Source of the DNA: Escherichia phage UE-S5a
Strand: one strand, 5' to 3'
DNA: 64,000 bases
Sequence record: PP175015.1
The notes under the pieces were generated by a model. That model did not search any database. It saw only the letters and a list, made by a program, of their open reading frames with translations, and had not been told where the DNA came from. Below are positions 1 through 64,000 of the stretch, one piece after another. Position numbers and translations under genes: made by a program. How positions within the stretch are numbered: the first letter of the stretch is position 1; every line of letters begins with the position of its first letter.

Positions 1-59
1 GTGTACATAAGGATATATTCGGCAAGGACGCCATTAACCAGAAAAACAAAGAGGTTCTT

Positions 60-2414
60 ATGAACGAAATGTTCTCACAAGGTGGTAAAGGCTCCACTGG
101 TATTCTTACCAACAAACAAGCCATTGCCCGTAAGTTTGGTGTTAAGCAGAATGAGGTTGTTTACTTTGCTGTAGGTGTAGACTTAGGGGAATACAAGGTC
201 ATTTATGATAAGACTACCCAGCGAGCTTACTCATTACCTGCAGACCTTGGTTCAGGGGTTACTGCTGTAAGCCTTAATACTGCCGGTGTGTTAGTTCACT
301 CTACTGGTAATGTTGACCTGGGTGCACTAGCTGTTTCACGAGGAGAGTTTATAACAGTCCCTGGGTCCTTCTCTTTGGGTTATGAGATTAAAGTAAAGAA
401 TGAATGTCTTGAATACCAGGGTGGGTTGTATCGATGGGATGGCGCACTGCCAAAGGTTGTAGATGCTGGGTCTGTTCCTGATATTGGTACAGGAAAGTGG
501 CTGAGCGTCGGTGATGCAGCCCTGCGCAGCCAGATTTCAGACCCGGATGGTGCGTCCAGTTACCCTGAATTGCAGATGGCAAGATGGCGTGATGAGGGTG
601 ATGTTCGAGGCTGGGGTGCTAAAGGGGATGGTGTAACAGATAGTACGGAGAATATAGCTGCTTCACTAAATTCTCAAAAAGCTGTCGTAGCATCAGACGG
701 TGTATTCTCTAGTTCTGGTATTAATAGTAATTACTGTAACTTAGACGGTAGAGGCAGTGGTGTACTAAGTCACCGTTCAAGTACAGGTAACTACTTAGTA
801 TTTAACAATCTACGCTCAGGTCGCTTAAGTAATATTACGGTAGAAAGTAATAAGGCGACCGATACCACTCAAGGGCAGCAGGTATCTCTTGCTGGTGGCA
901 GTGATGTTACTATAAGTGATGTTAATTTCTCAAACGTTAAGGGCGCTGGTTTCAGTTTAATCACATACCCTAATGATGCACCCTCTGATGGGCTTATGAT
1001 TAAAGGCATTCGAGGTAGCTACTCCGGCTATGCTACTAATAAGGCGGCTGGATGCATACATGCTGATTCCTCGGTTAACTCCCTCATAAATAACGTCATT
1101 GCTAAGAACTACCCTCAGTTCGGGGCTGTAGAACTGAAAGGTACAGCCAGTTATAACATAGTCAGCAATGTTATAGGGGCAGACTGCCAGCATGTAACTT
1201 ACAACGGTACAGAAGGGTCAATAGCTCCCTCTAACAACCTTATCAATGGGGTAGTGGCTAATAATCCTAAATATGCAGCGGTTGTTGCAGGCAAAGGTAG
1301 TACCAACTTAATCTCAGATGTGCTTGTAGATTTCTCAATCTCTGACGCTAGTCAGGCTCACGGTGTTACAGTAGAAGGCTCTGATAACGTAATAAGCAAT
1401 GTGCTTATGTCAGGATGTGATGGTACTAACTCTTTAGGGCAAGCTCAAACTGCTACAATTGCGCGCTTTATAGATACAGCTAATAACAACTATGCGTCTG
1501 TATTTCCTAGCTACAGTGCTACAGGTGTTATTACTTTCGAATCAGGTTCTACCCGTAACTTCGTAGAGGTAAAGCATCCGGGAAGGAGAAACGACCTTCT
1601 CAGTGCTACTGGTACTATTGAAGGTGCAGTTACTATTGACGGCACTAGTAATAGCAACGTAGTGCACGCACCTGCCTTAGGACAGTACATAGGTAGTATG
1701 TCAGGTCGGTTCGAATGGCGGATTAAGTCCATGTCACTTCCGTCAGGCGTTCTTACCTCGGCTGATAAATACAGAATGCTTGGGGATGGTGCTGTGTCAT
1801 TAGCTGTAGGCGGGGGTACTTCTTCTCAAGTTCGCCTATTTACTTCTGATGGTACTTCTCGGAAAGTATCACTCACCAACGGTAACGTGCGTCTTCCTAC
1901 CAGTAGCACAGGTTATTTGCAGTTAGGTTCTGATGCAATGACCCCAGATAGTACTAATACATACGCATTAGGTTCCGCAAGTAGAGCATGGTCTGGCGGT
2001 TTTACTCAATCAGCATTCACTGTTGTCTCAGATGCTAGGGATAAAACAGAGCCTCTTAATATCTCAGATGCTTTACTGGATGCTTGGTCTGAAGTTGACT
2101 TTGTGCAGTTTCAGTACTTGGACAGGATTGAGGAGAAGGGTGCAGACTCAGCCAGATGGCACTTTGGTATCATCGCTCAGCGAGCTAAGGAGGCTTTCGA
2201 ACGTCACGGCATAGATGCACATCGCTATGGCTTCCTGTGCTTCGACAGTTGGGATGATGTATATGAGGAAGATGCCAATGGCTCTCGTAAACTGATTACA
2301 CCAGCAGGTTCCCGCTACGGTATTCGTTACGAGGAAGTACTGATATTAGAAGCTGCGTTGATGCGGCGTACTATTAAGCGTATGCAGGAAGCATTAGCTG
2401 TTATGTCTAAGTGA
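60..2414 (+). CDS. Tail fiber/tailspike with C-terminal intramolecular chaperone (peptidase S74-like) domain; reading frame is open upstream to position 3, so the true start may lie outside the window
   Basis: 784-aa ORF; Gly/Ser/Thr/Asn-rich central region typical of beta-helical receptor-binding proteins; C-terminal VVSDARDKTEP...WHFGIIAQRAKEAFERHG matches the self-cleaving chaperone domain of endosialidase-type fibers; RBS AAAGAGG before ATG at 60. Confidence 0.7.
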   Translation: MNEMFSQGGKGSTGILTNKQAIARKFGVKQNEVVYFAVGVDLGEYKVIYDKTTQRAYSLPADLGSGVTAVSLNTAGVLVHSTGNVDLGALAVSRGEFITVPGSFSLGYEIKVKNECLEYQGGLYRWDGALPKVVDAGSVPDIGTGKWLSVGDAALRSQISDPDGASSYPELQMARWRDEGDVRGWGAKGDGVTDSTENIAASLNSQKAVVASDGVFSSSGINSNYCNLDGRGSGVLSHRSSTGNYLVFNNLRSGRLSNITVESNKATDTTQGQQVSLAGGSDVTISDVNFSNVKGAGFSLITYPNDAPSDGLMIKGIRGSYSGYATNKAAGCIHADSSVNSLINNVIAKNYPQFGAVELKGTASYNIVSNVIGADCQHVTYNGTEGSIAPSNNLINGVVANNPKYAAVVAGKGSTNLISDVLVDFSISDASQAHGVTVEGSDNVISNVLMSGCDGTNSLGQAQTATIARFIDTANNNYASVFPSYSATGVITFESGSTRNFVEVKHPGRRNDLLSATGTIEGAVTIDGTSNSNVVHAPALGQYIGSMSGRFEWRIKSMSLPSGVLTSADKYRMLGDGAVSLAVGGGTSSQVRLFTSDGTSRKVSLTNGNVRLPTSSTGYLQLGSDAMTPDSTNTYALGSASRAWSGGFTQSAFTVVSDARDKTEPLNISDALLDAWSEVDFVQFQYLDRIEEKGADSARWHFGIIAQRAKEAFERHGIDAHRYGFLCFDSWDDVYEEDANGSRKLITPAGSRYGIRYEEVLILEAALMRRTIKRMQEALAVMSK

Positions 2415-2492
2415 GTAATACTGGTACGGTTAGATCAGTAGAGTTGGTTAACAGTAGCCTACGTACTACCAGGCTATTACTTATCTAGGTAT

Positions 2493-2521
2493 AAAACCCC
2501 GCTCAGGCGGGGTTTGTTTTT
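2493..2521. terminator. Bidirectional rho-independent terminator between convergent genes
   Basis: ataaaa-CCCCGC-tcag-GCGGGG-tttgttttt: GC stem flanked by A-run and T-run. Confidence 0.6.
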
Positions 2522-2539
2522 ATCTATTAATAATATTTC

Positions 2540-3166
2540 TTATATAGAGTTTACTGTTTGCATTGCCCTAATTGATACTGCTGTTAGGGTAATTACTTGT
2601 CCTGAGATATTAAACATACCTAACTGAATACCGTCTACCATGAAAGGGTCAGTTGAACCAAGTGTGTAAGTAGCCAGTACGTTATCTCTGTTAGCAATGT
2701 CTGTACCCTGTACTTTAACACTAGCATCTGAACCTACTATCGTAATTCCATTGGTTCGTCTTGTTTGTGTTCTCCATTCCCTTGCTGTACCTGCACCACC
2801 TGCAATAATTCCTGATATACGAACACTGAACATTACCTGGGTATTCCTGGTTCTAATGGGGAACTTAAGATTTCCTTCTTCAATTGTTAGTGCTGCTGTA
2901 CCTCCAGGTGATTTAGTTATCCCTGGTAATGAAAAGTAATTGAACCAGGATTGGTCATTTACTGCCTGGCTCCCGGTCCATGTATACAAGTCCAGAAGAA
3001 ATGTGTCTTCTAACTCTGTTGGTGGGAAAGGTAGTAGTTCTGGGGGGATCTCTGAGATGTTATTAGCAGAAACTATTCGTTCCCCATAACTTCCCACGAC
3101 CAACAATCCCCCCTTCATTTTGCACACAACATCCCTACCACTTTGGAAAATATCTTTAATAGACAT
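2540..3166 (-). CDS. Hypothetical protein encoded antisense to the late module
   Basis: Track ORF 2540..3193; start moved to second ATG (MSIKDIF...) preceded by GAGG at 6 nt; no recognisable motif. Confidence 0.45.
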   Translation of the reverse strand: MSIKDIFQSGRDVVCKMKGGLLVVGSYGERIVSANNISEIPPELLPFPPTELEDTFLLDLYTWTGSQAVNDQSWFNYFSLPGITKSPGGTAALTIEEGNLKFPIRTRNTQVMFSVRISGIIAGGAGTAREWRTQTRRTNGITIVGSDASVKVQGTDIANRDNVLATYTLGSTDPFMVDGIQLGMFNISGQVITLTAVSIRAMQTVNSI

Positions 3167-3290
3167 AGTTACCTCGCAGTTGATACCAGACACTATGTCT
3201 GGATGTATCCCATCATACTAAGTATTATCTAAGAGTCATCTTATGATACGACCCTATTGGGGTTCTTAACTTTACAACTACGGTAATATT

Positions 3291-3620
3291 ATGAATGAAT
3301 CGGGCGAACTGCTTCTAGTCAGACTGGAGGAACGATTGAAGACTCTGTTTGAGAATCAGACGAGAGACAGACAGGACCGTGAGAAACTGGAGGAAACTCT
3401 GGGAGAATTACGGGATTCAATCAATGACATAGGCAATAGACTAAAAAATGTGGAGGATAGCTTAGCTAAGAATGAACCTACTATTGAAGAGTTCATCACC
3501 ATTAAGCATAAAGTTGTTGGTGCTGGAATTTTTGGTAAGTGGGTATGGGCTGGAGCAGGTGCAATTATTGGTGTATTGGCTGCTGCAAGACGGGAGATAT
3601 TCGCATGGTTCGCAGGCTAA
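3291..3620 (+). CDS. Coiled-coil protein with C-terminal transmembrane helix (holin/antiholin-associated candidate)
   Basis: 109 aa; charged coiled-coil N-terminus, C-terminal VVGAGIFGKWVWAGAGAIIGVLAAA; sits at head of lysis cassette. Confidence 0.45.
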   Translation: MNESGELLLVRLEERLKTLFENQTRDRQDREKLEETLGELRDSINDIGNRLKNVEDSLAKNEPTIEEFITIKHKVVGAGIFGKWVWAGAGAIIGVLAAARREIFAWFAG

Positions 3621-3865
3621 AAAGAAAAGTAGAGTTAGTACCTAACTGGAAAAGGTGTTGGAAGTGGGCATCCATTCAGATTAGTACACTTGGTTTAGTT
3701 CTATTTTCCGCTATAGATATTATCCAACCAATGGTGACAGGATTACCTCGTCACATCTTGGAAGATATTCCCCATGGTTCCAATATTGCAATCGCACTGT
3801 TTGCCTTAAACATCATAGGCAGATTAATACGATTCCGACCAAAGGAAGATTCACATGAAAGCTAA
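3605..3865 (+). CDS. Putative class II holin (two TMDs)
   Basis: Start moved to ATG 3605 (GGGAGA 8 nt upstream); 86 aa, basic N-terminus, two hydrophobic helices (ISTLGLVLFSAIDII, IAIALFALNIIGRLI), charged C-terminus; overlaps endolysin start. Confidence 0.5.
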   Translation: MVRRLKRKVELVPNWKRCWKWASIQISTLGLVLFSAIDIIQPMVTGLPRHILEDIPHGSNIAIALFALNIIGRLIRFRPKEDSHES

Positions 3866-4490
3866 ACAGAAACTTGCTGCAAAAGGTGGTGCAGTGGGAG
3901 GGGTTATCGCTGCTATTCTGGGGGCAGTGTTCTATATGGAAGGAGGTTATGTAAACAATCCTCGTGACCCAGGTGGGGAAACTAATCATGGTATTACCCA
4001 ATCAGTAGCTAAGACTCATAAAGAAGTTCTGGCTACTGAGTATGGTTGGGATGGTTCTATGAAGGGTTTATCTAAAGAGATGGCTGCTGAGATATACATT
4101 GATGACTATGTACTTAAACCTAACTTCGTAGCCTTCGCTGATATATCTCCTGCTGTAACGCATAAGCTAGTAGATGCTGGTGTTAATACTGGTGTAACCC
4201 GTCCTGCTAAGTGGTTGCAGATGTCTCTTAATGAAATGTCACGTAATGGCAAAGACTACCCTAAAATACAGGTTGATGGTAAAGTCGGTACAAGTACTGT
4301 TAATGCATATAAAGCATTACAGAAAAAACGGGGCAAAGTTGCAGCATGTCAGGTAATGATTAAGCTGCTTGATGCTAAACAACTGAACCACTATACCTCA
4401 TTAAACATGCCAGACTTTACGTATGGTTGGGTAGCTAACCGAATAGGCAATGTGCCACTGGAGGCATGTAATGAAGATGCTAATCTCTAA
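3855..4490 (+). CDS. Endolysin, N-acetylmuramidase (GH108 domain + peptidoglycan-binding domain), N4 gp61-like
   Basis: N-terminal EGGYVNNPRDPGGETNHGITQ is the GH108 signature; C-terminal region resembles PG_binding_3; RBS AAGGAAG. Confidence 0.8.
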   Translation: MKAKQKLAAKGGAVGGVIAAILGAVFYMEGGYVNNPRDPGGETNHGITQSVAKTHKEVLATEYGWDGSMKGLSKEMAAEIYIDDYVLKPNFVAFADISPAVTHKLVDAGVNTGVTRPAKWLQMSLNEMSRNGKDYPKIQVDGKVGTSTVNAYKALQKKRGKVAACQVMIKLLDAKQLNHYTSLNMPDFTYGWVANRIGNVPLEACNEDANL

Positions 4491-4977
4491 AGGTTGGCCT
4501 TATCTTCTGGTGGTGGTCCTTGGGGCCACCATTTACTTTTGGGGCAATTCCAATGGGCAGTCTACTGTTCAAAAGAAATGGGATGCCCAAAAGGTCGAAG
4601 ACCAAAAGGCAACGCAAAAATTACAGGACAAATACAATGCTCTCCAAAGAAACCATAGTTATGAAGTCGGGTTACTCACTTCCCGGTTGCAGACGGCTGA
4701 GAGTAATTACGCAAGCGAGCTTGCTCGCGTTAGCAGTGATTACGACAGCCGGATGCAACAGTCTGAAAGACGAGCATCGGTATATAAACGTCAAGCCGAA
4801 GCCGGAACCCTTGAGTGCAGAAGTCTTGCAAGCCATGCAGCCAGACTCGACAATAGTCTTGAAGAAGGCAGACGTTTGGTTGAAGAACTCCGGGCAACTG
4901 TTAGACTCCGTGACAGCCAACTAATTGAGTTGGGTAAACAGATTCAGGCTGACCGTAAACTTTTTGAACAGGAATAA
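4471..4977 (+). CDS. i-spanin (Rz-like)
   Basis: Start moved to ATG 4471 (GGAGG 6 nt upstream); N-terminal [24 protein letters not shown] followed by charged coiled-coil region; overlaps endolysin end. Confidence 0.6.
4661..4924 (+). CDS. o-spanin (Rz1-like lipoprotein) embedded in the +1 frame of the i-spanin gene
   Basis: Track ORF 4520..4924 trimmed to ATG 4661: [32 protein letters not shown] = signal peptide with lipobox-like TAGC, then short Pro-rich mature peptide. Confidence 0.55.
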   Translation: MKSGYSLPGCRRLRVITQASLLALAVITTAGCNSLKDEHRYINVKPKPEPLSAEVLQAMQPDSTIVLKKADVWLKNSGQLLDSVTAN

Positions 4978-4979
4978 CT

Positions 4980-7250
4980 ATGGAACACCAAGACACTTTT
5001 AAGCCTTTACCAGACCCGGCTCAATCAGAGAAGTTAACGGACTGGAAGAAGGAACCAAGTATCCAATTACTGAAGGGTGATTTGGAATCTGCTAAACCTG
5101 CTCACGATGCAATCATGGCACAGATTCGTGAGTGGAATGATTTAATGGAAGTAAAGGGTAAGGCTAAACCCCCAAAGGTTAAGGGACGCTCGCAAGTCCA
5201 GCCTAGACTGGTTCGCCGTCAGGCAGAGTGGCGTTATGCTCCATTGTCTGAACCATTCCTCTCGTCTAACAAACTATTTAAGGTAACTCCGGTTACTTTT
5301 GAAGATGAGTTAGCTGCACGCCAGAATGAGCTAGTTCTTAACTACCAATTCCGTACTCAGCTTAATAAAGTAAAACTGGTAGATGATTACGTGCATAGTG
5401 TCGTAGATGACGGTACTGGTATTGCTCGTATTGGTTGGGAACGTAAGACAGTTAAGATTAAAACAGAAACACCAGTCTTCCAGTTGTACCCAATTGAGAA
5501 CCAGGAACAAGCAGATATTCTTCAGCAGGCTTTGCAGCTTCAGGCAGAGAATCCTCGTGAGTATGATGAAACGATGCCAGAAGATATTAAGGAAGCTGTT
5601 AACTACTTCAATGAAACTGGAGAAGCTACTTATGCAATTCAGACAGGGGTCACTGAAGTAGAAGTAGAAAAAGCACTGGTTAACAGACCTACCGTTGAAA
5701 TGCTTAATCCTAATAACGTAGTTATTGACCCAAGCTGTAATGGTGATTTGGACAAGGCTCTTTATGCAGTCATCTCATTTGAGACTTGTAAAGCAGACCT
5801 CATGAAAAACAAGGACCGTTACCACAACCTGGATAAGATTGACTGGGAAAGTTCCAGTCCTATGACTGACCCAGACCATGAAAGTAAAACTCCAGGTGAC
5901 TTCCAGTTTAAGGATGCACTTCGCAAGAAAGTAATTGCTTATGAGTACTGGGGATTCTACGACATTAACGATGATGGTTCGCTGGAACCAATTGTTGCTA
6001 CCTGGATTGGTTCTACTCTTATTCGTATGGAGAAGAACCCATTCCCAGATGGTAAGTTACCATTGGTAGTTGTTCCTTATATGCCTCGTAAACGTGAACT
6101 CTATGGTGAAGCTGATGCTGAATTGCTAGGAGATAACCAAGCAATTCTTGGTGCAACCATGCGTGGGATGATTGACCTGTTGGGCCGAAGTGCAAATGGT
6201 CAACGTGGTTATCCTAAAGGGATGTTAGATACCCTGAACCGTCGTCGATACGATGATGGACAAGACTACGAATATAACCCAATGCAGGGCAATCCTAGTC
6301 AGGCCATTATGGAACACAAGTTCCCTGAGTTACCCCAGTCGGCAATAGTAATGACTCAGATGCAAAACCAGGAAGCAGAAGCACTAACGGGTGTTAAAGC
6401 ATTCTCGGGTGGTGTAACTGGTGAAGCTTACGGAGATGTAGCTGCTGGTATTCGTGGTGTACTAGATGCAGCATCCAAACGTGAGATGGCAATCCTTCGT
6501 CGATTAGCTAAGGGTATGGCAGACATTGGTACTAAGATTTGTGCAATGAATGCTGTGTTCTTATCTGAGAAAGAAGTAGTACGTATTACTAACGAGCAGT
6601 ACGTAGAGATTAACCGTGAAGACCTTAAAGGTAATTTCGACATTGAAGTTGATATTAATACTGCTGAGATTGATAACCAGAAATCCCAGGACTTGAGCTT
6701 CATGGTTCAAACGTTAGGTAATACGGTTGACCAGACTATTACGTTATCTCTTGTAGCTAAGATTGCAGAACTTAAACGTATGCCAGACCTTGCTCATGAG
6801 TTACGTACATGGCAACCACAACCAGACCCTATGGAAGAACAGCTTAAGCAATTGGCAATTCAGAAAGCACAGCTTGAGAACGAAGAGCTGCAAAGTAAGA
6901 TTGCACTCAATATGGCTAAGGCTAAAGAGGCTGCTTCTAGTGGTGACCTTAAAGATCTGGATTATCTGGAACAGGAATCTGGTACTAAACATGCTCGTGA
7001 CATGGAAAAACAAAAAGCACAATCCCAAGGAAACCAAAACCTTCAGATAACTAAGGCGTTGACAACACCTACTAAAGAAGGTGAAACTACCCCCAACATA
7101 TCTGCTGCTGTTGGATATAACGCTTTGACTAACGGGAACTCTATACCAGAACGTGACTTAGCTGCACAACAAGACCCAGCTTATTCACTTAGTTCCCAAT
7201 TCTATGACCCTAGCCAAGACCCAGCATCGGCTCTTGGCATGAACTTGTAA
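4980..7250 (+). CDS. Portal protein (N4 gp59-like)
   Basis: 756 aa; size and position between lysis cassette and capsid genes match N4 portal; acidic low-complexity C-terminus. Confidence 0.7.
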
Positions 7251-7263
7251 GGCAGACCTTCAC

Positions 7264-7608
7264 ATGAGTAAAGAATCAACAATCGCTGGACTGGAACATC
7301 GACTGGAAGCTGCTAAAGGTGCAGTTGCACACGCAGAAGATGTACGTAAACTTCTGGAGAATCCACTGTTCCGTAAAGTAATTCTTCGCCAGTTCTGTGT
7401 AGAAGATTGTGCACGTTACGTGCAGGAGTCTGGTGACCCACTGCTTGAACCAAATAACCGTGCAGATGCACTTAACATGGCTCAAGCTGCTGGTCACTTA
7501 CGTCGTTGGCTCGACCTCGCCATTCGTATGGGCGAAAACGAAGCTGACGTTATTCTTCAGGTAGAAGAAGAACTCGATGCAGTTCGTGCTGAACCTGAAG
7601 ATGAATAA
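7264..7608 (+). CDS. Hypothetical head-assembly protein
   Basis: 114-aa ORF tightly packed between portal and scaffold-like gene. Confidence 0.45.
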   Translation: MSKESTIAGLEHRLEAAKGAVAHAEDVRKLLENPLFRKVILRQFCVEDCARYVQESGDPLLEPNNRADALNMAQAAGHLRRWLDLAIRMGENEADVILQVEEELDAVRAEPEDE

Positions 7609-7627
7609 TTAACCGGAGATATTTCCT

Positions 7628-8848
7628 ATGACTACGGAAGCTGCAACCACAGCTTCCGACATTCTCGCAATGTCGGATGATGAGATTCTGAATATGGAAG
7701 CCCCAGCAGTTATCGCTGAGGAAGATACTTCCACTCAGAACAACCCAGAAACCAACGGCGTACAGACTCCTGATGAAGAAGTTGACCCCTCTGCTGTTGA
7801 AGACCTACCAACCGAAGAAACCTCCCCTGAAACCGAACCAGTTGAAGAAGATGCAGCAAATTCTTTAACTTCTGATAAAGTTGATGATAAAGTTGTTGAC
7901 ACAGAAGTTGATAGTAACGGTAAGCCGATTACTAAAGCTGAACCTTCTACTGCTGAACCCGGCCAGGAACAGAAAGAAGAAGGCAAACAGTCTGAAGGTC
8001 TGCCTGCTGACTTCAACTATAAGGAAGGTTATGAGAAGTTGATGGCTCCTTTTAAAGCTAACGGCAAAATGATTACTCCCCGTTCACCGGAGGAGGCCAT
8101 TAGCCTGATGCAGATGGGTGCTAACTATACTCGTAAGATGCAAGAACTTCAGCCGTACCGTAAGGTAATGCTGATGTTACAGAACAACGGTTTAATGGAT
8201 GAGGACAAACTCTCTTTCCTGATTGACCTGGATAAGAAGAATCCTGAGGCCATTAAGAAGTTGCTCAAAGACTCTGGTACAGACCCTCTGGACTTTAACC
8301 CAGATGAGGAAATTAACTACCAGGGTGGCAATCACCGTGTTACCGACACCGAAGCAGATTTTGCAACCGAAATTGACGACTTAAAGTCTACTCAAGAAGG
8401 ACAAGCTACATTAGGTGTTATTGGCTCGACATGGGATGCTGCCAGTAAAGATGCTCTTTATCAGAATCGTGGCTTACTCCATACGATTCACGAACAGCGT
8501 GAGAATGGTATTTATGACACCATTGCTAACGAAGTGAATCGTCTTCAGATGTTAGGTCAGATTCCGGTAGGTACTCCGTTTATTCAGGCTTATAACTACG
8601 TTGGTAATCTCCTTGCACAACAGGGAGCATTTAACCAAGTAGCTAAGCCTGAACCGGTACAAGCAGTTAAACCAGCGGTTCAGCCGGTAGTGCGTGTAGC
8701 ACAACCTAAGCAGACTCTGGCTAACAACGAGCAAGCTAAAGCAGCTTCCCTTAATCGGGCTGCTACACGCAAAGCAACACCTATTGTAAACCCACTCGCC
8801 ATGAGTGATGAAGATTTCGCTAAACTCCCAGTACCGGGTAGTCTTTAA
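7628..8848 (+). CDS. Putative scaffolding protein
   Basis: 406 aa; very acidic Glu/Asp/Pro/Thr-rich N-terminus; immediately upstream of major capsid gene. Confidence 0.5.
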   Translation: MTTEAATTASDILAMSDDEILNMEAPAVIAEEDTSTQNNPETNGVQTPDEEVDPSAVEDLPTEETSPETEPVEEDAANSLTSDKVDDKVVDTEVDSNGKPITKAEPSTAEPGQEQKEEGKQSEGLPADFNYKEGYEKLMAPFKANGKMITPRSPEEAISLMQMGANYTRKMQELQPYRKVMLMLQNNGLMDEDKLSFLIDLDKKNPEAIKKLLKDSGTDPLDFNPDEEINYQGGNHRVTDTEADFATEIDDLKSTQEGQATLGVIGSTWDAASKDALYQNRGLLHTIHEQRENGIYDTIANEVNRLQMLGQIPVGTPFIQAYNYVGNLLAQQGAFNQVAKPEPVQAVKPAVQPVVRVAQPKQTLANNEQAKAASLNRAATRKATPIVNPLAMSDEDFAKLPVPGSL

Positions 8849-8864
8849 ACAGGAATAATACGAT

Positions 8865-10067
8865 ATGTTAAACTATAACGCTCCAATTGACGGTCAGAAA
8901 TCTAGCATTGATGGTGCTGGTTCCGATCAGATGAATACCTTTTACTGGCTGAAGAAAGCTATTATTCAGTCTCGTAAAGACCAGTACTTCATGCCACTGG
9001 CTAACACCATTAACATGCCTAAGAACTATGGTAAGACTGTTAAGGTGTATGAGTACGTTCCACTGCTCGACGATAAGAACATTAACGACCAGGGCATTGA
9101 TGCTAATGGTGCTACCATCGTTAATGGTAACCTGTATGGTTCTTCTAAAGACGTAGGTAACATCACTTCCAAACTGCCTCTGCTGACAGAGAATGGTGGT
9201 CGTGTTAACCGTGTAGGCTTTACCCGTCTGTCTCGTGAAGGCTCCATCCATAAGTTCGGTTTCTTCTACGAATTTACCCAAGAGTCCCTGGACTTTGATT
9301 CTGATGATCAACTGAAAGAACACCTGTCTCGCGAACTGATGAACGGTGCTGTACAGTTGACTGAAGCTGTTCTCCAGAAAGACCTGCTTGCTGCTGCTGG
9401 TACTGTATTGTATGCAGGTGCTGCTACTTCTGATGCTACCATCACCGGTGAAGGTTCTACTCCGTCTGTAGTTTCTTATAAGAACCTGATGCGTCTTGAC
9501 CAGATTCTTACTGAGAACCGTACCCCGACTCAGACTACTATTATCACTGGTTCTAAACTGACTGATACCAAAGTACTTGGTGGTACTCGTGTAATGTACG
9601 TTGGTTCTGAATTGGTTCCAGAACTGAAAGCGATGAAAGATCTGTTCGGTAACAAAGCATTCATCGAAATTCAGCACTATGCTGATGCCGGTACTCTGAT
9701 GAATGGTGAAGTTGGTTGTATCGACAAGTTCCGTATTATCCAGGTTCCTGAGATGCTGCATTGGGCAGGTGCTGGTGCTCAGGCTACTTCTAACCCAGGC
9801 TATCGTTCTACTATGGTTGGTGGTCAGGAACACTACGACGTATTCCCGATGCTGGTAGTTGGTGATGACTCCTTCTCTACCATTGGCTTCCAGACTGATG
9901 GTAAGTCTGTTAAGTTCTCCATCATGACTAAGATGCCTGGTAAAGAAACTGCTGACCGTAATGACCCGTATGGTGAAACTGGCTTCAGTTCTATCAAGTG
10001 GTACTACGGTATCCTGGTTAAACGCCCAGAACGTCTGGCTATGATTAAGACTGTTGCTCCTCTGTAA
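8865..10067 (+). CDS. Major capsid protein (N4 gp56-like)
   Basis: 400 aa; high-usage codons; followed by a strong terminator; position matches N4 MCP. Confidence 0.75.
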
Positions 10068-10085
10068 TAGTCCGAAATAAAACAA

Positions 10086-10110
10086 GGGGGACTAATGTCC
10101 CCCTCTTAAT
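10086..10110 (+). terminator. Rho-independent terminator after major capsid gene
   Basis: GGGGGAC-taat-GTCCCCC followed by T-rich tract. Confidence 0.6.
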
Positions 10111-10134
10111 AAAACTGAATGAACCACAGGAAAT

Positions 10135-10776
10135 ATGAACATGAGCATTAACGATAAACCGACCACTGACGTAGAAGTGAACGTACAGGGCAACGAAGAT
10201 ACCGTTAACGATATTGCAATGCCTAGCGAACTTGAAGTTCTTAAGCAACGTGCAACGTTGATGAATATCAAGTTCTCTAACAACATTTCCGTTGAAAAGC
10301 TTCGTGAGAAGATTGAAGCTGCACAAGTAAAAGATGAACCAGTATTAGAAGAAGCTGCCGTTAATCCGCTGGGTGAAAAACAGGAAGCTGGTGTTAAGAA
10401 GATGACTCTTGGTCAAAAGATTCGTGCAGAACAGACTCGACTGATTCGTGTACGTATCCAGAACCTTGACCCTAAGAAGAAAGACCTGCCAGGTGAGATT
10501 ATCACCGTAGCTAACGAATATATGGGTACTGTGCGTAAGTTTGTTCCATTCGGTGAAGTAACCGACAATGGTTATCACATTCCGTATTGTATCTACGAGT
10601 TCCTTAAAGAGCGTAAGTTCATCAACATTACGACCCGTAAAGGTAAGAATGGCTTACCGGATATTCGTGCAACTGAAGCACGAGAGTTCTCCATTGAGGT
10701 ACTGCCTCCGTTGACTGAAGCTGAATTAGCTCAACTAGCTCAGGCACAGATTGCTGCTGGTAGCCTGAACGATTAA
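10135..10776 (+). CDS. Virion-associated protein (N4 gp55-like by position)
   Basis: 213-aa ORF, RBS AGGAAA; assignment by position only. Confidence 0.45.
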   Translation: MNMSINDKPTTDVEVNVQGNEDTVNDIAMPSELEVLKQRATLMNIKFSNNISVEKLREKIEAAQVKDEPVLEEAAVNPLGEKQEAGVKKMTLGQKIRAEQTRLIRVRIQNLDPKKKDLPGEIITVANEYMGTVRKFVPFGEVTDNGYHIPYCIYEFLKERKFINITTRKGKNGLPDIRATEAREFSIEVLPPLTEAELAQLAQAQIAAGSLND

Positions 10777-10797
10777 CGTATAAGCTACAGTTCAACA

Positions 10798-10840
10798 CGG
10801 CTCACTGGGGTAACTCCGTGGGCCGTTTCTTTTTGAACCA
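10798..10840 (+). terminator. Rho-independent terminator
   Basis: CGGCTCAC...GTGGGCCG stem followed by tttcttttt. Confidence 0.5.
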
Positions 10841-10852
10841 AGAGGAATGATT

Positions 10853-11689
10853 ATGTCTTGTTCTGCTGAGGTAGAAGCTAACCGACTCCTAGAAGAGTTA
10901 ACTAAGGGTGATGACTTTACCCTTCCTGATGTTGATATGACTGGCCCCGAATGGGATATCCCTGGTGGGGATGCTTCCCCAATCTTTGGTGCTATTGATA
11001 AAATATCCAATGAATCACTCACTACCCGTGAAGTTGGTGGTAGTGGTACGTTTGATGCATTAATGGAATCTGCACACAATCATCTGAAAGCTGAGTTTAA
11101 AGCTAACCGTATTACCGGTGGTGAATATACCAAAGCATACATTGCTATGATGGAATCTTGCATGAGCAATGCTGTTCAGTTCTTACTTGGTCGTGACCAG
11201 GCATACTGGGCTGCTGCTATGGCACAGATTCAGGCAGTTACTGCTCGTGTTCAACTGGCAACGTCTAAAGCACAGTTTGTGCTGGCTAAGATTCAGGCAC
11301 TGTCTGCTAAGAGTGAGTATGCTCTTACTAAGATGAAGATTGCTACTGAGTCTGAAACATACTGTGCTGCATTGTTTAATGTTAGTCAGATGTTACCTCA
11401 ACAGCTTAAATTGCTTACTGAGCAGACTGAAGCACAACGTGCACAGACACTTGATACCCGTAGTGATGGAGCTACTGTTACTGGTTCTGTAGGTAAACAG
11501 AAAGAGTTGTACTCACAACAGATTACTTCTTATCAACGTGATGCAGAGGTTAAAGCATCTAAGCTGTTTACTGATGCATGGATTACTCAGAAGACTATTG
11601 ATGAAGGCTTGAATCCACCAAATGGTTTCACTAACGCAAGTATTGACACCATTCTGACCAAGCTGAAGTCTAACAACGGGCTGAACTAA
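10853..11689 (+). CDS. Virion structural protein (N4 gp54-like by position)
   Basis: Track start 10847 abuts the RBS; second ATG at 10853 has AAGAGGA at proper spacing. Confidence 0.5.
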
Positions 11690-11690
11690 T

Positions 11691-14345
11691 ATGGGCTTAT
11701 TCAGTGGGAAGACCAAAGTATACGTAGCATCCTCTGTCTATAACATGGCAGGGGATATACATAAACGCCCTAACTATATGAAGACTGTAGTTATAGGTAA
11801 TATTGTTTCCAATACAGGATTCACTATGGCAGATACTATCTCTGATAGTTATCTGAATGGGCCAGGTATTCGTATGCGACTGTTCTCCAGCTGGAGTAAG
11901 AACCACTATGATTCAGTAGTTGGTATGGCTGGTTCTTCATTGGGTGTATTGGCTAAGATTGACCCTACCGTTATAGAGGGTCAAATTACACCCCCTGCTG
12001 GTGAATCAGTCTATGTTCAGGCAGCAGAGATTGGCTTTGCTGACTTTGAGCAATGGTGTGACCAGTATCTTTATGAGAATGCTCCAAGTCGAATCATGGA
12101 ACGATTCGACATAGATATTGATGAAGATACTAATGAAATCACTATGACCTCCTTAGATGGGGGCTCTACTATTACATTCACACCTACTAACTTTGAACCA
12201 GGTGCTTTATATCTCTATGCTGATTACTCATTCTATAAGACCCCTTCTACTAATCCTCCGGTAGTAGGACCGACTACTGTCTATGATGATGAGGATGACT
12301 TACCTTCCACTTTGTTATGGACTACCGTCTCAAGTGATACGACGGCTAACACAACCAATCTTACTAAGACTATACATACTCATTCTGTTTACTCTGATGG
12401 CAGACCGGATGAAGACAGTACTGTCACAGAACCAAGTGTGGATAACTGGAACTCTTACGTTAAAGTTTATCGTAGAGGATTCACTGAGAAACCTGATGAT
12501 GTGACTGTAGTTGTATCTGACAGGGTAATGACTCATACAAAATTTGGTGAGATTCAATCCAGTACTTCTGTAACTACTAATGTGGTTGATATAGGTGGAG
12601 GTGTTACTCGTACAGATACAATCACTACAACCACAGAGACACTGGTTCGTAAGTACTCATCCCAGACTACCCGTACTGATACCGAGATGACTGCTGTTAG
12701 TACACCTAAAATGCTTATTTATAAGCAGAACTCCGGTAACGTTGCACTGGATTCTTTGTTCGAGACTGAAGCTACTGATAACCGATTCTACCCATTCATT
12801 CCAATCAGAAATGATAAGCAATGGGTAGAGAATGACCCAATCTACCCACACTGTAAGAAAGCCCTTTATAAAGCTACTGGTGGAAAAATTGATAAAGTAG
12901 TCACAGAGCTTAAGAAGAATGATGACATAGGTGATATTCAGTACATCTATGGTTCATTTGGTGTATCCCTTAATACCCCCGAGGATAGTGCTAAGGAATA
13001 CATCTATCGTTTCTTTCAGATGGCTACTGAAGCATTCCCACCTGACCCAACCTACCCAACACTGGAAGCAGTGATTGCAGGCTATCAGGCAGCAAATGAT
13101 GCAGTTGACGCATATGTGGAATGGTGGAACAGGACTGAAGGGCATATTATTGGAACACCTCCACCACTGCCAGAATACCCAGTTATACCTAAGCGAGAGT
13201 TTAGGGTGCATAGTAATAAGCAGTACAAGTACGACATGACTATTGGCTGGAACTATGTATCTGAAACTACCCATTCAGGTCAAGCATGGTCTGGTGCTAA
13301 GCAGGGGCAACTTCGAGCCAGGTATGCAGGAGATATAACCCTTACTCGTAAGAACATAAGGACAGCTTCCAACTCCGGTTCTGCTAAGAAACTTGAGGTA
13401 ACATACACATTCTATTCAATGCAGGAATACGAGTTGCTTTGGCAGGATGGTAATAATACCTATCGTAAACTTAGAGTACTGGGTCTAAATCACAACAACA
13501 GGGTATATAAAAATAAGTCAGTGCACATTGATGTTGCCGAAGCAATGGGTGATGCAGAGGAGAGTGGATTCATTATTCCACTGCACACCAATATCTACCG
13601 TTCAATGTCACTGGTTCGTAGCACTCAGTTATCCACTGCCTGCTCCTACTTAGTGATGAACTCATATAAGAAGGTTAAGCAGAAGTGGTATCAGACTGGG
13701 GCATTTAAAATTGTTGTTGTAGTGGTAGCTGTAGTTGTCTCTGTATTTACAGCAGGTGCTGGTGGTGCAGGTATACTTGGGGCATACGGTGCAGTCGGTG
13801 CATCACTTGGTTTTGTTGGATTAGCTGCTGTAATAGTTGGTGCTGTAGCAAACGCCATAGCTGCAATGATTCTGGTATCCATTATTACTAAAGTATCTAC
13901 TTCACTGTTCGGTGATAAGCTAGGTTTTATCATTGCTGCTATTGCCTCAATGGTAGCCATGAACGTTGGTACTGCTTTGTCTACTGGTACATCCTTATCC
14001 TCTTTAGCTGGTGAAATGATGAATGCTCAAAACATCATGCAACTTACCAGTTCAGTGGGTAATGGCATTAGTCAGTATATTAATGCATCCACGGCTGCTA
14101 CTATTCAGAAAGCAGAGAGTGTAATGCAGCAGTACAATACTGATATGATGGCAATCAATAAGCAGTATGAAGAGATGTTCGGTACTGCTGGACAGGGTGT
14201 GATTGACCCCATGCAATTCGTGTCAATGGAGTCGTTGGATTCATTCTTGTCACGTACTCTCATGACTGGTTCAGATATAGCTGACTTGTCTTTAGACATG
14301 GTTGGCAACTACTCTGATATGACTCTTAATACTGACCTTGTTTAA
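11691..14345 (+). CDS. Large virion protein with Gly/Ala-rich hydrophobic C-terminal region (N4 gp53-like by position)
   Basis: 884 aa; residues about 670-770 are an extended hydrophobic Gly/Ala/Val tract (AFKIVVVVVAVVVSVFTAGAGGAGILGAYGAVGASLGFVGLAAVIVGAV...). Confidence 0.5.
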   Translation: MGLFSGKTKVYVASSVYNMAGDIHKRPNYMKTVVIGNIVSNTGFTMADTISDSYLNGPGIRMRLFSSWSKNHYDSVVGMAGSSLGVLAKIDPTVIEGQITPPAGESVYVQAAEIGFADFEQWCDQYLYENAPSRIMERFDIDIDEDTNEITMTSLDGGSTITFTPTNFEPGALYLYADYSFYKTPSTNPPVVGPTTVYDDEDDLPSTLLWTTVSSDTTANTTNLTKTIHTHSVYSDGRPDEDSTVTEPSVDNWNSYVKVYRRGFTEKPDDVTVVVSDRVMTHTKFGEIQSSTSVTTNVVDIGGGVTRTDTITTTTETLVRKYSSQTTRTDTEMTAVSTPKMLIYKQNSGNVALDSLFETEATDNRFYPFIPIRNDKQWVENDPIYPHCKKALYKATGGKIDKVVTELKKNDDIGDIQYIYGSFGVSLNTPEDSAKEYIYRFFQMATEAFPPDPTYPTLEAVIAGYQAANDAVDAYVEWWNRTEGHIIGTPPPLPEYPVIPKREFRVHSNKQYKYDMTIGWNYVSETTHSGQAWSGAKQGQLRARYAGDITLTRKNIRTASNSGSAKKLEVTYTFYSMQEYELLWQDGNNTYRKLRVLGLNHNNRVYKNKSVHIDVAEAMGDAEESGFIIPLHTNIYRSMSLVRSTQLSTACSYLVMNSYKKVKQKWYQTGAFKIVVVVVAVVVSVFTAGAGGAGILGAYGAVGASLGFVGLAAVIVGAVANAIAAMILVSIITKVSTSLFGDKLGFIIAAIASMVAMNVGTALSTGTSLSSLAGEMMNAQNIMQLTSSVGNGISQYINASTAATIQKAESVMQQYNTDMMAINKQYEEMFGTAGQGVIDPMQFVSMESLDSFLSRTLMTGSDIADLSLDMVGNYSDMTLNTDLV

Positions 14346-14358
14346 CAGGAGAATCCCC

Positions 14359-14802
14359 ATGGATTTGTCATTCTTAACAGGCAACCCAACTCCACAGCCA
14401 GCTGCTATGTCTTGGATGTCTAATAACAATCAGAACTTTAATACCCCGGCTATGAACTATAACCCAGGTGCAACTATTGGTATGGGGGCAAATACAGGAG
14501 TAGCCTCCCCTACTTCTTTCCTGTCTGGTTCAGCTGATCAGTTGGGATTGAATGTACCTACCTTCCAATTAGGACTGGGTGCACTTGGTTCATTAGCTAA
14601 TATCTACAGTGGTTTCCAGGCTAATAAGTTAGCCAAAGACCAGTTGAACTTTACTAAGAGTGTTACTAACACTAACCTGAATAACCAGATTAAGTCTTAT
14701 AACACTGCACTGGAAGATCGTGCTCGTAGTCGTGCTACAGCAGAGAACCGTGACCAGTCTACTGCTGATGCTTATATTGCAGCTAATAAATTAACCCGTT
14801 AA
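14359..14802 (+). CDS. Virion protein (N4 gp52-like by position)
   Basis: Track start 14338 is TTG; ATG at 14359 preceded by AGGAGA. Confidence 0.45.
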   Translation: MDLSFLTGNPTPQPAAMSWMSNNNQNFNTPAMNYNPGATIGMGANTGVASPTSFLSGSADQLGLNVPTFQLGLGALGSLANIYSGFQANKLAKDQLNFTKSVTNTNLNNQIKSYNTALEDRARSRATAENRDQSTADAYIAANKLTR

Positions 14803-14814
14803 TAGGAAACCATC

Positions 14815-16779
14815 ATGGCTCAAATTACATGGCGTAATGTTGATGCACCTAACTTCTCTGGAGTAGGTGACAGCATTCGCACATTTGGCAACATGATTGG
14901 TAACGCCACCTCTGGCTTAAGTGATGCACTGGGTAATTTCCAGAACGCTGCCAAGCAGGAGGCTGGCAATGCCGTCATGATGAATGCTATGCAGTATCAA
15001 GATCCTACTGAGTACCGTAATGCTTTGGCATCAGGTGCACTGTTTCAGGGGGTTGACCCTTCATTGGTAAACCAGCGTACTCTCCAGAATCTGGATGAGC
15101 GAGCAGGTACACTGCTGACTCAACAAGGACAGCAGGGAACCAATGACTACATTGCATATCGCTTTGGTCGCTTAAAGGATATTAACTCAGCACTAGATAA
15201 TGCTTCTCCGGCTATTCGTTTATTGTCTGAGGCTTATCAGTCTGGTGACCAGAATCGTATTAATACTGCATTGGGTCAGACTCGTGAGGCATTATCTACG
15301 CTCCCAGCTGACCAACAGTTAGAATTGTTAGGTAGTTTACAAGGACAGGGTAGTGCTGCTATTAATCAGGCGAGCAATCGTTTTGATTTGGGTGTTGCTC
15401 AACGTAATGATGCCGATAGTCAGGCAGCTATGGGTGTAATGGCACAGATTACCCGTGGTGCTGAGAACCCTAATGATGCCCGTCTGTTGGCAGAAGCATA
15501 CAGTAAGAACCTGTCTCCAGTTGCACAGGCACGCTTGCAGGGATTACTGGCTAATGCTTACCCGGGTGTTTACGGTAATGGTGTAGGTGCTACGTCTGCT
15601 CCTGGTACTGCTGGTACTCGTCAGGGTTCACCTTACGATGTTACTTATCAGTTTGCTGGTACATCTACTCCTATTACTCAAATGAGTATTGGTGATGTAA
15701 TTAAACACCAGGATGGTATGAAATCGAACCAGGGTGCTTCCCCTGTTGGTGCATTCCAGATTAACCAAGCTACTCTGAAAGACTTCGCTCCCAAAGTTCT
15801 TGGTTCAGATTGGCAAAGCCAGCCTCTTTCTGCTGAGAACCAGGATAAGATTGGTAAGGCTATCTTCGAGTCTCGTAAGAATGGCAACCTTAAAGATACC
15901 TGGGCTGCTCTTCCTAACTCTACCCCTGGTGCTTATAAGGATATGACTTGGGAACAGATTAAACCTGTTATTGCCCAAGCTGAAGTAGGGGCTGACCCAT
16001 TCGCTCTGATTCAGAATAATCAAGGAAATCAGGCAGTATCCACTCTGGCTCAGGGTATGATTGGTACTCGTTCTATGCAGGATAATACCGGTAGTCTTAA
16101 TACTGACTTCCTTGGTACTGTCACTGATAATACTCCAGTAGGTGAAATTGCTAACCGTCTATTAGATGGTGACTTTAAAGGTGCTGACCGTAACTGGGTA
16201 CTGAACCGACTAACTGATATTTCTCAACGTGGAAATATGTCACCAGCTATGGCTGCTGCTGTTATGCAGCGTGCACAGACTGGTGTACCGGAAGGTTACA
16301 TTAGCCGTGCTATTGATGCAGTTAACCCATTCATTACCAACGAAGCCGGTAATGGTATGCGTCTTAATGACCGTTTGGTAGATCAGTTAATTGAGGGTGT
16401 ACAACGTGGTGAACCACTGGAAGGCAGTGTGCGTAATCTTGGACGTGCTCAAGCTATGCAGAACATTCAGGCAGCACAGACTGCTTATGATGCTGCTGTA
16501 GCTGCACTGACAAATACTCAGAACAAGATTAACACCGGACAAACAGGACTTACTGCATTGTTACCTGCACGTCAGGAAGCTGTTACTAAAGCTGCTGCAA
16601 TGCTTCAAGCTGCACAAGCCCAAGTGCAAGCAGACCCAGCTAACCTGGCTCCAAGAGGTTTTCGGTCACAGGTTAGTGTGGACAGAGCACGAGCCAAGGA
16701 AGATGAAGAACGTGCTGCACGTTATCTACGTCAGGCACAGGGTTTGCCTGAGTATATGCAACCAAGACAAAATCGGTAA
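14815..16779 (+). CDS. Virion protein (N4 gp51-like by position)
   Basis: 654 aa, Gln/Ala/Asn-rich; immediately upstream of vRNAP gene. Confidence 0.5.
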   Translation: MAQITWRNVDAPNFSGVGDSIRTFGNMIGNATSGLSDALGNFQNAAKQEAGNAVMMNAMQYQDPTEYRNALASGALFQGVDPSLVNQRTLQNLDERAGTLLTQQGQQGTNDYIAYRFGRLKDINSALDNASPAIRLLSEAYQSGDQNRINTALGQTREALSTLPADQQLELLGSLQGQGSAAINQASNRFDLGVAQRNDADSQAAMGVMAQITRGAENPNDARLLAEAYSKNLSPVAQARLQGLLANAYPGVYGNGVGATSAPGTAGTRQGSPYDVTYQFAGTSTPITQMSIGDVIKHQDGMKSNQGASPVGAFQINQATLKDFAPKVLGSDWQSQPLSAENQDKIGKAIFESRKNGNLKDTWAALPNSTPGAYKDMTWEQIKPVIAQAEVGADPFALIQNNQGNQAVSTLAQGMIGTRSMQDNTGSLNTDFLGTVTDNTPVGEIANRLLDGDFKGADRNWVLNRLTDISQRGNMSPAMAAAVMQRAQTGVPEGYISRAIDAVNPFITNEAGNGMRLNDRLVDQLIEGVQRGEPLEGSVRNLGRAQAMQNIQAAQTAYDAAVAALTNTQNKINTGQTGLTALLPARQEAVTKAAAMLQAAQAQVQADPANLAPRGFRSQVSVDRARAKEDEERAARYLRQAQGLPEYMQPRQNR

Positions 16780-16786
16780 TACTAAC

Positions 16787-16810
16787 AAAAGCCCTTCGGG
16801 GCTTTTTTCT
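16787..16810 (+). terminator. Rho-independent terminator upstream of vRNAP gene
   Basis: AAGCCC-ttcg-GGGCTT followed by ttttct. Confidence 0.6.
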
Positions 16811-16873
16811 TACACTGGCTTACTGTAGAGTAAGCTTTCCATATACGATATAAGTTTGAACAGGAAACATGCT

Positions 16874-19800
16874 ATGTCAACATTTGACCGTCTGGCAGGT
16901 TTCGCAGACAGCATCACTAATGCTAAGCAAGTCGATGTCTCTACTGCAACCTCTCAGAAGCAAGCTGCACAAGGGCAAAGCCCTTTCCAATTAACCCCAG
17001 AGAATGCTTACAATCTCCAAACTGGTCGTGTAGGTAATCTTGGAATCGGTGCATTCGAACCAGGTTCACTTCAGGCAGATTTCACTCAAGCCTCCCCATT
17101 AGAAATTCTTAATAAATACGGTAATGAGCAAGGTCTACAGATTCTTAATAGCCGGGCTAATGCTGCTGATGCTGTACGTCAGGACTTATCTAAACAACGT
17201 ACTAACGCAGAAGCATTTGGTGATACTCTTTCTGGTGTTGGTCTTGGTGTTGCTAATACCCTTGGGGGCATTGCTGCTCTTGGCACAGGTCTGGTCAATG
17301 ATAATGCCGGGGCATCCATTGCTTCCGGTATGGATTGGCTGAATGAAGGGGTACACAATCTACAGTCTGATGCTCTGAATGCTACCCGTAAGGTTGTTCA
17401 GAATCAGAACCAGATTTCTGCACAAAAGAACCAGAGACTCTACGAAGAAGATATTAAAAATGGTGAGAACGATTTAGTTGCCTCCCTGTCTCGTATTGGT
17501 CGTGATGCTTTTGATTCTGTTGCTAATACACTTAATAATGGTATGGCTGCTACTGATGGGCTGAGTGAAGGTGTTGGTTCTCTCTTTACCGGTGGTCCAT
17601 TAATTCGTGGTGTATCTGCACTCGGTAAAGTAATGGTAGGTGGTGATAAAGCTGTTAAGGGTATTACCTTAGCTGCTGAGTTAGGTTCACGTCCTGCACA
17701 GGTTGCATTGTCTGCTGGTCGTGTTGCTGCACCTGCTATTGCAATTGGTGGTATGGAAGCTGGTGGTGCATACCAACAGACTGCTTCCGAAATCATGAAG
17801 ATGTCCCATCAAGAATTGGCAAGTAAGTCTCCTGTTTATCAACAGCATATCGCTGATGGTTTATCTCCTGATGAAGCACGTCGCCAAACTGCATCTGAAA
17901 CGGGTATCATTGCTGCTGGCTTAACTGCTCCGGTTGCTGCTGCTACTGGTCCTCTGGTATCCAAATTTGAACTTAACCCACTTAAGGTAGGTTCGCTGGC
18001 TGGTGCTGGTTCTAACATGCTACGTGAAACAGTAGAAGAAGGTATTCAGTCTGGTACAAGTCAGTTTGCACAGAACAAGGCAATTCAGGGTAATGTAGAT
18101 GCTAAGCGTGATTTGCTTAAAGGTGTCGGTGAGCAAGCAGGTCTTGGTGCACTCTACGGCTTCGGTAGTGCTGGTGTTGCTCAGGCTCCAGGTACAACTG
18201 TTAAAGCTGTTGGTGCTTCTGCTGGGCCTGCTTTACGTACTACTCTGGCTGGTGCTTCTCTGGTTGGTAGTGCATTAGCAAAAGCTGCCTCTCCTATTAC
18301 TAACATCCTGGTTCAGCGTGGCGAAGAAGTTGCTAAGCGTAATGAACAAGCTTCCCCTGTATCTGATGCTACGGTTAATGCTGCTGCACAAGAAGCTACT
18401 GCTCAAGCAGAACAAGCACAAGCAACTGTACAAGAAGCAGTAGATGCAATGGATATTTCTCCTGAAGATAAAGCTGCTGCTACTCAGTATGCTGCTGACT
18501 TAACTCAGGCAATGAAATTTGACCCAGTAGAACTGGAACAAGCTAACCCAGCAATCCGTGAAGCTGTTTCTGGTTCCACTAACCGTGTTGAAGCTATTCA
18601 GAAGATGGCTGACCTGGTTAATACTGCCGAAGACCCTAACGTTCAAATGGAAGCTGCAATCCAGATGTATGACAACATCATGTCTATGGATAGCTTCATT
18701 AACCGTGATCCTGGTGCTTTAGCTAATCTGGAACAGGGTTCTCCTGCTGCTAATATTGTTGACCAGTTCTCCGGCCTGATGGCTAACGTTCAGAATACAC
18801 CAAAGGTACTTCGTGCATTCCGTGCCATCCATTCTATGATTCAGGAACAGGCTGAAGCAGGTAAACTGAAAGCTACCGAAGAAGCTAACCAAGCCCAAGC
18901 AAACAACATTGCTATGGCTGCTGATATGTCTCCAGAAGTACTGGATGCAGACTCAGTGAACATGGTTCTGAAACATGCAAGTGAAGGTAAGATTACACTG
19001 GGGAATCGTCAGCGTGCTGCCCTGCAATCTGCTGCTGCTCTATTGCAAGGAGCACGAGAATTTGACGCTAAAGCAGAAGAACTAGGCTTACGTCCTCAAG
19101 ACATTGTTAGTAAACAGATTAAAACCGACGAGTCTCGTTCTAATGAAGGTCAGTACTCTGCGTTGCAACATGCTAAACGCATTCGTTCTGCGTACAACTC
19201 TGGTAACTTCGATTTGGCTTCCGCTTACCTCGACGACTTTATGAAGTTCGCCCAGCACATGCAGAATAAGGTCGGAGCGTTGAATGAGCATCTGATTTCT
19301 GGGAATGCGGATAAGAATAAGTCTGTCCATTATCAGGCTCTTACTCCCTCCCGTGAATGGGTACGTAGTCGTACTGGTCTTGGTGTTAATCCGTATGATA
19401 CCAAGTCGGTTAAGTTTGCCCAGCAAGTAGGACTGGAGGCCAAAACCGTAGCTGATATTGCTAACGCACTTGCTACGGCTTACCCGGAGCTTAATGTTTC
19501 TCATGTGAAGGTTACTCCATTAGATTCACGTCTGGACAAGCCTGCTGCCCAGGTAGTTAAAGAGTTCCGTCAAGGTGGTCTTGATGCCACTCAGTCTCAA
19601 CAGACCAATGAACCAGTGAATCAGGTTGATGAAACTCCTGCACCAGCGCAAGAGACTACTACTACTGTACAGCCTAAAGCTAAACCAGTGGTAGAAAATA
19701 AGACTGTTCCTGTTAAAGAGGCTAGTTCAAAAGCAGAAGAAGTCTCTACTACTAAGTCTGAAACAGTAGATGCTACCCTCACCAATGAGGATACCACTCA

Positions 19801-22800
19801 AAAAGTAGCTGAAACTAAAACGGAAATGGAAACAGTTTTCCCTGTCTATAACAATGACAAGACACCGAACCAGTTCCTGAAATCATTTACCCTGCCGGAA
19901 GAACCTAAGTCTCGCACCATTGGTTCTGAATCCCCTTTGACTGATATTAAGCAAGCACTGTCTTCTACTGCACGCTTTGAAGCATTCACTCAAAAAGAAA
20001 ATAACGCTCTCACAAGTGATGTGATTAAGCGTTATCAGGACTTAATGGGCTTTGGTGAAACTCTGAAGACTACTCTGTCTGATCGTCTGGCTAAGTTTCT
20101 TGCTAATAAGAACGTTGGTAAACGCTTTGCAGAAGGCACAGAGGCTAACCGTTGGGTAGGTGGTAAGTTACTTAATATCGTAGAGAAAGACGGAGACACC
20201 TTTAAGTTCAATGACCAGTTGTTAGAGACTGCTGTACTTGCTGGTCTGCAATGGCGACTGACTGCTACACAGAATGCTGCTGTTAAAGACATGAAAGATG
20301 TAGCTGCTATTACTGGAGTAGAAGCATCCTTGTTACCTGAAGGTATCCTGGCTGAATTTGAGAATGCTCAGACTCTGGTTGAAGCTACTAACTCACTGGC
20401 TCAAAAGATTGAATCTTACTGGGGATTGAATCGTAATCCTAATGCACCACTGGGTTATACCAAAGGTATTCCAATGGCAATGGCTACAGAGATTCTGTCT
20501 TCTCTCATTGAGATGGGTGAAGTTAAAGAGTCTATGCTTGATGTGTCTGAGATTGACCCAGACTCTAATAAGACCGTCGGTCTGTATACCATTGAGAAGC
20601 TGGATGATAACGATGCCATTAACAAGTTCCCTACTGCTATCGAGGAAGCTGTTCTCGTAGAACCAGAAGAGAAAATGTACTTTGGTGATGATATTCCTTC
20701 CGTGGCTCAAACTCAGTTACGTAACCCTGCTGTTAAGAATACCCCAGAGCAGAAAGCTGCTCTTAAAGCAGAACAGGCTACCGAGTTCCGTGTACACATG
20801 CCGATGGTTAACTTCTATGAAGCATTAGGTCGTGACAACATTCTGGAACTGATGGGTGCTGGTACTCTTAATCCTGAACTGCTGAACGTGAACACTGCTA
20901 AGTCACTGGAGGGTAAAAACCTGTCAGTGTCTATGGCATATGATTCCCTGTTCGGTGTAATCAACCAGTTACAGGAACAGGAGAATGGTCTGGATACGCC
21001 TATTCACTATGGTTACAACATGACCCGTGTAGGTCGTATGCAGATGTTAGGTAAGAACAACCCACAGTCCAGCAAGCTGGTTCGTGAAGCAATTCTGCCA
21101 ACCTTCTCTACTATCGACTTAAGTAATGAAAACAGTCAGACGTTCTCTGATTTCCAGTTAGGTCTGTCTCAGGCATTAGGTATCAAGGTTCATAATATGT
21201 CCCGTGAAGCTATGTCTGAAAAACTGACCAAAGCTCTGGAAGGTAATTTGAAACCTGCTGTTGATATGATGGTTGAGTTTGATAAGTCCGGGCACTTACC
21301 AGCCGATGCAGTAGATATTCTTAAGACATCTCTGGGTGGTGATAAATCATTCGTAGCTCTTATGGCTCTTATGGAGTATGCCCGTTACCTGAACAGTGAT
21401 GACCGTGCCAACTTTAATACCCCACTGTACGTTGAAGCCGATGGTGTAACCAACGGACCAATCAACGCAATGGTATTAATGACTGGTGGTAAGTTCACTT
21501 CAGACTGGATTAAGAATACTGCTAAAGGTGGTCTGTTCTTCGGTAAAGCTGGTAAGACTATGAATGAACATCGTTCACAGGATGACAGTGTTGACCTGTA
21601 TGAAGCATCTACCAATGGTCTGCAACAAGCACTTAATGAGTTACGTACTACTTACCGTAACAACGTTCCGGTTATGAACCAAATGAATCATCTTCAGAAG
21701 TTAATGGACCTGTTTATTAAAGACTTTAACCTGAATGAAGACGGTACTCTGGACCTGAAACGTGGTATCGCTAAAAACCCACTGACCATTACCATCTATG
21801 GTTCAGGTGCTCGTGGTATTGCTGGCAAGATGGTTAGTGCAATTACTGACACCATCTATGAACGATTCAGTGATGTTCTGCAAGCTCGTGCTGCTGACCC
21901 TAGCATTTCCCCAGCTATGGCAATGTTTGGTAAGGAGGCTGCGTCTGAGGCTGATGCTCAGGCTATGCTGGATACTTTCCTTACTTCTATGGAAGCACTG
22001 ACTGGTAATGTTCCAGTTATGCGTAAAGGTGAATTGTCTATTCAACAGGTAGAAGGTGCTCTGACTGGTAAGTTAGACCCTCAGAAGTTTACCGTATCGG
22101 GTAATGCCCTGAAGAACTTACAAGAGAACATGCTTCACCTGTTCGTTGAACCAATGCGTACTGGTATCCGGAATACTGTTGGGGAAGGTCTGATGCATTC
22201 TACTGAGAACTTGCAGAAGGCTACCCAGATTCAGTCTTTGGTTCTACAAGACATGTTCCAACAAGCAGTACAGGCTAAGCTGGCAGAAAAAGAAAAAGAC
22301 CCAACCTGGAAGAAGGGTGATTTCTTAACACAGAAAGAACTGAATGAAATTCAGGAATCATTGTCTCCACTGGCTCCAATGATTGAGACTGGTTCACAGA
22401 CTTTCTATATTGCTGGTAGTGAGAATACTGATGTTGCTAACCAGGTACTGGCTACCAACTTAGATGACCGTATGCGTGTGCCAATGAGCATCTATGCTCC
22501 TTCTCAGGCAGGCGTTGCAGGTATTCCATTTATGACCATTGGCACTGGTGATGGCATGATGATGCAGACCCTTTCTACTATGAAAGGTGCTCCGAAGAAT
22601 ACCCTGAAAATCTTTGATGGTATGAACATTGGTATCGACAACATCACTGATGCAAGTCGTAAAGCTAACGAGGCTGTATACACTTCCTGGCAGGGTAACC
22701 CTATCAAGAATGTTTATGAGTCTTTTACTAAGTTCATGAAGAACGTAGACTTCAGCAAACTATCGGATGAAACCAAACAGGCTATCGCTAAATCTGCTCT

Positions 22801-25800
22801 GGAATATGACCAGCGTGAAGGTGCTACCGATGACCTGTTACGTGTTGGTGCTGAACAGATTGAACGTAACCTGCGTAATATTGCTCTGGGTGTAGATATT
22901 CGTCACAAAGTAATGAACCAGGTACAGACTACTGTTGACCAGATGGCTGCTGTTGGTGCTCCTTATGTGAACAACGGTAAAATCTCTCTGGAAGGTCTGA
23001 CCGTAGACCAACAAGTAGCTAAGCTAAATGAACTGTTCGATGCTGAATTAAACAAACGTCGTGATGCAGTACGTGCTGCTAAAGTAGAACCAGTGAAAGA
23101 AGTGCCAGCAATGGAACAGGTTGGTCGTGTACTGAAGTCTGGTGTACGCCTACTGTCTAATACTGCTATCTCTAAGCTGGCTAAAGAGATGTCTCCGGAA
23201 CAGCAAGCAGTACTGAAAGAAGTACAGAAATCCCTTGCTGCTAAAGACTATAAGGTTGTTTACGGTACACCTTCCCAACTGGATGCTTATGCTATTGAGA
23301 AGAATATTACTCGCCCAGCACCAGAAGATATTGAAGCTGCTGAAGCTGGTAATGCGTATGGTTGGACTAACTTTGAAGATAAGACCATCTACTTAGTTAC
23401 CCCTTCCTTAGAGACTCTGGTTCATGAATTGGTGCATGCTTCTACTTTTGAATCTGTACTGGCTCACTATGAGGGTACTCCTAATGAAGCGGTCCAGAAC
23501 ATTGAAGACCTGATGAACCAGTTCCGTGCTCTGGATGTTAAGGATGAATCCCCGGCAGTTCGGGAAGCATATGCAGATGCTCTTAATACTATTAACGGTC
23601 ATTTATCTAATGGCTTTATTGAGCCAGCAATGGCTAAAGCTGCTGCACTGAATGAGTACATGGCATGGGGTTTAACCAACCGTGAACTGATTAGTAAGCA
23701 GAAGAAAACCACTGCACTTAAGACTATGGTTCAGGCTGTATATGAAGCAATTAAACGTCTGGTATTCGGGCGTAAGAAAGCACCAGCTAATGCAGATGAT
23801 ATGTTCTCTGGCTTACTGTTTAACTCGTCCGTAGTTATGCGTGGGCAAGCTCCTACTGCTGCTGTAGCCAAAGATACTACTCTGTTCCATAACAAAACGT
23901 ATGGTGACAATACTCGTCTGGAAGAGCTAGGGAAAACCTTCGATAAACTGATTACTGACTACATTGGTTCTGAACCAGTACAGCAAGTAATTCGTAAAGG
24001 TAAGTTCTCTGATGCAGTGGTTAATGCGACTAAAGTAACTCGTGATGTTCAGGCTCATGGCTTCACTATGAATATGCAGGAACAACGTCTCTTTACTAAC
24101 ATTGTTGCTGCTCTGGCTACTGAGGCTGCTATTAATCCTGCTGCTCTGGCTCGTGCGCAGGAATACTACACACATGTTACTAAGAACCTGACCGTTGAGT
24201 CATTCATGGCTGACCCAGATAGTACTAACCCTGCTGACCGTTACTATGCACAGCAGAAGTTCGATACCATCATGGGTGCTAACAACATTGAGTTTGATTC
24301 ACAAGGTCGTTCCTCCTTACTGCCTACCTTTATTGGTCTGGCGATGGTAAGTGAAGAGGTACGTAAAGTGCTGGCTGATATTCCAGTTATGAAAGTAGAC
24401 AAGAAATCTGGCAATACCGCTGATGCAATGCTGACTAACATCGGTACTGCTGCAATGGCTAGTCTGAATGCTCGTGTAGCAGGAGATACTAAAGCTACCA
24501 ACGTACAGGAAGGTATGGATGCACTGGCTCAGACAATCATGCAGACCAGTCTTAATGCACAATCCTTCTATGATTCCGTTGCTACTCCTACGGGTAATGC
24601 TATTGATCGTGCTAACCAGTATCTGGTGGACTCTATTGATGTACTGTCTACCCGTGCTTTAGAAGGTGCTCGTGAAGTTGCAGCTAATACCAAGAACCCG
24701 TTGGTTAAAGGTGCTGCCCATGCTGCACAATTAATAGCTGCTATTGCTACAGAGAAGAATGGTGCAATCGTAGCCGAAGGTGTTATGGCTGCAATGAACC
24801 AAGGTAAAGTATGGCAACCCTTTCACGATCTGGTTAATGACTTAACTGGTCGTACTAAGAGTAATGCTTCTGTATATGATTTGATTAAGGCAGTGCGTGC
24901 CCAGGTACAGGCTGACCGTCAACAGTTCCGTGAACATCTGCCCACCACTATCGCATCTAAGTTCAGCCGTAAGCTGACTAATGATGAGTGGAAAGCAATG
25001 CATACCGGTATGGGTAAAACCGACTTAGCTGTTCTGCGTGACACTATGTCTCTGGGTGAAATTCGTGACTTGCTGACTGACCAAAAGATTGTTGACCGTG
25101 AAGTGAATAAGCTGGAAGCAGATTTGCAGAAACAAGCAGGACGTAACTGGCCTTTGATTAGCCGTAAATCTAAGCAACTGGCTCAGTACATGATTAATGG
25201 CACAGTTGGTAATAACTTGCTGCGTAATGCTACTGCAATCTCTCGTATGCTGGGTGAACGACAGGCTGCACGTTCTACTGTAGACGTAGCTCAACTGGAT
25301 AAACTGATTACTCTGTATGCACTGGAAGCAATGAGTAAGACTGACCGTGAGATGTTATCTTCACTGGCTCAATCAGAAGCTGATGGGATTGATTTTGCTA
25401 CTTCTTATCTGGTTGGACAGCGTAAAGATGAAATGGCTAAAGCCAAATCTGACATGCGTGCAACCCTGAACCAGTACAAAGGGTATATTCCTGGTGAGAC
25501 TAAACAGGGTGTTAACTTGATTGTTGCTGAAGATAGTCAGTTTGCTGATTTGATTGAGAAGTCCTATGTACGTCTGGGTACTTATCAGGGTAGCTCTGCT
25601 AATCGTGGTCCAGCACGTAGCTACTACTTTGCACCGGTACAGGCACAGGCTCCATTCTCGCAAGGTATCTTACAGAACGTTCGCAATACTGCTGGTGGTG
25701 TAGACCTTGGTACAGGCTTTACGATGGGTACAATGGTAGCTGGTCGTATCACTGACAAGCCTTCTGTAGACCGTATCACTAAAGCACTGGCTCGCGGTGA

Positions 25801-27226
25801 ACGTGGTAATGAACCACTGCTGCCTGTATATGATGATAAAGGCAATGTGGTTGCTTATGAGCAATCTATTGACCCTAACATGCTGAAGCACATTGAGGGT
25901 GAGAACCATCTCGCTCGTGCAATCGGTGTATGGCGTGGTCGTCAGGTAGAGGAAGCTAAGGCTCAGCGTTTCAACGATATGCTGATTGAGAACCTGCATA
26001 GCATGTATAAAAACGACATTAAAATGTCTGCCTCTAACAAGTCACAGTACGTTAACCTTCTTGGTTCTAAACTGGACCCAGTAACTGCTGATGCCCTTAA
26101 GCTGATGAACAGTGAAACTCGTCAGAAAGCAGAAAGTCTGTTTGGTCCTGGTGAGTTGTGGGTACGTCGTGACATGCTGAATGATGCACTGGGCTATCGT
26201 GCAGCTTCCGTAGGTGATGCCTGGTCTGGCAATTCTCGTTGGTCACCAGAAACACTGGATACCTTCAAGAAAGCTATGTTGGGTGTATTCGGCAACCGTG
26301 CTTATAAGTATGTAATGGGTGGTGAGAACCTGGTTCAAAACTTAGTTAAAGAAGCTAAGACTCTGATTGTAGTTAAATCAGTAGTTGTTCCTGCTGTTAA
26401 CTTCCTGGCTAACCTTTACCAGATGGTTGGTCGTGGTGTACCTGTTAAGAACATTGCTAAGAGCATTCCACAGAAGACTGCTGAGATTAACCAGTACCTG
26501 AAATCTCGTCTGCGTCAGGTAGATGCAGAAGCAGAATTACGTGCAGCTACTAACCCGAACCAGATTCGTAAGCTTAAGGCTGAAATTCAGTCCATCACTG
26601 ATAGTCATAAGCGTATGAGTATCTGGCCTCTGTTAGAAGCTGGTGAGTTTTCTTCAATTGCAGATGCTGGTATTGGACGAGATGACATCCTGATTACTGA
26701 AGGTAAACTTCACGAATACATGGATAAACTGGTTGATAAGTTACCTAAGTCTGTACGTAATGCTGGACGTTATGCCCTTATCACCAAGGATACTGCTTTA
26801 TTCCAGGGTATCCAGAAGACGGTTGAGTACTCTGACTTTATTGCTAAAGCAATCATCTATGATGATTTGACTCAGCGTAAAGGTAAGACTCGTGAAGAAG
26901 CACTTGGACGTGTAACGGAAGAGTTCATTAACTATGACCGTCTGCCTGGTCGCTTCCGTGGGTATATGGAAAGTGTTGGTCTTATGTGGTTCTATAACTT
27001 TAAGATTCGTTCTGCAAAAATTGCAGTATCCATGATTCGTAACAACCCGGTACACGCAGCTATGGCTATGTTGGCTCCAACTCCTACCATGTTTGGTAAT
27101 GTTGGTTTACCTATTCAGGACAACATCTTCAGTATTGCTGCACAAGGCAATCTCGGTTACTCCTGGGGCTTCGGTCAGGGACTTCGTGCCCATAACCTTA
27201 ACCCTTGGCTCAATCTAGCTAACTAA
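16874..27226 (+). CDS. Virion-encapsidated RNA polymerase (vRNAP), N4 gp50-like
   Basis: About 3450 aa (track ORF starts on TTG at 16856; ATG at 16874 has AGGAAA RBS); central region carries T7-like polymerase motifs: PLYVEADGVTNGP (motif A-like), RGIAKNPLTITIYGSGARG (motif B, R..K..YG), IFDGMNIG (motif C). Confidence 0.9.
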   Translation: MSTFDRLAGFADSITNAKQVDVSTATSQKQAAQGQSPFQLTPENAYNLQTGRVGNLGIGAFEPGSLQADFTQASPLEILNKYGNEQGLQILNSRANAADAVRQDLSKQRTNAEAFGDTLSGVGLGVANTLGGIAALGTGLVNDNAGASIASGMDWLNEGVHNLQSDALNATRKVVQNQNQISAQKNQRLYEEDIKNGENDLVASLSRIGRDAFDSVANTLNNGMAATDGLSEGVGSLFTGGPLIRGVSALGKVMVGGDKAVKGITLAAELGSRPAQVALSAGRVAAPAIAIGGMEAGGAYQQTASEIMKMSHQELASKSPVYQQHIADGLSPDEARRQTASETGIIAAGLTAPVAAATGPLVSKFELNPLKVGSLAGAGSNMLRETVEEGIQSGTSQFAQNKAIQGNVDAKRDLLKGVGEQAGLGALYGFGSAGVAQAPGTTVKAVGASAGPALRTTLAGASLVGSALAKAASPITNILVQRGEEVAKRNEQASPVSDATVNAAAQEATAQAEQAQATVQEAVDAMDISPEDKAAATQYAADLTQAMKFDPVELEQANPAIREAVSGSTNRVEAIQKMADLVNTAEDPNVQMEAAIQMYDNIMSMDSFINRDPGALANLEQGSPAANIVDQFSGLMANVQNTPKVLRAFRAIHSMIQEQAEAGKLKATEEANQAQANNIAMAADMSPEVLDADSVNMVLKHASEGKITLGNRQRAALQSAAALLQGAREFDAKAEELGLRPQDIVSKQIKTDESRSNEGQYSALQHAKRIRSAYNSGNFDLASAYLDDFMKFAQHMQNKVGALNEHLISGNADKNKSVHYQALTPSREWVRSRTGLGVNPYDTKSVKFAQQVGLEAKTVADIANALATAYPELNVSHVKVTPLDSRLDKPAAQVVKEFRQGGLDATQSQQTNEPVNQVDETPAPAQETTTTVQPKAKPVVENKTVPVKEASSKAEEVSTTKSETVDATLTNEDTTQKVAETKTEMETVFPVYNNDKTPNQFLKSFTLPEEPKSRTIGSESPLTDIKQALSSTARFEAFTQKENNALTSDVIKRYQDLMGFGETLKTTLSDRLAKFLANKNVGKRFAEGTEANRWVGGKLLNIVEKDGDTFKFNDQLLETAVLAGLQWRLTATQNAAVKDMKDVAAITGVEASLLPEGILAEFENAQTLVEATNSLAQKIESYWGLNRNPNAPLGYTKGIPMAMATEILSSLIEMGEVKESMLDVSEIDPDSNKTVGLYTIEKLDDNDAINKFPTAIEEAVLVEPEEKMYFGDDIPSVAQTQLRNPAVKNTPEQKAALKAEQATEFRVHMPMVNFYEALGRDNILELMGAGTLNPELLNVNTAKSLEGKNLSVSMAYDSLFGVINQLQEQENGLDTPIHYGYNMTRVGRMQMLGKNNPQSSKLVREAILPTFSTIDLSNENSQTFSDFQLGLSQALGIKVHNMSREAMSEKLTKALEGNLKPAVDMMVEFDKSGHLPADAVDILKTSLGGDKSFVALMALMEYARYLNSDDRANFNTPLYVEADGVTNGPINAMVLMTGGKFTSDWIKNTAKGGLFFGKAGKTMNEHRSQDDSVDLYEASTNGLQQALNELRTTYRNNVPVMNQMNHLQKLMDLFIKDFNLNEDGTLDLKRGIAKNPLTITIYGSGARGIAGKMVSAITDTIYERFSDVLQARAADPSISPAMAMFGKEAASEADAQAMLDTFLTSMEALTGNVPVMRKGELSIQQVEGALTGKLDPQKFTVSGNALKNLQENMLHLFVEPMRTGIRNTVGEGLMHSTENLQKATQIQSLVLQDMFQQAVQAKLAEKEKDPTWKKGDFLTQKELNEIQESLSPLAPMIETGSQTFYIAGSENTDVANQVLATNLDDRMRVPMSIYAPSQAGVAGIPFMTIGTGDGMMMQTLSTMKGAPKNTLKIFDGMNIGIDNITDASRKANEAVYTSWQGNPIKNVYESFTKFMKNVDFSKLSDETKQAIAKSALEYDQREGATDDLLRVGAEQIERNLRNIALGVDIRHKVMNQVQTTVDQMAAVGAPYVNNGKISLEGLTVDQQVAKLNELFDAELNKRRDAVRAAKVEPVKEVPAMEQVGRVLKSGVRLLSNTAISKLAKEMSPEQQAVLKEVQKSLAAKDYKVVYGTPSQLDAYAIEKNITRPAPEDIEAAEAGNAYGWTNFEDKTIYLVTPSLETLVHELVHASTFESVLAHYEGTPNEAVQNIEDLMNQFRALDVKDESPAVREAYADALNTINGHLSNGFIEPAMAKAAALNEYMAWGLTNRELISKQKKTTALKTMVQAVYEAIKRLVFGRKKAPANADDMFSGLLFNSSVVMRGQAPTAAVAKDTTLFHNKTYGDNTRLEELGKTFDKLITDYIGSEPVQQVIRKGKFSDAVVNATKVTRDVQAHGFTMNMQEQRLFTNIVAALATEAAINPAALARAQEYYTHVTKNLTVESFMADPDSTNPADRYYAQQKFDTIMGANNIEFDSQGRSSLLPTFIGLAMVSEEVRKVLADIPVMKVDKKSGNTADAMLTNIGTAAMASLNARVAGDTKATNVQEGMDALAQTIMQTSLNAQSFYDSVATPTGNAIDRANQYLVDSIDVLSTRALEGAREVAANTKNPLVKGAAHAAQLIAAIATEKNGAIVAEGVMAAMNQGKVWQPFHDLVNDLTGRTKSNASVYDLIKAVRAQVQADRQQFREHLPTTIASKFSRKLTNDEWKAMHTGMGKTDLAVLRDTMSLGEIRDLLTDQKIVDREVNKLEADLQKQAGRNWPLISRKSKQLAQYMINGTVGNNLLRNATAISRMLGERQAARSTVDVAQLDKLITLYALEAMSKTDREMLSSLAQSEADGIDFATSYLVGQRKDEMAKAKSDMRATLNQYKGYIPGETKQGVNLIVAEDSQFADLIEKSYVRLGTYQGSSANRGPARSYYFAPVQAQAPFSQGILQNVRNTAGGVDLGTGFTMGTMVAGRITDKPSVDRITKALARGERGNEPLLPVYDDKGNVVAYEQSIDPNMLKHIEGENHLARAIGVWRGRQVEEAKAQRFNDMLIENLHSMYKNDIKMSASNKSQYVNLLGSKLDPVTADALKLMNSETRQKAESLFGPGELWVRRDMLNDALGYRAASVGDAWSGNSRWSPETLDTFKKAMLGVFGNRAYKYVMGGENLVQNLVKEAKTLIVVKSVVVPAVNFLANLYQMVGRGVPVKNIAKSIPQKTAEINQYLKSRLRQVDAEAELRAATNPNQIRKLKAEIQSITDSHKRMSIWPLLEAGEFSSIADAGIGRDDILITEGKLHEYMDKLVDKLPKSVRNAGRYALITKDTALFQGIQKTVEYSDFIAKAIIYDDLTQRKGKTREEALGRVTEEFINYDRLPGRFRGYMESVGLMWFYNFKIRSAKIAVSMIRNNPVHAAMAMLAPTPTMFGNVGLPIQDNIFSIAAQGNLGYSWGFGQGLRAHNLNPWLNLAN

Positions 27227-27229
27227 ATG

Positions 27230-27262
27230 AAAAAGCCCCTCATTAGAGGGGCTTTAATTTTT
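27230..27262. terminator. Bidirectional terminator at the strand switch
   Basis: aaaaa-GCCCCTC-atta-GAGGGGC-tttaattttt. Confidence 0.65.
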
Positions 27263-27263
27263 A

Positions 27264-27764
27264 CTAAACTAACACCCAGTCTTCAGCTAATATATCTGAT
27301 TGGGATGGGACCCAAGGCATAAACTGGTCATCAACAGTTTTGATTCCTAACCATGGACGAGGTTTCAATTCATCAGCAAGTCCTGGACGCTCTAAGCTAC
27401 TGCTATTCCATTCTTGAGCAGCAACGTACTCAATGTACATTCCTTTACCATTCCAGCCTTTACGGGCTAGTTTGAAGCCGGATTTGAGAAGCTCTACTGC
27501 ATGACCAAAGGTGCAACCTTTTTCTACGTCATGGTACGCAGTTTCAAATGCAGATTTAGGTGACCAGCTAATATAGCCACGGAACTGAGGATGGTTAGAC
27601 TTAGAGTCTGGGTACTCTACTAAGTAACCTTCTTCTAATGGGTCTTCATTAGCAGGTACATCCCAGCCACGAAGTTTGCAGTATGTTTCTTTGTTCATTC
27701 GGAAACCATTTACACACTTGGTTCCGATATAATTGGTAAAATGGACTTTAATTTCTTCTGACAT
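27264..27764 (-). CDS. DUF2829-domain protein (Tad2-like anti-Thoeris candidate) with N-terminal extension
   Basis: Track start is GTG; ATG 27764 has GAGG RBS; C-terminal half LARKGWNGKGMYIEY...MPWVPSQSDILAEDWVLV matches the DUF2829 pattern as I recall it. Confidence 0.5.
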   Translation of the reverse strand: MSEEIKVHFTNYIGTKCVNGFRMNKETYCKLRGWDVPANEDPLEEGYLVEYPDSKSNHPQFRGYISWSPKSAFETAYHDVEKGCTFGHAVELLKSGFKLARKGWNGKGMYIEYVAAQEWNSSSLERPGLADELKPRPWLGIKTVDDQFMPWVPSQSDILAEDWVLV

Positions 27765-27882
27765 AACTACCTCAAATGAGAAAGCCCTCACTAGGAGGGC
27801 TTGTTTTGTTTTGGCTTCATGAGCCTTACCACATGTCGGGTAGTTCAGTACCTTTCGGTAAAAACTACCTTACACTTTTGAA

Positions 27883-28263
27883 TCAGATTGTACAACCACC
27901 ACCATCACAGGTGTTGTTTTCTGCAAAGGAAGCCAGAGCTTTAGCAGTCTCTTCTTTCTCATGCAGTGCCTGACGTAGCAGGTAACCTTCTAATTCCCAA
28001 ATCTTATTGAATGCATTTTCATATGCATACTGACGGCCTTTTTGCTCATCATAGATAGCTGGGTCAACACAGGCAGATACACCTTCAACTTTGAAGCCAT
28101 TTTCCAAGATGATAATGCAATAGGTTATCAGACCCAGGTTAGCCAAATCATCTGCCGGGAGTGCAGATGGATCAACAAATGCAGACTTCACTGCATCAGC
28201 TCCATTAAAATAGTAGACGCTCTTAATCTTAGCTTCGATTGCTTCTTTACTTACTGTTGCCAT
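27883..28263 (-). CDS. Phage gp49/gene-66 family protein (N4 gp49-like)
   Basis: Start moved to second ATG (MATVSKEAIEAK) with GAGG RBS; family call from recalled similarity to PF13876-type proteins. Confidence 0.45.
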   Translation of the reverse strand: MATVSKEAIEAKIKSVYYFNGADAVKSAFVDPSALPADDLANLGLITYCIIILENGFKVEGVSACVDPAIYDEQKGRQYAYENAFNKIWELEGYLLRQALHEKEETAKALASFAENNTCDGGGCTI

Positions 28264-28405
28264 TATTAGCCTCATAGAGTGGTTTGAGTTTGTACTTAAA
28301 CATGACTGCGTTGTTATAGGCTACGCTACCTGCAAACACCAAAGACTTGCGTCCTCGATTATCCGTTACCTCATAGGCATACGGGGTTGAGATTAGGTCA
28401 ATCAT
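28247..28405 (-). CDS. Small hypothetical protein
   Basis: Track ORF starts on TTG; only an internal ATG is available; weak. Confidence 0.2.
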   Translation of the reverse strand: MIDLISTPYAYEVTDNRGRKSLVFAGSVAYNNAVMFKYKLKPLYEANNGNSK

Positions 28406-28440
28406 ATTGATTATCCAATTATTAATACTCAAATAAAAAA

Positions 28441-28472
28441 GTCCCCCAGAGTGACGGCTCCAGGGGACTTAG
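28441..28472 (-). terminator. Candidate terminator downstream of the tRNA cluster (minus-strand sense)
   Basis: A-run on + strand followed by GTCCCC...GGGGAC inverted repeat (T-run in minus sense). Confidence 0.35.
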
Positions 28473-28713
28473 TACTATTTACCCATAGCTGGGAGGCTTT
28501 TGGTTCTTACCACGAAGACAGTCCACGCTGACTAGACTTGGGATTGATAGTCCCGTTCCTGTGGTAATTACTCAGGCTAGGATTTAAGGAGTTCCTATTC
28601 TCCAGCGAAATTCCCGTCGAGGGGAATAACAATACAATAGCAGTCACTGGACTGTCTTACCAGTGTTGTCTTTAGAGTGCGATGCAATCAGGACTATGTT
28701 ACTGCTGAATGGG

Positions 28714-28787
28714 TGTCCACTACTGGATTTGAACCAGTGACTTTCCGATTATTAGTCGGTTGCTTTCCCCGTCTAAGCTAAGCGGAC
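28714..28787 (-). tRNA. tRNA; anticodon loop reads CUAAUAA, i.e. anticodon AAU (formally Ile, unusual A34)
   Basis: Hand fold: acceptor GTCCGCT/AGTGGAC (one G-U), D-stem GCTT/AAGC, anticodon stem CCGA/TCGG, T-arm ACTGG-TTCAAAT-CCAGT; no encoded CCA. Confidence 0.55.
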
Positions 28788-28793
28788 ATAATA

Positions 28794-28869
28794 TGGTTAC
28801 CCGGACAGGATTCGAACCTGCGTCCTAGTTGGTTTACTAGTGGGGCTTTACCACTAAGCCTACCGGGTA
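28794..28869 (-). tRNA. tRNA with encoded CCA; anticodon arm non-canonical by hand fold (identity unresolved)
   Basis: Perfect acceptor TACCCGG/CCGGGTA, discriminator A, CCA encoded; D-stem GGCT/AGCC; T-arm GCAGG-TTCGAAT-CCTGT; anticodon region folds as CTAGT/ACTAG with a 6-nt loop. Confidence 0.5.
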
Positions 28870-29170
28870 TTAATAGGTGAGTCATGCCAGACTCTAACTG
28901 GCTCCTTCTTCGCAATCCTTACATACCCCTACATAATTATTGCGTTAAGCTTTTTTGTTTAAGTTTAAGTGAAGGCGTTCTTGCTGACTCATAATTGGGT
29001 TGGGCGTTTGACGAATGACTAGTTCGTTACTACCCGTTTGCCATAAGTACCTGGCGACTTTGGTTTGAGGTGGGAGTCCGAGTCCTGTACAGCCTTACCG
29101 TTCACACATTGGCAGCGTATCTAGAGTTGCACTTCCGGCAACTGGATTTAACTGTTACACCTCAAATAGG

Positions 29171-29245
29171 CAGTGGGGGATGGAATCGAACCATCAGTAT
29201 TAAGTCTTATTCGTGCACCAAGCACGCTAGTAGATTACTCTACCG
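29171..29245 (-). tRNA. tRNA-like element (canonical T-arm, acceptor pairing not resolved)
   Basis: T-arm GATGG-TTCGATT-CCATC present in minus sense; no matching 5' acceptor found by hand within 75 nt. Confidence 0.3.
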
Positions 29246-29315
29246 GAGGGAATCGAACCCTATCTACTTCACCAGACCCACCATAATTCTTCCAATTTAG
29301 AGTAGCATTGTCACG
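29238..29315 (-). tRNA. tRNA-like element (T-arm motif only)
   Basis: AGGG-TTCGATT-CCCT in minus sense; cloverleaf not resolved. Confidence 0.25.
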
Positions 29316-29367
29316 GTGGGTGCTTTAAATGCCGGGAAACATTTAAATATACAATGCTACTTTGAAT

Positions 29368-29445
29368 TGGTTATCAGTGAAGGATTCGAACCTCCGGTTG
29401 GAGTCTATAGCTTACCGCAGCAGCCCTCCAATCTAGCGGTGTCAC
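29368..29445 (-). tRNA. tRNA-like element with encoded CCA; possible long or interrupted tRNA
   Basis: CCA + discriminator + acceptor 3' strand ACTGATA + T-arm GGAGG-TTCGAAT-CCTTC; exact complement of the acceptor (TATCAGT) only found about 120 nt away at 29485-29491. Confidence 0.3.
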
Positions 29446-29493
29446 ACTTAGTCCAAACTTGAACATGTCAAGCCATCTCGTGCAACTGATAAT

Positions 29494-29560
29494 TGGTTCC
29501 GGCGTCTGGACTCGAACCAGAACACTCATGCCGTGCACGACACTAGTACCTACACCGGAA
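29494..29560 (-). tRNA. Short tRNA-like element with encoded CCA
   Basis: CCA, acceptor TCCGGTG/CGCCGGA, T-arm TCTGG-TTCGAGT-CCAGA; only about 66 nt, too short for standard D + anticodon arms. Confidence 0.3.
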
Positions 29561-29626
29561 TTAATTGCCAGGGATTCCACCTGGCTCCATCTGTTTTTAT
29601 AGTCACTCAGATATCGTCTGGACTGT

Positions 29627-29704
29627 AGGCATGGGTGGGAATCGAACCCACAAACCATTCAGCACTGTAGCCTCACGCTCTACCTATTTGAGCTATCACA
29701 TACC
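29627..29704 (-). tRNA. tRNA-like element
   Basis: T-arm GTGGG-TTCGATT-CCCAC, D-arm-like GCTC-AAATAGGTA-GAGC, acceptor GGTATGT/CCATGCC (6/7 pairs); anticodon arm not resolved. Confidence 0.35.
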
Positions 29705-30384
29705 ATTGATTAACTCCCCGTTTCTAATACATGGACGGGGACACTCCACGGTCGTTTGATAATCAGGACGACTCACTCCTGACTGACGCTTGGCTTATTA
29801 GGCTGCCATCAGAACAACATCATCGTTTGCATTTATGTTATTGGTTCGTTTCTAAAAAACCGCATAATCGCTTACGAAAACTATCAAAGAGTACACTAGC
29901 TCTGGGCCACGCTTGTGGACATCGGCCTACCTTCCACAGCTAATCAACTAATGCACTCACTGATAGCCCATAATAGGGGGGAGGGGACGAATCCTCCCTT
30001 TATACCCTATATTGCATGTAAGATCTAACAGTTCGATGTTGTAGGTAGCTAGGCTATCCGACATTTAACCCAGCCCATATAGGGGCTTATGTGATTAGAA
30101 TGCTCAACATTGAGCGGTTAGTTTGATAAGGGATCTGAAGCCTTATCCTAAAGATACTAACCTTTGGGATATAGCCTAAGATTCAGAAATGGCCCCTATA
30201 GGGAGAGGCCATTGATTAACCCGAATGTTGCTTTACATTTGCTGTGATAACCAATTCTTAAAATAGTCTGTCTGACGGATGGGGGTCCACCCCTAGCGTC
30301 AGTGCCATACGGCAAAGATTAAGTTAAGAAAGGTTATGATAGGAGTTCCTATCTCAAAGGATTCTAACAGAACCCTTCACGATA

Positions 30385-30555
30385 TTAACTACTCTTTTTT
30401 AATGCCTTTACTTCACCATCTTTATACCAAGCATATGGTATTAAGATTTTGCAACCTTCTGAATCAATGTGGAATGCTTTGTTCCCTTCAACAGGTTCTC
30501 CACCCACGAAAGAACTAACCTTTCCATTGAGCCAGTGAATAGTAAATTTGTTCAT
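30385..30555 (-). CDS. Small hypothetical protein (about 56 aa), below ORF-track cutoff
   Basis: ATG with AGGG RBS; MNKFTIHWLNGKVSSFVGGEPVEGNKAFHIDSEGCKILIPYAWYKDGEVKALKKSS; coordinates hand-counted. Confidence 0.3.
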   Translation of the reverse strand: MNKFTIHWLNGKVSSFVGGEPVEGNKAFHIDSEGCKILIPYAWYKDGEVKALKKSS

Positions 30556-30786
30556 GTTAACCCTGTTTGAACCAATCCCCTTCAGAGAGTATTAAAGGGG
30601 ACTGGTTCGGTTGTTGTTATTCTGGCGGCTTGTCACCACCGTGTTTACCACTGCATTTCCACAGGATAATGACAGTGATGATAAAAGCTATGTATGGAGC
30701 CGACACGTCTATAATCCTGACCAGTAGTAGCATCAGGACTATAAACACTACCACACCTAGCAGCAGCTTCTGAGCCACCTACCAGA

Positions 30787-31230
30787 TTAACTACGTTTAA
30801 GGCCAGCGAACAGTGAAGGTTTCGCAGCAGGTTTCTCTGCTGGTTCTTCAGCCTTAACCTCTTCCTGCACAACTTCTTCTTGTGCTTCTGGTTCAGTTAC
30901 TGCTTCTTCTTCAGGTTCCGGCGTAGAACTCTCGTTCGGACCACCAGTAGAGGTCTGGATTTCTTCTCCCTTTACCTCTTCAACCACTTCTTCTGGTTCC
31001 GGTTCTACCGGACGGTGTTTAGCTTCCTGAGGGTTCTTACGAGAACGACGTGTCTTCTTCTCTACCAAGGGCGGAGTATCATCGTTATGACTTACCTCTT
31101 CGTTAATACCAACGGAGGCTGTACCATCTGCATTGATGACAATACTAATGTCTCCAGCAAGATTGATTTGATCATCGACATAAGCCTGTACAGCAGCTTC
31201 TACTTCGGACTGGTTCAAAATGATTTGCAT
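30787..31230 (-). CDS. Acidic Glu/Pro-rich hypothetical protein
   Basis: 147 aa, ATG with AAGG RBS; low-complexity acidic C-terminal half. Confidence 0.5.
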   Translation of the reverse strand: MQIILNQSEVEAAVQAYVDDQINLAGDISIVINADGTASVGINEEVSHNDDTPPLVEKKTRRSRKNPQEAKHRPVEPEPEEVVEEVKGEEIQTSTGGPNESSTPEPEEEAVTEPEAQEEVVQEEVKAEEPAEKPAAKPSLFAGLKRS

Positions 31231-31231
31231 A

Positions 31232-31786
31232 TTACGCCTTTATTAAATTAAGAAGGTTTTGGAAAGCTGGGAGATTTACACCAGCGTGGATTGCACCGAT
31301 TGCATCTGCTAAGTGCTCATTCTTATTCAGAAGTTTACCTTTTTTATCTGTGAGCCAGTTGGCTTCTGGATAGATAGCATGGGCAGCACGAATCATCGTG
31401 TCTTTGGATGCAGTTTTATCACCGACCAGTGCAAGTTTATTTTCAATTGGGGATACTTCAAAGATTGGACAACCCAATGCACGAAATGCACCAATTAATC
31501 CTACGCATACGCCATAGGATTTCATACCGTTAGCAGACTGAGAGCCTACTGGTACTTCTACGAATACTGCTTTAGCAGACCGTAACCATTCTTCACAACC
31601 AAGAAACAAATCGTGAGCGGCTTGTATATCTTTGGAGTTGGTTCGAACTTGTTTGTTGTGGTCAACTTCAGTTTGAACCAGTTTAAGTTCGACCTGCTCG
31701 AAGACGCCGGACTCAATGTCCAGCATCCCACGAGCTAAACCCCAATTGCGGAGACTAATGTCTGCACCAACAATTGGGATTTTCAT
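31232..31786 (-). CDS. RuvC-like Holliday junction resolvase
   Basis: N-terminal MKIPIVGADISLRNWG (RuvC-type Asp), mid FVEVPVGS (Glu), C-terminal EHLADAIGAIHAG (Asp/His), resembling RuvC catalytic motifs. Confidence 0.55.
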   Translation of the reverse strand: MKIPIVGADISLRNWGLARGMLDIESGVFEQVELKLVQTEVDHNKQVRTNSKDIQAAHDLFLGCEEWLRSAKAVFVEVPVGSQSANGMKSYGVCVGLIGAFRALGCPIFEVSPIENKLALVGDKTASKDTMIRAAHAIYPEANWLTDKKGKLLNKNEHLADAIGAIHAGVNLPAFQNLLNLIKA

Positions 31787-32583
31787 TAACGTTTACCGAA
31801 CAGTGATTTACCACCAGCAGGAGCAGTACCCGTGCCAGCACTTGGTTTAGGAGGCAAGCCACCTTTGCCATTACCACCAGCAGAACCCTTGGTCTTATCA
31901 CGGGTTTTACCCTTGTTCTTTTCTAACCATGCTGCATAAAATACAGCCAGTTCTGGGGTCAGTTCTTTCTCAGCCTTCTCTGCTTCCTGAGCCTCGACGA
32001 CTGTGACCAGCAGTTCCGGGTGAAACACTTTCTGAATCTCGTTTACTTCACGGGTTTCACCGGAATCAACGTAACCGTTGTCACCCTTAACCTGCTTAGA
32101 TTCCAGAACCTTTTCCAGGGCGAAGGTAACAGTCTGACCAACCAGGTCTACTGGAACCATGACAGATTTATTAACTTCTGCTTTAGCATCGAAGTCATAG
32201 ACTTTAACAATCTTCTCTTCGAAGTCAGCTTCAGGCAGTTCCGTACCGGTAGCCATCAGCATCATGTCGTTAATGACGGTGTATCCCGGCAGGAAGTATT
32301 CTTTACCGTTCTTCTCGTAAGTAGGCTTATTGCCTTTAGAATTACCAGAAGTGAAGTACACCTGTGAACGGAACTCGCCAGCATCATTACCATCAGAACC
32401 TTTCAGGTTTTCAATGATTAACTGCATCCAGTCTGCACCAGAGTCAGCTTTACCTACGTAAGCTACTTTTACAGTACCGGTGTAGATATCTGACTCCTTT
32501 GCACCGAAGCCACCACCACCAAGGGAGTCTTTTACAGCTTCAACGTTTTTGGTTTTTTCTTTCAAGTTACTGAACAGTGACAT
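31786..32583 (-). CDS. ssb: Single-stranded DNA-binding protein (N4 gp45-like by size and position)
   Basis: 265 aa (matches recalled N4 SSB length); Gly-rich C-terminal tail; lies between primase-like and resolvase genes. Confidence 0.5.
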   Translation of the reverse strand: MSLFSNLKEKTKNVEAVKDSLGGGGFGAKESDIYTGTVKVAYVGKADSGADWMQLIIENLKGSDGNDAGEFRSQVYFTSGNSKGNKPTYEKNGKEYFLPGYTVINDMMLMATGTELPEADFEEKIVKVYDFDAKAEVNKSVMVPVDLVGQTVTFALEKVLESKQVKGDNGYVDSGETREVNEIQKVFHPELLVTVVEAQEAEKAEKELTPELAVFYAAWLEKNKGKTRDKTKGSAGGNGKGGLPPKPSAGTGTAPAGGKSLFGKR

Positions 32584-32623
32584 AATATTTTTCCTAATAA
32601 GTGATTAACAACCAGGCAAACGC

Positions 32624-33376
32624 TTAAGCGTAGTATTCAGCCAGATGGTCTAAGAGTTTCTGGGCATCATTATCAATGTAAGTCTCAGACTTATCGAACA
32701 TACCCATTGGGGAACGTAGACGTTTACCAACAGACTTCTTGGTTGGGCGAGTCTGGAATACGTGCTTATAACCTAAGTCACGTTCTTCTTCGGTAATTTC
32801 AAGCATCTTGTTGCCATACTTCTCCAGCTCTTTAATGTCTACACGCTCTGCGTAAACCACTGTAGAGAAGTAAGCCTCAAGACCATTGTTCTTCAGAGAA
32901 CCTTTCACTGGGATGAATGTTTTAATCACACCAGCAGCTTCGTCGAGTTCATCTTTGGCATGGGCAGTAATAATTACTGGCTTACCAAATTTAACAACTT
33001 TCTGTTGCAGCAGTATTTTAAAGAACTGTGCAAAATCTCCCCATGCCTTCTGAGTATTAGCAGATGGCAGTACATACTGAGATTCCAGCATATCCATCAT
33101 GAAGGTAGCAGAGTCGATAATGATTCCATCAACATCGTCTGCCATTTCACCACCTGGGGATGCAACATCAAATGCTTCCCAAATCTGATATGGGTCTTCA
33201 ATGTTGTAGGTATTGAATTTGTTACGGAAGGGTAGACGTTTGCCCGCTTCAGTATTCAGATATAGCCAGCGTTCCTGGTTCCTGATGTTACGCAGTGATG
33301 CTGATTTACCACTCGCTGAGAATCCTGCAATCAGGATTAGCTGAGTGTTCATATCATTGGAGATTTCTTCGGACAT
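32624..33376 (-). CDS. P-loop (RecA/Sak4-like) ATPase
   Basis: Walker A LILIAGFSASGKSAS; Walker B-like GIIIDSATF; about 250 aa as for phage Sak4-type ATPases. Confidence 0.45.
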   Translation of the reverse strand: MSEEISNDMNTQLILIAGFSASGKSASLRNIRNQERWLYLNTEAGKRLPFRNKFNTYNIEDPYQIWEAFDVASPGGEMADDVDGIIIDSATFMMDMLESQYVLPSANTQKAWGDFAQFFKILLQQKVVKFGKPVIITAHAKDELDEAAGVIKTFIPVKGSLKNNGLEAYFSTVVYAERVDIKELEKYGNKMLEITEEERDLGYKHVFQTRPTKKSVGKRLRSPMGMFDKSETYIDNDAQKLLDHLAEYYA

Positions 33377-33432
33377 TATTTTTCCTCGTTTAATTTAGGA
33401 GTCCTTCAAACCAAAGAAAGACTCCTGTTTAC

Positions 33433-35586
33433 TTATTTGCCAGCGTAGCGTTTAGCCACGGTGACCATTACGGTTGCATTCAATTCATCATCTGGTAATG
33501 GATTAGCCAGTTTCTTATTGAATGTGTGGACGGCTTGCTGTACTTGAGCAAAGTCCCAACCACTGTCAACCAATGCCAGTGCGTACTTAATCATTTGATT
33601 ATTACGATTACCGGAGGCAATACGACTAGCGAACCAACGCTCCAGATTATCCAACGACTGTACTTCCTTCATCTGGTTCTGGAACTGCTCGTTCTTACTA
33701 GTACGAGGAATAAAGTCACGCACATCTAACAGATTCGCATCAAGATTGTAATGATAGGAACCAGTCTCACAGGACATCCACTTCTTGGCTCGTTGGTTAG
33801 CAGACTCATCTGTTTCAAATGGTAGCCAAGCCATAACGTTATTCATGAACTCTTTGTATTCCTCAGTGTCGAGGTGTAACTCATAGTTCATTGGAATAAT
33901 CAGACGGAAGCGGTTCTCTTCATCAGTATGACGCTTGGTGGTATAGGTCATGAACTTATATTCCTTCATTAGTTCATGGCACGTATGCAGGGGTACTCCA
34001 CCATCACAGTCAATAACAATCATGTTAAATCCTGGGATAACATTTTCTTCAGAACGATGCCCATTCTTCATGTGATGGTTTACCCAGTGCATACCGGGAG
34101 CTTGGGTTAATACATGCAACTGGTCGAACGGTACACGTTCACCAATGTAGTCATAAGCAAAGCTATCACTATACGCCACAATCATCTCATTGATGTCTGT
34201 CTCTTTAAGAGTTTCACCACGGAAGAACTCAATACCTTCATTGAAGGTCTTCTTAATGATGATGTGCTGCTTGTAACCCCATGCTGTAGCAAGAGTCATC
34301 ATCTCATTACGAGCTGCATTACCACTCTTATAGAATGGTAAAGACTCCACCAAATCAGCATGGGTTACTTCTTTACCTACAGAAGCAATGTACTTAGCCA
34401 GCTTCACATAAGCCTTCTCACGATTGAGGATTGTCTGAAATGCTGCTCCAGATTCTTCTACAAGCAGAATTGCTTGTTTAAGGTGGGTCATCTCAATGAA
34501 TGAACTTTGGTCAACAAACGCCAGTGCACCTGCCAGCTTAAGTGCTTTGAAATAACGGTGAGAAATTTCAGCTTTACGAATATCTTCATGGTCAGCCATA
34601 GCTTCTGCTTGCTTCTCACAATCAATTTTGTAAGCAATCAGAGCAATACCCACGGCATCTTCTACAACCATCTTAAAACCAAACAGGTTTGGGTCAGCCA
34701 GACTATGGAAATGGTTAGCCCACTTACCAAGAGTCTGTACGTTATCTTGTTTAATCAGGTTACGGTAGATTTCTTCCGGGGTTAGTGTTGCATGTGCTCT
34801 CTTGTCTAAGTGACCAGTAGCAAACAGACAGCGACGTGCATACCCTATATCGAGAAAGCCATAGAACTGGTCTTCAGTCTGACCACCATCCAGCAGCTTA
34901 CTCGGAGTACCGAACAGCAGCAGGTTAGTTGGAGTTTTTCCATCCAATTCTTCACCACGAACGCTTTCAGCAGTATTCTTGGTTAGCTTCTGTTTTACTT
35001 TTCCCTGGTCATATAACTCCAGGAATAGGGTTAGTACATCCATGTTAGCCAACAGGTTCGAACCAATTTCATCAATCTGAAGATTGATTGAACCACACCC
35101 AGCCATTAACAGCTTATGCCGTAGCTGTTTAACTGCTGGTGGAGTACCAGAGTCAAACGTAAACGGATATGCCCCGGCACGTTTATACTCTGCTTCAACT
35201 TTATCAAACTCTTCCTGCTGGTCAGTACCCTGACGAGCAGAACGTTCGTTAGCAATCTTCCATAGACGATCATTTGCAATGACGGGCATGGTGTCTTCCA
35301 TAAAGCGTTTACGGAAGCCAGACATGAACCCGTCTTCAATGATATTTACTGAGTGACCTTTACCGAAACCAGATGTAGCCAACGCTATAGCGTAGATGTT
35401 TACCGGCAGGTCACCACGGTCTTTAGTTACAATGGTTGCACCCATGCAGGATGCCATTTTAGCCAAGAAGTAGGCTACTTCGACACGGAAGAATCCCCGG
35501 TCATTATTCTGGGTTTTATTGCAGAGCACATCTACGATTTCTTCAATCGCCTGATGATGCACTACTCCGGTAAGGTCAATACTCAT
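33433..35586 (-). CDS. Putative DNA primase / replication initiation protein (N4 gp43-like by size and position)
   Basis: Track start 35643 is TTG; ATG at 35586 overlaps upstream stop (ATGA); about 717 aa. Confidence 0.45.
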   Translation of the reverse strand: MSIDLTGVVHHQAIEEIVDVLCNKTQNNDRGFFRVEVAYFLAKMASCMGATIVTKDRGDLPVNIYAIALATSGFGKGHSVNIIEDGFMSGFRKRFMEDTMPVIANDRLWKIANERSARQGTDQQEEFDKVEAEYKRAGAYPFTFDSGTPPAVKQLRHKLLMAGCGSINLQIDEIGSNLLANMDVLTLFLELYDQGKVKQKLTKNTAESVRGEELDGKTPTNLLLFGTPSKLLDGGQTEDQFYGFLDIGYARRCLFATGHLDKRAHATLTPEEIYRNLIKQDNVQTLGKWANHFHSLADPNLFGFKMVVEDAVGIALIAYKIDCEKQAEAMADHEDIRKAEISHRYFKALKLAGALAFVDQSSFIEMTHLKQAILLVEESGAAFQTILNREKAYVKLAKYIASVGKEVTHADLVESLPFYKSGNAARNEMMTLATAWGYKQHIIIKKTFNEGIEFFRGETLKETDINEMIVAYSDSFAYDYIGERVPFDQLHVLTQAPGMHWVNHHMKNGHRSEENVIPGFNMIVIDCDGGVPLHTCHELMKEYKFMTYTTKRHTDEENRFRLIIPMNYELHLDTEEYKEFMNNVMAWLPFETDESANQRAKKWMSCETGSYHYNLDANLLDVRDFIPRTSKNEQFQNQMKEVQSLDNLERWFASRIASGNRNNQMIKYALALVDSGWDFAQVQQAVHTFNKKLANPLPDDELNATVMVTVAKRYAGK

Positions 35587-36563
35587 GATGGAAAATATCT
35601 CTCTCTTTGTTTGCAAATGGATGCGACAGGGCAGTATAAACAACGCTTAACCTGCCCCTCCACGACCTTGATAGCACCCTTGCCACCTTTTTCAGCCATG
35701 AAGATACGAGCAGATGCCATATCGTCAAAGTTTTTGGTACTTCTGGCTCCAGGCATATCTACCTTAGAAGCATCAGAGAAGTATTTGAACTGTGGCTCTG
35801 TTCGCCACAACTCCTCGTCAGTACATTCAGGAATTTCCTCTTCAGGAGCATCCCAGTACTTTTCGATGAGATGTATCTTCTCTTCTACCCAACGTTCAGT
35901 CTTATCGACAGATAACAACGGAATATCCTTATGCATAATACGATTAGCAGGATAGTTCGGATTGCTATTAGCCATGTGTTTCATGAAGTCAGTGAAGATG
36001 TAGTTAATACGGATTACATCCTCGGTAATGATGTCGTTGTGAATCCAACGGTACAAGCTACCTTGCATCTTGTGTTCATCATCACGGGAACCAGCAACCC
36101 AGGAATAGGTTGAGGTAGACTTAAAGTCTTGCAATAGACCTTCTGTTACGATGTCGAACTTACCCCCGATAGTCCAACCCTTAACTACCCTGGTTCCACG
36201 TTGTTCAATGTAGATTGGGATAAGGTCAGGGTTAGCATCAAAGTCTGCTTTGGTTGGGTTAATGACTACTGCATCAATTACTCGCTGAGGATAGCCCAGC
36301 TTCTTCAATGCAGTCTTATGACCCAGCTTCCAGGCTTTCTCAATAGAATCGTGTAAGCCAGTACCCATTGATGTGGAGACAAAATCCATAACATCAATTG
36401 ACTGGTCACTGAGGTCTACACGATGCTTCATGACGATTTGCTTAAGTGGCTTAAGCAGTGTGGTTACAGACAGATACTTAGGATTGTCTACATAATCATA
36501 CTCGTCATGTAATAGCCATACAGCCAGGGCCAGCGAGACATCATGGTTGTTGGTTATCTTCAT
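35583..36563 (-). CDS. Putative nuclease with C-terminal Cys cluster (PD-(D/E)XK-like)
   Basis: 326 aa; C-terminal RCLYCPVASICK Cys cluster as in Cas4/RecB-type nucleases; low-confidence family call. Confidence 0.35.
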   Translation of the reverse strand: MKITNNHDVSLALAVWLLHDEYDYVDNPKYLSVTTLLKPLKQIVMKHRVDLSDQSIDVMDFVSTSMGTGLHDSIEKAWKLGHKTALKKLGYPQRVIDAVVINPTKADFDANPDLIPIYIEQRGTRVVKGWTIGGKFDIVTEGLLQDFKSTSTYSWVAGSRDDEHKMQGSLYRWIHNDIITEDVIRINYIFTDFMKHMANSNPNYPANRIMHKDIPLLSVDKTERWVEEKIHLIEKYWDAPEEEIPECTDEELWRTEPQFKYFSDASKVDMPGARSTKNFDDMASARIFMAEKGGKGAIKVVEGQVKRCLYCPVASICKQRERYFPS

Positions 36564-37030
36564 CAGTAAGTAATCCTGTATCTATGCACCTGGTTCCAAC
36601 GAATACTCTCTACCTCATCGAAGCTATAGCTGACTATGTTATCTAGTTCACCTTTGTACGCTACCTCAATGAACTGAAAGTTCACTGTTAGATAAGGCTT
36701 TCCATTCCCCGGGTAATGCCAGCATCTCCCAGTAGCAGTGATATCTGTGGCAGGTAATTCATCTACTAACTTCTCTTTAGTAAGAATACGATTAGCGTAA
36801 TGAACCAATTTCTCACAGTCATAAACTGAAGTGTTTCCAGGTTTACCATTACCCATACGGGCAGCAGCATTTCGCCATAGAGCTTTAAAGGCACAACCTT
36901 CATCGAAGGTCATGCCCAGCGCTTGGATAATATCCTCACACTCTGCTTGGTATGGCTCTTGCTCTTTCCGTTGGGGATTCTTAATTGTAACTACATAGTA
37001 GTTATTAAGACCACCGGAGAGCTTAGTCAT
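36563..37030 (-). CDS. Hypothetical protein
   Basis: 155-aa ORF in operon, ATG start, translationally coupled. Confidence 0.45.
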   Translation of the reverse strand: MTKLSGGLNNYYVVTIKNPQRKEQEPYQAECEDIIQALGMTFDEGCAFKALWRNAAARMGNGKPGNTSVYDCEKLVHYANRILTKEKLVDELPATDITATGRCWHYPGNGKPYLTVNFQFIEVAYKGELDNIVSYSFDEVESIRWNQVHRYRITY

Positions 37031-37335
37031 TATTCCCCCTTGGGAATCATGTTTGCCTGGAACTCTGGTTCAGACATCAGGCCCAGGTTGTTAATAGATA
37101 GATAAACAATATCTTTCAAATCAACTGAGGTATCGAAACGCTGATCCAGACTAATCTTCAGTGAGTGATTGGCACGAGCCAAATCTTTATAGGTCACATG
37201 AGGTTCGTCAGTGAGCAGCATTGTGTTCATGGTAAGCAGGGAGCCATCATCAGCTTTAGGAAGCTGGAAGATTACCTGTGCTGCCACCATCCAATGATAC
37301 TTTTTGACTACAGTTTCTTTAGTACTTTTGGTCAT
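37030..37335 (-). CDS. Hypothetical protein
   Basis: 101-aa ORF overlapping neighbours by 1-4 nt. Confidence 0.45.
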   Translation of the reverse strand: MTKSTKETVVKKYHWMVAAQVIFQLPKADDGSLLTMNTMLLTDEPHVTYKDLARANHSLKISLDQRFDTSVDLKDIVYLSINNLGLMSEPEFQANMIPKGE

Positions 37336-39911
37336 GCGAATGCCTTTTGAATTATTTGATGAACTTCTTCTGGGGTAGCGTGATTTGGAATTTCAATCTC
37401 GTTAGCCCACGTTGGGTAAAACAAGGATAGTTCCCCACCCAAACCAACTTCTGGATGAGCAATATCAGGATGATCCTGCCAGTTAACGGCTTCAACCAAG
37501 TGCTTGTTCGTATACTGCAAGGTGTCCATGTTATCGCGAATCATGAAGTATTGGGCATCATGAATGTGAATACAAGGGCGTATATCTAACCTGAACTCAC
37601 TGGTTCTGACTTTACGCATAAACTCTGAGCCAGCACGGTTATTCAGTAGACACCAGCTTTGACCTAATGCGTTACCAGCAGTTCTGCCTTCTGCTTCTGC
37701 TTCATATGGAGTCTTACATGTCCCACGTAATACCTGAGCCAGTAAAGGAGTACGCACTCTCAAACCAAATGCAGCAGTTACATAACCAGTCTTAGCAGCT
37801 TCATCTAGCTTAGCCTGAACCCACATATCACTAACTACATAGAGATCGTGATAACGTTTCTCTGTAGTCTTAGCCTTCTCTTCGGAGAAGCCACAGTTTT
37901 TCATTAAGCCCATATAAGTACCACCATAGGTAAGTAAGAAGGTTGGAGCCTTCGAGTCACTACGCAATGATTTGTACTTATGCTGAATGGAGTTAATGGA
38001 TTCTACTGTGTCTTCAATGTCTGGCATCTGCTCACCAAAATAAGCATATGCGCGAAGACTATGACCGTCATAACCATCGGTATATACCTTAAGCTTCTGT
38101 GGGTCTTTAGTCGTCAGTGCAGAGATTCTGTCTTCCAGCGAGGCGAAATCCAAGCCGCAAAATATCCAGCCTGGAGGAGCTTCGAAGCATTTCTTAATCT
38201 TCTTGGCATATTTAGAGCCGGATGGAATTGTTTGTAGATTTGGCTCTGAAGCCGATAACCTACCGGAGACTGTGCCTCCCAGATTGAGGTTACCGAACAG
38301 GTAGTGCCAGCCATCTGGTCCCGGTTGGGCATTCCTGAAAGCTGGTATAAAGCTAGTGATAATCTTATCCACGAGCTTATAGTCGATAAGTGCATTGAGC
38401 AGTTCCTTAACATCTTCACTCTGCGTATGTGTACGCAGTGCTTTAATAGTGTCACCGTCAGTAGCAGGTTGCTTGCTCTTAGTAAGACCAAGAACCGGTA
38501 AGCCGATATAATCAAATAACAACTTCTGTAGTTGTGGACCAGAGTTAGGATTAAACTCGATGTCACAATCAGCCAGTGTTACCTGTTTCTTTTTCAACTT
38601 AGCATTCTTATCGTCTACCCATTCCTGACGAAGCATCAGGGTAAAGTTCTTCATGAGGTTAGACTCACGAATAGTTTTCAGAGCCTGGTTCCTGTCAGTT
38701 TCCATTTCTTCAGCTACTTGGTTAACGGTTTCCATATTCATGGGCATACCGGTTAACTGCATCTGAATAATGTCTTCACAGGCTGGTTTAAAGATGTTGT
38801 TGTAAACATCTAGTTGGTCATCGGCAATGAGAGTATCCCAGTGCTTCTCATAAGTGTACCAAGTACACAATCCATCAATGAGGTTGTAGCGTAGCAATTG
38901 CTCATTGGGTATAAGACGTATGTCTTTAATATCATCCTGAGCATAGTTACCAGCATATTCCTGAGCCTGGTCTTTCAGACTAAGGTGATTACCAGCACAA
39001 CTGTTAGTAGCCAAGTAGGTAATTAACTTAGTACAGTCCCAATTGCGTAGCATGATCTCCATGCCGTGCAGTAAGCCTTCCGTATCAATCAGGTTATCCA
39101 TGAACAGCTGATAGATAAGTATGTACACGTCATAGCTAATGTTGTGATACATCTGCCGTTGGGTGTACTTAATGAAGAACTCACGCAGAAGGTTTCGAAC
39201 AATATCATTACGGTTGATACGCCCGTATGGTGCTTCTGTAGCCCCAGGAATTGGCTCGTAGTCCACATTAAAGGCTATGCCTTGTGTCTTACTCCAACAG
39301 AATGTAATTGTTCCTATACCAGCGTTATAATGCTTTAAACCGAATGCTTCGATGTCTATAGCCAAAGGCTTATTCATCTCAAGCAACTGGTCTAACCAGG
39401 CTTTAATCTTCTCAGGAGTATCTGGATAGGCTTCAAACTCAATGATTCCCTGACCTGGTTCAGCATACTGCCCACGTATATGGTTGAGTAATGCATCCAT
39501 ACCCTGAGCAATCTTGGATTTCACTACAGGTGGGTCATAAAATACCTGCCTGTAGCTAGGCGTATAGATAACCTTCTGCTTACCCCATACTGAGTCACAA
39601 ACATAGCCGAGGTTAGCCTCTGCTTTAGCTTCCTTAGTCAGTATTTTAAAGTAGTCAGAATCGGTACAGATAATGTATTGAGTTTCCGCATCATCCAGTA
39701 CTTGTTGCAGTTCCTGCTGTATGAACTCCTTAATCTCCCTTGCAGGAGTCTTCTTCTTGCCTGGAGCAGAATGAAGTTCAATGAAGATGAAGTCTTCCAT
39801 GCTTAGGTCATAAGGCAGCAGGTAGGTTTTAATCATCTCCTCCCTTCGGATTTGATGACCGAGGATAGCAATAGGATACTTACCAGTATCCTGAGAGGTG
39901 ATGTAACGCAT
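37332..39911 (-). CDS. DNA polymerase, family A with 3'-5' exonuclease domain (N4 gp39-like)
   Basis: Exo I LAIDIEAFG; motif A GLDFASLEDR; motif B RSDSKAPTFLLTYGGTY; motif C HIHDAQYF. Confidence 0.85.
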   Translation of the reverse strand: MRYITSQDTGKYPIAILGHQIRREEMIKTYLLPYDLSMEDFIFIELHSAPGKKKTPAREIKEFIQQELQQVLDDAETQYIICTDSDYFKILTKEAKAEANLGYVCDSVWGKQKVIYTPSYRQVFYDPPVVKSKIAQGMDALLNHIRGQYAEPGQGIIEFEAYPDTPEKIKAWLDQLLEMNKPLAIDIEAFGLKHYNAGIGTITFCWSKTQGIAFNVDYEPIPGATEAPYGRINRNDIVRNLLREFFIKYTQRQMYHNISYDVYILIYQLFMDNLIDTEGLLHGMEIMLRNWDCTKLITYLATNSCAGNHLSLKDQAQEYAGNYAQDDIKDIRLIPNEQLLRYNLIDGLCTWYTYEKHWDTLIADDQLDVYNNIFKPACEDIIQMQLTGMPMNMETVNQVAEEMETDRNQALKTIRESNLMKNFTLMLRQEWVDDKNAKLKKKQVTLADCDIEFNPNSGPQLQKLLFDYIGLPVLGLTKSKQPATDGDTIKALRTHTQSEDVKELLNALIDYKLVDKIITSFIPAFRNAQPGPDGWHYLFGNLNLGGTVSGRLSASEPNLQTIPSGSKYAKKIKKCFEAPPGWIFCGLDFASLEDRISALTTKDPQKLKVYTDGYDGHSLRAYAYFGEQMPDIEDTVESINSIQHKYKSLRSDSKAPTFLLTYGGTYMGLMKNCGFSEEKAKTTEKRYHDLYVVSDMWVQAKLDEAAKTGYVTAAFGLRVRTPLLAQVLRGTCKTPYEAEAEGRTAGNALGQSWCLLNNRAGSEFMRKVRTSEFRLDIRPCIHIHDAQYFMIRDNMDTLQYTNKHLVEAVNWQDHPDIAHPEVGLGGELSLFYPTWANEIEIPNHATPEEVHQIIQKAFA

Positions 39912-39920
39912 AGCTTTACC

Positions 39921-40451
39921 TTAGAAAATCAGATGGGAAGCTGCATAGTACTCAATAGAAGGCAGAATCTTCTCATACTGCTTAATTGCCATAGCATCAC
40001 CAGCAAGTGTCCAGGCTGCTTCACGAATACGTGGCAGTTCCTTGTACTTACCAGTCTGGTCTTGGGCTACCAGACACTCAGGTAAAGCATCACGTACATC
40101 CTGATAGGACATACAACCACGAACCAGACGATATACAGTCTGGTTCACAAGGTGTACTTCCATAATCAAACGACTGGAGGCTTTCAGATACTTGTCCATT
40201 GCAGGCCATAGTTCTGGATTAAGAGTTAGCCGCTCACCGTAGGTGGGAGGTCTGGTAGCATTAGAACGCTGATAGAACTCTCCCTGGTGAAGGAATCCAG
40301 CCGATACATCTACACCGTTAATACGGTCATTCTTATCAATAATACTGTTTAACACACCATCAAGACGAACCAGTTCTGCTAAGAACAGATGCTTGACTAT
40401 CTCGCTACTATTGGCAACCTGACCAATAGTCGCTGAACCAATCTGAGGCAT
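39921..40451 (-). CDS. Hypothetical protein
   Basis: 176-aa ORF between polymerase and helicase. Confidence 0.45.
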   Translation of the reverse strand: MPQIGSATIGQVANSSEIVKHLFLAELVRLDGVLNSIIDKNDRINGVDVSAGFLHQGEFYQRSNATRPPTYGERLTLNPELWPAMDKYLKASSRLIMEVHLVNQTVYRLVRGCMSYQDVRDALPECLVAQDQTGKYKELPRIREAAWTLAGDAMAIKQYEKILPSIEYYAASHLIF

Positions 40452-40461
40452 ATATCCTCCC

Positions 40462-41772
40462 TTAGAAAGTTAGACCACCGTACTTACTGGCAAGATTGCC
40501 ATAGAACACTACTCGCTTACGGGCACGAGACACAGCGACGTAAAGCAGACGGGCAACCATATCTGGTTGGCGACAGCTTGAGAGGTCATTTGCATCAATG
40601 AAGATTGTGTCGTAAGTAGAGCCTTGTGATTTATGGACAGTACATGCATGAGTAGCACGCAGGTCTGGAATGGTTTCTTTAAGACGGAAGTAAGGTTCCC
40701 AGTTCTTCTCCTTACCTAACCACTTAACCAAACGGTTGAAGTAGTCTGGGTCAGTAGGTACTGGAACTTCACTTACAATGCCACCATAGCCTAGGTCAAG
40801 AGTACTATCACGAACTTCCAGTTCCAGGTCACCTGTAACCTTAATCATGCGAGTACTACTATCCTGGTCAATGAGTTTTACGTCCTGTTCAATAGATAAA
40901 CGATTATCCACACCCAAGCGAACAGCAGAGTTAGAAACTAACTGTTCACCGATGGAGTATTCACCCACATAACCGTTAGCTTCACGAATGTAGTTATTGT
41001 AATTAATAACCTGGTCATTTGTGTAAGCAACAATACGGCTGTTGGTAGGTTGAGTGAAGTGACTGAGAACCAATTTCTCCATCTCTTCCTCCTGTACCCA
41101 GTCAATGATACCTGGGATACATTTAATTGGCAGGAAGCCTGTCTTACCTTCCACCGTATCACGCAATTGCTGGTGCAATACTTTAAGTTCCGGTGCATCA
41201 GTACGCATCTGTTCAGTCAGATAGTGTGTTGGGATATTACCTGCGTATACCGGAGACTTATTCTCTTTAACAGGCAAAAGCTGAGAAGCATCACCTACAA
41301 ATACCAGTTTGCACTGGTGAGTACCTTCACGAGCATACTTAAGTAACTGACGGTCAATCATGGATGCTTCGTCTACGAAGATGATTTTGTTCTTCTTAAT
41401 ATTGAATGATTTAGATGGTACGACATTAGCCTCGCCAGTCTTAAAATCATTCTTAACAATCAGACCCTGGAAGGAGTGATAGGTAGATGTTGGACGTCCT
41501 GTAGCTTGAGCCAGAACTTCAGCAGCTTTGTTCGTGGTCGCAGTCATGACGACTTCGTTATACAGGGGCTTGGTTCCCATGAGAGAACAAGTTTCCATGT
41601 ATGCAGGCATAGTGTCATCAATGAGGTGCGACATCAGGAATGTCTTACCAGTACCACCTGGGCCTGAAATTCCAAATTCGGTAGCATTAGGGTCGAGCAG
41701 GAAGTCGAAGAACTCCTTCGCAACCGCTTCTTGCCCCTTGTTCAGTGGGGCTTTGGTAGGTTTGGAAAACAT
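40462..41772 (-). CDS. SF1 DNA helicase (Dda/RecD-like)
   Basis: Walker A GPGGTGKTF; Walker B IIFVDEASMI; C-terminal HKSQGSTYD helicase motif. Confidence 0.75.
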   Translation of the reverse strand: MFSKPTKAPLNKGQEAVAKEFFDFLLDPNATEFGISGPGGTGKTFLMSHLIDDTMPAYMETCSLMGTKPLYNEVVMTATTNKAAEVLAQATGRPTSTYHSFQGLIVKNDFKTGEANVVPSKSFNIKKNKIIFVDEASMIDRQLLKYAREGTHQCKLVFVGDASQLLPVKENKSPVYAGNIPTHYLTEQMRTDAPELKVLHQQLRDTVEGKTGFLPIKCIPGIIDWVQEEEMEKLVLSHFTQPTNSRIVAYTNDQVINYNNYIREANGYVGEYSIGEQLVSNSAVRLGVDNRLSIEQDVKLIDQDSSTRMIKVTGDLELEVRDSTLDLGYGGIVSEVPVPTDPDYFNRLVKWLGKEKNWEPYFRLKETIPDLRATHACTVHKSQGSTYDTIFIDANDLSSCRQPDMVARLLYVAVSRARKRVVFYGNLASKYGGLTF

Positions 41773-41805
41773 TAAAATCTCCAGTAAAAAACCCTCCGTA
41801 GAGGG

Positions 41806-42267
41806 TTAGATGTAAGGGGTTAAATCCGGGGGAGTGTAGTCTTTCCCCTTCATGACTTTCTTATTCTCATTGAAGACAGGTTCCCCATCTTCAAACTTAG
41901 AATAGTTAGAGCGATTGACTTCATTCAATGCTCCAGGGACATTCATCCCAAGGAAAGTACCGACGCCGGTTGCTGTAACAATCTGGTCAGCAAGACTATC
42001 AAGGATAGCTAAACGATGGCTGTTCGGTGCATATACCTCTTTGTCATCTTTTTTCATTAAATCAGACAATTCGGTTAATGCTGCAATGGCATTGTGAAGA
42101 ATATCGTAAGCATCTTCTGAGTTAGCGTATAACTCGTCTAGCATCTCTACTACTTCTTCCAGATGACAACCAATCTGGGTACTAATATTCTTACTCGTCG
42201 GATTTGGTACTGCTTTCCGGAACCAGGCTTCCGTATTTGCCAGCGTACAAACGGATGAACTTGTCAT
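41806..42267 (-). CDS. Hypothetical protein (possible MazG-like NTP pyrophosphohydrolase)
   Basis: Track start is GTG; ATG at 42267; acidic helical region HLEEVVEMLDELY; weak family call. Confidence 0.35.
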   Translation of the reverse strand: MTSSSVCTLANTEAWFRKAVPNPTSKNISTQIGCHLEEVVEMLDELYANSEDAYDILHNAIAALTELSDLMKKDDKEVYAPNSHRLAILDSLADQIVTATGVGTFLGMNVPGALNEVNRSNYSKFEDGEPVFNENKKVMKGKDYTPPDLTPYI

Positions 42268-42586
42268 GCTCACTCTCTTGGTTAAGGTGGCGATTATTAT
42301 ATGCCTCCAGAATTAAGTCTCTTACGTATGAGCGAATCTCATAAGCAGGACCAACTTGTTCTGATAGCCAATCAGCCACATGGGTTGGTAAAGGACGTAA
42401 TACGTTTTCCATGAATGTCCGACGTGTGTCGGCTGGTTCAATGTTTAAAGAACGCAATCGCAAAGTAACCGTAGTGGGGTGAACCCCCAACGTCTTAGCG
42501 ATAGTTGCGAGGGATAGCCCAACAGCATTCATACGAATGATGTCTTCATCAGTTGCTTTGCGATTACTTCTGAATACTTTACTCAT
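42191..42586 (-). CDS. Helix-turn-helix DNA-binding protein
   Basis: ATG 42586 with AGAGGA RBS (track start GTG); NAVGLSLATIAKTLGVHPTTVTLRL is a classic HTH. Confidence 0.5.
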   Translation of the reverse strand: MSKVFRSNRKATDEDIIRMNAVGLSLATIAKTLGVHPTTVTLRLRSLNIEPADTRRTFMENVLRPLPTHVADWLSEQVGPAYEIRSYVRDLILEAYNNRHLNQESEHDKFIRLYAGKYGSLVPESSTKSDE

Positions 42587-42648
42587 AGTACAATTCCTCT
42601 TCAAATTTACCCTCACTTTATTACAAGTGAGGGCATTTGAACAGGCTA

Positions 42649-44709
42649 TTACTTAACTGCTTTAACCAGCTTGGTAGCTAATTTAGCTTCTTCTTCAGTC
42701 AGACCCATTGCAGTGAATGACTTCTTAGCATGACGTTTATAGTCTTGCAGAGCATGGCCTTTCTGATAGTCAGAATATGACGTATCGTTCAGGATGCTAC
42801 GCAGATTATCAACGTGTTTACCAGAAGGAGCTACTTTAGAAGCAGCAGCAGAACGTGTAGGTTTAACTGTCTTATCCTGCTTAACAGCTTTAGGTTTACC
42901 AATAGGCTTAATTGTATAGGTAGCACGTACATCAGCAATCTTAGCTACCACGTCACTACCTACATCAAATGCAGCCCAAGGCTTACGAGCTTTGGAACGC
43001 AGTTCTACCAGAAGGTCAGCAGCAGCTAACTTATCTTCTGGTGTTGTTGCATTAAGGAACTCTTTAACCAGTTCCTGGATTTGTTCTTTCACAGTAGGAG
43101 CCTTCTTAATAACGGGTTTAAGGTCAGTAGCCTTCACTGGTTCAGCAGCTACAGCTTCATTCAGTGACTCTTCCATGTCCAGTGCTTCTTTGCTAGCAAC
43201 TGTACGGAATTGTTCTACAGAACCAGATGTGAGATTGGTGTATTTGAGGTTAGTACCACGATGTCCACCAACCATAATAAGTGTGGTAGGTGAACTATGG
43301 TTCCCAACGATGGCATCATTAAGTAGTTTCTTACCTACTTCAGTTTTAGACAAATAGATACCACTGTTAACGTTATTACGTTCCTCTTCCGGCAGTTCAG
43401 CAATAATGTGATACGCAGATACACGCATCTTATTAGTGCTGTACTGAGGAACAGCAAATACATCTTCTGGTGCTACTTTACCAAGGATAGTTACGTTACC
43501 ACCGAAGCTACGAATATAGCTCATGGATGCTACATGCAGACCGTTAGAACAGTCCTGACGACGGTCAGGATCTACCAGGTCTTCCCGTACCTGCACTTTA
43601 CAGCCTACCCACTGTTTGATGTTACCTGAGTGACAGTCAACGAATACACGTTTACCATCTTCTTTCCCTTTATACTGAAGGCGTTTAAGGAACAGGATTG
43701 AACCATCATCAGCGATAGGCAATTCAGCAGTTTCCATGAACTTCATCAGGTCTTCTACTGAGTGCAGACGGTCTTTAATAACCGGAGCCAGACGCTCAAG
43801 GAACTTAGTGAAGCCCTTGTAGTCTTTCAACTTGGCAGACTGACGTAAGTGACGTTGCAGGTTCTCAACTCCAGGGATAACCCCATCGTTGGTAACAGCA
43901 ACAACCACTTCATCTTCCTTCACATCAGTGTGAAAGTTAGCGTTATCAGTACTAATAGCACCTAATGCAGCTAATTTCTCGGATGCAGCAGCCAGCTTAT
44001 CCTGGTTCGTAGTTTTAGCTACTTCAATGTAAGGTGGTGGGGTATGTTTACGGCTGGTAAATACAATATGTACACCTTTGATATGCTTGGCTTGTTTAGC
44101 AAACTCACCCATTTCATCATCGGATACTGCACGAACTGCAACAGGCCATTCCTGTCTGAGCATGGTGTTGGTTTGTTCATACCCCCAACCCATTACGTCG
44201 TTAATAAAACGAACCAGTGCAGGATAGTTATGGTCCTTATCCCAGCCAGTAATCCACATCAGATTGTCACGTCTGTCGTAGCAACCATCTGATACTGTTA
44301 CTTCTGGTTCATTAGCTTGTACAGCCAGGAATGTATCCATAGCTTTAGATACTAATGTCTTGGTGGGATTGCCTAGCTTAATATCAGAAACGGCTTGGGT
44401 AGGTTGAACATCTGTACCATCCTGGAAGAACTCTTTGAGTTTAGCTTTAGCTACCTTGAAGAAACGGACGAATCCATTAGTGTTCTTCTCTGCTTCCAGA
44501 TACTCATTACGCAGTGATACTTCTGGTGCAATGTTTACTTCTATCAGGTCTTTGGTAATTCCCAAGCCTTTGGTTTGTGCTTCAGATACGATACGAGCAA
44601 CCCGTGGGTCGCTCTGTGGATATACAATTGTGGAGCCATCAGGCTTCCACAATGTTAAGTTTCGACTGTCAACTGCCAGTGCGATGATAGAAATCAGTTC
44701 GATTTTCAT
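42649..44709 (-). CDS. rIIB-like protein (tentative)
   Basis: 686 aa, immediately downstream of the rIIA-like gene; assignment by synteny only. Confidence 0.35.
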   Translation of the reverse strand: MKIELISIIALAVDSRNLTLWKPDGSTIVYPQSDPRVARIVSEAQTKGLGITKDLIEVNIAPEVSLRNEYLEAEKNTNGFVRFFKVAKAKLKEFFQDGTDVQPTQAVSDIKLGNPTKTLVSKAMDTFLAVQANEPEVTVSDGCYDRRDNLMWITGWDKDHNYPALVRFINDVMGWGYEQTNTMLRQEWPVAVRAVSDDEMGEFAKQAKHIKGVHIVFTSRKHTPPPYIEVAKTTNQDKLAAASEKLAALGAISTDNANFHTDVKEDEVVVAVTNDGVIPGVENLQRHLRQSAKLKDYKGFTKFLERLAPVIKDRLHSVEDLMKFMETAELPIADDGSILFLKRLQYKGKEDGKRVFVDCHSGNIKQWVGCKVQVREDLVDPDRRQDCSNGLHVASMSYIRSFGGNVTILGKVAPEDVFAVPQYSTNKMRVSAYHIIAELPEEERNNVNSGIYLSKTEVGKKLLNDAIVGNHSSPTTLIMVGGHRGTNLKYTNLTSGSVEQFRTVASKEALDMEESLNEAVAAEPVKATDLKPVIKKAPTVKEQIQELVKEFLNATTPEDKLAAADLLVELRSKARKPWAAFDVGSDVVAKIADVRATYTIKPIGKPKAVKQDKTVKPTRSAAASKVAPSGKHVDNLRSILNDTSYSDYQKGHALQDYKRHAKKSFTAMGLTEEEAKLATKLVKAVK

Positions 44710-44713
44710 CAGA

Positions 44714-47281
44714 TTAGTTACCTTTCAGTTTATTTAGACGATTACGGTAGAGGGACTTAAACCCAGGAATATCCTCTGGATTTTTCTTGAGGTGTTTAAC
44801 TAAACTCCCCAAGTCCAGACTCTGTAGTATGTCACCAGCACTCCAGCTATAGCTGAATAACCCCTTGTACTGATTAAGTATTTCAAAGTACTTATGATTA
44901 CGCGGATTAACCATCATTGTATATGGCTCTAAGTCATCAACTGACTTAATACAACCCATTTCAACAAGTTTTTCTTTGTTGTTATGTGGTCGATTCCGTA
45001 GAAAGTCATATGCCCATTCATACTCTGGTTTAAAAATCAGATTCTGTAATGGTTTGAATGTTAGACCAAGAATATCGAGGATTTCCCAGTATTCCCTGTC
45101 ATCTAATCCTACATATTCCAGAATACCAATACGGTGTTCAGTAACATATTTCTTGAAGCCTTTGCTGGTAATAACTGGCATCAGCTCCATAAAACGAACG
45201 TCATCAATGTGAATAGCACCACGTCGTTTAGCTTTGTTAGCTTCAATTTGATTGCGACAGACAACAGTCTCTGCTTTCATCTCGTCAGATAACTCATACC
45301 ATTTCCACATGGTTCCAATCCGAGCAGTTACAGGACTACCAGAACTAACCTGATTGGCTAGTACGTAGTACTTAGGCTGTTCCACTTCAACGAAACCGTA
45401 CTTCTCATGGAAGCTTGGGTCAGTAAAATCCTTGTCAATGTACGGCTTAGAATCCCAATCCCCACTTTTATTTCGTACAGGAGTAGTACCGAGAACTGCA
45501 TTCAACGAAATCAGAGCATTAGTTTTACCCCCTGCTTTGGTTTTATTGGCAGCTATCGTCTTAGCTCGTTTCTCAGCAGCTATCTTAGCTTGTTCTCTGC
45601 GGTAGTTAGTTGGTTTGTCCCACTCATTATATTGAGTGAGGTCAATTACCCGATAACCCATAGCAGTGAACTTAGCTACAGCTTCTTCTGCTGCACCCTT
45701 TTTAGGACTAACGACGTGAACAAAAGCTGTACGCTCCAGGTCACCTCGGTTGTACTCAGGGAAGTATGAGAAAGAGTCTGCACAGTCAGATAAACGTCGA
45801 GTAACTACAACGTTCTTGGTAGTGAATATACCAATACTCTGGTGGGAGTTATGGTACATCTTAAAGTAGTCAGTAAGTTTGCCTTTTATCAGGTCTACAA
45901 AGTTACCCTGGTTCATTATGTAACCAGACCATTTAATGCCAGTAGCTTTTAAATCAGCAAGCTGAGGTAAGTGCAGATGACGATATACTAATTCCTGGAA
46001 TGAGGAATATGTATTTGCTTCACGAGTATCCTTAAGGGCACGCATAGCCTTACCATACAACTTCTTAAGACCTGCATATTCGGGACGAGCTAGTAATGCT
46101 TTGTTAGATAAGTTACGCCAGTGCTTGATGTGATGCTTACGTTGCTTAGCCCATAAACTAGAGGACATATAACTTTGAACAATTGGGTCTGTAACAGCAA
46201 GTAGGAAAGATGGATACTCCCAAAAGCGAGTAGAGGATTTAGAGGCGTATTCTTCAACCTGCTTAATAGCTTCAGGAATTTTAGCCCTAATCTCTTTCTC
46301 CATACGGTCTACTAAATCTACACACAGAGTAGTAATACCATCGTCAGTTAACTTCTGGTTAGACAGTGTTTCTCGACTAGGAGCAATAGCTAGAGTATCA
46401 GGTGCAGCCTGAACCACCAGATTAGAAGCACCAATGATATTCATAAAGTTGAGGATAAGACCTACAGCCTCTTCACTAGCTGGGCTGGATACAATTGGGT
46501 ACATTACGTTACCGTAACGAACGAATATGTTACTGTTACCCATATAGCCTTGATACCATCTATCAGACATATCGTATGAACCAGGTTCAAATGACATTCC
46601 TAGTGTATTCAGTAGAGTGTAGTCACCTTGCTGAATACTATTACCTTCTTCTGTTTTAACGAGTTTAGGGATACTAAGTTCAGCTTTAATCTCACCGTTA
46701 AATACTATTGATGTGATGTAATGTACAAAGGTATTTAAATCATGCTTGCCTAACTGGAATTTAACTTCCAGCCCAGATTCCTCAGTAGGAATATTAGTAA
46801 CAATAGGAACAATGCCTGGTTTACCGTCATTCTCAATCGCAGCTTTAGCTACGTTATATACCGACATCTTTCCCTGGTTCCATGAAGTAACCTGGAAGCT
46901 ATCTGTATAAGCGAACGGGGATTTACATCCCAGACCAAAACCACCAGTAACACTACTGTTGGCTTTCTTAGTAGATGCACCATAGACACCATAAATGGAA
47001 CCAATGAGTTCATCGGGGATGCCATTACCAAAGTCACGGAAGGTAATAAAGTTGTCTGTATCAATAGTGATACGAATAGGGGTATCAGTCTTACCTGCTT
47101 CAATATGAGCATCCCAACTGTTACAGATAGTCTCACGGACTACTGCCAGAGTAGGATTGTTATATAAGGAAGTACTTAATACATGGAAGAATGCCGGGTC
47201 ATCAGAGATGCCAAAGGCAATTGTTTCTTTGCCACCCAGTGTCGCTGAGGTAGCTACTTCATTGGTATCTGCAACTAACAT
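44714..47281 (-). CDS. rIIA-like protein with N-terminal GHKL-type ATPase domain
   Basis: GHKL motifs: ETICNSWDA (N box), RDFGNGIPDE (G1), GGFGLGCKS (G2); 855 aa. Confidence 0.55.
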   Translation of the reverse strand: MLVADTNEVATSATLGGKETIAFGISDDPAFFHVLSTSLYNNPTLAVVRETICNSWDAHIEAGKTDTPIRITIDTDNFITFRDFGNGIPDELIGSIYGVYGASTKKANSSVTGGFGLGCKSPFAYTDSFQVTSWNQGKMSVYNVAKAAIENDGKPGIVPIVTNIPTEESGLEVKFQLGKHDLNTFVHYITSIVFNGEIKAELSIPKLVKTEEGNSIQQGDYTLLNTLGMSFEPGSYDMSDRWYQGYMGNSNIFVRYGNVMYPIVSSPASEEAVGLILNFMNIIGASNLVVQAAPDTLAIAPSRETLSNQKLTDDGITTLCVDLVDRMEKEIRAKIPEAIKQVEEYASKSSTRFWEYPSFLLAVTDPIVQSYMSSSLWAKQRKHHIKHWRNLSNKALLARPEYAGLKKLYGKAMRALKDTREANTYSSFQELVYRHLHLPQLADLKATGIKWSGYIMNQGNFVDLIKGKLTDYFKMYHNSHQSIGIFTTKNVVVTRRLSDCADSFSYFPEYNRGDLERTAFVHVVSPKKGAAEEAVAKFTAMGYRVIDLTQYNEWDKPTNYRREQAKIAAEKRAKTIAANKTKAGGKTNALISLNAVLGTTPVRNKSGDWDSKPYIDKDFTDPSFHEKYGFVEVEQPKYYVLANQVSSGSPVTARIGTMWKWYELSDEMKAETVVCRNQIEANKAKRRGAIHIDDVRFMELMPVITSKGFKKYVTEHRIGILEYVGLDDREYWEILDILGLTFKPLQNLIFKPEYEWAYDFLRNRPHNNKEKLVEMGCIKSVDDLEPYTMMVNPRNHKYFEILNQYKGLFSYSWSAGDILQSLDLGSLVKHLKKNPEDIPGFKSLYRNRLNKLKGN

Positions 47282-47324
47282 TTATTTACTCTCCAGATTA
47301 AATGTTGCTTCTTGGTTATGACTA

Positions 47325-47549
47325 TTAAGAATCTAATGCTGATTTACAGGCTTCAAAGATTACTTTACGTAATTCCCGTTCTTTTTCCGGTTCCTCGTGG
47401 GGACTGTAACCAAAGGGACTGTTTTGCATAAAACTAGCCAGAATTAGTAAATCTTCTTCAGATAGACCATCAATAGCGATGGAGTATTGGTTTTTGCTTT
47501 TTACTGTAGCGTTAGCCATTTCGTTTCTCCGCCATTGCTTGTAGTACAA
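47325..47549 (-). CDS. Hypothetical protein
   Basis: 74-aa ORF. Confidence 0.35.
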   Translation of the reverse strand: MYYKQWRRNEMANATVKSKNQYSIAIDGLSEEDLLILASFMQNSPFGYSPHEEPEKERELRKVIFEACKSALDS

Positions 47550-47874
47550 ATACTACAGCATCTGAAATTTGGTCATCGGTTGGTTCAACTAATTGACCAT
47601 TCTCATCATACATTTCTTTCAGAAGTGCATTCAGTTCAGCCATACCAGCCAATACCATTTCCTTACTTGGTTCCAGCCATAACTTACGTTCCTCTGCCAA
47701 TGCAGCAATGCACATACACAGGGACGCAATATTTGCTGGGCAAGCAGCAATATCACCAGTTACCACAATTTCACTAAGTGGAACAGCTTTACCGGTTTTA
47801 CTATGAATAACTTCAGGATTAATCATGGATTTGCTCCAGGTTATGAGCAGGAATAGGGAAGCATGGATAGTCAC
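47512..47874 (-). CDS. Hypothetical protein
   Basis: 120-aa track ORF; true start probably internal. Confidence 0.35.
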   Translation of the reverse strand: MTIHASLFLLITWSKSMINPEVIHSKTGKAVPLSEIVVTGDIAACPANIASLCMCIAALAEERKLWLEPSKEMVLAGMAELNALLKEMYDENGQLVEPTDDQISDAVVFVLQAMAEKRNG

Positions 47875-48061
47875 CGGTAGGGTCCAGTGTTACTGATACA
47901 TGCAGTGTATTTGTCATTTGGGTTAACATCAGAGCAGCATTGAAATCGTCCTGGATACAGGCATATACAATGTCACCCTTCTCTCCCTCACACATTACAG
48001 GTGTGTCTTTGATACGGTATTTAGCAGGCATATGCCCTCCTAAAAGAGTTAATAGAATCAA
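47819..48061 (-). CDS. Hypothetical protein
   Basis: 80-aa ORF. Confidence 0.3.
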   Translation of the reverse strand: MILLTLLGGHMPAKYRIKDTPVMCEGEKGDIVYACIQDDFNAALMLTQMTNTLHVSVTLDPTGDYPCFPIPAHNLEQIHD

Positions 48062-48090
48062 AAAAAGACCTCCCGGAGGAGGTCTTAGGT

Positions 48091-48330
48091 TTACTTACGA
48101 CTTCCTTCTACGAAAAGTCGTATTTGTTTTTTCACTTCTTCTTTCTCACGTATTGCTTCGTAGTCACGAGCAAAGTAGTAAACACACCATAATCCAATTT
48201 CACTTACAAAGAACAGAATACTAGCTCGAATGAACTGCATATCTGTTTCTACTACAAAGGCAACTTTGTATGCGTAGGTAAGTGTTAATAGGGTACTAAT
48301 TAGCATTGCGTACAGAGCTAGTTTTTTCAT
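48091..48330 (-). CDS. Small membrane protein
   Basis: 79 aa, two predicted TM helices; overlaps ThyX stop. Confidence 0.4.
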   Translation of the reverse strand: MKKLALYAMLISTLLTLTYAYKVAFVVETDMQFIRASILFFVSEIGLWCVYYFARDYEAIREKEEVKKQIRLFVEGSRK

Positions 48331-49271
48331 TCAGTAATAGTCTCACCAGGAATTAACTTACGGAATTGGATAAAGTGAAGCAGGTTACCTGAGTACAGAT
48401 TCCCTTCTTTATCCATGGATGTAACACCTTGTTCCCATGTAACTGGGTTCATGTTATTTACATACTTCTCACCAAGGTTCATAGGTGTAGCCTGATGTTC
48501 CGTTGGGGAAGCATGAATAGGTTGGTTTTCCACTAACTTAGCGAATAAGCCAAGGTCTTCCTCGATAGTAGATGGTCGTCCTTCGAAGTTGTTATAGGAA
48601 GCACGAGCACAGCGTGCAGCACTTACTTTGAGAAGTAGTCCATGCACTTCTGCATCACTTGGTTCATCGCGTGTAACTCGATTGCGTTTGCAGAAATTGT
48701 AAGCCCCAACACGGTCAATATGAGCAATATATGGCAGATGCCATTGCCCATATGGTAATGCTCTCGGTGTACTTTCTTCCTGTGCCTTACGCATTGCTTG
48801 AGCCAGTTCACGAATCTCTGGTTGTGCATCTTTGTGGTCACGCAGTCCATAGAAATTAGCCCAGCTGGTTGAAGTTACCACTACACGAATATGCGTGAAT
48901 GGTTCCAGAATACGGTTAACAATCTGCTTATGTACTTGCCCACGTCGTAGCTGTTCTGCATACACAGCAGCAGCAGATGCAGCGTTATCCCAGATAAACT
49001 TAGCATCCTCAATCTCCATAGGAGTGAGTTCTTCTTCTGCTTGCATACCTTTCTGGTTCTTGCCCCAGTGACTAGGCATCACTGGTTCATTACGAACTTG
49101 TTCGATGAACTTAGCCGTGGGAATAGCACGACTGCTTGAGGCATTACGGTTGAATACACGGTGGGTCATAAACTCACTGTGAATGAATCGGGGATAAACC
49201 AATTCAAAGGTAGTAATACGAGTTCCTGTTTCTGGGTGAACGGAATCTGCAATGACAGTTGCCTTAATCAT
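48327..49271 (-). CDS. thyX: Flavin-dependent thymidylate synthase (ThyX)
   Basis: SEFMTHRVFNRNASSSRAIP matches ThyX RHR...S..R signature region. Confidence 0.65.
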   Translation of the reverse strand: MIKATVIADSVHPETGTRITTFELVYPRFIHSEFMTHRVFNRNASSSRAIPTAKFIEQVRNEPVMPSHWGKNQKGMQAEEELTPMEIEDAKFIWDNAASAAAVYAEQLRRGQVHKQIVNRILEPFTHIRVVVTSTSWANFYGLRDHKDAQPEIRELAQAMRKAQEESTPRALPYGQWHLPYIAHIDRVGAYNFCKRNRVTRDEPSDAEVHGLLLKVSAARCARASYNNFEGRPSTIEEDLGLFAKLVENQPIHASPTEHQATPMNLGEKYVNNMNPVTWEQGVTSMDKEGNLYSGNLLHFIQFRKLIPGETITE

Positions 49272-49714
49272 TAGAATGACCTTAGATAGTTGGTGATACC
49301 ACTACGGTTTTCTGTAATTTTCTTAACCTGAACATATACCAGCTTAAACTCACTACGGGGTAGTTCTTGTAATACTGCTACACCTTCAGTAAGGGCCACA
49401 GAACACGCTACAGCGGTTTCTTTTTTAAAGGAGTATAAGTCTTCATACATGAGGGCTTCATACTCCCTGCGGAGCATACAGAGAGCATCTCTTGCCTTAT
49501 CACTTACTTCTTGTGAACCAGCAGACATAGCTAAGCTGTATATGATAAAGATTTGTTCAAAAACAAAGTCCAGTAATCTATCAGGATTGTTAGTCCCCAT
49601 GAATAATTTTGATGTGTAGGAACGGGCTTTACGGTTGAGTTCATACTCATCCTCTATGCCTTTATTGTAAAGAACAGGATTTCGTTCCCTTTTCCGTAGG
49701 AATGGGATACGCAT
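49271..49714 (-). CDS. Hypothetical protein
   Basis: 147-aa ORF, ATG start, coupled to ThyX gene. Confidence 0.45.
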   Translation of the reverse strand: MRIPFLRKRERNPVLYNKGIEDEYELNRKARSYTSKLFMGTNNPDRLLDFVFEQIFIIYSLAMSAGSQEVSDKARDALCMLRREYEALMYEDLYSFKKETAVACSVALTEGVAVLQELPRSEFKLVYVQVKKITENRSGITNYLRSF

Positions 49715-50103
49715 TAGTATTTACTACCTCTTCTATACCAAGGGTAATGATGGGTAGTGCTCTTGCCTTTGAACACATCCTTAGTACGAGGATTCTTTTG
49801 TATTTGAGCCAGGTAAAGATGCATTTCGTCGTAACACGGACTAAGCCAGAACTTATCTATGATTCGGTCTACCTTAGATTTCAGATGAGGTTCTGGTGGA
49901 ATATATGAAGAAGTATTAAAAGGTTTTCTAGTAGTCCAATTCTTCATAATAATATTTTGCATTACTGCATAAACATCAGGACCAATTCCATTCTCTTCTA
50001 CTTGATCATGGATAGTTTTACCCAAAGTAAGCATTGCAGTTTGTTCCAGCTTACTTAAGTCCAGTCCTTGCAGGATAGACTTACCATTTTGTCTGCTTGA
50101 CAT
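49714..50103 (-). CDS. Hypothetical protein
   Basis: Track ORF extends through an upstream terminator hairpin; start moved to ATG 50103. Confidence 0.4.
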   Translation of the reverse strand: MSSRQNGKSILQGLDLSKLEQTAMLTLGKTIHDQVEENGIGPDVYAVMQNIIMKNWTTRKPFNTSSYIPPEPHLKSKVDRIIDKFWLSPCYDEMHLYLAQIQKNPRTKDVFKGKSTTHHYPWYRRGSKY

Positions 50104-50114
50104 AAGAGTACCTG

Positions 50115-50146
50115 TAAATAAAAAAGCCCACGGGTTAGGTGGGCTT
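50115..50146 (-). terminator. Candidate rho-independent terminator (minus sense)
   Basis: AGCCCAC-gggttag-GTGGGCT preceded on + strand by A-run. Confidence 0.4.
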
Positions 50147-50220
50147 GGGTTAGGAGATGGATAAGCAATGAGCTGGAAGTAACTTCCGCAAGCACCACTA
50201 TGCAATGATGCTTAGGTTAG

Positions 50221-50463
50221 TTACTCTGCTTTACTGCCACCATTGGTTTGAACAACAGTTACGTTTGTAACTTGGTTCTGACCTTTGTTGGACAGTGACC
50301 AAATCAGTGCTACTACCCAGAAGACTAAAGACCAGCCTAATACAATATTAAGCACACCAATGCCCCACTTGGAGGCATGGCCTCGTGCAAAAGCAATGAT
50401 AGTAGGGATGAGGTATACAGCTAATACAAACAACATAACAAGGATTGCTGCTAAAGATTCCAT
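50221..50463 (-). CDS. Superinfection immunity (T4 Imm-like) membrane protein
   Basis: ATG 50463 with AGGAA RBS (track start GTG); about 80 aa; IPTIIAFARGHASKWGIGVLNIVLGWSLVFWVVALIWSL resembles the Imm family conserved core. Confidence 0.5.
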   Translation of the reverse strand: MESLAAILVMLFVLAVYLIPTIIAFARGHASKWGIGVLNIVLGWSLVFWVVALIWSLSNKGQNQVTNVTVVQTNGGSKAE

Positions 50464-50536
50464 GATGGTTCCTATGTGAGGTTGAGTTAGTTTCTTCACA
50501 AATAGCCCAACTATGCTGGGCTATTTAGGCAGCTAC

Positions 50537-50746
50537 TTACTCAGCATCTTTGCTTGCAGGAGCAAGAGCTTTCTTCAGGTAATTGCGTACTGAACGATAG
50601 GTTTCTTTAGTATCCATAGCACTATCATTTACGAAAGTGATACGTGCACAATCAGACAGCGGAATCTGCTCCACTGCAATTACATTTGCAGCATTAATGG
50701 TTACACGTACATCTGAGGTTGCATGAGTTACTTGAAATACTGACAT
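50537..50746 (-). CDS. Hypothetical protein
   Basis: 69-aa ORF. Confidence 0.35.
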   Translation of the reverse strand: MSVFQVTHATSDVRVTINAANVIAVEQIPLSDCARITFVNDSAMDTKETYRSVRNYLKKALAPASKDAE

Positions 50747-50776
50747 GTTGTTTCCTTAATTAAGCCGGATAGCCTT

Positions 50777-51283
50777 TTATTTTGAAGGTCTAGCAGCTAC
50801 TGGTTTGTTTTCCTGATTCTGATACTTACCATTGTAATTAGCAGGTTCTTGAACCAGATGAAATAATACTTGAGCTATCCCAGCACCAGCCGGGATATGC
50901 AATTTCTTACGACCGTGATAGACCAGTTCGAGGGTAAGATACCCTTTCCATCCTGGTTCTATTACGGTATTGAACACTGATAATGCACGTCTTGCCCATG
51001 TAGACTTATCGTGAACGATTGCTACACAGGACGGGGACATGTTGAACTTCTCAATTGCTGAGGCCAAGGCGAACTTACCGAGATGGCGTGATACTTGATT
51101 TCCATCAACGACTTTCACCATTGGAATCAGCCCAAATAAGCGATAGAAGGTAATATCTTGTTTGATACGAATATCATAACCAGCTTCACCTAATCCATAG
51201 CTTACACCATGCTCTGATACCTTATGGTCTGGGACATCCAGCAACTGAGATGAACGGTATAGAGAATTACCATTAACAACCAT
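50777..51283 (-). CDS. dcd: dCTP deaminase
   Basis: KSTWARRALSVFNTVIEPGWKGYLTLEL matches the dCTP deaminase/dUTPase-fold signature. Confidence 0.7.
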   Translation of the reverse strand: MVVNGNSLYRSSQLLDVPDHKVSEHGVSYGLGEAGYDIRIKQDITFYRLFGLIPMVKVVDGNQVSRHLGKFALASAIEKFNMSPSCVAIVHDKSTWARRALSVFNTVIEPGWKGYLTLELVYHGRKKLHIPAGAGIAQVLFHLVQEPANYNGKYQNQENKPVAARPSK

Positions 51284-52458
51284 TATTTCATTCCTTTAGG
51301 GATATGAACTACCTCCCCAAAAGGTACGGTAGCATTGGGATTATTCAGAACACACCAGATGATAGGAATATCAAATGGTAATTCTTCCATTGGACGAACA
51401 TACATATCGGAGAATATGATTGCAGCGGTTGGTTTATTCTTAATAATCCACTCGCGTACTGGTTCCAGGTTTGTACCACCACGACCGGTAATCTTAATCT
51501 CTTCAAAAGTATCTTCTTCAGTGATGTCTATCTCTTCTTGGATAATATCGTCGAAGGTAATTAAGGACATCTTCTTAGGATTGAACTGGCTCTTAACGTA
51601 GGCAACCTCTGAGTTAAAACGCAGAGAGTCAGCACTACTAATAGAACCAGATACATCCTCAAAGTAGGCTAAGTGTCGTAAGCGTCCTTCATCATCTTCC
51701 ATGGAAGGTAGATAGATGTCAGTAAAACGACGGTTAGGTCTGGCCCACGTATAATGAGTATCGTCAATGTCGGTAAAGAAGTTCATGAGGACTTCCTGCC
51801 ATGGAACCACTGGTTTAAGGAATTGGGTAATAACCTCTTCCATACGACCAGCACCCTTACCGGGCATCTGTCCACCAGCCATTTTCTGGCTCTGCATTGC
51901 TCGTACTACGTTGTTGACGACAGCACCCTGGGACTGCCCCGAAGTGGGGGATTTCATGTCGCCAGCAAGACCTGCTCCAGCACCCCCTGACGGCTTCTGC
52001 CTTTTCTGAGGGTTCTTCATCAGGTCATCGTAGATGTCTTCTTCGACCCATCCTTTATATTGAGGGTCTTTGCAAATACCTTTATCAATGCCAGTGAACT
52101 TATAACCATCTTCTTCTAACTGAAGGTTAATGAAGTGGTCACACGCCTGGTTCCAGATTTCTGGGTCACGGCTTCCACGACGGATGCCATGCAGATATGC
52201 CACATGCCAAAGTTCATGCATTAACACTGTTTCTCTGGCATCTGGACACATCCAGATAAAGAAATCTGGATTGAAGTGAAGTTCTATCCCATCAGTACAT
52301 GCAGTGGGACAATTCTCACGTTTCCATGAGAACTTAAGACTACATAGTAATGAACCAAAGAACGCAGCACTGCGTCCGAGAAATGCGTTGGCCTGTATTC
52401 TATCGTATTCCCTCATTAACTGTTCATCAGTGAGGTTATGTGGTGGTATGTTATTCAT
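51283..52458 (-). CDS. VWA-domain protein with N-terminal HExxH metallopeptidase-like domain (DUF2201-type)
   Basis: HELWHVAYLHG (HExxH) in N-terminal half; C-terminal half has VWA-like layout; partner of the AAA ATPase below. Confidence 0.55.
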   Translation of the reverse strand: MNNIPPHNLTDEQLMREYDRIQANAFLGRSAAFFGSLLCSLKFSWKRENCPTACTDGIELHFNPDFFIWMCPDARETVLMHELWHVAYLHGIRRGSRDPEIWNQACDHFINLQLEEDGYKFTGIDKGICKDPQYKGWVEEDIYDDLMKNPQKRQKPSGGAGAGLAGDMKSPTSGQSQGAVVNNVVRAMQSQKMAGGQMPGKGAGRMEEVITQFLKPVVPWQEVLMNFFTDIDDTHYTWARPNRRFTDIYLPSMEDDEGRLRHLAYFEDVSGSISSADSLRFNSEVAYVKSQFNPKKMSLITFDDIIQEEIDITEEDTFEEIKITGRGGTNLEPVREWIIKNKPTAAIIFSDMYVRPMEELPFDIPIIWCVLNNPNATVPFGEVVHIPKGMK

Positions 52459-52934
52459 TAAGATGCTCCATGATTTATATGGTAACCCAATAATTTTTCT
52501 GCTTCCTTTCTGGCTGTAATGGCCTCTTGTTTACTGTTAAACTTTCCTAAGTAAATTTGTTTACCATTATCATTTATATGGGCAGCCCAGATTTTATCTC
52601 GGGTGTGCCAGTAAACTCCTGTCACACCTGATGTATTTGTAATTCTCTTGGTTTGATTTTTGCAATTAATCGAGTTTGTTACTAAACGGAAATTGCTTGG
52701 GTAATTATTTAATCTATTATGGTCAATATGGTCTACCTGCATACCGTCAGGAATTGGTCCAATCTCCATTTCATAAATTATGCGGTGAACTAAATGCATT
52801 TTCTTGTTACATTTAACACGCAAATACCCACTGTTATCCAAACAACCGGCAATGGCACCTGCTTTTACGCAGCCCCTGCTTACTTTCCAGTAGAGGGAAC
52901 CATTGCTATAAACAAATAGTTCATGCCAATTCAT
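52458..52934 (-). CDS. HNH-AP2 homing endonuclease
   Basis: HNH core QVDHIDHNRLNN...LVTNSIN; AP2-type domain NTSGVTGVYWHTRDKIWAAHINDNGKQIYLGKFNSKQEAITARKEAEKLLGY. Confidence 0.8.
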   Translation of the reverse strand: MNWHELFVYSNGSLYWKVSRGCVKAGAIAGCLDNSGYLRVKCNKKMHLVHRIIYEMEIGPIPDGMQVDHIDHNRLNNYPSNFRLVTNSINCKNQTKRITNTSGVTGVYWHTRDKIWAAHINDNGKQIYLGKFNSKQEAITARKEAEKLLGYHINHGAS

Positions 52935-52938
52935 TATT

Positions 52939-53991
52939 TTATCCGTGAATGTAACGAGAGATATTAGCAGCAGCCTTACGCCATTCAGGTGTAGCCTGAA
53001 GTTCTGGCAATGCTCTGCCTACTGTACGGAAGTACAGAATCTTATGGGTGAACGTTTTAAAGCGTTCAATGTACTGAAGAACATCAGAGAAGTTTTCTTC
53101 AGTAGTTTTGTTAGCCAGGTGGTTAACAGTAGCCCAACACAGGTTGTTATCTTCCGGTAGTGCACAGCCCAGAGGGTCTTTGACTACTTTCTCAATCGTA
53201 ATCATACGATTGTATACCTGAGTGAATTGAACAAACTCTGTAGCCTTACCAGCAGTAACATGTCCTGCGTAGTAGATAGAATCTTCATCTGGCAGAGCAC
53301 CTTCAGGACGGTTCTTGAGGTCTTTGTTAACAAAGTCCCAGGTGCGTGGGCAACAGAACGTTTTGTTCTTATGGGCTGGGTCGAAGTCATGCAGATAACC
53401 TGGGTTAGCATGTAAGAATGCAACCAGACGTTCATCCCATTCTTGTGGAATCATTACATCTTCAACAAAGATGTCGAAGTTAAGTTCCATTTCGAAGTGA
53501 ACCACGCGAGACTGCATTGCAGTGCCCAGTGGGTTAACAATGGCACGGTCAGTAGCTTTGTTACCAGCACATATAATCATCACATTAGGATGGAGTTTTT
53601 TCTGACCAGTCATACGGTCCAGAATCAGTTTGTATGCAGCAGCTACTACTTCTTTTCTGGCTGAGTTGAACTCATCAAGGAACAGGAGCCAACCATTATA
53701 TCCTTCCGGTATCTCATCCCCCTCAATAGGGAATAAGTCAGCGAATGGGATAAACTCTGCACGGTCACCATTACGGAATGGTAGACCAGACAAATCCTCT
53801 GGGGCAGAAGTAGACAGACGATGGTCTATCAGTTTCATACCAAATTCTTCTGCAACAGAGCGAATAATTGCAGATTTACCCATTCCCGGTGATGAAGTCA
53901 GGAACGGTACGTTACCTGCTTGCAGGGCACGGATAATAAAGTTACGGGCCTGACGTGTATTACATATGGTCAGTGAGTCAATGCTCGCCAT
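52939..53991 (-). CDS. MoxR-like AAA+ ATPase
   Basis: Walker A SSPGMGKSAI; Walker B LLFLDEFNSA; about 350 aa. Confidence 0.65.
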   Translation of the reverse strand: MASIDSLTICNTRQARNFIIRALQAGNVPFLTSSPGMGKSAIIRSVAEEFGMKLIDHRLSTSAPEDLSGLPFRNGDRAEFIPFADLFPIEGDEIPEGYNGWLLFLDEFNSARKEVVAAAYKLILDRMTGQKKLHPNVMIICAGNKATDRAIVNPLGTAMQSRVVHFEMELNFDIFVEDVMIPQEWDERLVAFLHANPGYLHDFDPAHKNKTFCCPRTWDFVNKDLKNRPEGALPDEDSIYYAGHVTAGKATEFVQFTQVYNRMITIEKVVKDPLGCALPEDNNLCWATVNHLANKTTEENFSDVLQYIERFKTFTHKILYFRTVGRALPELQATPEWRKAAANISRYIHG

Positions 53992-54025
53992 TTACTTACT
54001 CTCCTAAAGTTAATGGAATTACTAA

Positions 54026-54352
54026 TTAAGATTTAATACATGGGTAGGCTGTATCAATTGCCATCAGAACCATGTCTGATGGTACTTTTACTGCATTAAC
54101 CTTTCTGTCATACAGAATAATAGTGGCTACTTTGTCAAAGACATTTCCTAACTTCAAACTATCTGGTACGCAGTTCTTACCTGCTTCTACACCCATAGTA
54201 ACCATGCCCATAAAGTAACCCTGGTTCACAAAGTTTGCATTATTGGCTTTGTAGTCAGCAGCAGCGTCTAACAGAGTTTCACGGCTGGATGCTTGAGCAT
54301 TGAATGACAGAACTGATAAAGCTACTACAGCAACAGCAATTAAAGTTTTCAT
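54026..54352 (-). CDS. Secreted/periplasmic hypothetical protein
   Basis: N-terminal signal peptide MKTLIAVAVVALSVLSFNAQA. Confidence 0.45.
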   Translation of the reverse strand: MKTLIAVAVVALSVLSFNAQASSRETLLDAAADYKANNANFVNQGYFMGMVTMGVEAGKNCVPDSLKLGNVFDKVATIILYDRKVNAVKVPSDMVLMAIDTAYPCIKS

Positions 54353-54538
54353 TTAGTTACCTTTTAACTCGTTGAGTTGAAGTACTCCAGTAGGGGTTAA
54401 TGACCACCCAAGACCAGCATTGAACTGCACTAAGCCCAGTTTCTTAAGAGACTGTGCGGTTTTATTATTGCGGTTGCTGGTGGCAGAACCACCTTGAACC
54501 ATACGAAGGAAGATTGCTTGGGACTGGGTTAATTTCAC
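54353..54538 (-). CDS. Hypothetical small protein
   Basis: 61-aa ORF, coupled. Confidence 0.35.
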   Translation of the reverse strand: MKLTQSQAIFLRMVQGGSATSNRNNKTAQSLKKLGLVQFNAGLGWSLTPTGVLQLNELKGN

Positions 54539-54795
54539 TCATCTTCTCCTTCATCTGGGAGTGGTGATAAATCTACACATAAATGCTCAAAGCGTTTTTC
54601 TAAGACAGCAATTCTCTTTTGATAAAATGACAGCAGTTCAGGAAGTATTCTTGTACGAGCTTGCGGTCCTAAATCCGTACCATTGAATGATACTTTCACC
54701 ATATGTGGTGACTTCTTCAAACTAGCTAATTGCTGTCGGTTGTCGTTGTATTCTTCGTACAGTTTCTCAACCAAACGTAGATTGTGGATATTCAT
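54535..54795 (-). CDS. Hypothetical protein
   Basis: 86-aa ORF, coupled. Confidence 0.35.
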   Translation of the reverse strand: MNIHNLRLVEKLYEEYNDNRQQLASLKKSPHMVKVSFNGTDLGPQARTRILPELLSFYQKRIAVLEKRFEHLCVDLSPLPDEGEDE

Positions 54796-54980
54796 TTTTT
54801 CTCCGGTACGAACTGCATTACACAGTTTTGATTACGAGGGATATTCAATTCACATTCATGCTTGAGGGTTTGTGTTACAGAATTTGGAGTAGAACCAAAG
54901 TAGGTATTAGAAATAGCTACAAATCCTGCACCTAATAAACCGCCTAGTAAGAATGAGAAAAATGCAATCTCTTTATACAT
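54792..54980 (-). CDS. Small membrane protein
   Basis: 62 aa with one hydrophobic helix. Confidence 0.35.
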   Translation of the reverse strand: MYKEIAFFSFLLGGLLGAGFVAISNTYFGSTPNSVTQTLKHECELNIPRNQNCVMQFVPEKK

Positions 54981-55085
54981 TTCCTGGCTCCAGAATGTTT
55001 AAGTCAAAAAAAGACCTCCCTTCATCTGGGAGGTCAAGCTTGGGAGTTTTATATCAGGGTTTACAACCCCAAATAAAGGCTACCT

Positions 55086-55919
55086 TTATTCTACAACAGT
55101 AATAGCGATGGTTACATCGACCTTACCGTTGGTAACTACTACAGAAGTAGCTTCACCAGCAGCCACTGGTTTAACCGTCAATACGTTACCGGCAATGGTA
55201 GCCGTAGCACGGGCAGAATCTGGGGTAGTCTTAATAGACAAAGTACCAGCAGATGAACCAACAGGCATAGCAGCAATGGTTACAGTCTTACCGGCAGCAG
55301 TATCATCAGCAACAGACAGAGCCAGTGAATCAGGAGTAGCTACCAGTGAGCTTGCTTCATAGTAGCCTACTGCCAGCAACGACGTATCTTCTACAGTGGT
55401 TCCATTGGCATCAGTAACAATCACTTTATAAGTACCAGCAGAAGCAGCGGTTACGTCATTAAGGGTTAATGTTGCAGTAGCAGCAGATGGGTTAGTACTA
55501 GAGCTAATATCAGTGAATGCTGCACCAGCAGTATCAGCTTTGAACTGCCATTTATAAGTAAATGGTGCTTTACCGCCTGCTACATCAACATGCCAGTTAA
55601 TATCTTCGCCTTCGATAGCAGAGATTACACGAGGCAGTTTAGTAGCAACAGTCAGTCGTGGAGTAGCTTTCATGTCAATAGAGATGGCTTGCATATCCAC
55701 GATGTTGTTAGGCCAGAAGCCTGCTTCAGCAGGGTTTTTAGCAGAACGTTTATACAGCAGATCACGTACACCGTGAAAGATAACTAAACTATCCGGGTAA
55801 GTGGCATCCGGATGCACAAAAGTACCTACCTCTACGGAACCACCCGGGATAGAACCCCCTGCATCCAGTACAGTTGCAACATTGGTGGTTTTGTTAAAAC
55901 CTACTTTTAAAGTTGGCAT
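55086..55919 (-). CDS. Ig-like-domain capsid decoration-like protein (N4 gp17-like by position)
   Basis: Track ORF extends into a terminator; ATG 55919 preceded by GAGG; C-terminal Thr/Ala/Val-rich Ig-like repeats; sits just downstream of RNAP II genes as in N4. Confidence 0.5.
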   Translation of the reverse strand: MPTLKVGFNKTTNVATVLDAGGSIPGGSVEVGTFVHPDATYPDSLVIFHGVRDLLYKRSAKNPAEAGFWPNNIVDMQAISIDMKATPRLTVATKLPRVISAIEGEDINWHVDVAGGKAPFTYKWQFKADTAGAAFTDISSSTNPSAATATLTLNDVTAASAGTYKVIVTDANGTTVEDTSLLAVGYYEASSLVATPDSLALSVADDTAAGKTVTIAAMPVGSSAGTLSIKTTPDSARATATIAGNVLTVKPVAAGEATSVVVTNGKVDVTIAITVVE

Positions 55920-55964
55920 ATGAATTTCCTCATAAGTAAATAGCAGGATTAGTATACATGACAT

Positions 55965-55995
55965 GTAAAAAAATAAACCCTCCGTTAAGAGGGTT
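55965..55995 (-). terminator. Rho-independent terminator (minus sense)
   Basis: AACCCTC-cgttaa-GAGGGTT preceded on + strand by A-run. Confidence 0.5.
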
Positions 55996-56191
55996 AGTTG
56001 TTTACACAGTAGATAGCAAAAGCTATCCATCCTGCCATTACAAAGCATCCTAGTGAGTATGCTCCATAGTAGCAGTAAGCAAACTTAGACTTGTGGGCAC
56101 GAACTATCGTAGCCAGAATCAGTACAGATAAAACTATCAGTATTAGCTGAGAGATTACTTCAAAATTGATAAGCATAGTTGCTACCTCCAA
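55994..56191 (-). CDS. Small membrane protein
   Basis: 65 aa, two hydrophobic helices. Confidence 0.35.
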   Translation of the reverse strand: MEVATMLINFEVISQLILIVLSVLILATIVRAHKSKFAYCYYGAYSLGCFVMAGWIAFAIYCVNN

Positions 56192-56234
56192 GCAAAAAAT
56201 AAAGCCCCACTCCCGAAGGAATGAGGCTAGTTTA

Positions 56235-57452
56235 TTAACTTAATGCATAATCTGTTTCTAGAATGTCTTGCCAGAGGCTGTCATCCAGCTTACCAGCAGA
56301 GAACTCTTGTCCCAGTACTTGAGACAGAATGAAGCCCAGTAAGTCACTCTTAGCAATGTCAGACAGAATCTGATTGTACTGACGACGCAGGTCATTACCA
56401 TAGTTAGGGTGGCAACGGAAGCAATCATGTACAGTCATTACAGGGAATGGTTTCTTAGGCATAGTGTCGATCATATCTGCTACTACTTGACGGTCTACCA
56501 ATGCAATAGTATTCGGGTCAAGGAAGTCTAGGATAGACAGCGACAGGAATCCTGACCTTTCATAATGATTCCAGATTTCCATAGTCTTCTCTTGGTTCCC
56601 CTCAATAACGGGGTATTCACTTGGCCCGATATCGCACAGTTCCCGTACATAGGCAACCAGTTTAGGGTCGAAGTTACAACGACGTAGCATCTCACGTACT
56701 ACCATCCCATCAATAGAGTGAGTGATGTTAGCAGAGAGCATACGGGTCTTCTCTTCAGTACCCTGAACCATACGAGTGATGTCAAATGGTTTACCCAAGA
56801 AGTTAACAGTCTGTACTTCAAGAACCATGACTTTAATGACAGCATGGAAGTTGTCAGGGAGTACCCATATGTAACGGTTAGCATCCGGGTTACCACATTG
56901 CAGTAAGAACTTGTTAAGTGCCCAAGGACCACTTGCAACTGTTTCCATTACATTTTCAAAAGTCTTGAGACGGATACCTTCCCCGAATACTTCTTTAGGT
57001 TTGGCTTCTGAACCGTAGAATGCAGTCATAACTGCCTGCTTGGTATCACTACGTTTAATACGGGATGCTTCACCAAGGATGTCCAGCATCTTGTGATATA
57101 TAACTGTATAAGCATCACGTCGTAATGGCTTACCATTCTCTCCCATGTAATTAACTACGTTACACAGTTCAGCAGCAGAGCGGTCACCAGTCAGGCAGGC
57201 CAGTAACTGCAAGCCTGATGATGTAGCATCCAGGGCTACGGCATATCCGATAGGCTTACCAGCTTTCATATCTTTCCATGCGTTTACACCAGCATAGAAC
57301 AGTGCAGATTCCTCAGCTTCATCTACCAGATTAAGCAAGTTAGCTTCATTCTCATCGAACCAAGCAATACGCTCATCCCAGGTCTTTTTATCCAGACCAT
57401 AGTTATTGGCGATGTCTACTTTCAGGTATTCTTTAGCGGTTAACAGTTGCAT
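56235..57452 (-). CDS. Phage RNA polymerase II catalytic subunit (T7-like, N4 gp16-like)
   Basis: Start moved to ATG 57452 (AAGGAA RBS); T7 RNAP motifs: ALDATSSGLQ (A), RSDTKQAVMTAFYGS (B), VHDCF (C). Confidence 0.75.
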   Translation of the reverse strand: MQLLTAKEYLKVDIANNYGLDKKTWDERIAWFDENEANLLNLVDEAEESALFYAGVNAWKDMKAGKPIGYAVALDATSSGLQLLACLTGDRSAAELCNVVNYMGENGKPLRRDAYTVIYHKMLDILGEASRIKRSDTKQAVMTAFYGSEAKPKEVFGEGIRLKTFENVMETVASGPWALNKFLLQCGNPDANRYIWVLPDNFHAVIKVMVLEVQTVNFLGKPFDITRMVQGTEEKTRMLSANITHSIDGMVVREMLRRCNFDPKLVAYVRELCDIGPSEYPVIEGNQEKTMEIWNHYERSGFLSLSILDFLDPNTIALVDRQVVADMIDTMPKKPFPVMTVHDCFRCHPNYGNDLRRQYNQILSDIAKSDLLGFILSQVLGQEFSAGKLDDSLWQDILETDYALS

Positions 57453-57498
57453 TTTATGTTCCTTAGCGTCTGAGCCATTTGGCTCGCATAGTGGGTAG

Positions 57499-58005
57499 TT
57501 ATTGACCGTGACGGTTAGTATAGCCAGCACCATTCTGGTTCAAGGCTTCTAACATGTCGGCTCGTGCATCACATGCTTGTTGGAATGCGAACTCGTAGCC
57601 GTATTTCTTAACTGAGAATACTTTACACCTCTGTTTCTTTGTGATGTTGTCCGTACATGTAGCACGCCAGAATAACCCCTTTGGTGAATCCCATAGAGAT
57701 ACACCAGTTACCCCAGATTTATTGTCTGAACGTTTAGTAGAGTTACGCAGGTTGACTACAATGGGAACACATCGCAAGTTACACCAGCGGCAGTCCGTTC
57801 TGATACCGTTGATGTGGTCAATTGTATAACCAGCAGGGATAGATCTATGCTTCATTTCCCACAACCAACGGTGAAGGTATAAGATTTTATTTCCACGAGA
57901 GATGCGAATGTACCCAGTGGCACTATTCGCTGCCTCCGGTGGATGGGCTACAGCAAGTTCATCAACTGACTTGTTCCAGTAGCCCATTGGCATACGCTCT
58001 TTCAT
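57499..58005 (-). CDS. HNH-AP2 homing endonuclease inserted between the RNAP II subunit genes
   Basis: HNH core YTIDHINGIRTDCRWCNLR; AP2 domain NKSGVTGVSLWDSPKGLFWRATC...KYGYEFAFQQACDARADMLEAL; paralog of 52458-52934. Confidence 0.8.
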   Translation of the reverse strand: MKERMPMGYWNKSVDELAVAHPPEAANSATGYIRISRGNKILYLHRWLWEMKHRSIPAGYTIDHINGIRTDCRWCNLRCVPIVVNLRNSTKRSDNKSGVTGVSLWDSPKGLFWRATCTDNITKKQRCKVFSVKKYGYEFAFQQACDARADMLEALNQNGAGYTNRHGQ

Positions 58006-58823
58006 TAATCCTCATTAACAAGTTCTTTTTCTGCAAATTCTAGGACTGCTTTATTCCAAGAAGTCCCTTGGTAGTTACAGTGATAGCCCTGAGCGTAAGT
58101 ACGCCCACGTTTGTCATATTTGTGACCCAGTGAGAAGTTATTACCTTCTTTGGTCACTAACTCCATTACTTCCTTAGCAGTACGGCTGTACTTCTCAAAG
58201 GCTTTAACACGTTTCTCATATTCCTGACGGGTTTCACCCTCTTTGGGCTTATCCATATTAGGACGAGAGTCTTTTACATAGTTAGCAACGTCCCAGTTGA
58301 TACTTAGACGCTGATTATTCATACGGTTGATGTGATCAAGACAGACATCCATCTCATGATGGTTCTTCTTGAGGATGATACTTCCCCTGCTCTCGTAGTA
58401 ACCTGTATCACGGTTACACAGAACAGGCTTAGGAGCACTTACGATAGGTAATGGATACTGGAATGCTTCCAGTTCCATCTGAACATCTTCACTAATCTCG
58501 TAGATAACACCGAACTTGTCGATGGTAGGGTCATAGTTGAAGCAGTCATTCTCTGCCATCTTATACAGACAGTCAGCGATGTACTGAGCATCATCTGAAT
58601 GGCTCATAAGAGAGCCAATCATAGTCTGAAGGTCAGCACGTTTATGTAGGGCAATCTGCACCATTGCATCAATGAGCAGCTTATAATCAATTTCCAAATA
58701 GGCAGCGAATGCCTTAAAGTCAATTTCTTCGGAGTCCTCAAATTCCTTCCTCATGCGAGGGAGTAATTGATTTTTGTTGAAAAGAATTTCGAGTTGCTTC
58801 TGATGTTCAATGGATGAGTACAT
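58005..58823 (-). CDS. Phage RNA polymerase II small (N-terminal) subunit (N4 gp15-like)
   Basis: 272 aa (N4 gp15 is about 269 aa as recalled); lies upstream of the catalytic subunit. Confidence 0.5.
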   Translation of the reverse strand: MYSSIEHQKQLEILFNKNQLLPRMRKEFEDSEEIDFKAFAAYLEIDYKLLIDAMVQIALHKRADLQTMIGSLMSHSDDAQYIADCLYKMAENDCFNYDPTIDKFGVIYEISEDVQMELEAFQYPLPIVSAPKPVLCNRDTGYYESRGSIILKKNHHEMDVCLDHINRMNNQRLSINWDVANYVKDSRPNMDKPKEGETRQEYEKRVKAFEKYSRTAKEVMELVTKEGNNFSLGHKYDKRGRTYAQGYHCNYQGTSWNKAVLEFAEKELVNED

Positions 58824-58876
58824 CGCTTATTCTCCTAAATGTGATTAATAACCAAAAGCTGCGGAGCAGCTATTAC

Positions 58877-59137
58877 CTAACGTTTAGTCCAAAAGGTAAT
58901 ACGAATACTGTTCTCTTGACCAAGGTAGTCAATACGTACATATAAACCATTACCACTAAACTCGTTATTTTTCTTCTGGTAAGGCCATACCAGACTACGC
59001 ATAGGTATTTTAATTAAACCAGATATGTGACCTAGTTTAGTACGATCCTTTAGTTCGTTTTGTAATGCACAATAGATATCATGCCGTGTAAGTGCTCTGG
59101 CTCTGACTTGAGCAGTCCACAGTTCTTCATAAGTCAT
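58877..59137 (-). CDS. Hypothetical early protein
   Basis: 86-aa ORF. Confidence 0.4.
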   Translation of the reverse strand: MTYEELWTAQVRARALTRHDIYCALQNELKDRTKLGHISGLIKIPMRSLVWPYQKKNNEFSGNGLYVRIDYLGQENSIRITFWTKR

Positions 59138-59139
59138 TA

Positions 59140-59490
59140 TTAACTCCAGTAGTTGTAAGCATCGCCTAAGTGTTTACGCCATGCTTCGGGTAACAGTACA
59201 TTTCCGGTTACATTAATGAACTGGTATGGGTCCAGGTAGTCATTACTCATGACTTTGAAATCCCATTGTGGATTGGCAGATGCATAAGCAATAAAGCCCT
59301 CAATGAAGCCATAGATAGCACCCTCTTTGATACGGTTACCATTGCCATCTCTTACTGGAATAGCAAAGCTATTACCATAATGACCATAGGCCATACCCCA
59401 ACGAGCACCATGCTTCTTATAAGCTAACTTGGCAGAAGCATTGGTATGTTGTCCTAGTGTATTGGTAGTGAATACGAATATTTCTTTCAT
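59140..59490 (-). CDS. Hypothetical early protein (possible SLOG-like nucleotide-binding fold)
   Basis: 116 aa; IFVFTTNTLGQH...GNSFAIP resembles a Rossmann-like SLOG/LOG N-terminus; weak. Confidence 0.35.
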   Translation of the reverse strand: MKEIFVFTTNTLGQHTNASAKLAYKKHGARWGMAYGHYGNSFAIPVRDGNGNRIKEGAIYGFIEGFIAYASANPQWDFKVMSNDYLDPYQFINVTGNVLLPEAWRKHLGDAYNYWS

Positions 59491-59493
59491 TAG

Positions 59494-59874
59494 TTACCCC
59501 TTTGGATTCTCCACAAAGTAGTTATACATAGCTTTTACTAGCTTCTCTTTAATAACCTCACCATGACATGGTTTCGGATAACAGAAGCACTGTAAGGCCA
59601 ACCCTTTCTCATCAATGGCTTTATTACCAAGACGATTAAGTTCATCCAATACAGCTTGATTCTTCCTCATGATTTGTTCATTAAGCCATACTCGATATTT
59701 GGTTATAACCTGTTCTCTTGAACCGTCTTTACCAATAACGAATGGATTTCCTAATGGTGAACCACGTCCGATATACTCACCGGATTTACCGTGATGTTTA
59801 TTAACAATGATAATTGGACGTGCAGCTACACCCAGCAAAGCATTGGTGTCGTCCCCTAATGTAATAGTCTTCAT
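59494..59874 (-). CDS. DUF4326-like protein
   Basis: GRGSPLGNPF ... CFCYPKPCHG pattern. Confidence 0.4.
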   Translation of the reverse strand: MKTITLGDDTNALLGVAARPIIIVNKHHGKSGEYIGRGSPLGNPFVIGKDGSREQVITKYRVWLNEQIMRKNQAVLDELNRLGNKAIDEKGLALQCFCYPKPCHGEVIKEKLVKAMYNYFVENPKG

Positions 59875-60113
59875 GGTTTTAATGCCTCAATAGATGTACT
59901 TACTTTACATACAGTAGTTCCTTCTAATGCGTCTATTTTGTAAGCTAACCCTCTTGTTAACATTACCCCGTTCATTACTTTATTAACCTCTTCTAGGTTA
60001 GGTACAGAAAATGCTTCATTTAATACGGGAGTTGTATGCCAATCTATATAATCATCCGGCATAGCTATAAAATCATCCCCCTTTTTGAATACATAATATT
60101 CTTCATAAATCAT
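59871..60113 (-). CDS. Hypothetical early protein
   Basis: 80-aa ORF, coupled. Confidence 0.4.
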   Translation of the reverse strand: MIYEEYYVFKKGDDFIAMPDDYIDWHTTPVLNEAFSVPNLEEVNKVMNGVMLTRGLAYKIDALEGTTVCKVSTSIEALKP

Positions 60114-60424
60114 GGCTTAAGTACCTGGAATGCGAACACAGGACGTTTACTACGCCACTGGTTCATAGCTAGTTCACTAGTTTCAGAACCATCATGTAAG
60201 TCATAAATGAATGAGATTACATAGTCTGGTTCTTCCGGGAAGTTCTCTGTAGAGAATGGTAGACCTGATTCTTTAAGGATAGGAACCAGTGGAGATTCAG
60301 CATTGCAGTAGAGGGTAAATTCTTCATTGAATGCCTGGCTTGTTTGAGATACATAATCAATATTACGCATCATTTTATCTACATCTGTAAATGTAGAATC
60401 ATGAACTACTAGAATAGTTTTCAT
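60110..60424 (-). CDS. Hypothetical early protein
   Basis: 104-aa ORF, coupled. Confidence 0.4.
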   Translation of the reverse strand: MKTILVVHDSTFTDVDKMMRNIDYVSQTSQAFNEEFTLYCNAESPLVPILKESGLPFSTENFPEEPDYVISFIYDLHDGSETSELAMNQWRSKRPVFAFQVLKP

Positions 60425-60675
60425 ACCTTTCTCAATGTCCCATAGATGTTATTATCGACAATACTCAAATCACAAAAACCAATTTCTTCTTGTCTCCCAG
60501 AGGATACCCAGATATTGTTTTCTGTTAGCTTAGGCTTCTTAGAGAATCCTATTAATGAGGTATTAGCACTTTTATATTGACGTGGTAATAAAGCTATATA
60601 CTTAACCCAGTGAGGTACTTGAATGGTGTGCTTCATATATTCCACAGTCTTGCCTGTAGGATATGTAATAATCAT
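60421..60675 (-). CDS. Hypothetical early protein
   Basis: 84-aa ORF, coupled. Confidence 0.4.
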   Translation of the reverse strand: MIITYPTGKTVEYMKHTIQVPHWVKYIALLPRQYKSANTSLIGFSKKPKLTENNIWVSSGRQEEIGFCDLSIVDNNIYGTLRKV

Positions 60676-61032
60676 TTAGTACCTCACAACGTATACGGGT
60701 TTATTAAGCCTATACATGATATCAATCATGTGCTTGGTTCCTTTGGAATTACCATCCCAGAAACATACAGCAGCATCTGCAAATTCACCCATTTCCAGGT
60801 TACGTTTATAACCAGCACATTTACCATGTTTATCCCAGTTTGCTGGGAAATTATGAATAGGCATTTTGTTATTAGCCCATAGACTATATGCAAGCATATC
60901 TGCTCCACGAGCCATACCACATACTAATTCCGGACATTCAGGTATATTCCCTGAATTTACTAACTTCTGTAATTCCTCAATCATAAGATTGGTATTTACG
61001 AAGTCTCTTCCACCAGCTACGATTAGTCTCAT
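60676..61032 (-). CDS. SLOG/YspA-like (DprA/LOG-fold) protein
   Basis: MRLIVAGGRDF...GMARGADMLAY...FWDGNSKGTKHMI pattern typical of SLOG-family proteins. Confidence 0.4.
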   Translation of the reverse strand: MRLIVAGGRDFVNTNLMIEELQKLVNSGNIPECPELVCGMARGADMLAYSLWANNKMPIHNFPANWDKHGKCAGYKRNLEMGEFADAAVCFWDGNSKGTKHMIDIMYRLNKPVYVVRY

Positions 61033-61250
61033 TTCTGATACCCCTGTATATAGTTAATACGGCGAATACGTTGAGTAGATGCCTTAACAGCCATCTGTTG
61101 ATTTTCTTCTTTACGCTGGTTTTCCAACAGCTTATCCCATTCTTTCTGGTTCCGTTGTTTCTGTAATATACGACTACAACGCTTATGATTAGCAACTCCT
61201 TTACGTTTGTTACATACAGGGCAAACACCATAATCAGTTGAGTACATCAT
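61029..61250 (-). CDS. Basic zinc-ribbon-like small protein
   Basis: CPVCN...HKRC motif; Lys/Arg/Gln-rich. Confidence 0.35.
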   Translation of the reverse strand: MMYSTDYGVCPVCNKRKGVANHKRCSRILQKQRNQKEWDKLLENQRKEENQQMAVKASTQRIRRINYIQGYQK

Positions 61251-61251
61251 T

Positions 61252-61497
61252 TTAGTTGAATCCGTAATAGTTAAAGTAAGGAGCCTTTCTGTCTTCAGTT
61301 GATTTGATAATCACTGATTCATCTAGAAAGTACATCTCATTATTAATACGTACTTCTCTGTAAGATAACTTACCAAAGTTACGTATATATACCTTTCTAA
61401 CATATACCTTACGGGTATGCTTTAGCATGAACCAGGCATACCCTTTGGGATTTACTAATATTGTTTTATCTACGATGACATCACTAAGATTGTTCAC
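61252..61497 (-). CDS. Hypothetical early protein
   Basis: 81-aa ORF. Confidence 0.35.
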   Translation of the reverse strand: MNNLSDVIVDKTILVNPKGYAWFMLKHTRKVYVRKVYIRNFGKLSYREVRINNEMYFLDESVIIKSTEDRKAPYFNYYGFN

Positions 61498-61798
61498 CGA
61501 GTGCCTCCATCAGTATTTTACGAATAACGTTAACATCAGATTCAGTACCAATTAAACCAACAGGTTTACCTGTACTATCAGTTACAAAGCCAGCAATCCT
61601 TTCCATCTCTGCTGTAATTAACTTGTCACCATTAATAAGACGATTACGAAGGTAAGCTTCATAAGCTACCTCTATATCTTCTACTGTGGTTCTTTCATTA
61701 CGAGCAAATGGATTACTTAATGGGAATGGTAAATGTACCCGTATATTCCTGTCAGCTACTTTAGCTTGGTGAGGAAGTATACATACTATTTCATTCAA
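61484..61798 (-). CDS. Hypothetical early protein (possible second DUF4326-like)
   Basis: 104 aa; contains LSNPF motif similar to 59494-59874. Confidence 0.35.
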   Translation of the reverse strand: MNEIVCILPHQAKVADRNIRVHLPFPLSNPFARNERTTVEDIEVAYEAYLRNRLINGDKLITAEMERIAGFVTDSTGKPVGLIGTESDVNVIRKILMEALGEQS

Positions 61799-61847
61799 GA
61801 TTATTTCTCCTATTTAAATACATATCTAACTATTCAAAAATAAAAAA

Positions 61848-61875
61848 TAGGAGCCTCCTATTGGAGGACTCCTTA
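61848..61875 (-). terminator. Candidate terminator (minus sense)
   Basis: A-run then AGGAG-CCTCC-tatt-GGAGG-ACTCCT nested hairpin. Confidence 0.4.
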
Positions 61876-62169
61876 CTATTTGATACATGGATGATTGTAA
61901 GTAACAATCTTACGTACTGGTTCAGATGTCTGTTGCTTAGCAGCCAGACGTTCCTTCATCTTCTGTACGTCAGCTTTGGTTCCCATGATTAATGACTTAC
62001 GCATGTTTGGTACTCCACATAAAGTTAAAAGGCTTGTTGTTGTTACGTACAATTCTTACAACCATTTGATAGCCATTGAGTTGTACAACACCATAGTGTC
62101 GTTTCTGTACACCAGTGTGATATCTACGAAAGATACATTCTTCAATGGCATCCTCAATGTTAGTGAATA

Positions 62170-62388
62170 TCACTGGTTCCTCTTTGCAAACTCTTCTGCT
62201 TCTTTAGCCCAGAGTTGCTTACGTACCTCTTTAGCTATGATGGAAGCAAACAGACACTTAACGAATACAACTGGTAACTTACAAATAAGTACCAGCTTAG
62301 TTCTTACCCACTTGGCTCCATTGAGAATGTAACCACGTAGGCGATACAGCACATAACAGAGTATTACAAACGCAATGAAGTCCAACAT
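62170..62388 (-). CDS. Small membrane protein
   Basis: 72 aa; N-terminal hydrophobic helix. Confidence 0.4.
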   Translation of the reverse strand: MLDFIAFVILCYVLYRLRGYILNGAKWVRTKLVLICKLPVVFVKCLFASIIAKEVRKQLWAKEAEEFAKRNQ

Positions 62389-62392
62389 AGTC

Positions 62393-62578
62393 TTACACCT
62401 TATGAAGTTTACGGATTTGTTTACGAGTAGGTTTAGCTACAAAGAAGTGGTCATAATGCTGACCATTCTTATCTTCTACAGATACCTGCCAACGAGCATT
62501 AAGAGACATCTTACTACCCCAAGGTTGTAACATAACAATCAACTTTTGTGAGTTATAACGGTTACATACTGTACGCAT
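62393..62578 (-). CDS. Hypothetical small protein
   Basis: 61-aa ORF. Confidence 0.35.
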   Translation of the reverse strand: MRTVCNRYNSQKLIVMLQPWGSKMSLNARWQVSVEDKNGQHYDHFFVAKPTRKQIRKLHKV

Positions 62579-62679
62579 AATGGTTACTCCTTCATCTAAT
62601 ATAAATCTATATCTATCTGGTTACTGTTTCAGTACCCTTCGTCTAAAGATACTCAAAAAGTAGAAATAGATTATCGTCT

Positions 62680-62712
62680 AGTTAAAAATAAAAGACTCCC
62701 CGAAGGGAGTCT
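62680..62712 (-). terminator. Rho-independent terminator (minus sense)
   Basis: aaaaataaa-AGACTCCC-cgaa-GGGAGTCT; 8-bp stem. Confidence 0.55.
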
Positions 62713-62721
62713 AGTGGTTGA

Positions 62722-63105
62722 TTAGAAAGTCAGTTTACGAGCATATTTATTCTCGTCTGCTGGGATGTCAGCAGCCTCTGCTTTCACACGACGAAGTTGA
62801 ACTTGCAGGTTAATGATACCTTCTTCACCAGGTTCCAGGTTCTGAGCATATTCAATTAACTGTTCCAACAGGTCGTTCTGTGCACAACGCATAGCACGGA
62901 AGTCAGCATTGCTGCTATTAGTAGGCAGCGGCTCCTGAGTATCCAAAGGAATACCAGTAGGCAATGAGATGAATTTCTCATCATCAGAGCCTTCATTAGC
63001 TACATAACCAATGTTCAGCCAGAACTGAGCTTTAGGCTTATCAGTTTTAGCAGTAGAAGTAGCAGCAGCGTTAGATTGACCGAAAGTGAATTTTTGAATA
63101 GACAT
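62722..63105 (-). CDS. Acidic hypothetical early protein
   Basis: Start moved to ATG 63105 (GGAGAG RBS); acidic C-terminus. Confidence 0.4.
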
Positions 63106-63238
63106 TTTGTACTCTCCAGATAAATGATTGTTTGATTTATGGGTTTGTCCGTCGGTGACTAAACCCAAGAAAAGACTTAAGATTTCAATGATTAGTGGAT
63201 GCATTTAAATCATCCATAAGACGCGGAGCGTCTTGGTT

Positions 63239-63442
63239 TTAACTGTTATTAGGTCGGTGCTGTTTGATAGCTTTAAGCAAGGCTATCATGTCATCAATTT
63301 CTTTCTCGTTAAGTTTCCATAATATGGAATCCCCATCAGGGTAACCTTTAGCGGAACCATGATTCACGAGAACTACCCCGTCTACAATTGCTCCAAATAG
63401 TTTTCCTCTTTGGATAGCAATCTTCTCTATGTTAAATGCCAT
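63239..63442 (-). CDS. Hypothetical small protein
   Basis: 67-aa ORF. Confidence 0.35.
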   Translation of the reverse strand: MAFNIEKIAIQRGKLFGAIVDGVVLVNHGSAKGYPDGDSILWKLNEKEIDDMIALLKAIKQHRPNNS

Positions 63443-63499
63443 AAATAGGATTCTCTTAAAGTAGAATAACTATCTACTTTTGACTATCTATCTAATGTT

Positions 63500-63528
63500 C
63501 AAAACAGGAGACTCCGAAGAGCCTCCTA
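63500..63528 (-). terminator. Candidate terminator (minus sense)
   Basis: caaaac-AGGAGACTC-cgaa-GAGCCTCCT imperfect hairpin. Confidence 0.35.
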
Positions 63529-63534
63529 GGTGAC

Positions 63535-63858
63535 TTAGTTTTTAGTCAGGATGTCAATTACTTTTGAATATTCTGCGTTATAGATACGAGCGTTTTCTTT
63601 ATCCTTGCAGAATTCTTCAATACTTTTCTTACGCAGAGTCTCAGTCATAGCTGTCTCCTCTGCCAGTTTATTAACAAAGGTATGCATTTCTAATTTAGTA
63701 CGGATGGCTTGTTTCTCTGCCATAGTACTTACATATGAATTAAGCATACCTACTGCTTTAGTTGCTGTACCGAATGTATCTGCAACAGTAGTAGCAGCTG
63801 AGTTAACAGTACCAAGTAAAGTTCCTGCGGTCATACGTACAGTAGCTTGAGTAGTCAT
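63535..63858 (-). CDS. Hypothetical early protein
   Basis: 107 aa; ATG with GGAG RBS. Confidence 0.45.
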   Translation of the reverse strand: MTTQATVRMTAGTLLGTVNSAATTVADTFGTATKAVGMLNSYVSTMAEKQAIRTKLEMHTFVNKLAEETAMTETLRKKSIEEFCKDKENARIYNAEYSKVIDILTKN

Positions 63859-64000
63859 GATGATAGCTCCAATAGTTGATGATAGGACGACATGTCCATA
63901 ACATGCGGAGCATGTGTAACGTGTAAGGTGGGGTAGGGTAGTGGCTACACCGTCAACATACCGGGGGGGCTAGTTGAGTGTAAGGGTGTAGCCCCAGCCA

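What the first reader, a model, noticed from the sequence alone, without database searches (positions are those of the whole stretch)
28714..29704. tRNA cluster with non-canonical and apparently degenerate tRNA-like elements
At least seven minus-sense T-arm motifs (GGTTCGAnTCC type) occur within 1 kb. Only two fold by hand into good cloverleaves, and both have odd anticodon arms (anticodon AAU with A34; a 6-nt anticodon loop). Others have CCA encoded but acceptor partners displaced or missing. This could be a decaying tRNA array, unusual phage tRNAs or tRNA-derived regulatory RNAs.
Basis: seen in the sequence. Interest (0 to 1): 0.55.

Follow-up and report, generated by a model that had tools for sequence, protein, structure and literature searches.

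The report
Phage tRNA-like RNA array with tmRNA-like module
The odd "tRNAs" are not decaying genes but a conserved array of RNAs built from tRNA parts in an N4-like coliphage. The array starts with an unannotated RNA that looks like the message half of bacterial tmRNA and also occurs in P1, lambdoid and many other enterobacterial phages.

Summary
The window is Escherichia phage UE-M3 (N4-like, Gamaleyavirus). The seven minus-strand T-arm motifs are real (0.2 expected by chance). Only two elements pass tRNA software: tRNA-Ile(AAU) and a tRNA with a 6-nt anticodon loop.

The other five motifs are not pseudogenes. They belong to four structured RNAs (el7, el6, el5, el3+4). A fifth RNA of the same build, el8, has no T-arm motif. 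Each keeps an acceptor-like closing stem, and four keep T arms. The anticodon arm is replaced or distorted. For el6, el5, el3+4 and el8, compensatory substitutions in relatives support the stems. Two of them, el6 and el8, are nearly identical in phage N4.

The whole 1.5-kb non-coding island ends at one terminator and is a mosaic of modules that relatives reshuffle.

Just upstream (29715-29966) lies a tmRNA-like messenger module: a long helix, a PK1-like region, a start-codon-less 10-codon reading frame (ANDDVVLMAA, two stops), a hairpin holding the stops, and two covariation-supported pseudoknots. No canonical tRNA-like domain goes with it. This core is unannotated in 314 phage records and in 350 of 5426 complete E. 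coli genomes. How it reaches the ribosome, and what the anticodon-less tRNA mimics do, remain unresolved.

The parts
29948..29966 (-). Helix H, 5' strand (CTATCAGTGAGTGCATTAG)
   Evidence: It pairs with 29881-29899. 16-19 of 19 positions can pair in 28 of the 29 loci (14 in L123, which has a bulged register). 10 of 19 pairs show compensatory changes over 24 variants.
29900..29947 (-). Loop X of helix H. It is hypervariable between relatives; in UE-M3 it is pseudoknot-like.
   Evidence: At least 8 unrelated X sequences of 36-83 nt sit inside the same helix. In L084 and L100, X carries a T-arm TTAGG-TTCAACT-CCTAA.
29881..29899 (-). Helix H, 3' strand
29841..29881 (-). PK1-like region (GUUUU/GAAAC plus GGU/ACC) and the single-stranded lead-in ACAUAAAU to the reading frame
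   Evidence: It is conserved in N4-like phages, P1, Ackermannviridae, lambdoid phages and a siphovirus. It is almost invariant, so covariation is uninformative. U(-5) A(-4) precede GCA in every variant.
29795..29830 (-). tmRNA-type tag reading frame: GCA AAC GAT GAT GTT GTT CTG ATG GCA GCC TAA TAA = ANDDVVLMAA**
   Evidence: Rfam tmRNA_permuted gives 32.7 bits, E 2e-4, below the gathering score. ARAGORN -ps80 calls the tag. There are 10 peptide variants, always 10 codons, starting AN[DE] and ending [AV]A plus a stop. The last two codons change synonymously. There is no in-frame start codon.
29783..29812 (-). P5-like hairpin holding the stop codons in its loop
   Evidence: helix 3; helix 4. The Ala codons covary with the downstream strand.
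29751..29782 (-). Pseudoknot PKa (TCAGGA/TCCTGA plus GTCG/CGAC)
   Evidence: There are compensatory changes in both stems across two sequence types and across P1 and Kevin.
29715..29750 (-). Pseudoknot PKb (CGTGGA/TCCATG plus TCCCCG/CGGGGA). A CCA follows within 1-2 nt (mostly as A-CCA) in 16 of 24 distinct variants from N4-like contigs; UE-M3 has GTTAAT instead.
29627..29704 (-). el7: tRNA-like element annotated tRNA-Cys(ACA). It has canonical D and T arms, 2 extra nt after the acceptor stem, an irregular anticodon arm and no encoded CCA.
   Evidence: It falls below the ARAGORN and Rfam thresholds here. It is called Cys(aca) in L003. One-sided changes keep its acceptor stem paired. A similar element sits next to the module in Serratia phage Kevin.
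29560..29626 (-). Conserved leader (AGTCCAGACGATATCTGAG...) plus a pseudoknot-like GCCAGG-TGGAATC-CCTGGC/ATTCC ahead of el6
   Evidence: It travels with el6 as one module and is 97% identical in N4. The structure was read by eye only.
29494..29559 (-). el6: 66-nt mini tRNA-like RNA. It has a 7-bp acceptor stem (U1-A72), an unpaired GG-containing stretch, a short hairpin in place of the anticodon arm, a T arm and A-CCA.
   Evidence: 23 pairs, 4 of them compensatory..
29368..29491 (-). el5: 124-nt tRNA-like RNA. It has an acceptor stem (TATCAGT/ACTGATA), a T arm, A-CCA and an 84-nt insert with hairpins in place of the D and anticodon arms.
   Evidence: the acceptor stem covaries (TACCAGT/ACTGGTA, TACTGGT/ACCAGTA) and so do the T stem and an inner hairpin..
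29291..29367 (-). Long hairpin S1 (AGTAGCATTGT...ACAATGCTACT) between el5 and el3+4
   Evidence: It rests on a single-sequence fold only. Relatives carry a different insert in the same helix (L010).
29172..29282 (-). el3+4: one 111-nt RNA. It has a 6-bp closing stem, a D-arm-like hairpin, a first T-arm-like hairpin (29247-29261), two further hairpins and a second T arm (29179-29195).
   Evidence: 30 pairs, 11 of them compensatory. The closing stem appears as GGTGGG/CCCACT, GACGGG/CCCGTT and GGCAAG/CTTGCC.
29061..29166 (-). el8: 106-nt RNA closed by a 9-bp stem (TTTGAGGTG/CACCTCAAA) followed by CCA. It has no canonical T loop.
   Evidence: the closing stem covaries. It is 99% identical in N4.
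28870..29060 (-). Structured spacer domain with the loop motif AUGUAGGGGUAUGUAAGG
   Evidence: The fold is. The motif (28920-28951) is shared with the RNA unit of siphovirus Sa179lw.
28794..28869 (-). el2: tRNA with a 6-nt anticodon loop (AAACCA), U1-A72 and A-CCA
   Evidence: It is conserved in 5 variants.
28714..28787 (-). el1: tRNA-Ile with anticodon AAU
   Evidence: It is annotated Ile-AAT in many relatives. AUU makes up 63% of Ile codons in the window's ORFs.
28439..28470 (-). Intrinsic terminator closing the island
   Evidence: 13-bp stem plus a T run. It is the only strong minus-strand terminator in 28300-30400.

Best explanation
The region is the downstream two-thirds of a roughly 1.5-kb protein-free RNA island (about 29966 to 28439, minus strand). 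The island lies at the end of the early/middle gene block of an N4-like phage.

Its parts are separate, conserved, structured RNAs built on the upper half of a tRNA. Each has an acceptor-like stem and most have a T arm. A D-like element is often present and an encoded A-CCA is frequent. The anticodon arm is either slightly abnormal or replaced by other hairpins. It is abnormal in tRNA-Ile(AAU), in the 6-nt-loop tRNA and in the 'Cys-ACA' element. It is replaced in el6, el5, el3+4 and el8.

Inferred mechanism: the island is made as one long transcript that stops at the terminator at 28439-28470. The tRNA-like ends recruit the host tRNA-processing enzymes (RNase P and the 3'-end trimming and CCA enzymes), which cut out stable small RNAs.

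tRNA-Ile(AAU) probably decodes AUU, the phage's commonest Ile codon. The anticodon-less RNAs cannot decode. Most likely they act as tRNA mimics that occupy tRNA-binding host factors, for example factors or defence enzymes that act on the acceptor end. This last step is a guess.

The first RNA of the island is the messenger half of a tmRNA. It has a 10-codon, AUG-less tag frame preceded by the U-A motif that tmRNA uses for frame setting, and it is followed by a stop-codon hairpin and two pseudoknots. It most likely serves as a template for tagging nascent proteins by a trans-translation-like route. How it is delivered without its own alanine-accepting tRNA-like domain is not known.
For: Shown:
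- The T-arm motifs are enriched, and only two canonical tRNA calls are made.
- Compensatory substitutions support the stems: el3+4 has 11 of 30 pairs; el5 has 5 of 39, including its acceptor stem; el6 has 4 of 23; and el8's closing stem covaries.
- el6 and el8 are 97-99% identical in phage N4, whose RuvC-like resolvase next to the island is only 69% identical.
- Modules are exchanged and reordered as units that each end in A-CCA.
- There is a single strong terminator.
- AUU is 63% of Ile codons and UGU is 73% of Cys codons, which matches the A34 anticodons.
- Tag: 10 peptide variants of fixed length, with synonymous changes in the terminal Ala codons and U(-5)A(-4) always present.
- Core structure: 96.7% and 97.0% of cells are paired, against 28-50% when the partners are slid, with 10 and 7 compensatory pairs (table).
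- Helix H has 10 of 19 compensatory pairs.
- The core occurs in 314 phage records of several families, including P1, Ackermannviridae, lambdoid HK633 and siphovirus Sa179lw, and in 350 of 5426 E. coli genomes, unannotated.
- Genuine permuted tmRNA genes share the lead-in AACAUAAAU|GCAAACGAU.

Inferred: processing by RNase P and 3' enzymes, the mimic or decoy role, and translation of the tag.
Against: - There are no expression, processing or aminoacylation data.
- No acceptor stem here has the G3.U70 pair that alanyl-tRNA synthetase needs.
- No canonical tRNA-like domain accompanies the messenger module. Loop X is hypervariable. Sa179lw has the module but no tRNA or tRNA-like gene in its whole genome, and the 3-kb HK633 stretch read around the module has none either. 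A classical trans-translation mechanism is therefore not demonstrated.
- The Rfam tmRNA models score below their gathering thresholds (32.7 against 47), and ARAGORN at default settings finds no tmRNA.
- Part of the codon-level pattern in the tag can also be explained by the P5 hairpin that overlaps the last codons.
- Sequence diversity for el7 and el2 is low (3 and 5 variants), so their structures rest mostly on single-sequence folds.
- High identity of el6 and el8 between N4 and UE-M3 could reflect recent transfer rather than constraint.
Confidence: 0.7

Rival explanations
1. Decaying tRNA gene array: the non-canonical elements are pseudogenes left from a once larger tRNA cluster and have no function.
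For: Related N4-like phages carry ordinary tRNA genes (Asn, Pro, Ser, Gln, Tyr, Asp, Gly, Thr) in the same region. UE-M3 has a T-arm-like remnant (about 29975-30000) where relatives have a tRNA 3' end. el7 has mismatches in its anticodon stem.
Against: Stems of el3+4, el5, el6 and el8 keep pairing through changes on both sides. The replaced anticodon regions are themselves conserved hairpins that covary. el6 and el8 are 97-99% identical in N4. The same architectures recur with different sequences, for example a tRNA with a 75-nt insert in L011.
Confidence: 0.07
2. Processing punctuation only: the tRNA-like ends exist solely as RNase P and 3'-end cleavage signals that release or stabilise the neighbouring RNAs, such as the tmRNA-like module and the true tRNAs. 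The excised tRNA-like pieces themselves have no role.
For: Each exchanged module ends in stem-A-CCA followed by AT and the next module. A CCA follows the tmRNA-like core within 1-2 nt (mostly as A-CCA) in 16 of 24 distinct variants from N4-like contigs, whatever lies downstream. In several relatives a normal tRNA 3' end lies directly upstream of the core.
Against: The internal parts of el5, el3+4 and el8 are long, conserved and covarying, which is far more than a cleavage signal needs. el6 and el8 occur in N4, which lacks the tmRNA-like module. The module exists without any tRNA-like neighbour in Sa179lw, and none lies in the 3-kb HK633 stretch read.
Confidence: 0.13
3. Canonical two-piece or one-piece phage tmRNA: the messenger module and one of the T-arm elements (el7, el6, or a domain in loop X) together form a normal alanine-accepting tmRNA that the software misses.
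For: ARAGORN at 80% threshold joins AGCGTGG (inside X) to the T arm and 3' strand of el7 and reports the tag ANDDVVLMAA. The order helix-(X)-helix-PK1-tag-pseudoknots is the order of a permuted tmRNA gene if X were the tRNA-like domain. X of L084 and L100 contains a T arm with the loop UUCAACU.
Against: L003 and L014 have the same el7 but a different X without AGCGTGG, and el7 keeps its own 5' strand paired. X is hypervariable and usually has no T arm. No acceptor stem has G3.U70. P1 and Sa179lw lack helix H altogether, and Sa179lw has no tRNA-like gene in its genome. No bacterial species genome carries the N4-type module.
Confidence: 0.1
4. Protein-coding reading: the region encodes small proteins, as in GenBank records that place 'hypothetical protein' ORFs over it. 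Examples are UEM3_030 at 29374-29580 and nine short ORFs in phage Bas96.
For: ORFs of 64-94 aa exist on both strands, and some records annotate them.
Against: The ORFs overlap RNA stems whose substitutions are compensatory rather than codon-patterned. Modules are reordered in relatives (L015, L020), which would break the ORFs. Annotations disagree between near-identical genomes.
Confidence: 0.03

Closest known systems
tmRNA (SsrA): one-piece RF00023 and permuted two-piece RF04321/RF01849
   Same: The module has an AUG-less reading frame that starts with GCA AAC GA. The frame is 10 codons, the same length as the E. coli tag ANDENYALAA, and it ends in Ala-Ala (or Val-Ala) plus a stop. U-A sits at -5/-4. 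A pseudoknot-like element lies upstream, the stop codons sit in a hairpin loop, and H-type pseudoknots follow. The helix-loop-helix ahead of PK1 has the gene order of permuted tmRNA genes.
   Different: There is no tRNA-like domain with G3.U70 and CCA. There are two downstream pseudoknots, not three. Scores fall below the Rfam and ARAGORN thresholds. Outside the tag there is no nucleotide similarity to E. coli ssrA. The module is found only in phages, prophages and phage-like plasmids.
Known phage tmRNAs: mycobacteriophage Bxz1 group, Wildcat, Bacillus phage G, and the TLD-only tmRNA of DS6A (PMC4131195, PMC11915505)
   Same: These are phage-borne derivatives of tmRNA. DS6A shows that a phage can keep just one half of the molecule.
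   Different: The known phage tmRNAs are complete and software detects them. DS6A keeps the tRNA-like half, whereas the RNA here keeps the messenger half. No N4-like phage, P1 or lambdoid phage is on those lists.
Phage T4 stable RNAs C and D (species 1 and 2) in the T4 tRNA cluster
   Same: From memory, not tested here: these are non-decoding stable RNAs encoded among phage tRNA genes, processed like tRNAs, with tRNA-like ends and unknown function.
   Different: No sequence comparison was made. The elements here are a different set, they are mosaic, and several carry two T arms or long inserts.
YrlA / bacterial Y RNA-like tRNA mimics (RF02553)
   Same: These RNAs have a T arm, a D arm and an acceptor-like stem but no anticodon arm. 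They are processed and modified like tRNA and are also found in phages (from memory).
   Different: Rfam gives only 15.6-18.7 bits against a gathering score of 69. There is no Ro-binding stem and no Rsr gene nearby.
Plant-virus tRNA-like structures (TYMV type, RF00233)
   Same: PKb followed by A-CCA has the topology of the pseudoknotted aminoacyl-acceptor arm of TYMV RNA: an H-type pseudoknot whose second stem runs into ACCA-3'.
   Different: This is only a topological resemblance. UE-M3 itself and many other phages lack the CCA. No T-arm or anticodon mimic is attached, and the 3' end has not been mapped.
Large ornate phage-associated RNAs next to tRNA genes (GOLLD RF01998, ROOL RF03087)
   Same: These are long, highly structured non-coding RNAs in phages and prophages, typically beside tRNA genes (from memory).
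   Different: Rfam gives no match even at E up to 10. The hosts and the architecture are different.

Membership tests
tRNA (RF00005) | Score at or above the Rfam gathering threshold (29 bits), or an ARAGORN call at default settings | tested here: met
   This is met only for el1 (63 bits) and el2 (40.7 bits). el3 to el8 give no hit even at E up to 10.
tRNA (RF00005) | Seven-nucleotide anticodon loop with U33 on a 5-bp stem | tested here: not met
   el1 meets this feature (CUAAUAA), with one A.A mismatch at the top of the stem. el2 has a 6-nt loop. The el7 stem has two G.G mismatches, and L014 has C33. el5, el6, el3+4 and el8 have no anticodon arm.
tRNA (RF00005) | Acceptor stem plus T arm with a GTTCRANYC loop | tested here: met
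   This is met for el1, el2, el5, el6 and el7, and twice within el3+4. el8 has the closing stem but no canonical T loop.
tmRNA | Tag reading frame without a start codon, beginning at an Ala resume codon and ending in a hydrophobic Ala-rich C-terminus plus a stop | tested here: met
   The frame GCA...GCA GCC TAA TAA lies at 29795-29830. There are 10 peptide variants, all of 10 codons, with the pattern AN[DE]...[AV]A*.
tmRNA | Conserved U-A upstream of the resume codon (E. coli U85 A86; role described in PMC2481249) | tested here: met
   U(-5) A(-4) are present in every lead-in: acAUAAAU, agAUAAAU, aaGUAAAU and aaAUAUCU.
tmRNA | Stop codon in a hairpin (helix 5), followed by H-type pseudoknots | tested here: met
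   P5, PKa and PKb are supported: 96.7% and 97.0% of cells are paired, with 10 and 7 compensatory pairs. There are only two pseudoknots, not three.
tmRNA | tRNA-like domain: acceptor stem with G3.U70, T arm and CCA end, joined to the messenger part through helix P2 | tested here: not met
   No acceptor stem in the island has G3.U70. The ARAGORN -ps80 pairing is contradicted by L003 and L014. Loop X is hypervariable. Sa179lw has the core and no tRNA-like gene at all.
tmRNA | Rfam gathering score or an ARAGORN default call | tested here: not met
   Scores are 32.7 and 36.1 bits against 47 for RF04321, and 13-15.5 bits for RF00023. No tmRNA family reaches its threshold in 12 loci. ARAGORN at default settings makes no call in any of the 8 loci tested.
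tmRNA | Alanine charging, SmpB binding and tagging of stalled nascent chains | not testable with these tools
   This needs experiments.
TYMV-type tRNA-like structure | 3'-terminal pseudoknotted acceptor arm ending in ACCA, which can be aminoacylated | tested here: inconclusive
   PKb is a supported H-type pseudoknot. A CCA follows it within 1-2 nt in 16 of 24 distinct variants from N4-like contigs, mostly as A-CCA, with several different downstream neighbours. UE-M3 has GTTAAT, and P1, HK633 and Sa179lw have other tails. The 3' end is not mapped.

The most novel reading that the evidence does not exclude
Enterobacterial phages of at least five unrelated groups share a mobile RNA gene that is the messenger half of tmRNA without its tRNA half. 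The groups are N4-like phages, P1-like phage-plasmids, lambdoid prophages (between Q and the lysis genes), Ackermannviridae and a siphovirus. On this reading the RNA is translated on stalled or vacant host ribosomes to add a phage-specified tag ((A)AN[DE]xx..[AV]A). It would do so either by borrowing the host SmpB/tmRNA entry machinery in a way not yet described, or by pseudoknot-driven, initiator-independent entry at an alanine codon, as in dicistrovirus IGR IRESs. The tRNA-like, anticodon-less RNAs that accompany it in N4-like phages would then be acceptor-arm mimics belonging to the same translation-hijacking or anti-defence toolkit.
Probability: 0.35. Interest if true: 0.9.

Novelty: new variant of a known kind. 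Interest (0 to 1): 0.78.

Why it matters
If the tag frame is used, phages would be rewriting the host's ribosome-rescue and protein-tagging pathway with their own template. That pathway is thought to need a covalently joined tRNA-mRNA hybrid, so a tRNA-less version would either expose a new way of loading a message onto a ribosome or reveal a new kind of tmRNA antagonist.

The RNA sits, unannotated, in model phages (P1, lambdoid prophages of pathogenic E. coli) and in therapeutic candidates (N4-like and Vi1-like phages). It is therefore easy to test and relevant to phage engineering.

The tRNA-like, anticodon-less RNAs add to the small set of phage tRNA mimics. They lie next to a Tad2-like anti-defence gene, so they are candidates for countering host systems that attack tRNA ends.

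On the practical side, genome annotation of these phages currently places spurious ORFs over the island and labels at least one tRNA mimic as tRNA-Cys.

Tried and rejected
1. ARAGORN at lowered thresholds produced a 'tmRNA' at 29913-29627 that pairs AGCGTGG in loop X with the 3' strand of el7. I rejected it because relatives with the same el7 have a different X, and because el7's own 5' strand keeps pairing. The other low-threshold calls (tRNAs with introns, other 'tags') were inconsistent noise.

2. I tested loop X as the tRNA-like domain of a permuted tmRNA. X is hypervariable. Only one lineage has a T arm in it, and there ACCA sits in an internal loop rather than at an end.

3. I looked for nucleotide similarity to E. 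coli ssrA beyond the tag and found none. A resemblance I recalled between el5 and the tmRNA 3' region came from a misremembered base.

4. I tested base-pairing of the phage core with host tmRNA. RNAduplex energies were no better than for shuffled sequences (one search timed out).

5. I considered el6 pairing in trans with helix H, based on shared 6-7-nt words. There is no covariation, so I treat it as coincidence.

6. The two T-loop motif hits elsewhere in the Sa179lw genome lie inside coding genes and do not form a stem.

7. An exact scan of 185,579 bacterial species genomes for the N4-type PK1 sequence gave 0 hits. The pattern was narrow, and a BLAST of E. coli genomes with the HK633 version did find prophage copies.

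8. Seven full-text literature searches and five papers read for tmRNA or tRNA mentions turned up no description of a tmRNA-like RNA in N4-like, P1, lambdoid or Vi1-like phages. The hits were ARAGORN citations only. The P1 genome paper was not available.

9. MAFFT could not align the two sequence types of PKa and PKb in register. I therefore counted them separately and by fixed offsets.
Full report
**Identity of the window.** The 1.7 kb around the finding is 100% identical to Escherichia phage UE-M3 (PP301342.1; Schitoviridae, Gamaleyavirus, N4-like). The finding lies on the minus strand between two genes. One is the 3456-aa virion RNA polymerase (16856-27226, plus strand). The other is a RuvC-like resolvase (31232-31786, minus strand). 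No credible protein gene lies between about 30000 and 28440. The only strong minus-strand terminator in the region is at 28439-28470.

**Check of the observation.**
- The T-arm pattern GGTTCRANTCC occurs seven times in 64 kb, all on the minus strand between 28725 and 29648. Chance expectation is 0.2.
- ARAGORN and Rfam accept two tRNAs. One is 28714-28787, tRNA-Ile with anticodon AAU (63 bits). The other is 28794-28869, with a 6-nt anticodon loop (40.7 bits).
- Neither relaxed ARAGORN nor Rfam in E-value mode folds the other five T-arms into canonical tRNAs.
- The UE-M3 paper lists Ile-AAT, Undet-NNN and Cys-ACA from tRNAscan-SE (PMC11927229). The 'Cys' is the element at 29627-29704.

**What the five other T-arms are.** I fetched relatives from IMG/VR and from GenBank phage records. 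Comparison with them shows that the acceptor partners are not missing. They lie further away than in a tRNA.
- **el6 (29494-29559).** This is a 66-nt RNA. It has a 7-bp acceptor stem, an unpaired GG-containing stretch, a short hairpin where the anticodon arm should be, a T arm and A-CCA. Four of its 23 pairs show compensatory changes.
- **el5 (29368-29491).** This 124-nt RNA has an acceptor stem, a T arm, A-CCA and an 84-nt insert. Its acceptor stem covaries (TATCAGT/ACTGATA, TACCAGT/ACTGGTA, TACTGGT/ACCAGTA).
- **el3+4 (29172-29282).** The T-arms at 29182 and 29249 belong to one 111-nt RNA closed by a single 6-bp stem. That stem appears as GGTGGG/CCCACT, GACGGG/CCCGTT and GGCAAG/CTTGCC. Eleven of 30 pairs are compensatory.
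- **el8 (29061-29166).** This further RNA has no canonical T loop. It is closed by a covarying 9-bp stem followed by CCA.
- **el7 (29627-29704).** It has good D and T arms and an acceptor stem that stays paired through one-sided changes. Its anticodon stem has two G.G mismatches, and one relative has C at position 33.
- el6 with its leader, and el8, are 97% and 99% identical in phage N4 itself. The RuvC-like resolvase next to the island is only 69% identical between N4 and UE-M3.
- A relative (L011) carries a tRNA with canonical acceptor, D and T arms and a 75-nt insert in place of the anticodon arm.
- The common design is the upper half of a tRNA with the decoding arm replaced.
- Four elements (el2, el5, el6, el8) share U1-A72, A73 and an encoded CCA. 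This is read directly from the sequence.

**Mosaic organisation.** BLAST of the island against relatives shows blocks that are present, absent or reordered as units. For example, the block 29624-29491 (leader plus el6) and the block 29500-29377 (el5) swap order in L015 and L020. Each block ends in A-CCA followed by AT. This rules out the small ORFs that some records annotate over the region. It also argues against simple decay.

**The two near-canonical tRNAs.** tRNA-Ile(AAU) is conserved and annotated in many Gamaleyavirus genomes. In the window's long ORFs, AUU makes up 63% of Ile codons and UGU makes up 73% of Cys codons. An A34 anticodon therefore pairs in Watson-Crick fashion with the phage's preferred U-ending codons. 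That is a plausible reason for the unusual A34 (inference). The 6-nt-loop tRNA is conserved in five variants but shows little variation, so its function is open.

**The upstream module.** Rfam in E-value mode flagged 29798-29900 as resembling permuted tmRNA (32.7 bits, E 2e-4, gathering score 47). The sequence reads ACAUAAAU|GCA AAC GAU GAU GUU GUU CUG AUG GCA GCC UAA UAA, which gives ANDDVVLMAA**.
- In every homologous locus fetched the frame is 10 codons long. It starts AN[DE] and ends [AV]A plus a stop.
- Ten peptide variants were seen: ANDDVVLMAA, ANEEAYLMVA, ANDNVVLMAA, ANDDVVLMVA, ANDDVILMAA, ANDQTFLAVA, ANDDLMMVAA in P1, ANDNAFLMAA in Serratia phage Kevin, and ANEEMYLAVA in HK633. The tenth count comes from two nucleotide forms that share a peptide but differ in the trailing stop context.
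- The last two codons change synonymously (GCA GCC, GCG GCG, GCU GCU, GCG GCU, GCC GCU).
- There is no in-frame start codon. The overlapping AUG is in another frame and is absent in Kevin.
- U and A always occupy positions -5 and -4, as U85 and A86 do in E. coli tmRNA (role of A86 from PMC2481249).
- The E. coli tag ANDENYALAA has the same length.
- Genuine permuted tmRNA genes found by the same 17-mer share the lead-in AACAUAAAU|GCAAACGAU.

**Structure of the module.** The order is as follows.
- Helix H (29948-29966 paired with 29881-29899) has 10 of 19 pairs compensatory over 24 variants.
- Helix H encloses a hypervariable loop X.
- A PK1-like region follows. It is almost invariant, so it is untestable by covariation.
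- Then comes the tag, and then a hairpin that holds the stop codons.
- Two H-type pseudoknots, PKa and PKb, close the module. They exist in two sequence types that differ at most paired positions yet keep pairing.
- Formal counts give 96.7% and 97.0% of cells paired. Controls with slid partners give 28-50%. There are 10 and 7 pairs with changes on both sides, and none or one of 500 shuffles reached the observed values.

**Distribution.**
- The 183-nt core matches 314 phage records, under which no feature is annotated in nearly all listed hits (three of the 40 rows overlap a 'hypothetical protein').
  - They include N4-like phages of Escherichia, Klebsiella, Salmonella and Shigella.
  - In P1 the core lies after dmt and before tRNA-Asn and tRNA-Thr.
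  - In Ackermannviridae (Kevin, KpS110, Det7 and others) it is also present.
  - In lambdoid HK633 it lies between Q/PR' and the holin gene.
  - In siphovirus Sa179lw it forms its own unit, with a TTGACA-17-TAGATT promoter-like site read by eye and a terminator hairpin.
- It is present in 350 of 5426 complete E. coli genomes, with 141 chromosomal places and 219 places on plasmids. Nearly all listed hits have no annotated feature under the match. The plasmids listed are about 95-115 kb. In the one chromosomal copy I inspected, a prophage, it again lies between the antiterminator and the holin.
- An exact scan for the N4-type sequence found nothing in 185,579 bacterial species genomes. It found 14 metagenome contigs; most are about 70 kb and all carry the N4-type tag and core.
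- I found no description of this RNA in the literature available to me. The published lists of phage tmRNAs contain mycobacteriophages, Bacillus phage G and the TLD-only DS6A.

**The missing tRNA-like domain.**
- No acceptor stem in the island has G3.U70.
- ARAGORN's low-threshold pairing of a strand in X with the el7 T arm is contradicted by relatives that share el7 but not X.
- P1 and Sa179lw lack helix H.
- Sa179lw has no tRNA, tmRNA or foldable T arm anywhere in its genome, and the 3-kb HK633 stretch read around the module has none either.
- In 16 of 24 distinct variants from N4-like contigs, a CCA follows PKb within 1-2 nt, mostly as A-CCA, whatever comes next. That gives the topology of the TYMV pseudoknotted acceptor. 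However, UE-M3 itself has GTTAAT there, and other phage families continue into another long helix.
- I found no special complementarity to host tmRNA and no wider similarity to it.
- The module therefore works like the messenger half of tmRNA and fails the membership test for tmRNA. How it would be delivered to a ribosome is unknown.

**Best explanation and its limits.**
- Shown: the island is a conserved, modular set of structured RNAs built from tRNA parts, preceded by a tmRNA-like messenger module that is widespread in enterobacterial phages.
- Inferred: the island is transcribed as one precursor and cut by the host tRNA-processing enzymes at the tRNA-like ends.
- Inferred: tRNA-Ile(AAU) supplements decoding of AUU.
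- Inferred: the anticodon-less RNAs act as tRNA mimics. A role against host factors that act on tRNA acceptor ends is attractive because the next gene downstream (27264-27791) has a Tad2-like anti-Thoeris domain. This is a guess.
- Inferred: the tag frame is translated.
- Rivals are listed with their evidence. They are a decaying array, processing punctuation only, a hidden canonical tmRNA, and small proteins.

**Novelty and score.** tRNA-like non-decoding RNAs in phage tRNA clusters have precedents, such as T4 RNAs C and D and the YrlA RNAs (from memory). Phage tmRNAs are also known. A messenger-only tmRNA derivative shared by P1, lambdoid, Vi1-like and N4-like phages appears to be undescribed and unannotated. 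I therefore rate the finding a new variant of a known kind, with high interest. The main uncertainty is functional, not structural.

Noticed in passing
window 27264-27791 (-): The 175-aa protein just downstream of the RNA island carries a Pfam Tad2-like (Thoeris anti-defense 2-like) domain, E 3e-24. This suggests the neighbourhood is an anti-defence or accessory region.
   Followed up: partly
window 27883-28275 (-): This 130-aa protein belongs to the N4 gp49 / Sf6 gene 66 family (Pfam PF13876). Its homologue is labelled 'anti-CRISPR protein' in the record of phage 24-32N. The label was not verified.
   Followed up: no
window about 29975-30000 (-): The hairpin GGGAGGATTCGTCCCCTCC resembles a degenerate T arm. 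It sits exactly where relatives (L011, L014-L016, L020) have the 3' end of a normal tRNA (Gly or Gln) directly ahead of the tmRNA-like module.
   Followed up: partly
window 28920-28951 (-) and L158 1877-1908: The hairpin-loop motif AUGUAGGGGUAUGUAAGG in the spacer between el8 and el2 is also present in the stand-alone RNA unit of siphovirus Sa179lw, about 300 nt downstream of its tmRNA-like core. It may be another conserved part of the same RNA system.
   Followed up: partly
window 28471-28709 (-): The 240 nt between tRNA-Ile and the terminator are non-coding, conserved in relatives and partly conserved in N4 (82% over 77 nt), and they contain predicted hairpins. No function or family was found.
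   Followed up: no
window 29374-29580 (-), and L002: GenBank records annotate 'hypothetical protein' ORFs over the structured RNAs (UEM3_030 over el5 and el6; nine short ORFs in phage Bas96). These are probably annotation artefacts.
   Followed up: partly
L084 9535-9610: A related N4-like contig carries a tRNA with anticodon CUA, which ARAGORN calls 'tRNA-Pyl'. It is a potential amber suppressor and sits in the tRNA block upstream of the tmRNA-like module.
   Followed up: no
L156 (P1) 2105-2200; L159 (HK633) 1680-1790; L010 (offsets +117 to +190): A second long helix (CACAACAGGTAAGAGC...GCTCTTTCCGTTGTG) with a hypervariable loop follows PKb in P1, HK633, Sa179lw and some N4-like phages. It resembles helix H in sequence. 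In P1 a further copy encloses a T arm. Its meaning is unknown.
   Followed up: partly
L162 (E. coli O26 RM8426 prophage) 3501-3658: The tmRNA-like core lies in the unannotated 1.07-kb gap between the Q-type antiterminator and the holin of a lambdoid prophage in a pathogenic E. coli serogroup. It would therefore be transcribed with the late genes.
   Followed up: partly
L157 (Serratia phage Kevin) 1267-1356: A 90-nt 'tRNA-Cys(ACA)' has a long irregular anticodon arm, the same T arm sequence as el7 and the same UACAG loop motif. It lies directly upstream of the tmRNA-like unit in an unrelated phage family. This is a possible recurrent partner of the module.
   Followed up: partly

What the first reader, a model, noticed from the sequence alone, without database searches (positions are those of the whole stretch)
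29940..30300. Family of GCCC-(AT-rich)-GGGC palindromes, one containing a T7-promoter-like CTATAGGGAGA, in a 570-bp non-coding region
Three related motifs (gcccataatagggg about 29966; gcccatataggggc about 30073; ggcccctatagggagaggcc about 30191, with the perfect palindrome CCCTATAGGG) plus ggggtccacccc near 30283 lie in a gap between the tRNA cluster and the next gene. The phage encodes a T7-like RNAP II, so a promoter or protein-binding role is conceivable. Alternatives are an origin of replication, RNase III processing sites or an ncRNA.
Basis: seen in the sequence. Interest (0 to 1): 0.5.

Follow-up and report, generated by a model that had tools for sequence, protein, structure and literature searches.

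The report
Phage structured-RNA array with tmRNA-like tag
The palindromes are not promoters but hairpin stems in a conserved non-coding RNA on the opposite strand, and beside it lies an unannotated, widespread phage RNA carrying a tmRNA-style protein-tagging frame with no recognisable tRNA-like part.

Summary
The window is Escherichia phage UE-M3, a G7C-like, N4-like Gamaleyavirus. All four motifs are at the stated coordinates, and three CCC-(A/T)-GGG palindromes within 240 bp is far more than chance. The T7-like reading fails. Only an 11-mer matches, at chance frequency, it points antisense, and relatives mutate it while keeping the stem.

On the minus strand, the sense strand of all neighbouring genes and tRNAs, the motifs are hairpin stems. 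They belong to a structured non-coding RNA, "M1" (about 30386-29967). M1 is also found, without tag module, in unrelated phiEco32-like phages, where it ends in a terminator-like hairpin.

Downstream lie three further parts:
- a long covarying hairpin with a pseudoknot-like insert (F);
- a tmRNA-like module;
- several aberrant tRNA-like elements and two tRNAs.

The tmRNA-like module has a resume codon, the tag ANDDVVLMAA**, a stop-codon hairpin and two pseudoknots, supported by strong covariation. It occurs in 314 phage records and 656 of 5426 complete E. coli genomes and is annotated as an RNA in none listed. I found no tRNA-like domain for it.

The functions of M1 and of the tag module remain inferred. 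The ncRNA alternative is supported; the promoter reading is not.

The parts
29967..30386 (-). M1: structured non-coding RNA domain that holds reader motifs 1-4 (motif 1 overlaps its 3' edge)
   Evidence: No ORF of 40 aa or more and no Rfam family. Homologous blocks occur in Gamaleyavirus and Gordonclarkvirinae only. Absent from E. coli genomes and plasmids. My structure is 92.9% paired against 38-48% in slid controls.
30357..30377 (-). H0 hairpin AAGGGUUCU-GUU-AGAAUCCUU
   Evidence: 9 bp in both lineages. The G-U and U-G positions switch to Watson-Crick pairs in L197 and L208.
30338..30353 (-). A' hairpin GAUAGG-AACU-CCUAUC, a truncated copy of hairpin A at the left edge of the Gamaleyavirus-specific insert
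30255..30330 (-). Insert domain: stem UUCUUAA/UUAAGAA enclosing GCC-GUAU-GGC and the two-tier hairpin CUGACG..GGGG-UGGA-CCCC..CGUCAG (reader motif 4 at 30282-30293)
   Evidence: Found only in Gamaleyaviruses. The stems never vary while the apical loop and stem do: UGGA, UGGC, UAGC, and GGGU-UUAU-GCCC.
30189..30212 (-). Hairpin P3 AUGGCCUCU-[CCCUAU]-AGGGGCCAU (reader motif 3, the 'T7-like' string on the + strand)
   Evidence: 9-bp stem. The U-G pair becomes U-A in 3 of the 17 loci tallied (2 of the 13 aligned rows). Loop variants are CCCUAU, CCUAU and UCCUAU. The U-G would be a C-A mismatch on the + strand.
30125..30147 (-). Hairpin A GAUAAGG-CUUCAGAUC-CCUUAUC. Its loop may pair with GAUCU at 30015-30019.
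   Evidence: Two compensatory pairs between lineages, GAUAAGG/CCUUAUC against GAUAGGA/UCCUAUC (13 and 11 sequences). The loop-to-downstream pairing stays possible in 98.5% of cells.
30102..30115 (-). Hairpin B GCUCAA-UG-UUGAGC
   Evidence: Variants include the compensatory ACUCAA/UUGAGU.
30072..30087 (-). Hairpin C AGCCC-CUAUAU-GGGCU (reader motif 2)
   Evidence: The stem is kept and the loop varies (CUAUAU, CUAAU, CUCAU). It is absent in pSb-1-like Gamaleyaviruses. Version-2 M1 of the phiEco32-like phages has further GCCC-loop-GGGC hairpins.
29973..30010 (-). E: AUAGGG..CCCUAU closing a G+C-rich hairpin GGGAGG-AUUCGUCC-CCUCCC (3' half = reader motif 1)
   Evidence: It is the last element of M1. 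In IME267 it is followed by UUUUAU and scored as terminator-like. It is not scored so in UE-M3, where the U tract is broken.
29881..29966 (-). F: 19-bp 'frame' hairpin (29948-29966 with 29881-29899) carrying a pseudoknot-like insert (29902-29945)
   Evidence: The closing helix differs completely yet stays complementary in Gamaleyavirus, Gordonclarkvirinae and Ackermannviridae. Stem S1 covaries: GUGGA/UCCAC, GAGGA/UCCUC, GUGAA/UUCAC.
29831..29881 (-). Conserved leader of the tag module: GUUUUCGU..AGCGAUUAUGCGG..UAGAAAC..AUAAAU
   Evidence: Nearly invariant in 79 distinct sequences. There is an in-frame UAG and no start codon upstream of GCA (read from the sequence).
29795..29830 (-). tmRNA-type tag reading frame GCA AAC GAU GAU GUU GUU CUG AUG GCA GCC UAA UAA = ANDDVVLMAA**
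   Evidence: Rfam tmRNA_permuted 32.7 bits, below its gathering score of 47. There are 15 ten-codon variants. Synonymous variants exist, e.g. GCU AAU GAU.
29715..29812 (-). Stop-codon hairpin H5 (29783-29812), pseudoknot PK2 (29751-29781) and pseudoknot PK3 (29715-29750)
   Evidence: On 43 sequences of the related 'type II' form: 95.1% paired, 12 pairs with changes on both sides, 0/500 shuffles reach this, slid controls 30-44%. The UE-M3 form keeps the same elements.
29368..29705 (-). Aberrant tRNA-like elements: 29627-29705 (12-nt 'anticodon' loop), 29494-29559 (no D arm, ends ACCA), 29368-29491 (124 nt, ends ACCA)
   Evidence: Not called by ARAGORN or Rfam.
28710..28869 (-). Two tRNA genes (Ile; one with an irregular anticodon loop) that close the RNA array

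Best explanation
The palindromes are double-stranded stems of an RNA, not DNA signals.

Layout (shown). The minus strand of about 30386-28710 is a 1.7-kb array of portable RNA modules at the distal end of the early/middle gene block. In order they are:
1. M1, a multi-hairpin RNA of about 420 nt.
2. F, a long hairpin with a pseudoknot-like insert.
3. A tmRNA-derived tag module.
4. Several aberrant tRNA-like elements.
5. Two tRNAs.

Motifs 2, 3 and 4 are short G+C-clamped hairpins with A/U-rich loops inside M1. Motif 1 is the 3' strand of the helix that closes M1's last hairpin, E.

Mechanism (inferred).
- The array is transcribed with, or just after, the upstream small ORF.
- The hairpins give M1 a compact, nuclease-resistant fold. 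E is a full terminator in phiEco32-like phages and a leaky one here, so transcription runs on into F, the tag module and the tRNA-like genes.
- These are then separated by host tRNA-processing enzymes and RNase III/E acting at the long 'frame' stems.
- The tag module most likely serves ribosome rescue. It offers a resume codon and a ten-codon tag ending in MAA, VAA or AVA instead of the host's LAA.

How a tRNA-like part is supplied to the tag module is unresolved. The function of M1 itself is also unknown.
For: Strand and context.
- All flanking genes and both tRNAs are on the minus strand.
- No ORF lies in the region.

RNA structure of M1 and F.
- Several helices hold G-U pairs that would be A-C mismatches on the + strand.
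- The M1 structure is 92.9% paired against 38-48% in slid controls, with 0/500 shuffles reaching it.
- Compensatory changes occur in hairpins A, B and H0 and in the AUGU/ACAU helix.
- The F closing helix and its stem S1 covary across three phage families.

The motifs themselves.
- Motif 3 keeps its 9-bp stem while the T7-like string mutates.
- M1 stands alone in phiEco32-like phages, where E plus a U tract is scored terminator-like.

Tag module.
- Resume context plus a ten-codon frame in 15 variants, with synonymous changes.
- H5, PK2 and PK3 are 95.1% paired, with 12 pairs changed on both sides.
- It has its own sigma-70-like promoters in Sa179lw and phiMAM1.
- It is present in 314 phage records and in 656 of 5426 E. 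coli genomes.
Against: - I have no transcript data for this phage.
- Thermodynamic folding does not separate the strands: z = -4.77 on the minus strand and -4.81 on the plus strand.
- Within the four flagged hairpins almost all pairs are invariant. Their support is conservation plus one-sided changes, not true covariation.
- M1 is known from only two lineages and at high identity, so a DNA-level role cannot be excluded from sequence alone.
- No tRNA-like domain with a G3:U70 acceptor stem was found for the tag module, so canonical trans-translation cannot be asserted.
- One Gamaleyavirus, CU10EC, has lost the tag and PK2.
Confidence: 0.7

Rival explanations
1. The palindromes are DNA signals: a T7-like promoter for the phage RNAP II, or binding sites for a dimeric DNA-binding protein.
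For: CTATAGGGAGA is identical to positions -5 to +6 of the T7 class III promoter. A T7-like polymerase subunit is encoded in the window. The palindromes cluster non-randomly.
Against: - The specificity region of the T7 promoter is absent: no match to the 23-mer at up to 3 mismatches.
- The 11-mer occurs at chance frequency and only once in 64 kb.
- It points antisense to the surrounding genes.
- Relatives alter it (UCUUCC, 1-nt deletion, AGAGG, AGUGG) yet keep the stem.
- The palindrome cores differ among the three motifs and among relatives.
- By textbook knowledge, N4 RNAP II uses short A/T-rich promoters.
Confidence: 0.04
2. A DNA-level element such as an origin of replication, a packaging site, or a hairpin promoter for the virion RNA polymerase.
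For: It is a long ORF-free stretch rich in inverted repeats. The DNA strands fold equally well.
Against: - The same modules sit at non-homologous genome positions in unrelated phages (tail-gene gap, lambda late leader, the P1 dmt-tciA gap, tRNA regions). They lie in the sense orientation of adjacent tRNAs or behind their own promoters.
- The G-U pairs are strand-specific.
- By textbook knowledge, N4 vRNAP promoters are hairpins with 3-nt loops at the early end of the genome. The loops here are 4-9 nt.
Confidence: 0.04
3. The hairpins, above all the long 'frame' stem F, are mainly processing and stability signals (RNase III, RNase P, RNase E) for maturing the downstream tag RNA and tRNA-like RNAs. 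M1 has no function of its own.
For: F is a 19-bp helix with a small internal loop, the size of an RNase III substrate. Similar frames with hypervariable apical inserts flank the tag module in every lineage. The array ends in tRNAs that need processing.
Against: M1 occurs alone, followed by protein genes, in phiEco32-like phages. Its conserved blocks are 95-100% identical between two unrelated lineages, which is more than a spacer or processing role would need.
Confidence: 0.25
4. The region is non-functional mosaic debris left by recombination among phage tRNA regions.
For: Module content varies greatly among close relatives. Hairpin C, the F insert and the tag module are each present or absent. 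Several tRNA-like elements look degenerate.
Against: Structure is kept through compensatory changes. The tag frame keeps its length, stops and end residues through many substitutions, including synonymous ones. The modules persist across families.
Confidence: 0.1

Closest known systems
tmRNA (ssrA; Rfam RF00023, and permuted forms RF04321/RF01849-51)
   Same: Resume codon GCA after an A/U-rich ..UAAAU context. A ten-codon tag that starts AND/ANE and ends in small hydrophobic residues plus Ala. One or two stop codons sit in the loop of a hairpin (H5), followed by H-type pseudoknots. The leader resembles the tmRNA 5' segments GGAUUCGAC and GGGAUUUGCG..AAAC; I compared these by eye with the E. 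coli sequence recalled from memory, so this is a lead only.
   Different: No acceptor stem, T arm or CCA can be assigned. All scores are below the Rfam gathering scores (32.7 against 47). There are two downstream pseudoknots instead of three and no clear PK1. The module is flanked by long hairpins with hypervariable inserts. The tags end MAA, VAA, AVA or MVA, not LAA.
Phage tmRNAs already catalogued: mycobacteriophage cluster C, Bacillus phage G, and the TLD-only gene of mycobacteriophage DS6A (PMC4131195, PMC11915505)
   Same: They are phage-borne derivatives of ssrA. DS6A shows that a phage can carry half a tmRNA.
   Different: Those were found by ARAGORN or BLAST and have a tRNA-like domain. 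DS6A is the opposite half, with a tRNA-like domain and no tag. The text of those two papers names no coliphage example.
Large structured RNAs next to phage tRNA clusters (GOLLD, ROOL)
   Same: Multi-hairpin RNAs of unknown function in ORF-free stretches beside tRNA genes of phages (from my own knowledge of these families).
   Different: No Rfam match, even at E up to 5. M1 is smaller, about 220-420 nt, and confined to two coliphage lineages.
T7 class III promoter
   Same: Identical over CTATAGGGAGA.
   Different: The upstream 12 nt are missing. It is a single copy, antisense, and not conserved.

Membership tests
T7-type promoter | 23-bp consensus TAATACGACTCACTATAGGGAGA including the -17 to -6 specificity region | tested here: not met
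   No match at up to 3 mismatches in 64 kb. Only the last 11 nt are present.
T7-type promoter | Recurs upstream of the genes it drives, in the sense orientation | tested here: not met
   One copy against 0.99 expected by chance. It lies on the + strand inside a minus-strand gene and tRNA block.
T7-type promoter | Conserved in related phages | tested here: not met
   Variants UCUUCC, a 1-nt deletion, AGAGG and AGUGG occur, while the stem is kept.
tmRNA | Tag reading frame with no start codon, a resume codon (usually GCA) and terminal stop codon(s) | tested here: met
   GCA..UAAUAA gives ANDDVVLMAA**. There is an in-frame UAG eight codons upstream and no start codon between. 15 variants, all ten codons. 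Synonymous variants exist.
tmRNA | Hairpin H5 that presents the stop codon | tested here: met
   The outer stem CUGA/UCAG alternates with CUGG/CCAG (21 against 22 sequences), and the inner stem GGC/GCC holds.
tmRNA | Pseudoknots downstream of the tag | tested here: met
   PK2 and PK3 have compensatory changes in both stems of each. There are only two, not the usual three.
tmRNA | tRNA-like domain: acceptor stem with G3:U70, T arm, and a CCA end or site for its addition | tested here: not met
   ARAGORN at default settings finds none. Its relaxed calls place the domain inconsistently, even inside protein genes. Rfam models match only the tag. A T-arm/acceptor scan finds only self-contained tRNA-like elements without G3:U70.
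tmRNA | Reaches the Rfam gathering score | tested here: not met
   32.7 bits for RF04321 (gathering score 47) in the window. Other loci score 20.8-31.2 bits.
tmRNA | Charged with alanine, binds SmpB, tags proteins | not testable with these tools
   Needs aminoacylation assays, SmpB pull-down and proteomics.
Intrinsic terminator (for hairpin E) | G+C-rich stem directly followed by a U tract | tested here: inconclusive
   Met in IME267: GGGAGGAUUCGUCCCCUCCC followed by CCUAUUUUAU. Not scored in UE-M3, where the tail reads CCCUAUUAUGGG.
RNase III processing site (for hairpin F) | About two turns of dsRNA, cleaved by RNase III | not testable with these tools
   A 19-bp helix with a 2x2 internal loop is present and covaries. 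Cleavage is untested.
tRNA (for 29368-29705) | Cloverleaf with a 7-nt anticodon loop, scored by ARAGORN or RF00005 | tested here: not met
   Only 28710-28788 and 28794-28869 are called. The others have T arms and acceptor stems but aberrant middles.

The most novel reading that the evidence does not exclude
The tag module is an 'orphan' messenger half of a tmRNA that phages use to re-programme ribosome rescue. It would work either with a tRNA-like partner supplied in trans or in a rearranged form, or by a new way of entering stalled ribosomes. Nascent chains on broken mRNAs would then receive a phage-specified tag (…MAA, …VAA or …AVA) instead of the host's …LAA degradation tag. Broken mRNAs are plentiful when abortive-infection RNases fire. 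M1 and the pseudoknot-like F motif would be further, still unnamed, members of a toolkit of portable phage RNAs that travels with tRNA genes and anti-defence genes.
Probability: 0.3. Interest if true: 0.9.

Novelty: new variant of a known kind. Interest (0 to 1): 0.68.

Why it matters
If the tag module is functional, trans-translation is a target of phage manipulation. That pathway is thought to depend on one host RNA with covalently linked tRNA-like and mRNA-like parts. The manipulation would occur in hundreds of enterobacterial phages and in the roughly 12% of complete E. coli genomes whose plasmids or prophages hold a copy. The module would also be a tmRNA-like RNA without a recognisable tRNA-like half.

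The claim is directly testable, because the predicted tags are unique peptides that can be sought in existing proteomes.

More modestly, the work gives annotators three unnamed RNA motifs: M1, the F pseudoknot-like motif, and the tag module. All three are currently left blank or overlaid with spurious 'hypothetical protein' calls. It also removes a false T7-promoter lead.

Tried and rejected
1. Full T7 promoter, or recurrence of the 11-mer: absent or at chance level.
2. Known RNA families. Rfam at gathering scores and at E up to 5 gave only two tRNAs and sub-threshold tag hits.
3. ARAGORN with lowered thresholds. It recovers the tags, but it places the tRNA-like domains inconsistently, even inside the dmt and Q genes, so I discarded those calls.
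4. A standard-order giant tmRNA using UAUCAGU at 29959-29965 with the T arm and ACUGAUA-ACCA at about 29368-29395. Rejected because that acceptor stem covaries with its local 5' strand (UACUGGU/ACCAGUA in L097), so it is a self-contained tRNA-like element.
5. The 'frame' strands on either side of the tag module pairing with each other to enclose it, like tmRNA helix 2. Rejected because frames with compensatory changes pair across their own insert (L063 AAGCUGCUUG/CAGGCAGCUU).
6. A long-range partner for the invariant AGCGAYUWUGCGG: none is consistent.
7. The 3' tRNA-shaped domain of the lambdoid and Sa179lw forms (GUUGUGGUG...CACCACAAC) as the tRNA-like domain. It has no G3:U70, no conserved NCCA, and the RNA continues to a terminator.
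8. M1 as a mimic of a host RNA: no match in 5,426 E. coli genomes or in 72,556 plasmids.
9. Literature. Searches for the tag peptides, for tmRNA-like phage RNAs and for phiEco32 or N4-like ncRNAs found nothing relevant. svsR (PMC12803456) is a different RNA, at the 3' end of cI.
10. The 16-mer metagenome scan returned mostly chance hits. BLAST kept only about a dozen of these loci as true M1 copies.

Full report
**Identity and context.** The window is 100% identical to Escherichia phage UE-M3, a Gamaleyavirus (G7C-like, N4-like, Schitoviridae). Genes up to the 3,456-aa virion RNA polymerase (16856-27226) are on the + strand, and the ORFs that run in series from 27264 onward are on the minus strand. 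The finding lies in an ORF-poor stretch (28650-30385) inside the minus-strand block. ARAGORN and Rfam call only two tRNAs there, both on the minus strand. A T7-like RNA polymerase subunit is indeed encoded (PF00940, 56235-57533, minus strand).

**The observation.** CCC[AT]{4,7}GGG occurs four times in 64 kb against 1.5 expected, and three of these lie within 240 bp, so the clustering is real. The T7 likeness is weak. The 23-nt promoter has no match at up to 3 mismatches. CTATAGGGAGA at up to 1 mismatch occurs once against 0.99 expected.

**What the palindromes are.** Read on the minus strand, the region folds into a series of hairpins.

I compared 13 distinct Gamaleyavirus copies and 13 copies from unrelated phiEco32-like podoviruses (Gordonclarkvirinae: IME267, EK010, myPSH2311, ShigP1 and metagenomic relatives). 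The comparison defines a module I call M1, window about 30386-29967. The phiEco32-like version lacks about 190 nt (30346-30154), which is a Gamaleyavirus-specific insert.

- **Motif 3** is a 9-bp hairpin, AUGGCCUCU-[CCCUAU]-AGGGGCCAU. Relatives read AGAGG (turning U-G into U-A), UCUUCC, or carry a 1-nt loop deletion. Each of these destroys the 'T7' string but not the stem.
- **Motif 2** is hairpin C, AGCCC-loop-GGGCU, with loops CUAUAU, CUAAU or CUCAU. It is missing in some Gamaleyaviruses. Version-2 M1 of the phiEco32-like phages has further GCCC-AUAA-GGGC-type hairpins.
- **Motif 4** caps a two-tier hairpin, CUGACG..GGGG-UGGA-CCCC..CGUCAG.
- **Motif 1** is not a hairpin. Its CCCUAU pairs with AUAGGG 30 nt upstream around a G+C-rich hairpin (E). 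Its GGGC reads GAGC in most relatives.

The full M1 structure is 92.9% paired against 38-48% when partners are slid, and 0/500 shuffles reach it. Most pairs never vary, however. True compensation is limited to hairpin A (two pairs), B, H0 and one long-range helix. Several G-U pairs would be A-C mismatches on the + strand, which points to a minus-strand RNA. Folding energies alone do not separate the strands.

In IME267, hairpin E is followed by a U tract and scores as a terminator. In UE-M3 the tract is interrupted and E does not score. M1 has no Rfam match and no copy in E. coli genomes or plasmids.

**Downstream modules.** Right after E comes F (29881-29966). F is a 19-bp hairpin whose apex holds a 44-nt pseudoknot-like motif. 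The same motif sits inside quite different but always complementary closing helices in Gordonclarkvirinae and in Ackermannviridae (Kuttervirus and relatives). Its stem S1 covaries: GUGGA/UCCAC, GAGGA/UCCUC, GUGAA/UUCAC.

**The tag module.** Then follows the most striking element (29715-29881). Rfam's permuted-tmRNA model gives a sub-threshold hit (32.7 bits against a gathering score of 47). The reason is that the RNA reads ..CAUAAAU GCA AAC GAU GAU GUU GUU CUG AUG GCA GCC UAA UAA, that is ANDDVVLMAA**, against the E. coli tag ANDENYALAA (recalled from memory). The frame has no start codon, and an in-frame UAG lies eight codons upstream.

*Distribution.* BLAST and a pattern scan show the module in unrelated phages, always in unannotated gaps:
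- Buchananvirus Sa179lw;
- lambdoid HK633, between Q/PR' and the holin gene;
- P1-like SJ46, RCS47 and D6;
- Ackermannviridae (phiMAM1, SJ3, Bue1);
- several 45-50-kb phage genomes and others.

In total it is in 314 GenBank phage records and in 656 of 5,426 complete E. coli genomes, mostly on 90-115-kb plasmids. Under the listed matches the records show either no feature or a 'hypothetical protein' call, never an RNA.

*Coding signal.* Fifteen tag variants were recovered by the pattern scan, all ten codons long. BLAST-found relatives add ANDSEVLMAA (GCU AAU GAU...) and ANDNEFKVAA, which have synonymous changes in the first codons.

*Structure.* On 43 distinct 'type II' sequences, the stop-codon hairpin and two H-type pseudoknots are 95.1% paired. 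Twelve pairs change on both sides (106 cells), 0/500 shuffles reach this, and slid controls give 30-44%.

*Transcription.* Sa179lw and phiMAM1 have strong sigma-70-like promoters just upstream.

**The missing half.** I could not find a tRNA-like domain.
- ARAGORN at default settings finds none. Its relaxed calls are inconsistent.
- Rfam models match only the tag.
- No conserved long-range partner exists for the invariant leader.
- A T-arm/acceptor scan finds only self-contained tRNA-like elements without G3:U70.

In every lineage the module is flanked by long 'frame' hairpins with hypervariable apical inserts, and these pair across their own insert. One Gamaleyavirus, CU10EC, has lost the tag and PK2.

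**Rest of the array.** In UE-M3 the module is followed by three aberrant tRNA-like elements. One has a 12-nt 'anticodon' loop and is shared with Klebsiella T4-like phages. One has no D arm and ends in ACCA. One is 124 nt long and ends in ACCA. Two tRNAs follow, then an N4 gp49-family gene and a Tad2-like anti-Thoeris gene.

**Interpretation.** Three points are shown:
- The motifs are real.
- They are hairpin stems of a conserved, ORF-free region whose helices fit the minus strand.
- The T7-promoter reading fails every test.

Three points are inferred:
- M1 is a stable RNA, co-transcribed with or just after the upstream ORF.
- E acts as a leaky terminator.
- The array is matured by host processing enzymes.

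The tag module is best read as a tmRNA derivative that keeps the messenger half. How, or whether, it is translated is open.

**Literature.** The two tmRNA database papers (PMC4131195, PMC11915505) name phage tmRNAs only from mycobacteriophages and Bacillus phage G. The second counts 79 phage sequences found with ARAGORN and BLAST-type tools, which would miss a module without a tRNA-like domain. Full-text searches for the tag peptides and related terms found nothing.

**Verdict.** The flagged palindromes are ordinary building blocks of a structured RNA. The locus they belong to is not ordinary.

Noticed in passing
window 29715-29881 (minus strand); also L002 1201-1330, L003 1179-1370, L004 1176-1367, L005 1197-1388: A tmRNA-like tag module (resume codon, ten-codon tag, stop-codon hairpin, two pseudoknots) with no recognisable tRNA-like domain. 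It is present in 314 phage records and 656 of 5426 complete E. coli genomes, and no listed match annotates it as an RNA.
   Followed up: yes
window 29902-29945 (minus strand); L127 1501-1547; L149 and L150 near 790-840: A 44-nt pseudoknot-like motif, GAUUAGCUGnGGAAGGnnGGCCGAUGUCCnCAAGCGUGGCCCAG. It is embedded in strongly covarying closing helices in three phage families and has no Rfam match.
   Followed up: partly
window 29881-29966; L005, L009 and L063 on both sides of the tag module: Long 'frame' hairpins with conserved or compensated stems and hypervariable apical inserts flank the tag module in every lineage. Some inserts contain T arms. In Erwinia phage Bue1 (L277, about 1690-1765) one insert looks like a miniature tmRNA tRNA-like domain with the T-arm sequence I recall for E. 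coli tmRNA.
   Followed up: partly
window 29368-29705 (minus strand): Three aberrant tRNA-like elements. One has a 12-nt 'anticodon' loop (annotated tRNA-Cys here, tRNA-Gln-CTG in a Klebsiella Jiaodavirus). One has no D arm and ends in ACCA. One is 124 nt long and ends in ACCA, and its acceptor stem covaries in a relative.
   Followed up: partly
window 29374-29580 (minus strand): The annotated CDS UEM3_030 ('hypothetical protein') lies on top of tRNA-like elements 2 and 3 and is probably a spurious call.
   Followed up: no
window 28794-28869 (minus strand): A tRNA with an irregular anticodon loop. ARAGORN cannot assign an anticodon, and the record labels it tRNA-OTHER.
   Followed up: no
window 27264-27791 and 27883-28275 (minus strand): A Tad2-like (Thoeris anti-defence) ORF and an N4 gp49-family ORF lie directly downstream of the RNA array. 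This suggests that the locus is an accessory or counter-defence hot spot.
   Followed up: no
window 57499-58005 (minus strand): An HNH endonuclease ORF (HNH_3 plus an AP2-like domain) lies directly upstream of the ORF that carries the T7-like RNA polymerase domain (56235-57533) and overlaps its start.
   Followed up: no
L146 (Escherichia phage CU10EC), about 1080-1190: This Gamaleyavirus keeps M1, a frame hairpin and PK3 but has lost the tag frame and PK2. It also carries pair-breaking changes in H0. The array is therefore decaying or dispensable in some relatives.
   Followed up: partly
window 30361-30388 (minus strand): A sigma-70-like promoter match with an extended -10 (TTAATA-16-TG-TAGAAT) overlaps the 5' edge of M1 and hairpin H0. 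It is not conserved in the phiEco32-like copies, so the true 5' end of M1 is unknown.
   Followed up: partly

What the first reader, a model, noticed from the sequence alone, without database searches (positions are those of the whole stretch)
50221..50463. T4 Imm-like superinfection immunity protein in an N4-like phage
An 80-aa two-TM protein whose conserved core (IPTIIAFARGH ... NIVLGWSL..W.VALIWS) resembles the Imm family that blocks DNA injection by superinfecting phage. It would give this phage a superinfection exclusion function.
Basis: partly seen in the sequence, partly recalled or inferred. Interest (0 to 1): 0.45.

Follow-up and report, generated by a model that had tools for sequence, protein, structure and literature searches.

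The report
Imm-type superinfection immunity gene, N4-like phage
This is a real 80-residue membrane protein gene of the phage T4 Imm family in a G7C-like (N4-like) coliphage, already annotated as such in sister phages, and its presumed job of blocking DNA entry by later-arriving phages has never been tested in this phage group.

Summary
An 80-aa ORF lies on the minus strand at 50221..50463, with a good ribosome-binding site and two hydrophobic segments. It matches Pfam PF14373 Imm_superinfect over the whole model (61.9 bits, cut-off 27.9). T4 Imm itself scores 58.2.

The window is 100% identical over the 3-kb stretch compared to Escherichia phage UE-M3 (Schitoviridae, Gamaleyavirus). UE-M3 calls the gene hypothetical. 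G7C (gp27.1), Bp4, ECBP1 and St11Ph5 already carry "immunity to superinfection" labels, so this is not new.

The core is under strong purifying selection (dN/dS 0-0.07 within the genus). The two T4 Imm residues whose mutation weakens exclusion (R33, W50) align with R27 and W44.

The gene occupies one fixed slot, between the N4 gp27 and gp28 homologues, in G7C-like phages and sister contigs. N4 itself has no copy. It sits between duplicated hairpins and ahead of an intrinsic terminator, with no promoter of its own detected.

The mechanism is inferred: an inner-membrane block of genome translocation by a secondary phage. One point is open. T4 Imm acts by binding the tape measure protein, and this podovirus has no gp29-like protein. 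So the target could be its own ejectosome or competing tailed phages.

The parts
50221..50463 (-). imm-like CDS, 80 aa (UE-M3 locus tag UEM3_054; equivalent to G7C gp27.1). The Pfam Imm_superinfect domain covers residues 16-57. The C-terminal tail (58-80) is variable and predicted disordered.
50469..50473 (-). Shine-Dalgarno-like AGGAA, 5 nt before the ATG
   Evidence: Read directly from the sequence. It is conserved in five relatives.
50499..50527 (-). Hairpin between the gp27-like gene and imm, 11-13 bp stem with apical CATAGT. The following T-run is only 3 T, so it is not a canonical terminator. G7C annotates a stem_loop at this position.
   Evidence: (z -2.9). The stem covaries in L005 (GCCCC/GGGGC).
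50190..50213 (-). Second copy of the same hairpin unit, just after the imm stop codon (AAGCATCA..TGGTGCTT, apical CATAGT, then TTGCGGAAGTTACTTCC)
   Evidence: There are compensatory stem changes in St11Ph5 and L005. This copy corresponds to the single hairpin after N4 gp27.
50114..50146 (-). Intrinsic terminator: 8-bp GC-rich stem (AAGCCCAC/GTGGGCTT) followed by TTTTTTATTT. It ends the transcription unit that contains imm.
   Evidence: The N4 gp27-gp28 spacer has the equivalent (GCCCAC..GTGGGC TTTTTT).
50537..50746 (-). Upstream gene, N4 gp27 homologue (69 aa), probably co-transcribed with imm
49714..50103 (-). Downstream gene, N4 gp28 homologue. UE-M3 annotates it from TTG 50205, but the likely start is ATG 50103, after the terminator.

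Best explanation
The gene encodes a small inner-membrane protein of the T4 Imm family.

Expression (inferred from position): the phage makes it during its own lytic cycle. It is the last gene of a transcription unit in the nucleotide-metabolism and replication block, which in N4 is the middle region. The order is dCTP deaminase, gp27-like, imm, terminator.

Action (inferred by homology to T4 Imm): once in the membrane, it stops the genome of a later-arriving phage from crossing the inner membrane. It would do so by binding the membrane-inserting part of that phage's DNA-conduit protein, so that no channel forms. The first phage thereby keeps the cell to itself.

What is shown here: the ORF is real and under constraint, it belongs to the family, the functionally tested residues are conserved, the hydrophobic architecture and fold are as expected, and its genomic slot is fixed.

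What is inferred: membrane location, time of expression, the exclusion phenotype itself, and the target. The target cannot simply be copied from T4, because this podovirus has no gp29-like tape measure protein.
For: Family membership:
- PF14373 at 61.9 bits, full length. T4 Imm scores 58.2.
- PHROG 1039 at E 1e-29.
- BLASTP to T4 Imm at E 3e-10.
- Reciprocal phmmer finds only this ORF.

Functional residues: T4 R33A and W50A reduce exclusion (bioRxiv 10.64898/2026.03.06.709160). In alignment A2 these are R27, which is invariant, and W44, which is conserved in at least 90% of sequences. In A3, R27, G28, H29, S31, G43, W49 and W55 are invariant across 45 sequences.

Architecture: two hydrophobic segments with a basic loop. 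The AF2 model has pLDDT 85 with helices 2-17, 19-26, 32-42 and 46-57, and W44 lies in the loop between the last two.

Selection: dN/dS is 0-0.07 within the genus.

Fixed synteny: the gene is in the same slot in G7C, Bp4, ECBP1, St11Ph5, K57alpha1.2 and four more divergent N4-like contigs.

Location argues against a lysis role: it lies in the early-to-middle half of the genome, away from any lysis cassette.

Ecological rationale: Gamaleyaviruses use abundant O-antigen as receptor, so a receptor-level block is impractical during lytic growth (bioRxiv 10.1101/2024.09.12.612763).
Against: - There is no experiment on any N4-like Imm homologue in the searchable literature.
- The only characterised mechanism is binding to T4 tape measure protein gp29. 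Neither the window nor N4 encodes a gp29 homologue (best E 0.63).
- The candidate self-type targets, the gp51 and gp52 homologues, show no classical hydrophobic helix at Kyte-Doolittle >=1.4.
- EC1-UPM has a 96%-identical Imm but a gp51 whose C-terminal two thirds are only 36-58% identical. So Imm and gp51 do not co-vary.
- N4 shows superinfection-dependent lysis inhibition without any Imm.
- The family is very large and includes many longer proteins, so a family name is a weak guide to function.
- There is no hit in PADLOC or NCBIfam.
Confidence: 0.6

Rival explanations
1. The protein is an Imm-family membrane protein whose main role is to protect the infected cell envelope. It would limit damage from secondary adsorptions (lysis from without, 'secondary traumatisation') or tune lysis timing and lysis inhibition. 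Keeping foreign genomes out would not be its main job.
For: [quoted passage not shown] The phage carries rIIA and rIIB homologues. N4-type phages show superinfection-triggered lysis inhibition.
Against: N4 does lysis inhibition without Imm. In T4 these phenotypes are plausibly consequences of the entry block, which now has a structural basis. The gene is not near the lysis genes.
Confidence: 0.15
2. The protein is a conserved small membrane protein with the Imm fold but an unrelated function, for example modulating a host inner-membrane protein or transporter. On this view the 'superinfection immunity' label is carried over from T4 without justification.
For: There are 8069 cluster representatives, many longer than 100 aa and so carrying extra sequence beyond the domain. 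Close homologues are labelled only by similarity. No defence-database model matches.
Against: The residues that matter for exclusion in T4 are conserved. Most named close relatives are in virulent phages of several families, where an exclusion role is the simplest shared selective advantage.
Confidence: 0.15
3. The protein is a holin- or antiholin-like lysis protein.
For: It is small, has two hydrophobic segments and a polar C-terminus. T4 Imm has been said to resemble a holin (PMC6832632).
Against: There is no holin family hit. The gene lies among nucleotide-metabolism genes. The N4-type lysis cassette (gp60-63) is in the late, oppositely oriented half of the genome, and it already supplies a pinholin and a regulator.
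Confidence: 0.05
4. It is a chance ORF or a decaying remnant.
For: In Bp4 a 1-nt deletion truncates the tail to 67 aa. PGN829.1 annotates only 44 aa.
Against: dN/dS is 0-0.07. The ribosome-binding site is conserved. The gene sits at the same slot in all relatives examined. The Bp4 truncation spares the whole Pfam domain.
Confidence: 0.02

Closest known systems
Phage T4 Imm (NP_049660, 83 aa)
   Same: Same Pfam family with similar scores. Same size and domain position (residues 22-63 in T4, 16-57 here). Same pattern of two hydrophobic segments with a basic loop. R33/W50 are conserved as R27/W44. Both are encoded by a virulent phage outside its structural genes.
   Different: Only 30% identical. 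T4 is a myovirus whose Imm binds its own kind's tape measure protein gp29. UE-M3 is a podovirus with no gp29 homologue. The neighbours differ: T4 imm lies between genes 42 and 43 with imm.1, while here it lies between gp27-like and gp28-like genes. No Sp (spackle) partner was looked for.
G7C gp27.1 and its orthologues in Bp4, ECBP1, St11Ph5, EC1-UPM, Moo19 ('putative membrane immunity protein' / 'immunity to superinfection')
   Same: These are orthologues at the same slot, with the core 93-100% identical within Gamaleyavirus (Moo19 is more divergent, about 61-69% overall). The flanking hairpins and terminator are the same in the Gamaleyavirus relatives aligned.
   Different: The C-terminal tail has alleles of 80, 83, 86 and 67 aa. 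The UE-M3 record leaves the gene as 'hypothetical protein'.
HK97 gp15 and P22 SieA (inner-membrane exclusion proteins that block genome entry)
   Same: The proposed logic is the same: a small inner-membrane protein interferes with the incoming phage's membrane-crossing protein. For HK97 gp15 that protein is the tape measure protein (cited; P22 SieA paper listed).
   Different: They are not homologous by any search here. Both are expressed from prophages, not by a virulent phage.
[quoted passage not shown]
   Same: This is an analogy drawn by the T4 Imm structure paper: a membrane protein that blocks insertion of a helical-bundle pore-former.
   Different: There is no sequence relationship, and the system is a bacteriocin rather than a phage.

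Membership tests
Imm_superinfect (Pfam PF14373) / T4 Imm family | Profile match above the curated gathering score, covering the whole domain | tested here: met
   61.9 bits against 27.9, model positions 1-42 of 42, E 5.3e-17. T4 Imm scores 58.2 bits. PHROG 1039 gives E 1.2e-29.
Imm_superinfect (Pfam PF14373) / T4 Imm family | Direct, reciprocal similarity to the characterised member, T4 Imm | tested here: met
   BLASTP gives 30% identity over 61 aa, E 3e-10. T4 Imm as a phmmer query hits only this ORF in the window plus N4 six-frame set, E 9.4e-9.
Imm_superinfect (Pfam PF14373) / T4 Imm family | Small single-domain protein (about 60-90 aa) with two hydrophobic stretches separated by a short basic loop | tested here: met
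   80 aa. Hydrophobic maxima are 2.8 and 2.3, and the loop holds R27, H29 and K32. T4 shows the same pattern.
Imm_superinfect (Pfam PF14373) / T4 Imm family | Conservation of the residues shown by mutagenesis to matter for exclusion in T4 (R33, W50) | tested here: met
   R27 is invariant and W44 is at least 90% conserved in A2. The mutagenesis data are in bioRxiv 10.64898/2026.03.06.709160.
Imm_superinfect (Pfam PF14373) / T4 Imm family | Four-helix membrane fold shared with other family members | tested here: met
   The AF2 model has pLDDT 85.3 and four helices. The top six Foldseek BFVD hits have probability 1.00; five of them are annotated superinfection immunity proteins and one carries no name. 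TM-scores normalised to the query are 0.47-0.63, and E-values are weak at 2e-3 to 4e-2. No solved structure is available for comparison.
Imm_superinfect (Pfam PF14373) / T4 Imm family | Inner-membrane location with a periplasmic N-terminus | not testable with these tools
   There is only a hydropathy prediction. The T4 topology is taken from the literature cited.
Imm_superinfect (Pfam PF14373) / T4 Imm family | Expression alone lowers the plating efficiency of the excluded phage by blocking genome translocation | not testable with these tools
   This needs plaque assays and DNA-entry assays. No published test on an N4-like homologue was found.
Imm_superinfect (Pfam PF14373) / T4 Imm family | Binds the tape measure protein of the phage's own kind (the T4 mechanism) | tested here: not met
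   No T4 gp29 homologue is found in the window or in complete N4 (best E 0.63). N4-like phages deliver DNA through the gp52/gp51/gp50 ejectosome (PMC13434306). This bears on mechanism and target, not on sequence-family membership. About 9.7 kb of UE-M3 lies outside the window.
Moron (self-contained accessory transcription unit) | Own promoter upstream and own terminator downstream | tested here: inconclusive
   The terminator is present (50146..50124). No sigma-70-like promoter was found on the minus strand upstream, but N4-type middle promoters are not covered by the scan. The gene is an insertion relative to N4.
Holin | Encoded in the lysis cassette next to the endolysin or spanin | tested here: not met
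   The neighbours are dCTP deaminase, gp27-, gp28- and gp29-like genes, and ThyX. N4 lysis genes gp60-63 are in the late region.

The most novel reading that the evidence does not exclude
T4 Imm works by binding the tape measure protein, and this podovirus has no gp29-like protein. The Gamaleyavirus Imm may therefore recognise a different class of target. One candidate is the inner-membrane end of the N4-type ejectosome (gp51 C-terminus or gp50 N-terminal domain), which would show that the Imm fold is a general blocker of phage membrane channels. The other possibility is that it does not exclude its own kind at all and is a cross-family weapon against T-even or siphovirus competitors in the same host. 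The second option fits two observations: Imm does not co-vary with gp51 (EC1-UPM), and among the non-N4-like hits sampled the closest homologues sit in tailed phages of 28-55 kb or 158-289 kb.
Probability: 0.3. Interest if true: 0.5.

Novelty: already known. Interest (0 to 1): 0.15.

Why it matters
As it stands this is a correct re-annotation of one 'hypothetical protein' in UE-M3. It adds little, because G7C gp27.1 has carried the label in its GenBank record and RefSeq uses it for several sister phages.

It has two modest uses. The first is practical: Gamaleyaviruses are candidates for therapy cocktails, and an entry-blocking protein could make them antagonise co-administered phages. The second is mechanistic. 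With the 2026 finding that T4 Imm binds the tape measure protein, an Imm orthologue fixed in a clade of tape-measure-less podoviruses is a clean natural test of whether the family is specific to tape measure proteins.

Tried and rejected
- 92-aa GTG start at 50499: rejected, because it is not conserved and lies inside a hairpin.
- Sigma-70 promoter directly upstream of imm: none found on the minus strand.
- A guessed motif, TTGTGRAAG, as a genome-wide promoter or terminator signal: one unrelated match, no more than chance, and my pattern did not even fit the two local copies. A scan for hairpins with an apical ATAG showed the element is specific to this locus in both the window and N4.
- NCBIfam and PADLOC: no meaningful hit.
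- PDB by sequence profile and by fold: nothing real. The 8erw hit is a designed repeat protein matching a low-complexity stretch.
- T4 gp29 against the window and N4: no homologue.
- Kyte-Doolittle search for classical TM helices in the gp51 and gp52 homologues: none at >=1.4, although the N4 paper reports membrane insertion by amphipathic helices.
- Literature searches for any functional test of an N4-like or Gamaleyavirus Imm: none found.
- Lu & Henning 1989 (PMC250924) is not held. My recollection that T4 Imm excludes T-even phages irrespective of receptor rests on memory only.
- Two literature queries failed on term length.

Full report
**What is there.**
On the minus strand, 50463..50221, there is an 80-codon ORF (ATG to TAA). 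AGGAA lies 5 nt upstream of the ATG.
- The ORF listing extends the frame to a GTG at 50499 (92 aa).
- That GTG sits inside a hairpin, is GAG in phage ECBP1, and is out of frame in a more distant relative. So the 80-aa product is the real one.
- Hydropathy shows two hydrophobic stretches, about residues 3-25 and 34-57, with 19-residue Kyte-Doolittle maxima of 2.8 and 2.3. A short basic loop (R27, H29, K32) separates them, and T4 Imm has the same layout.

**Where the window comes from.**
- The 3 kb around the gene is 100% identical to Escherichia phage UE-M3 (PP301342.1; Schitoviridae, Enquatrovirinae, Gamaleyavirus, the G7C-like N4 relatives).
- It is 90-98% identical to about 50 other Gamaleyavirus records.
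- The window also holds a 3456-aa virion RNA polymerase ORF.
- In UE-M3 the gene is UEM3_054, 'hypothetical protein'.
- In G7C it is gp27.1, 'putative membrane immunity protein; similar to Imm of phage JS98'.
- RefSeq calls the orthologues in Bp4, ECBP1, St11Ph5, EC1-UPM and Moo19 'immunity to superinfection'.
- The identification is therefore already in the public record.

**Family membership.**
- Pfam PF14373 Imm_superinfect matches at 61.9 bits (gathering score 27.9), E 5.3e-17, over the whole 42-position model.
- T4 Imm, fetched from NC_000866, scores 58.2 bits on the same model.
- PHROG 1039 'immunity to superinfection' matches at E 1.2e-29.
- Pairwise BLASTP to T4 Imm gives 30% identity over 61 residues, E 3e-10.
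- T4 Imm used as a phmmer query against all six-frame ORFs of the window and of complete N4 finds only this ORF, E 9e-9.
- An alignment with relatives and T4 Imm has invariant Y17, P20, I23, R27, G28, S31, I35, W49 and W55.
- An AlphaFold2 model built on 45 homologues has mean pLDDT 85 and four helices (2-17, 19-26, 32-42, 46-57). The tail, residues 58-80, has low confidence.
- Foldseek against predicted viral structures returns eight hits, six of them annotated superinfection immunity proteins and two unnamed, at weak E-values.
- There is no solved structure to compare with.

**Is it a working gene?**
- Over core residues 17-60, Nei-Gojobori dN/dS against G7C, Bp4, ECBP1, St11Ph5 and K57alpha1.2 is 0-0.07. 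Each pair has 6-11 synonymous and 0-1.5 non-synonymous differences.
- Against three of the four more divergent N4-like metagenome contigs it is 0.13-0.19; for L011 dS was saturated.
- Those four contigs (L005, L011-L013) carry the gene at exactly the same slot: AAA ATPase, VWA/DUF2201, dCTP deaminase, a roughly 66-aa gene, Imm, two small genes, ThyX.
- Their Imm is only 56-61% identical to UE-M3's, while the neighbouring dCTP deaminase is 88-95% and ThyX 80-82% identical. Imm therefore evolves at accessory-gene speed around a fixed core.

**Relation to N4.**
- N4 has gp26 (dCTP deaminase), gp27, gp28, gp29 and gp30 (ThyX).
- gp27, gp28 and gp29 are homologues of UEM3_055, _053 and _052.
- N4 has no Imm anywhere. 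The gene is therefore an insertion in the G7C-side clade or a loss in N4.

**The local anatomy is tidy.**
- N4's 113-bp gp27-gp28 spacer holds one strong hairpin with apical ATAGT, then a canonical terminator.
- In UE-M3 the same hairpin unit occurs twice: before imm (50527..50499) and right after its stop codon (50213..50190).
- The terminator follows the second copy (50146..50124 plus a T-run).
- The stems change by compensatory substitutions in L005 and St11Ph5.
- The unit is unique to this locus in both genomes.
- No sigma-70-type promoter lies upstream on the coding strand.
- My reading, which is inference, is that imm is read through from the dCTP-deaminase/gp27 transcript and is the last gene before the terminator. 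By synteny with N4 that is the middle-gene block.

**How it most likely works.**
The only studied family member is T4 Imm. A 2026 preprint (bioRxiv 10.64898/2026.03.06.709160) reports the following.
- Imm co-purifies with a membrane-associated fragment of the tape measure protein gp29.
- It sits against the hydrophobic patch of the gp29 helical-bundle domain and so blocks formation of the inner-membrane conduit.
- R33A and W50A weaken exclusion.
- The N-terminus faces the periplasm.

In my alignment T4 R33 is UE-M3 R27 (invariant). T4 W50 is W44 (at least 90% conserved), and in the model W44 lies in the loop between the last two helices. The best-supported mechanism is therefore the same in kind: an inner-membrane protein that stops a secondary phage's genome from crossing the membrane. 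I give this 0.6.

**What does not transfer from T4.**
- UE-M3 is a podovirus. Neither the window nor N4 encodes anything like gp29 (best E 0.63).
- N4-type phages build an ejectosome from gp52 (outer membrane), gp51 (periplasmic tunnel with a hydrophobic C-terminus) and the gp50 N-terminal domain (PMC13434306).
- The UE-M3 homologues (14338..14802, 14815..16779, 16856..27226) have no classical hydrophobic helix by my simple scan. T4 gp29 has a strong one at residues 227-259.
- EC1-UPM has a 96%-identical Imm but a gp51 whose C-terminal two thirds are only 36-58% identical. Imm does not track gp51.
- In the sampled tblastn table, the nearest homologues outside N4-like phages are in genomes of 28-55 kb or 158-289 kb: Acinetobacter AP22-like myoviruses, T4-like Klebsiella and Citrobacter phages, and Kagunavirus and Jersey-like siphoviruses. 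None of the hits below 60% identity is in a 70-kb genome.
- Whether this Imm excludes its own kind, or competitors that carry tape measure proteins, cannot be decided here.

**Rivals.**
- An envelope-protection or lysis-inhibition role is possible, since T4 imm mutants show such defects (PMC6832632). But N4 shows superinfection-triggered lysis inhibition without Imm.
- A different function hidden behind a family label is also possible. The family has 8069 50%-identity cluster representatives at E<=1e-3, many longer than 100 aa, and no defence database lists it.
- A holin role is unlikely from the gene's position.
- A dead gene is excluded by the substitution pattern.

**Verdict.**
The finding is ordinary and already annotated in sister genomes. 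The exclusion function remains an untested inference. The one point worth an experiment is the target of an Imm protein in a phage that has no tape measure protein.

Noticed in passing
window 50103..50205 (minus strand): UE-M3 annotates UEM3_053 from a TTG at 50205, so the CDS runs through the intrinsic terminator at 50146..50124. Bp4 and ECBP1 annotate a shorter gene of about 126-128 aa. The likely start in UE-M3 is ATG 50103 (129 aa, the N4 gp28 homologue).
   Followed up: partly
window 50499..50527 and 50190..50213 (minus strand); L003 13046..13070: imm is bracketed by two copies of one unit: stop codon, about 10 nt, a hairpin with apical CATAGT, then TTGTG/CGGAAG. N4 has a single copy after gp27. 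The stems covary between phages, and the unit occurs nowhere else in the window or in N4. It may be a recombination boundary or an RNA processing or attenuation signal.
   Followed up: partly
window 50221..50292 (C-terminal tail of Imm); L006, L007, L009: The tail after SNKG is mosaic among relatives. There is an 80-aa form (this phage), an 86-aa form (G7C), an 83-aa hybrid (St11Ph5) and a 67-aa form in Bp4 caused by a 1-nt deletion. The Pfam domain is intact in all four. PGN829.1 annotates only 44 aa.
   Followed up: partly
L006 (G7C) 1761..1885: G7C has no gp28 homologue. After the imm terminator the sequence goes straight to the gp29 homologue.
   Followed up: no
window 52458..52934 (minus strand): An HNH homing endonuclease (158 aa) sits between the AAA ATPase and VWA/DUF2201 genes. 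It is absent at that junction in contigs L005 and L011-L013, so it looks like a mobile insertion.
   Followed up: no
window 50537..50746 (minus strand): UEM3_055 is annotated 'methyl-accepting/DNA response regulator'. It is a 69-aa homologue of N4 gp27 and has no Pfam match above threshold, so the product name looks unsupported.
   Followed up: partly
L015 (EC1-UPM) 601..2547 versus window 14815..16779: The gp51 ejection-protein homologue is mosaic. The first roughly 200 residues are 80-98% identical between EC1-UPM and UE-M3, and the rest only about 25-68%. gp52 shows the reverse pattern, with the C-terminal half 96-100% identical.
   Followed up: partly
window 56029/55995, 55091/55035, 48122/48086 (minus strand): Three further intergenic sites pair a non-terminator hairpin with a canonical terminator 20-40 nt downstream. 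This is the same layout as after imm.
   Followed up: no
L003 7668..7982 (N4 gp18): N4 lacks Imm but RefSeq labels gp18 'superinfection exclusion, similar to P22 gp17'. I did not check whether UE-M3 keeps a homologue.
   Followed up: no
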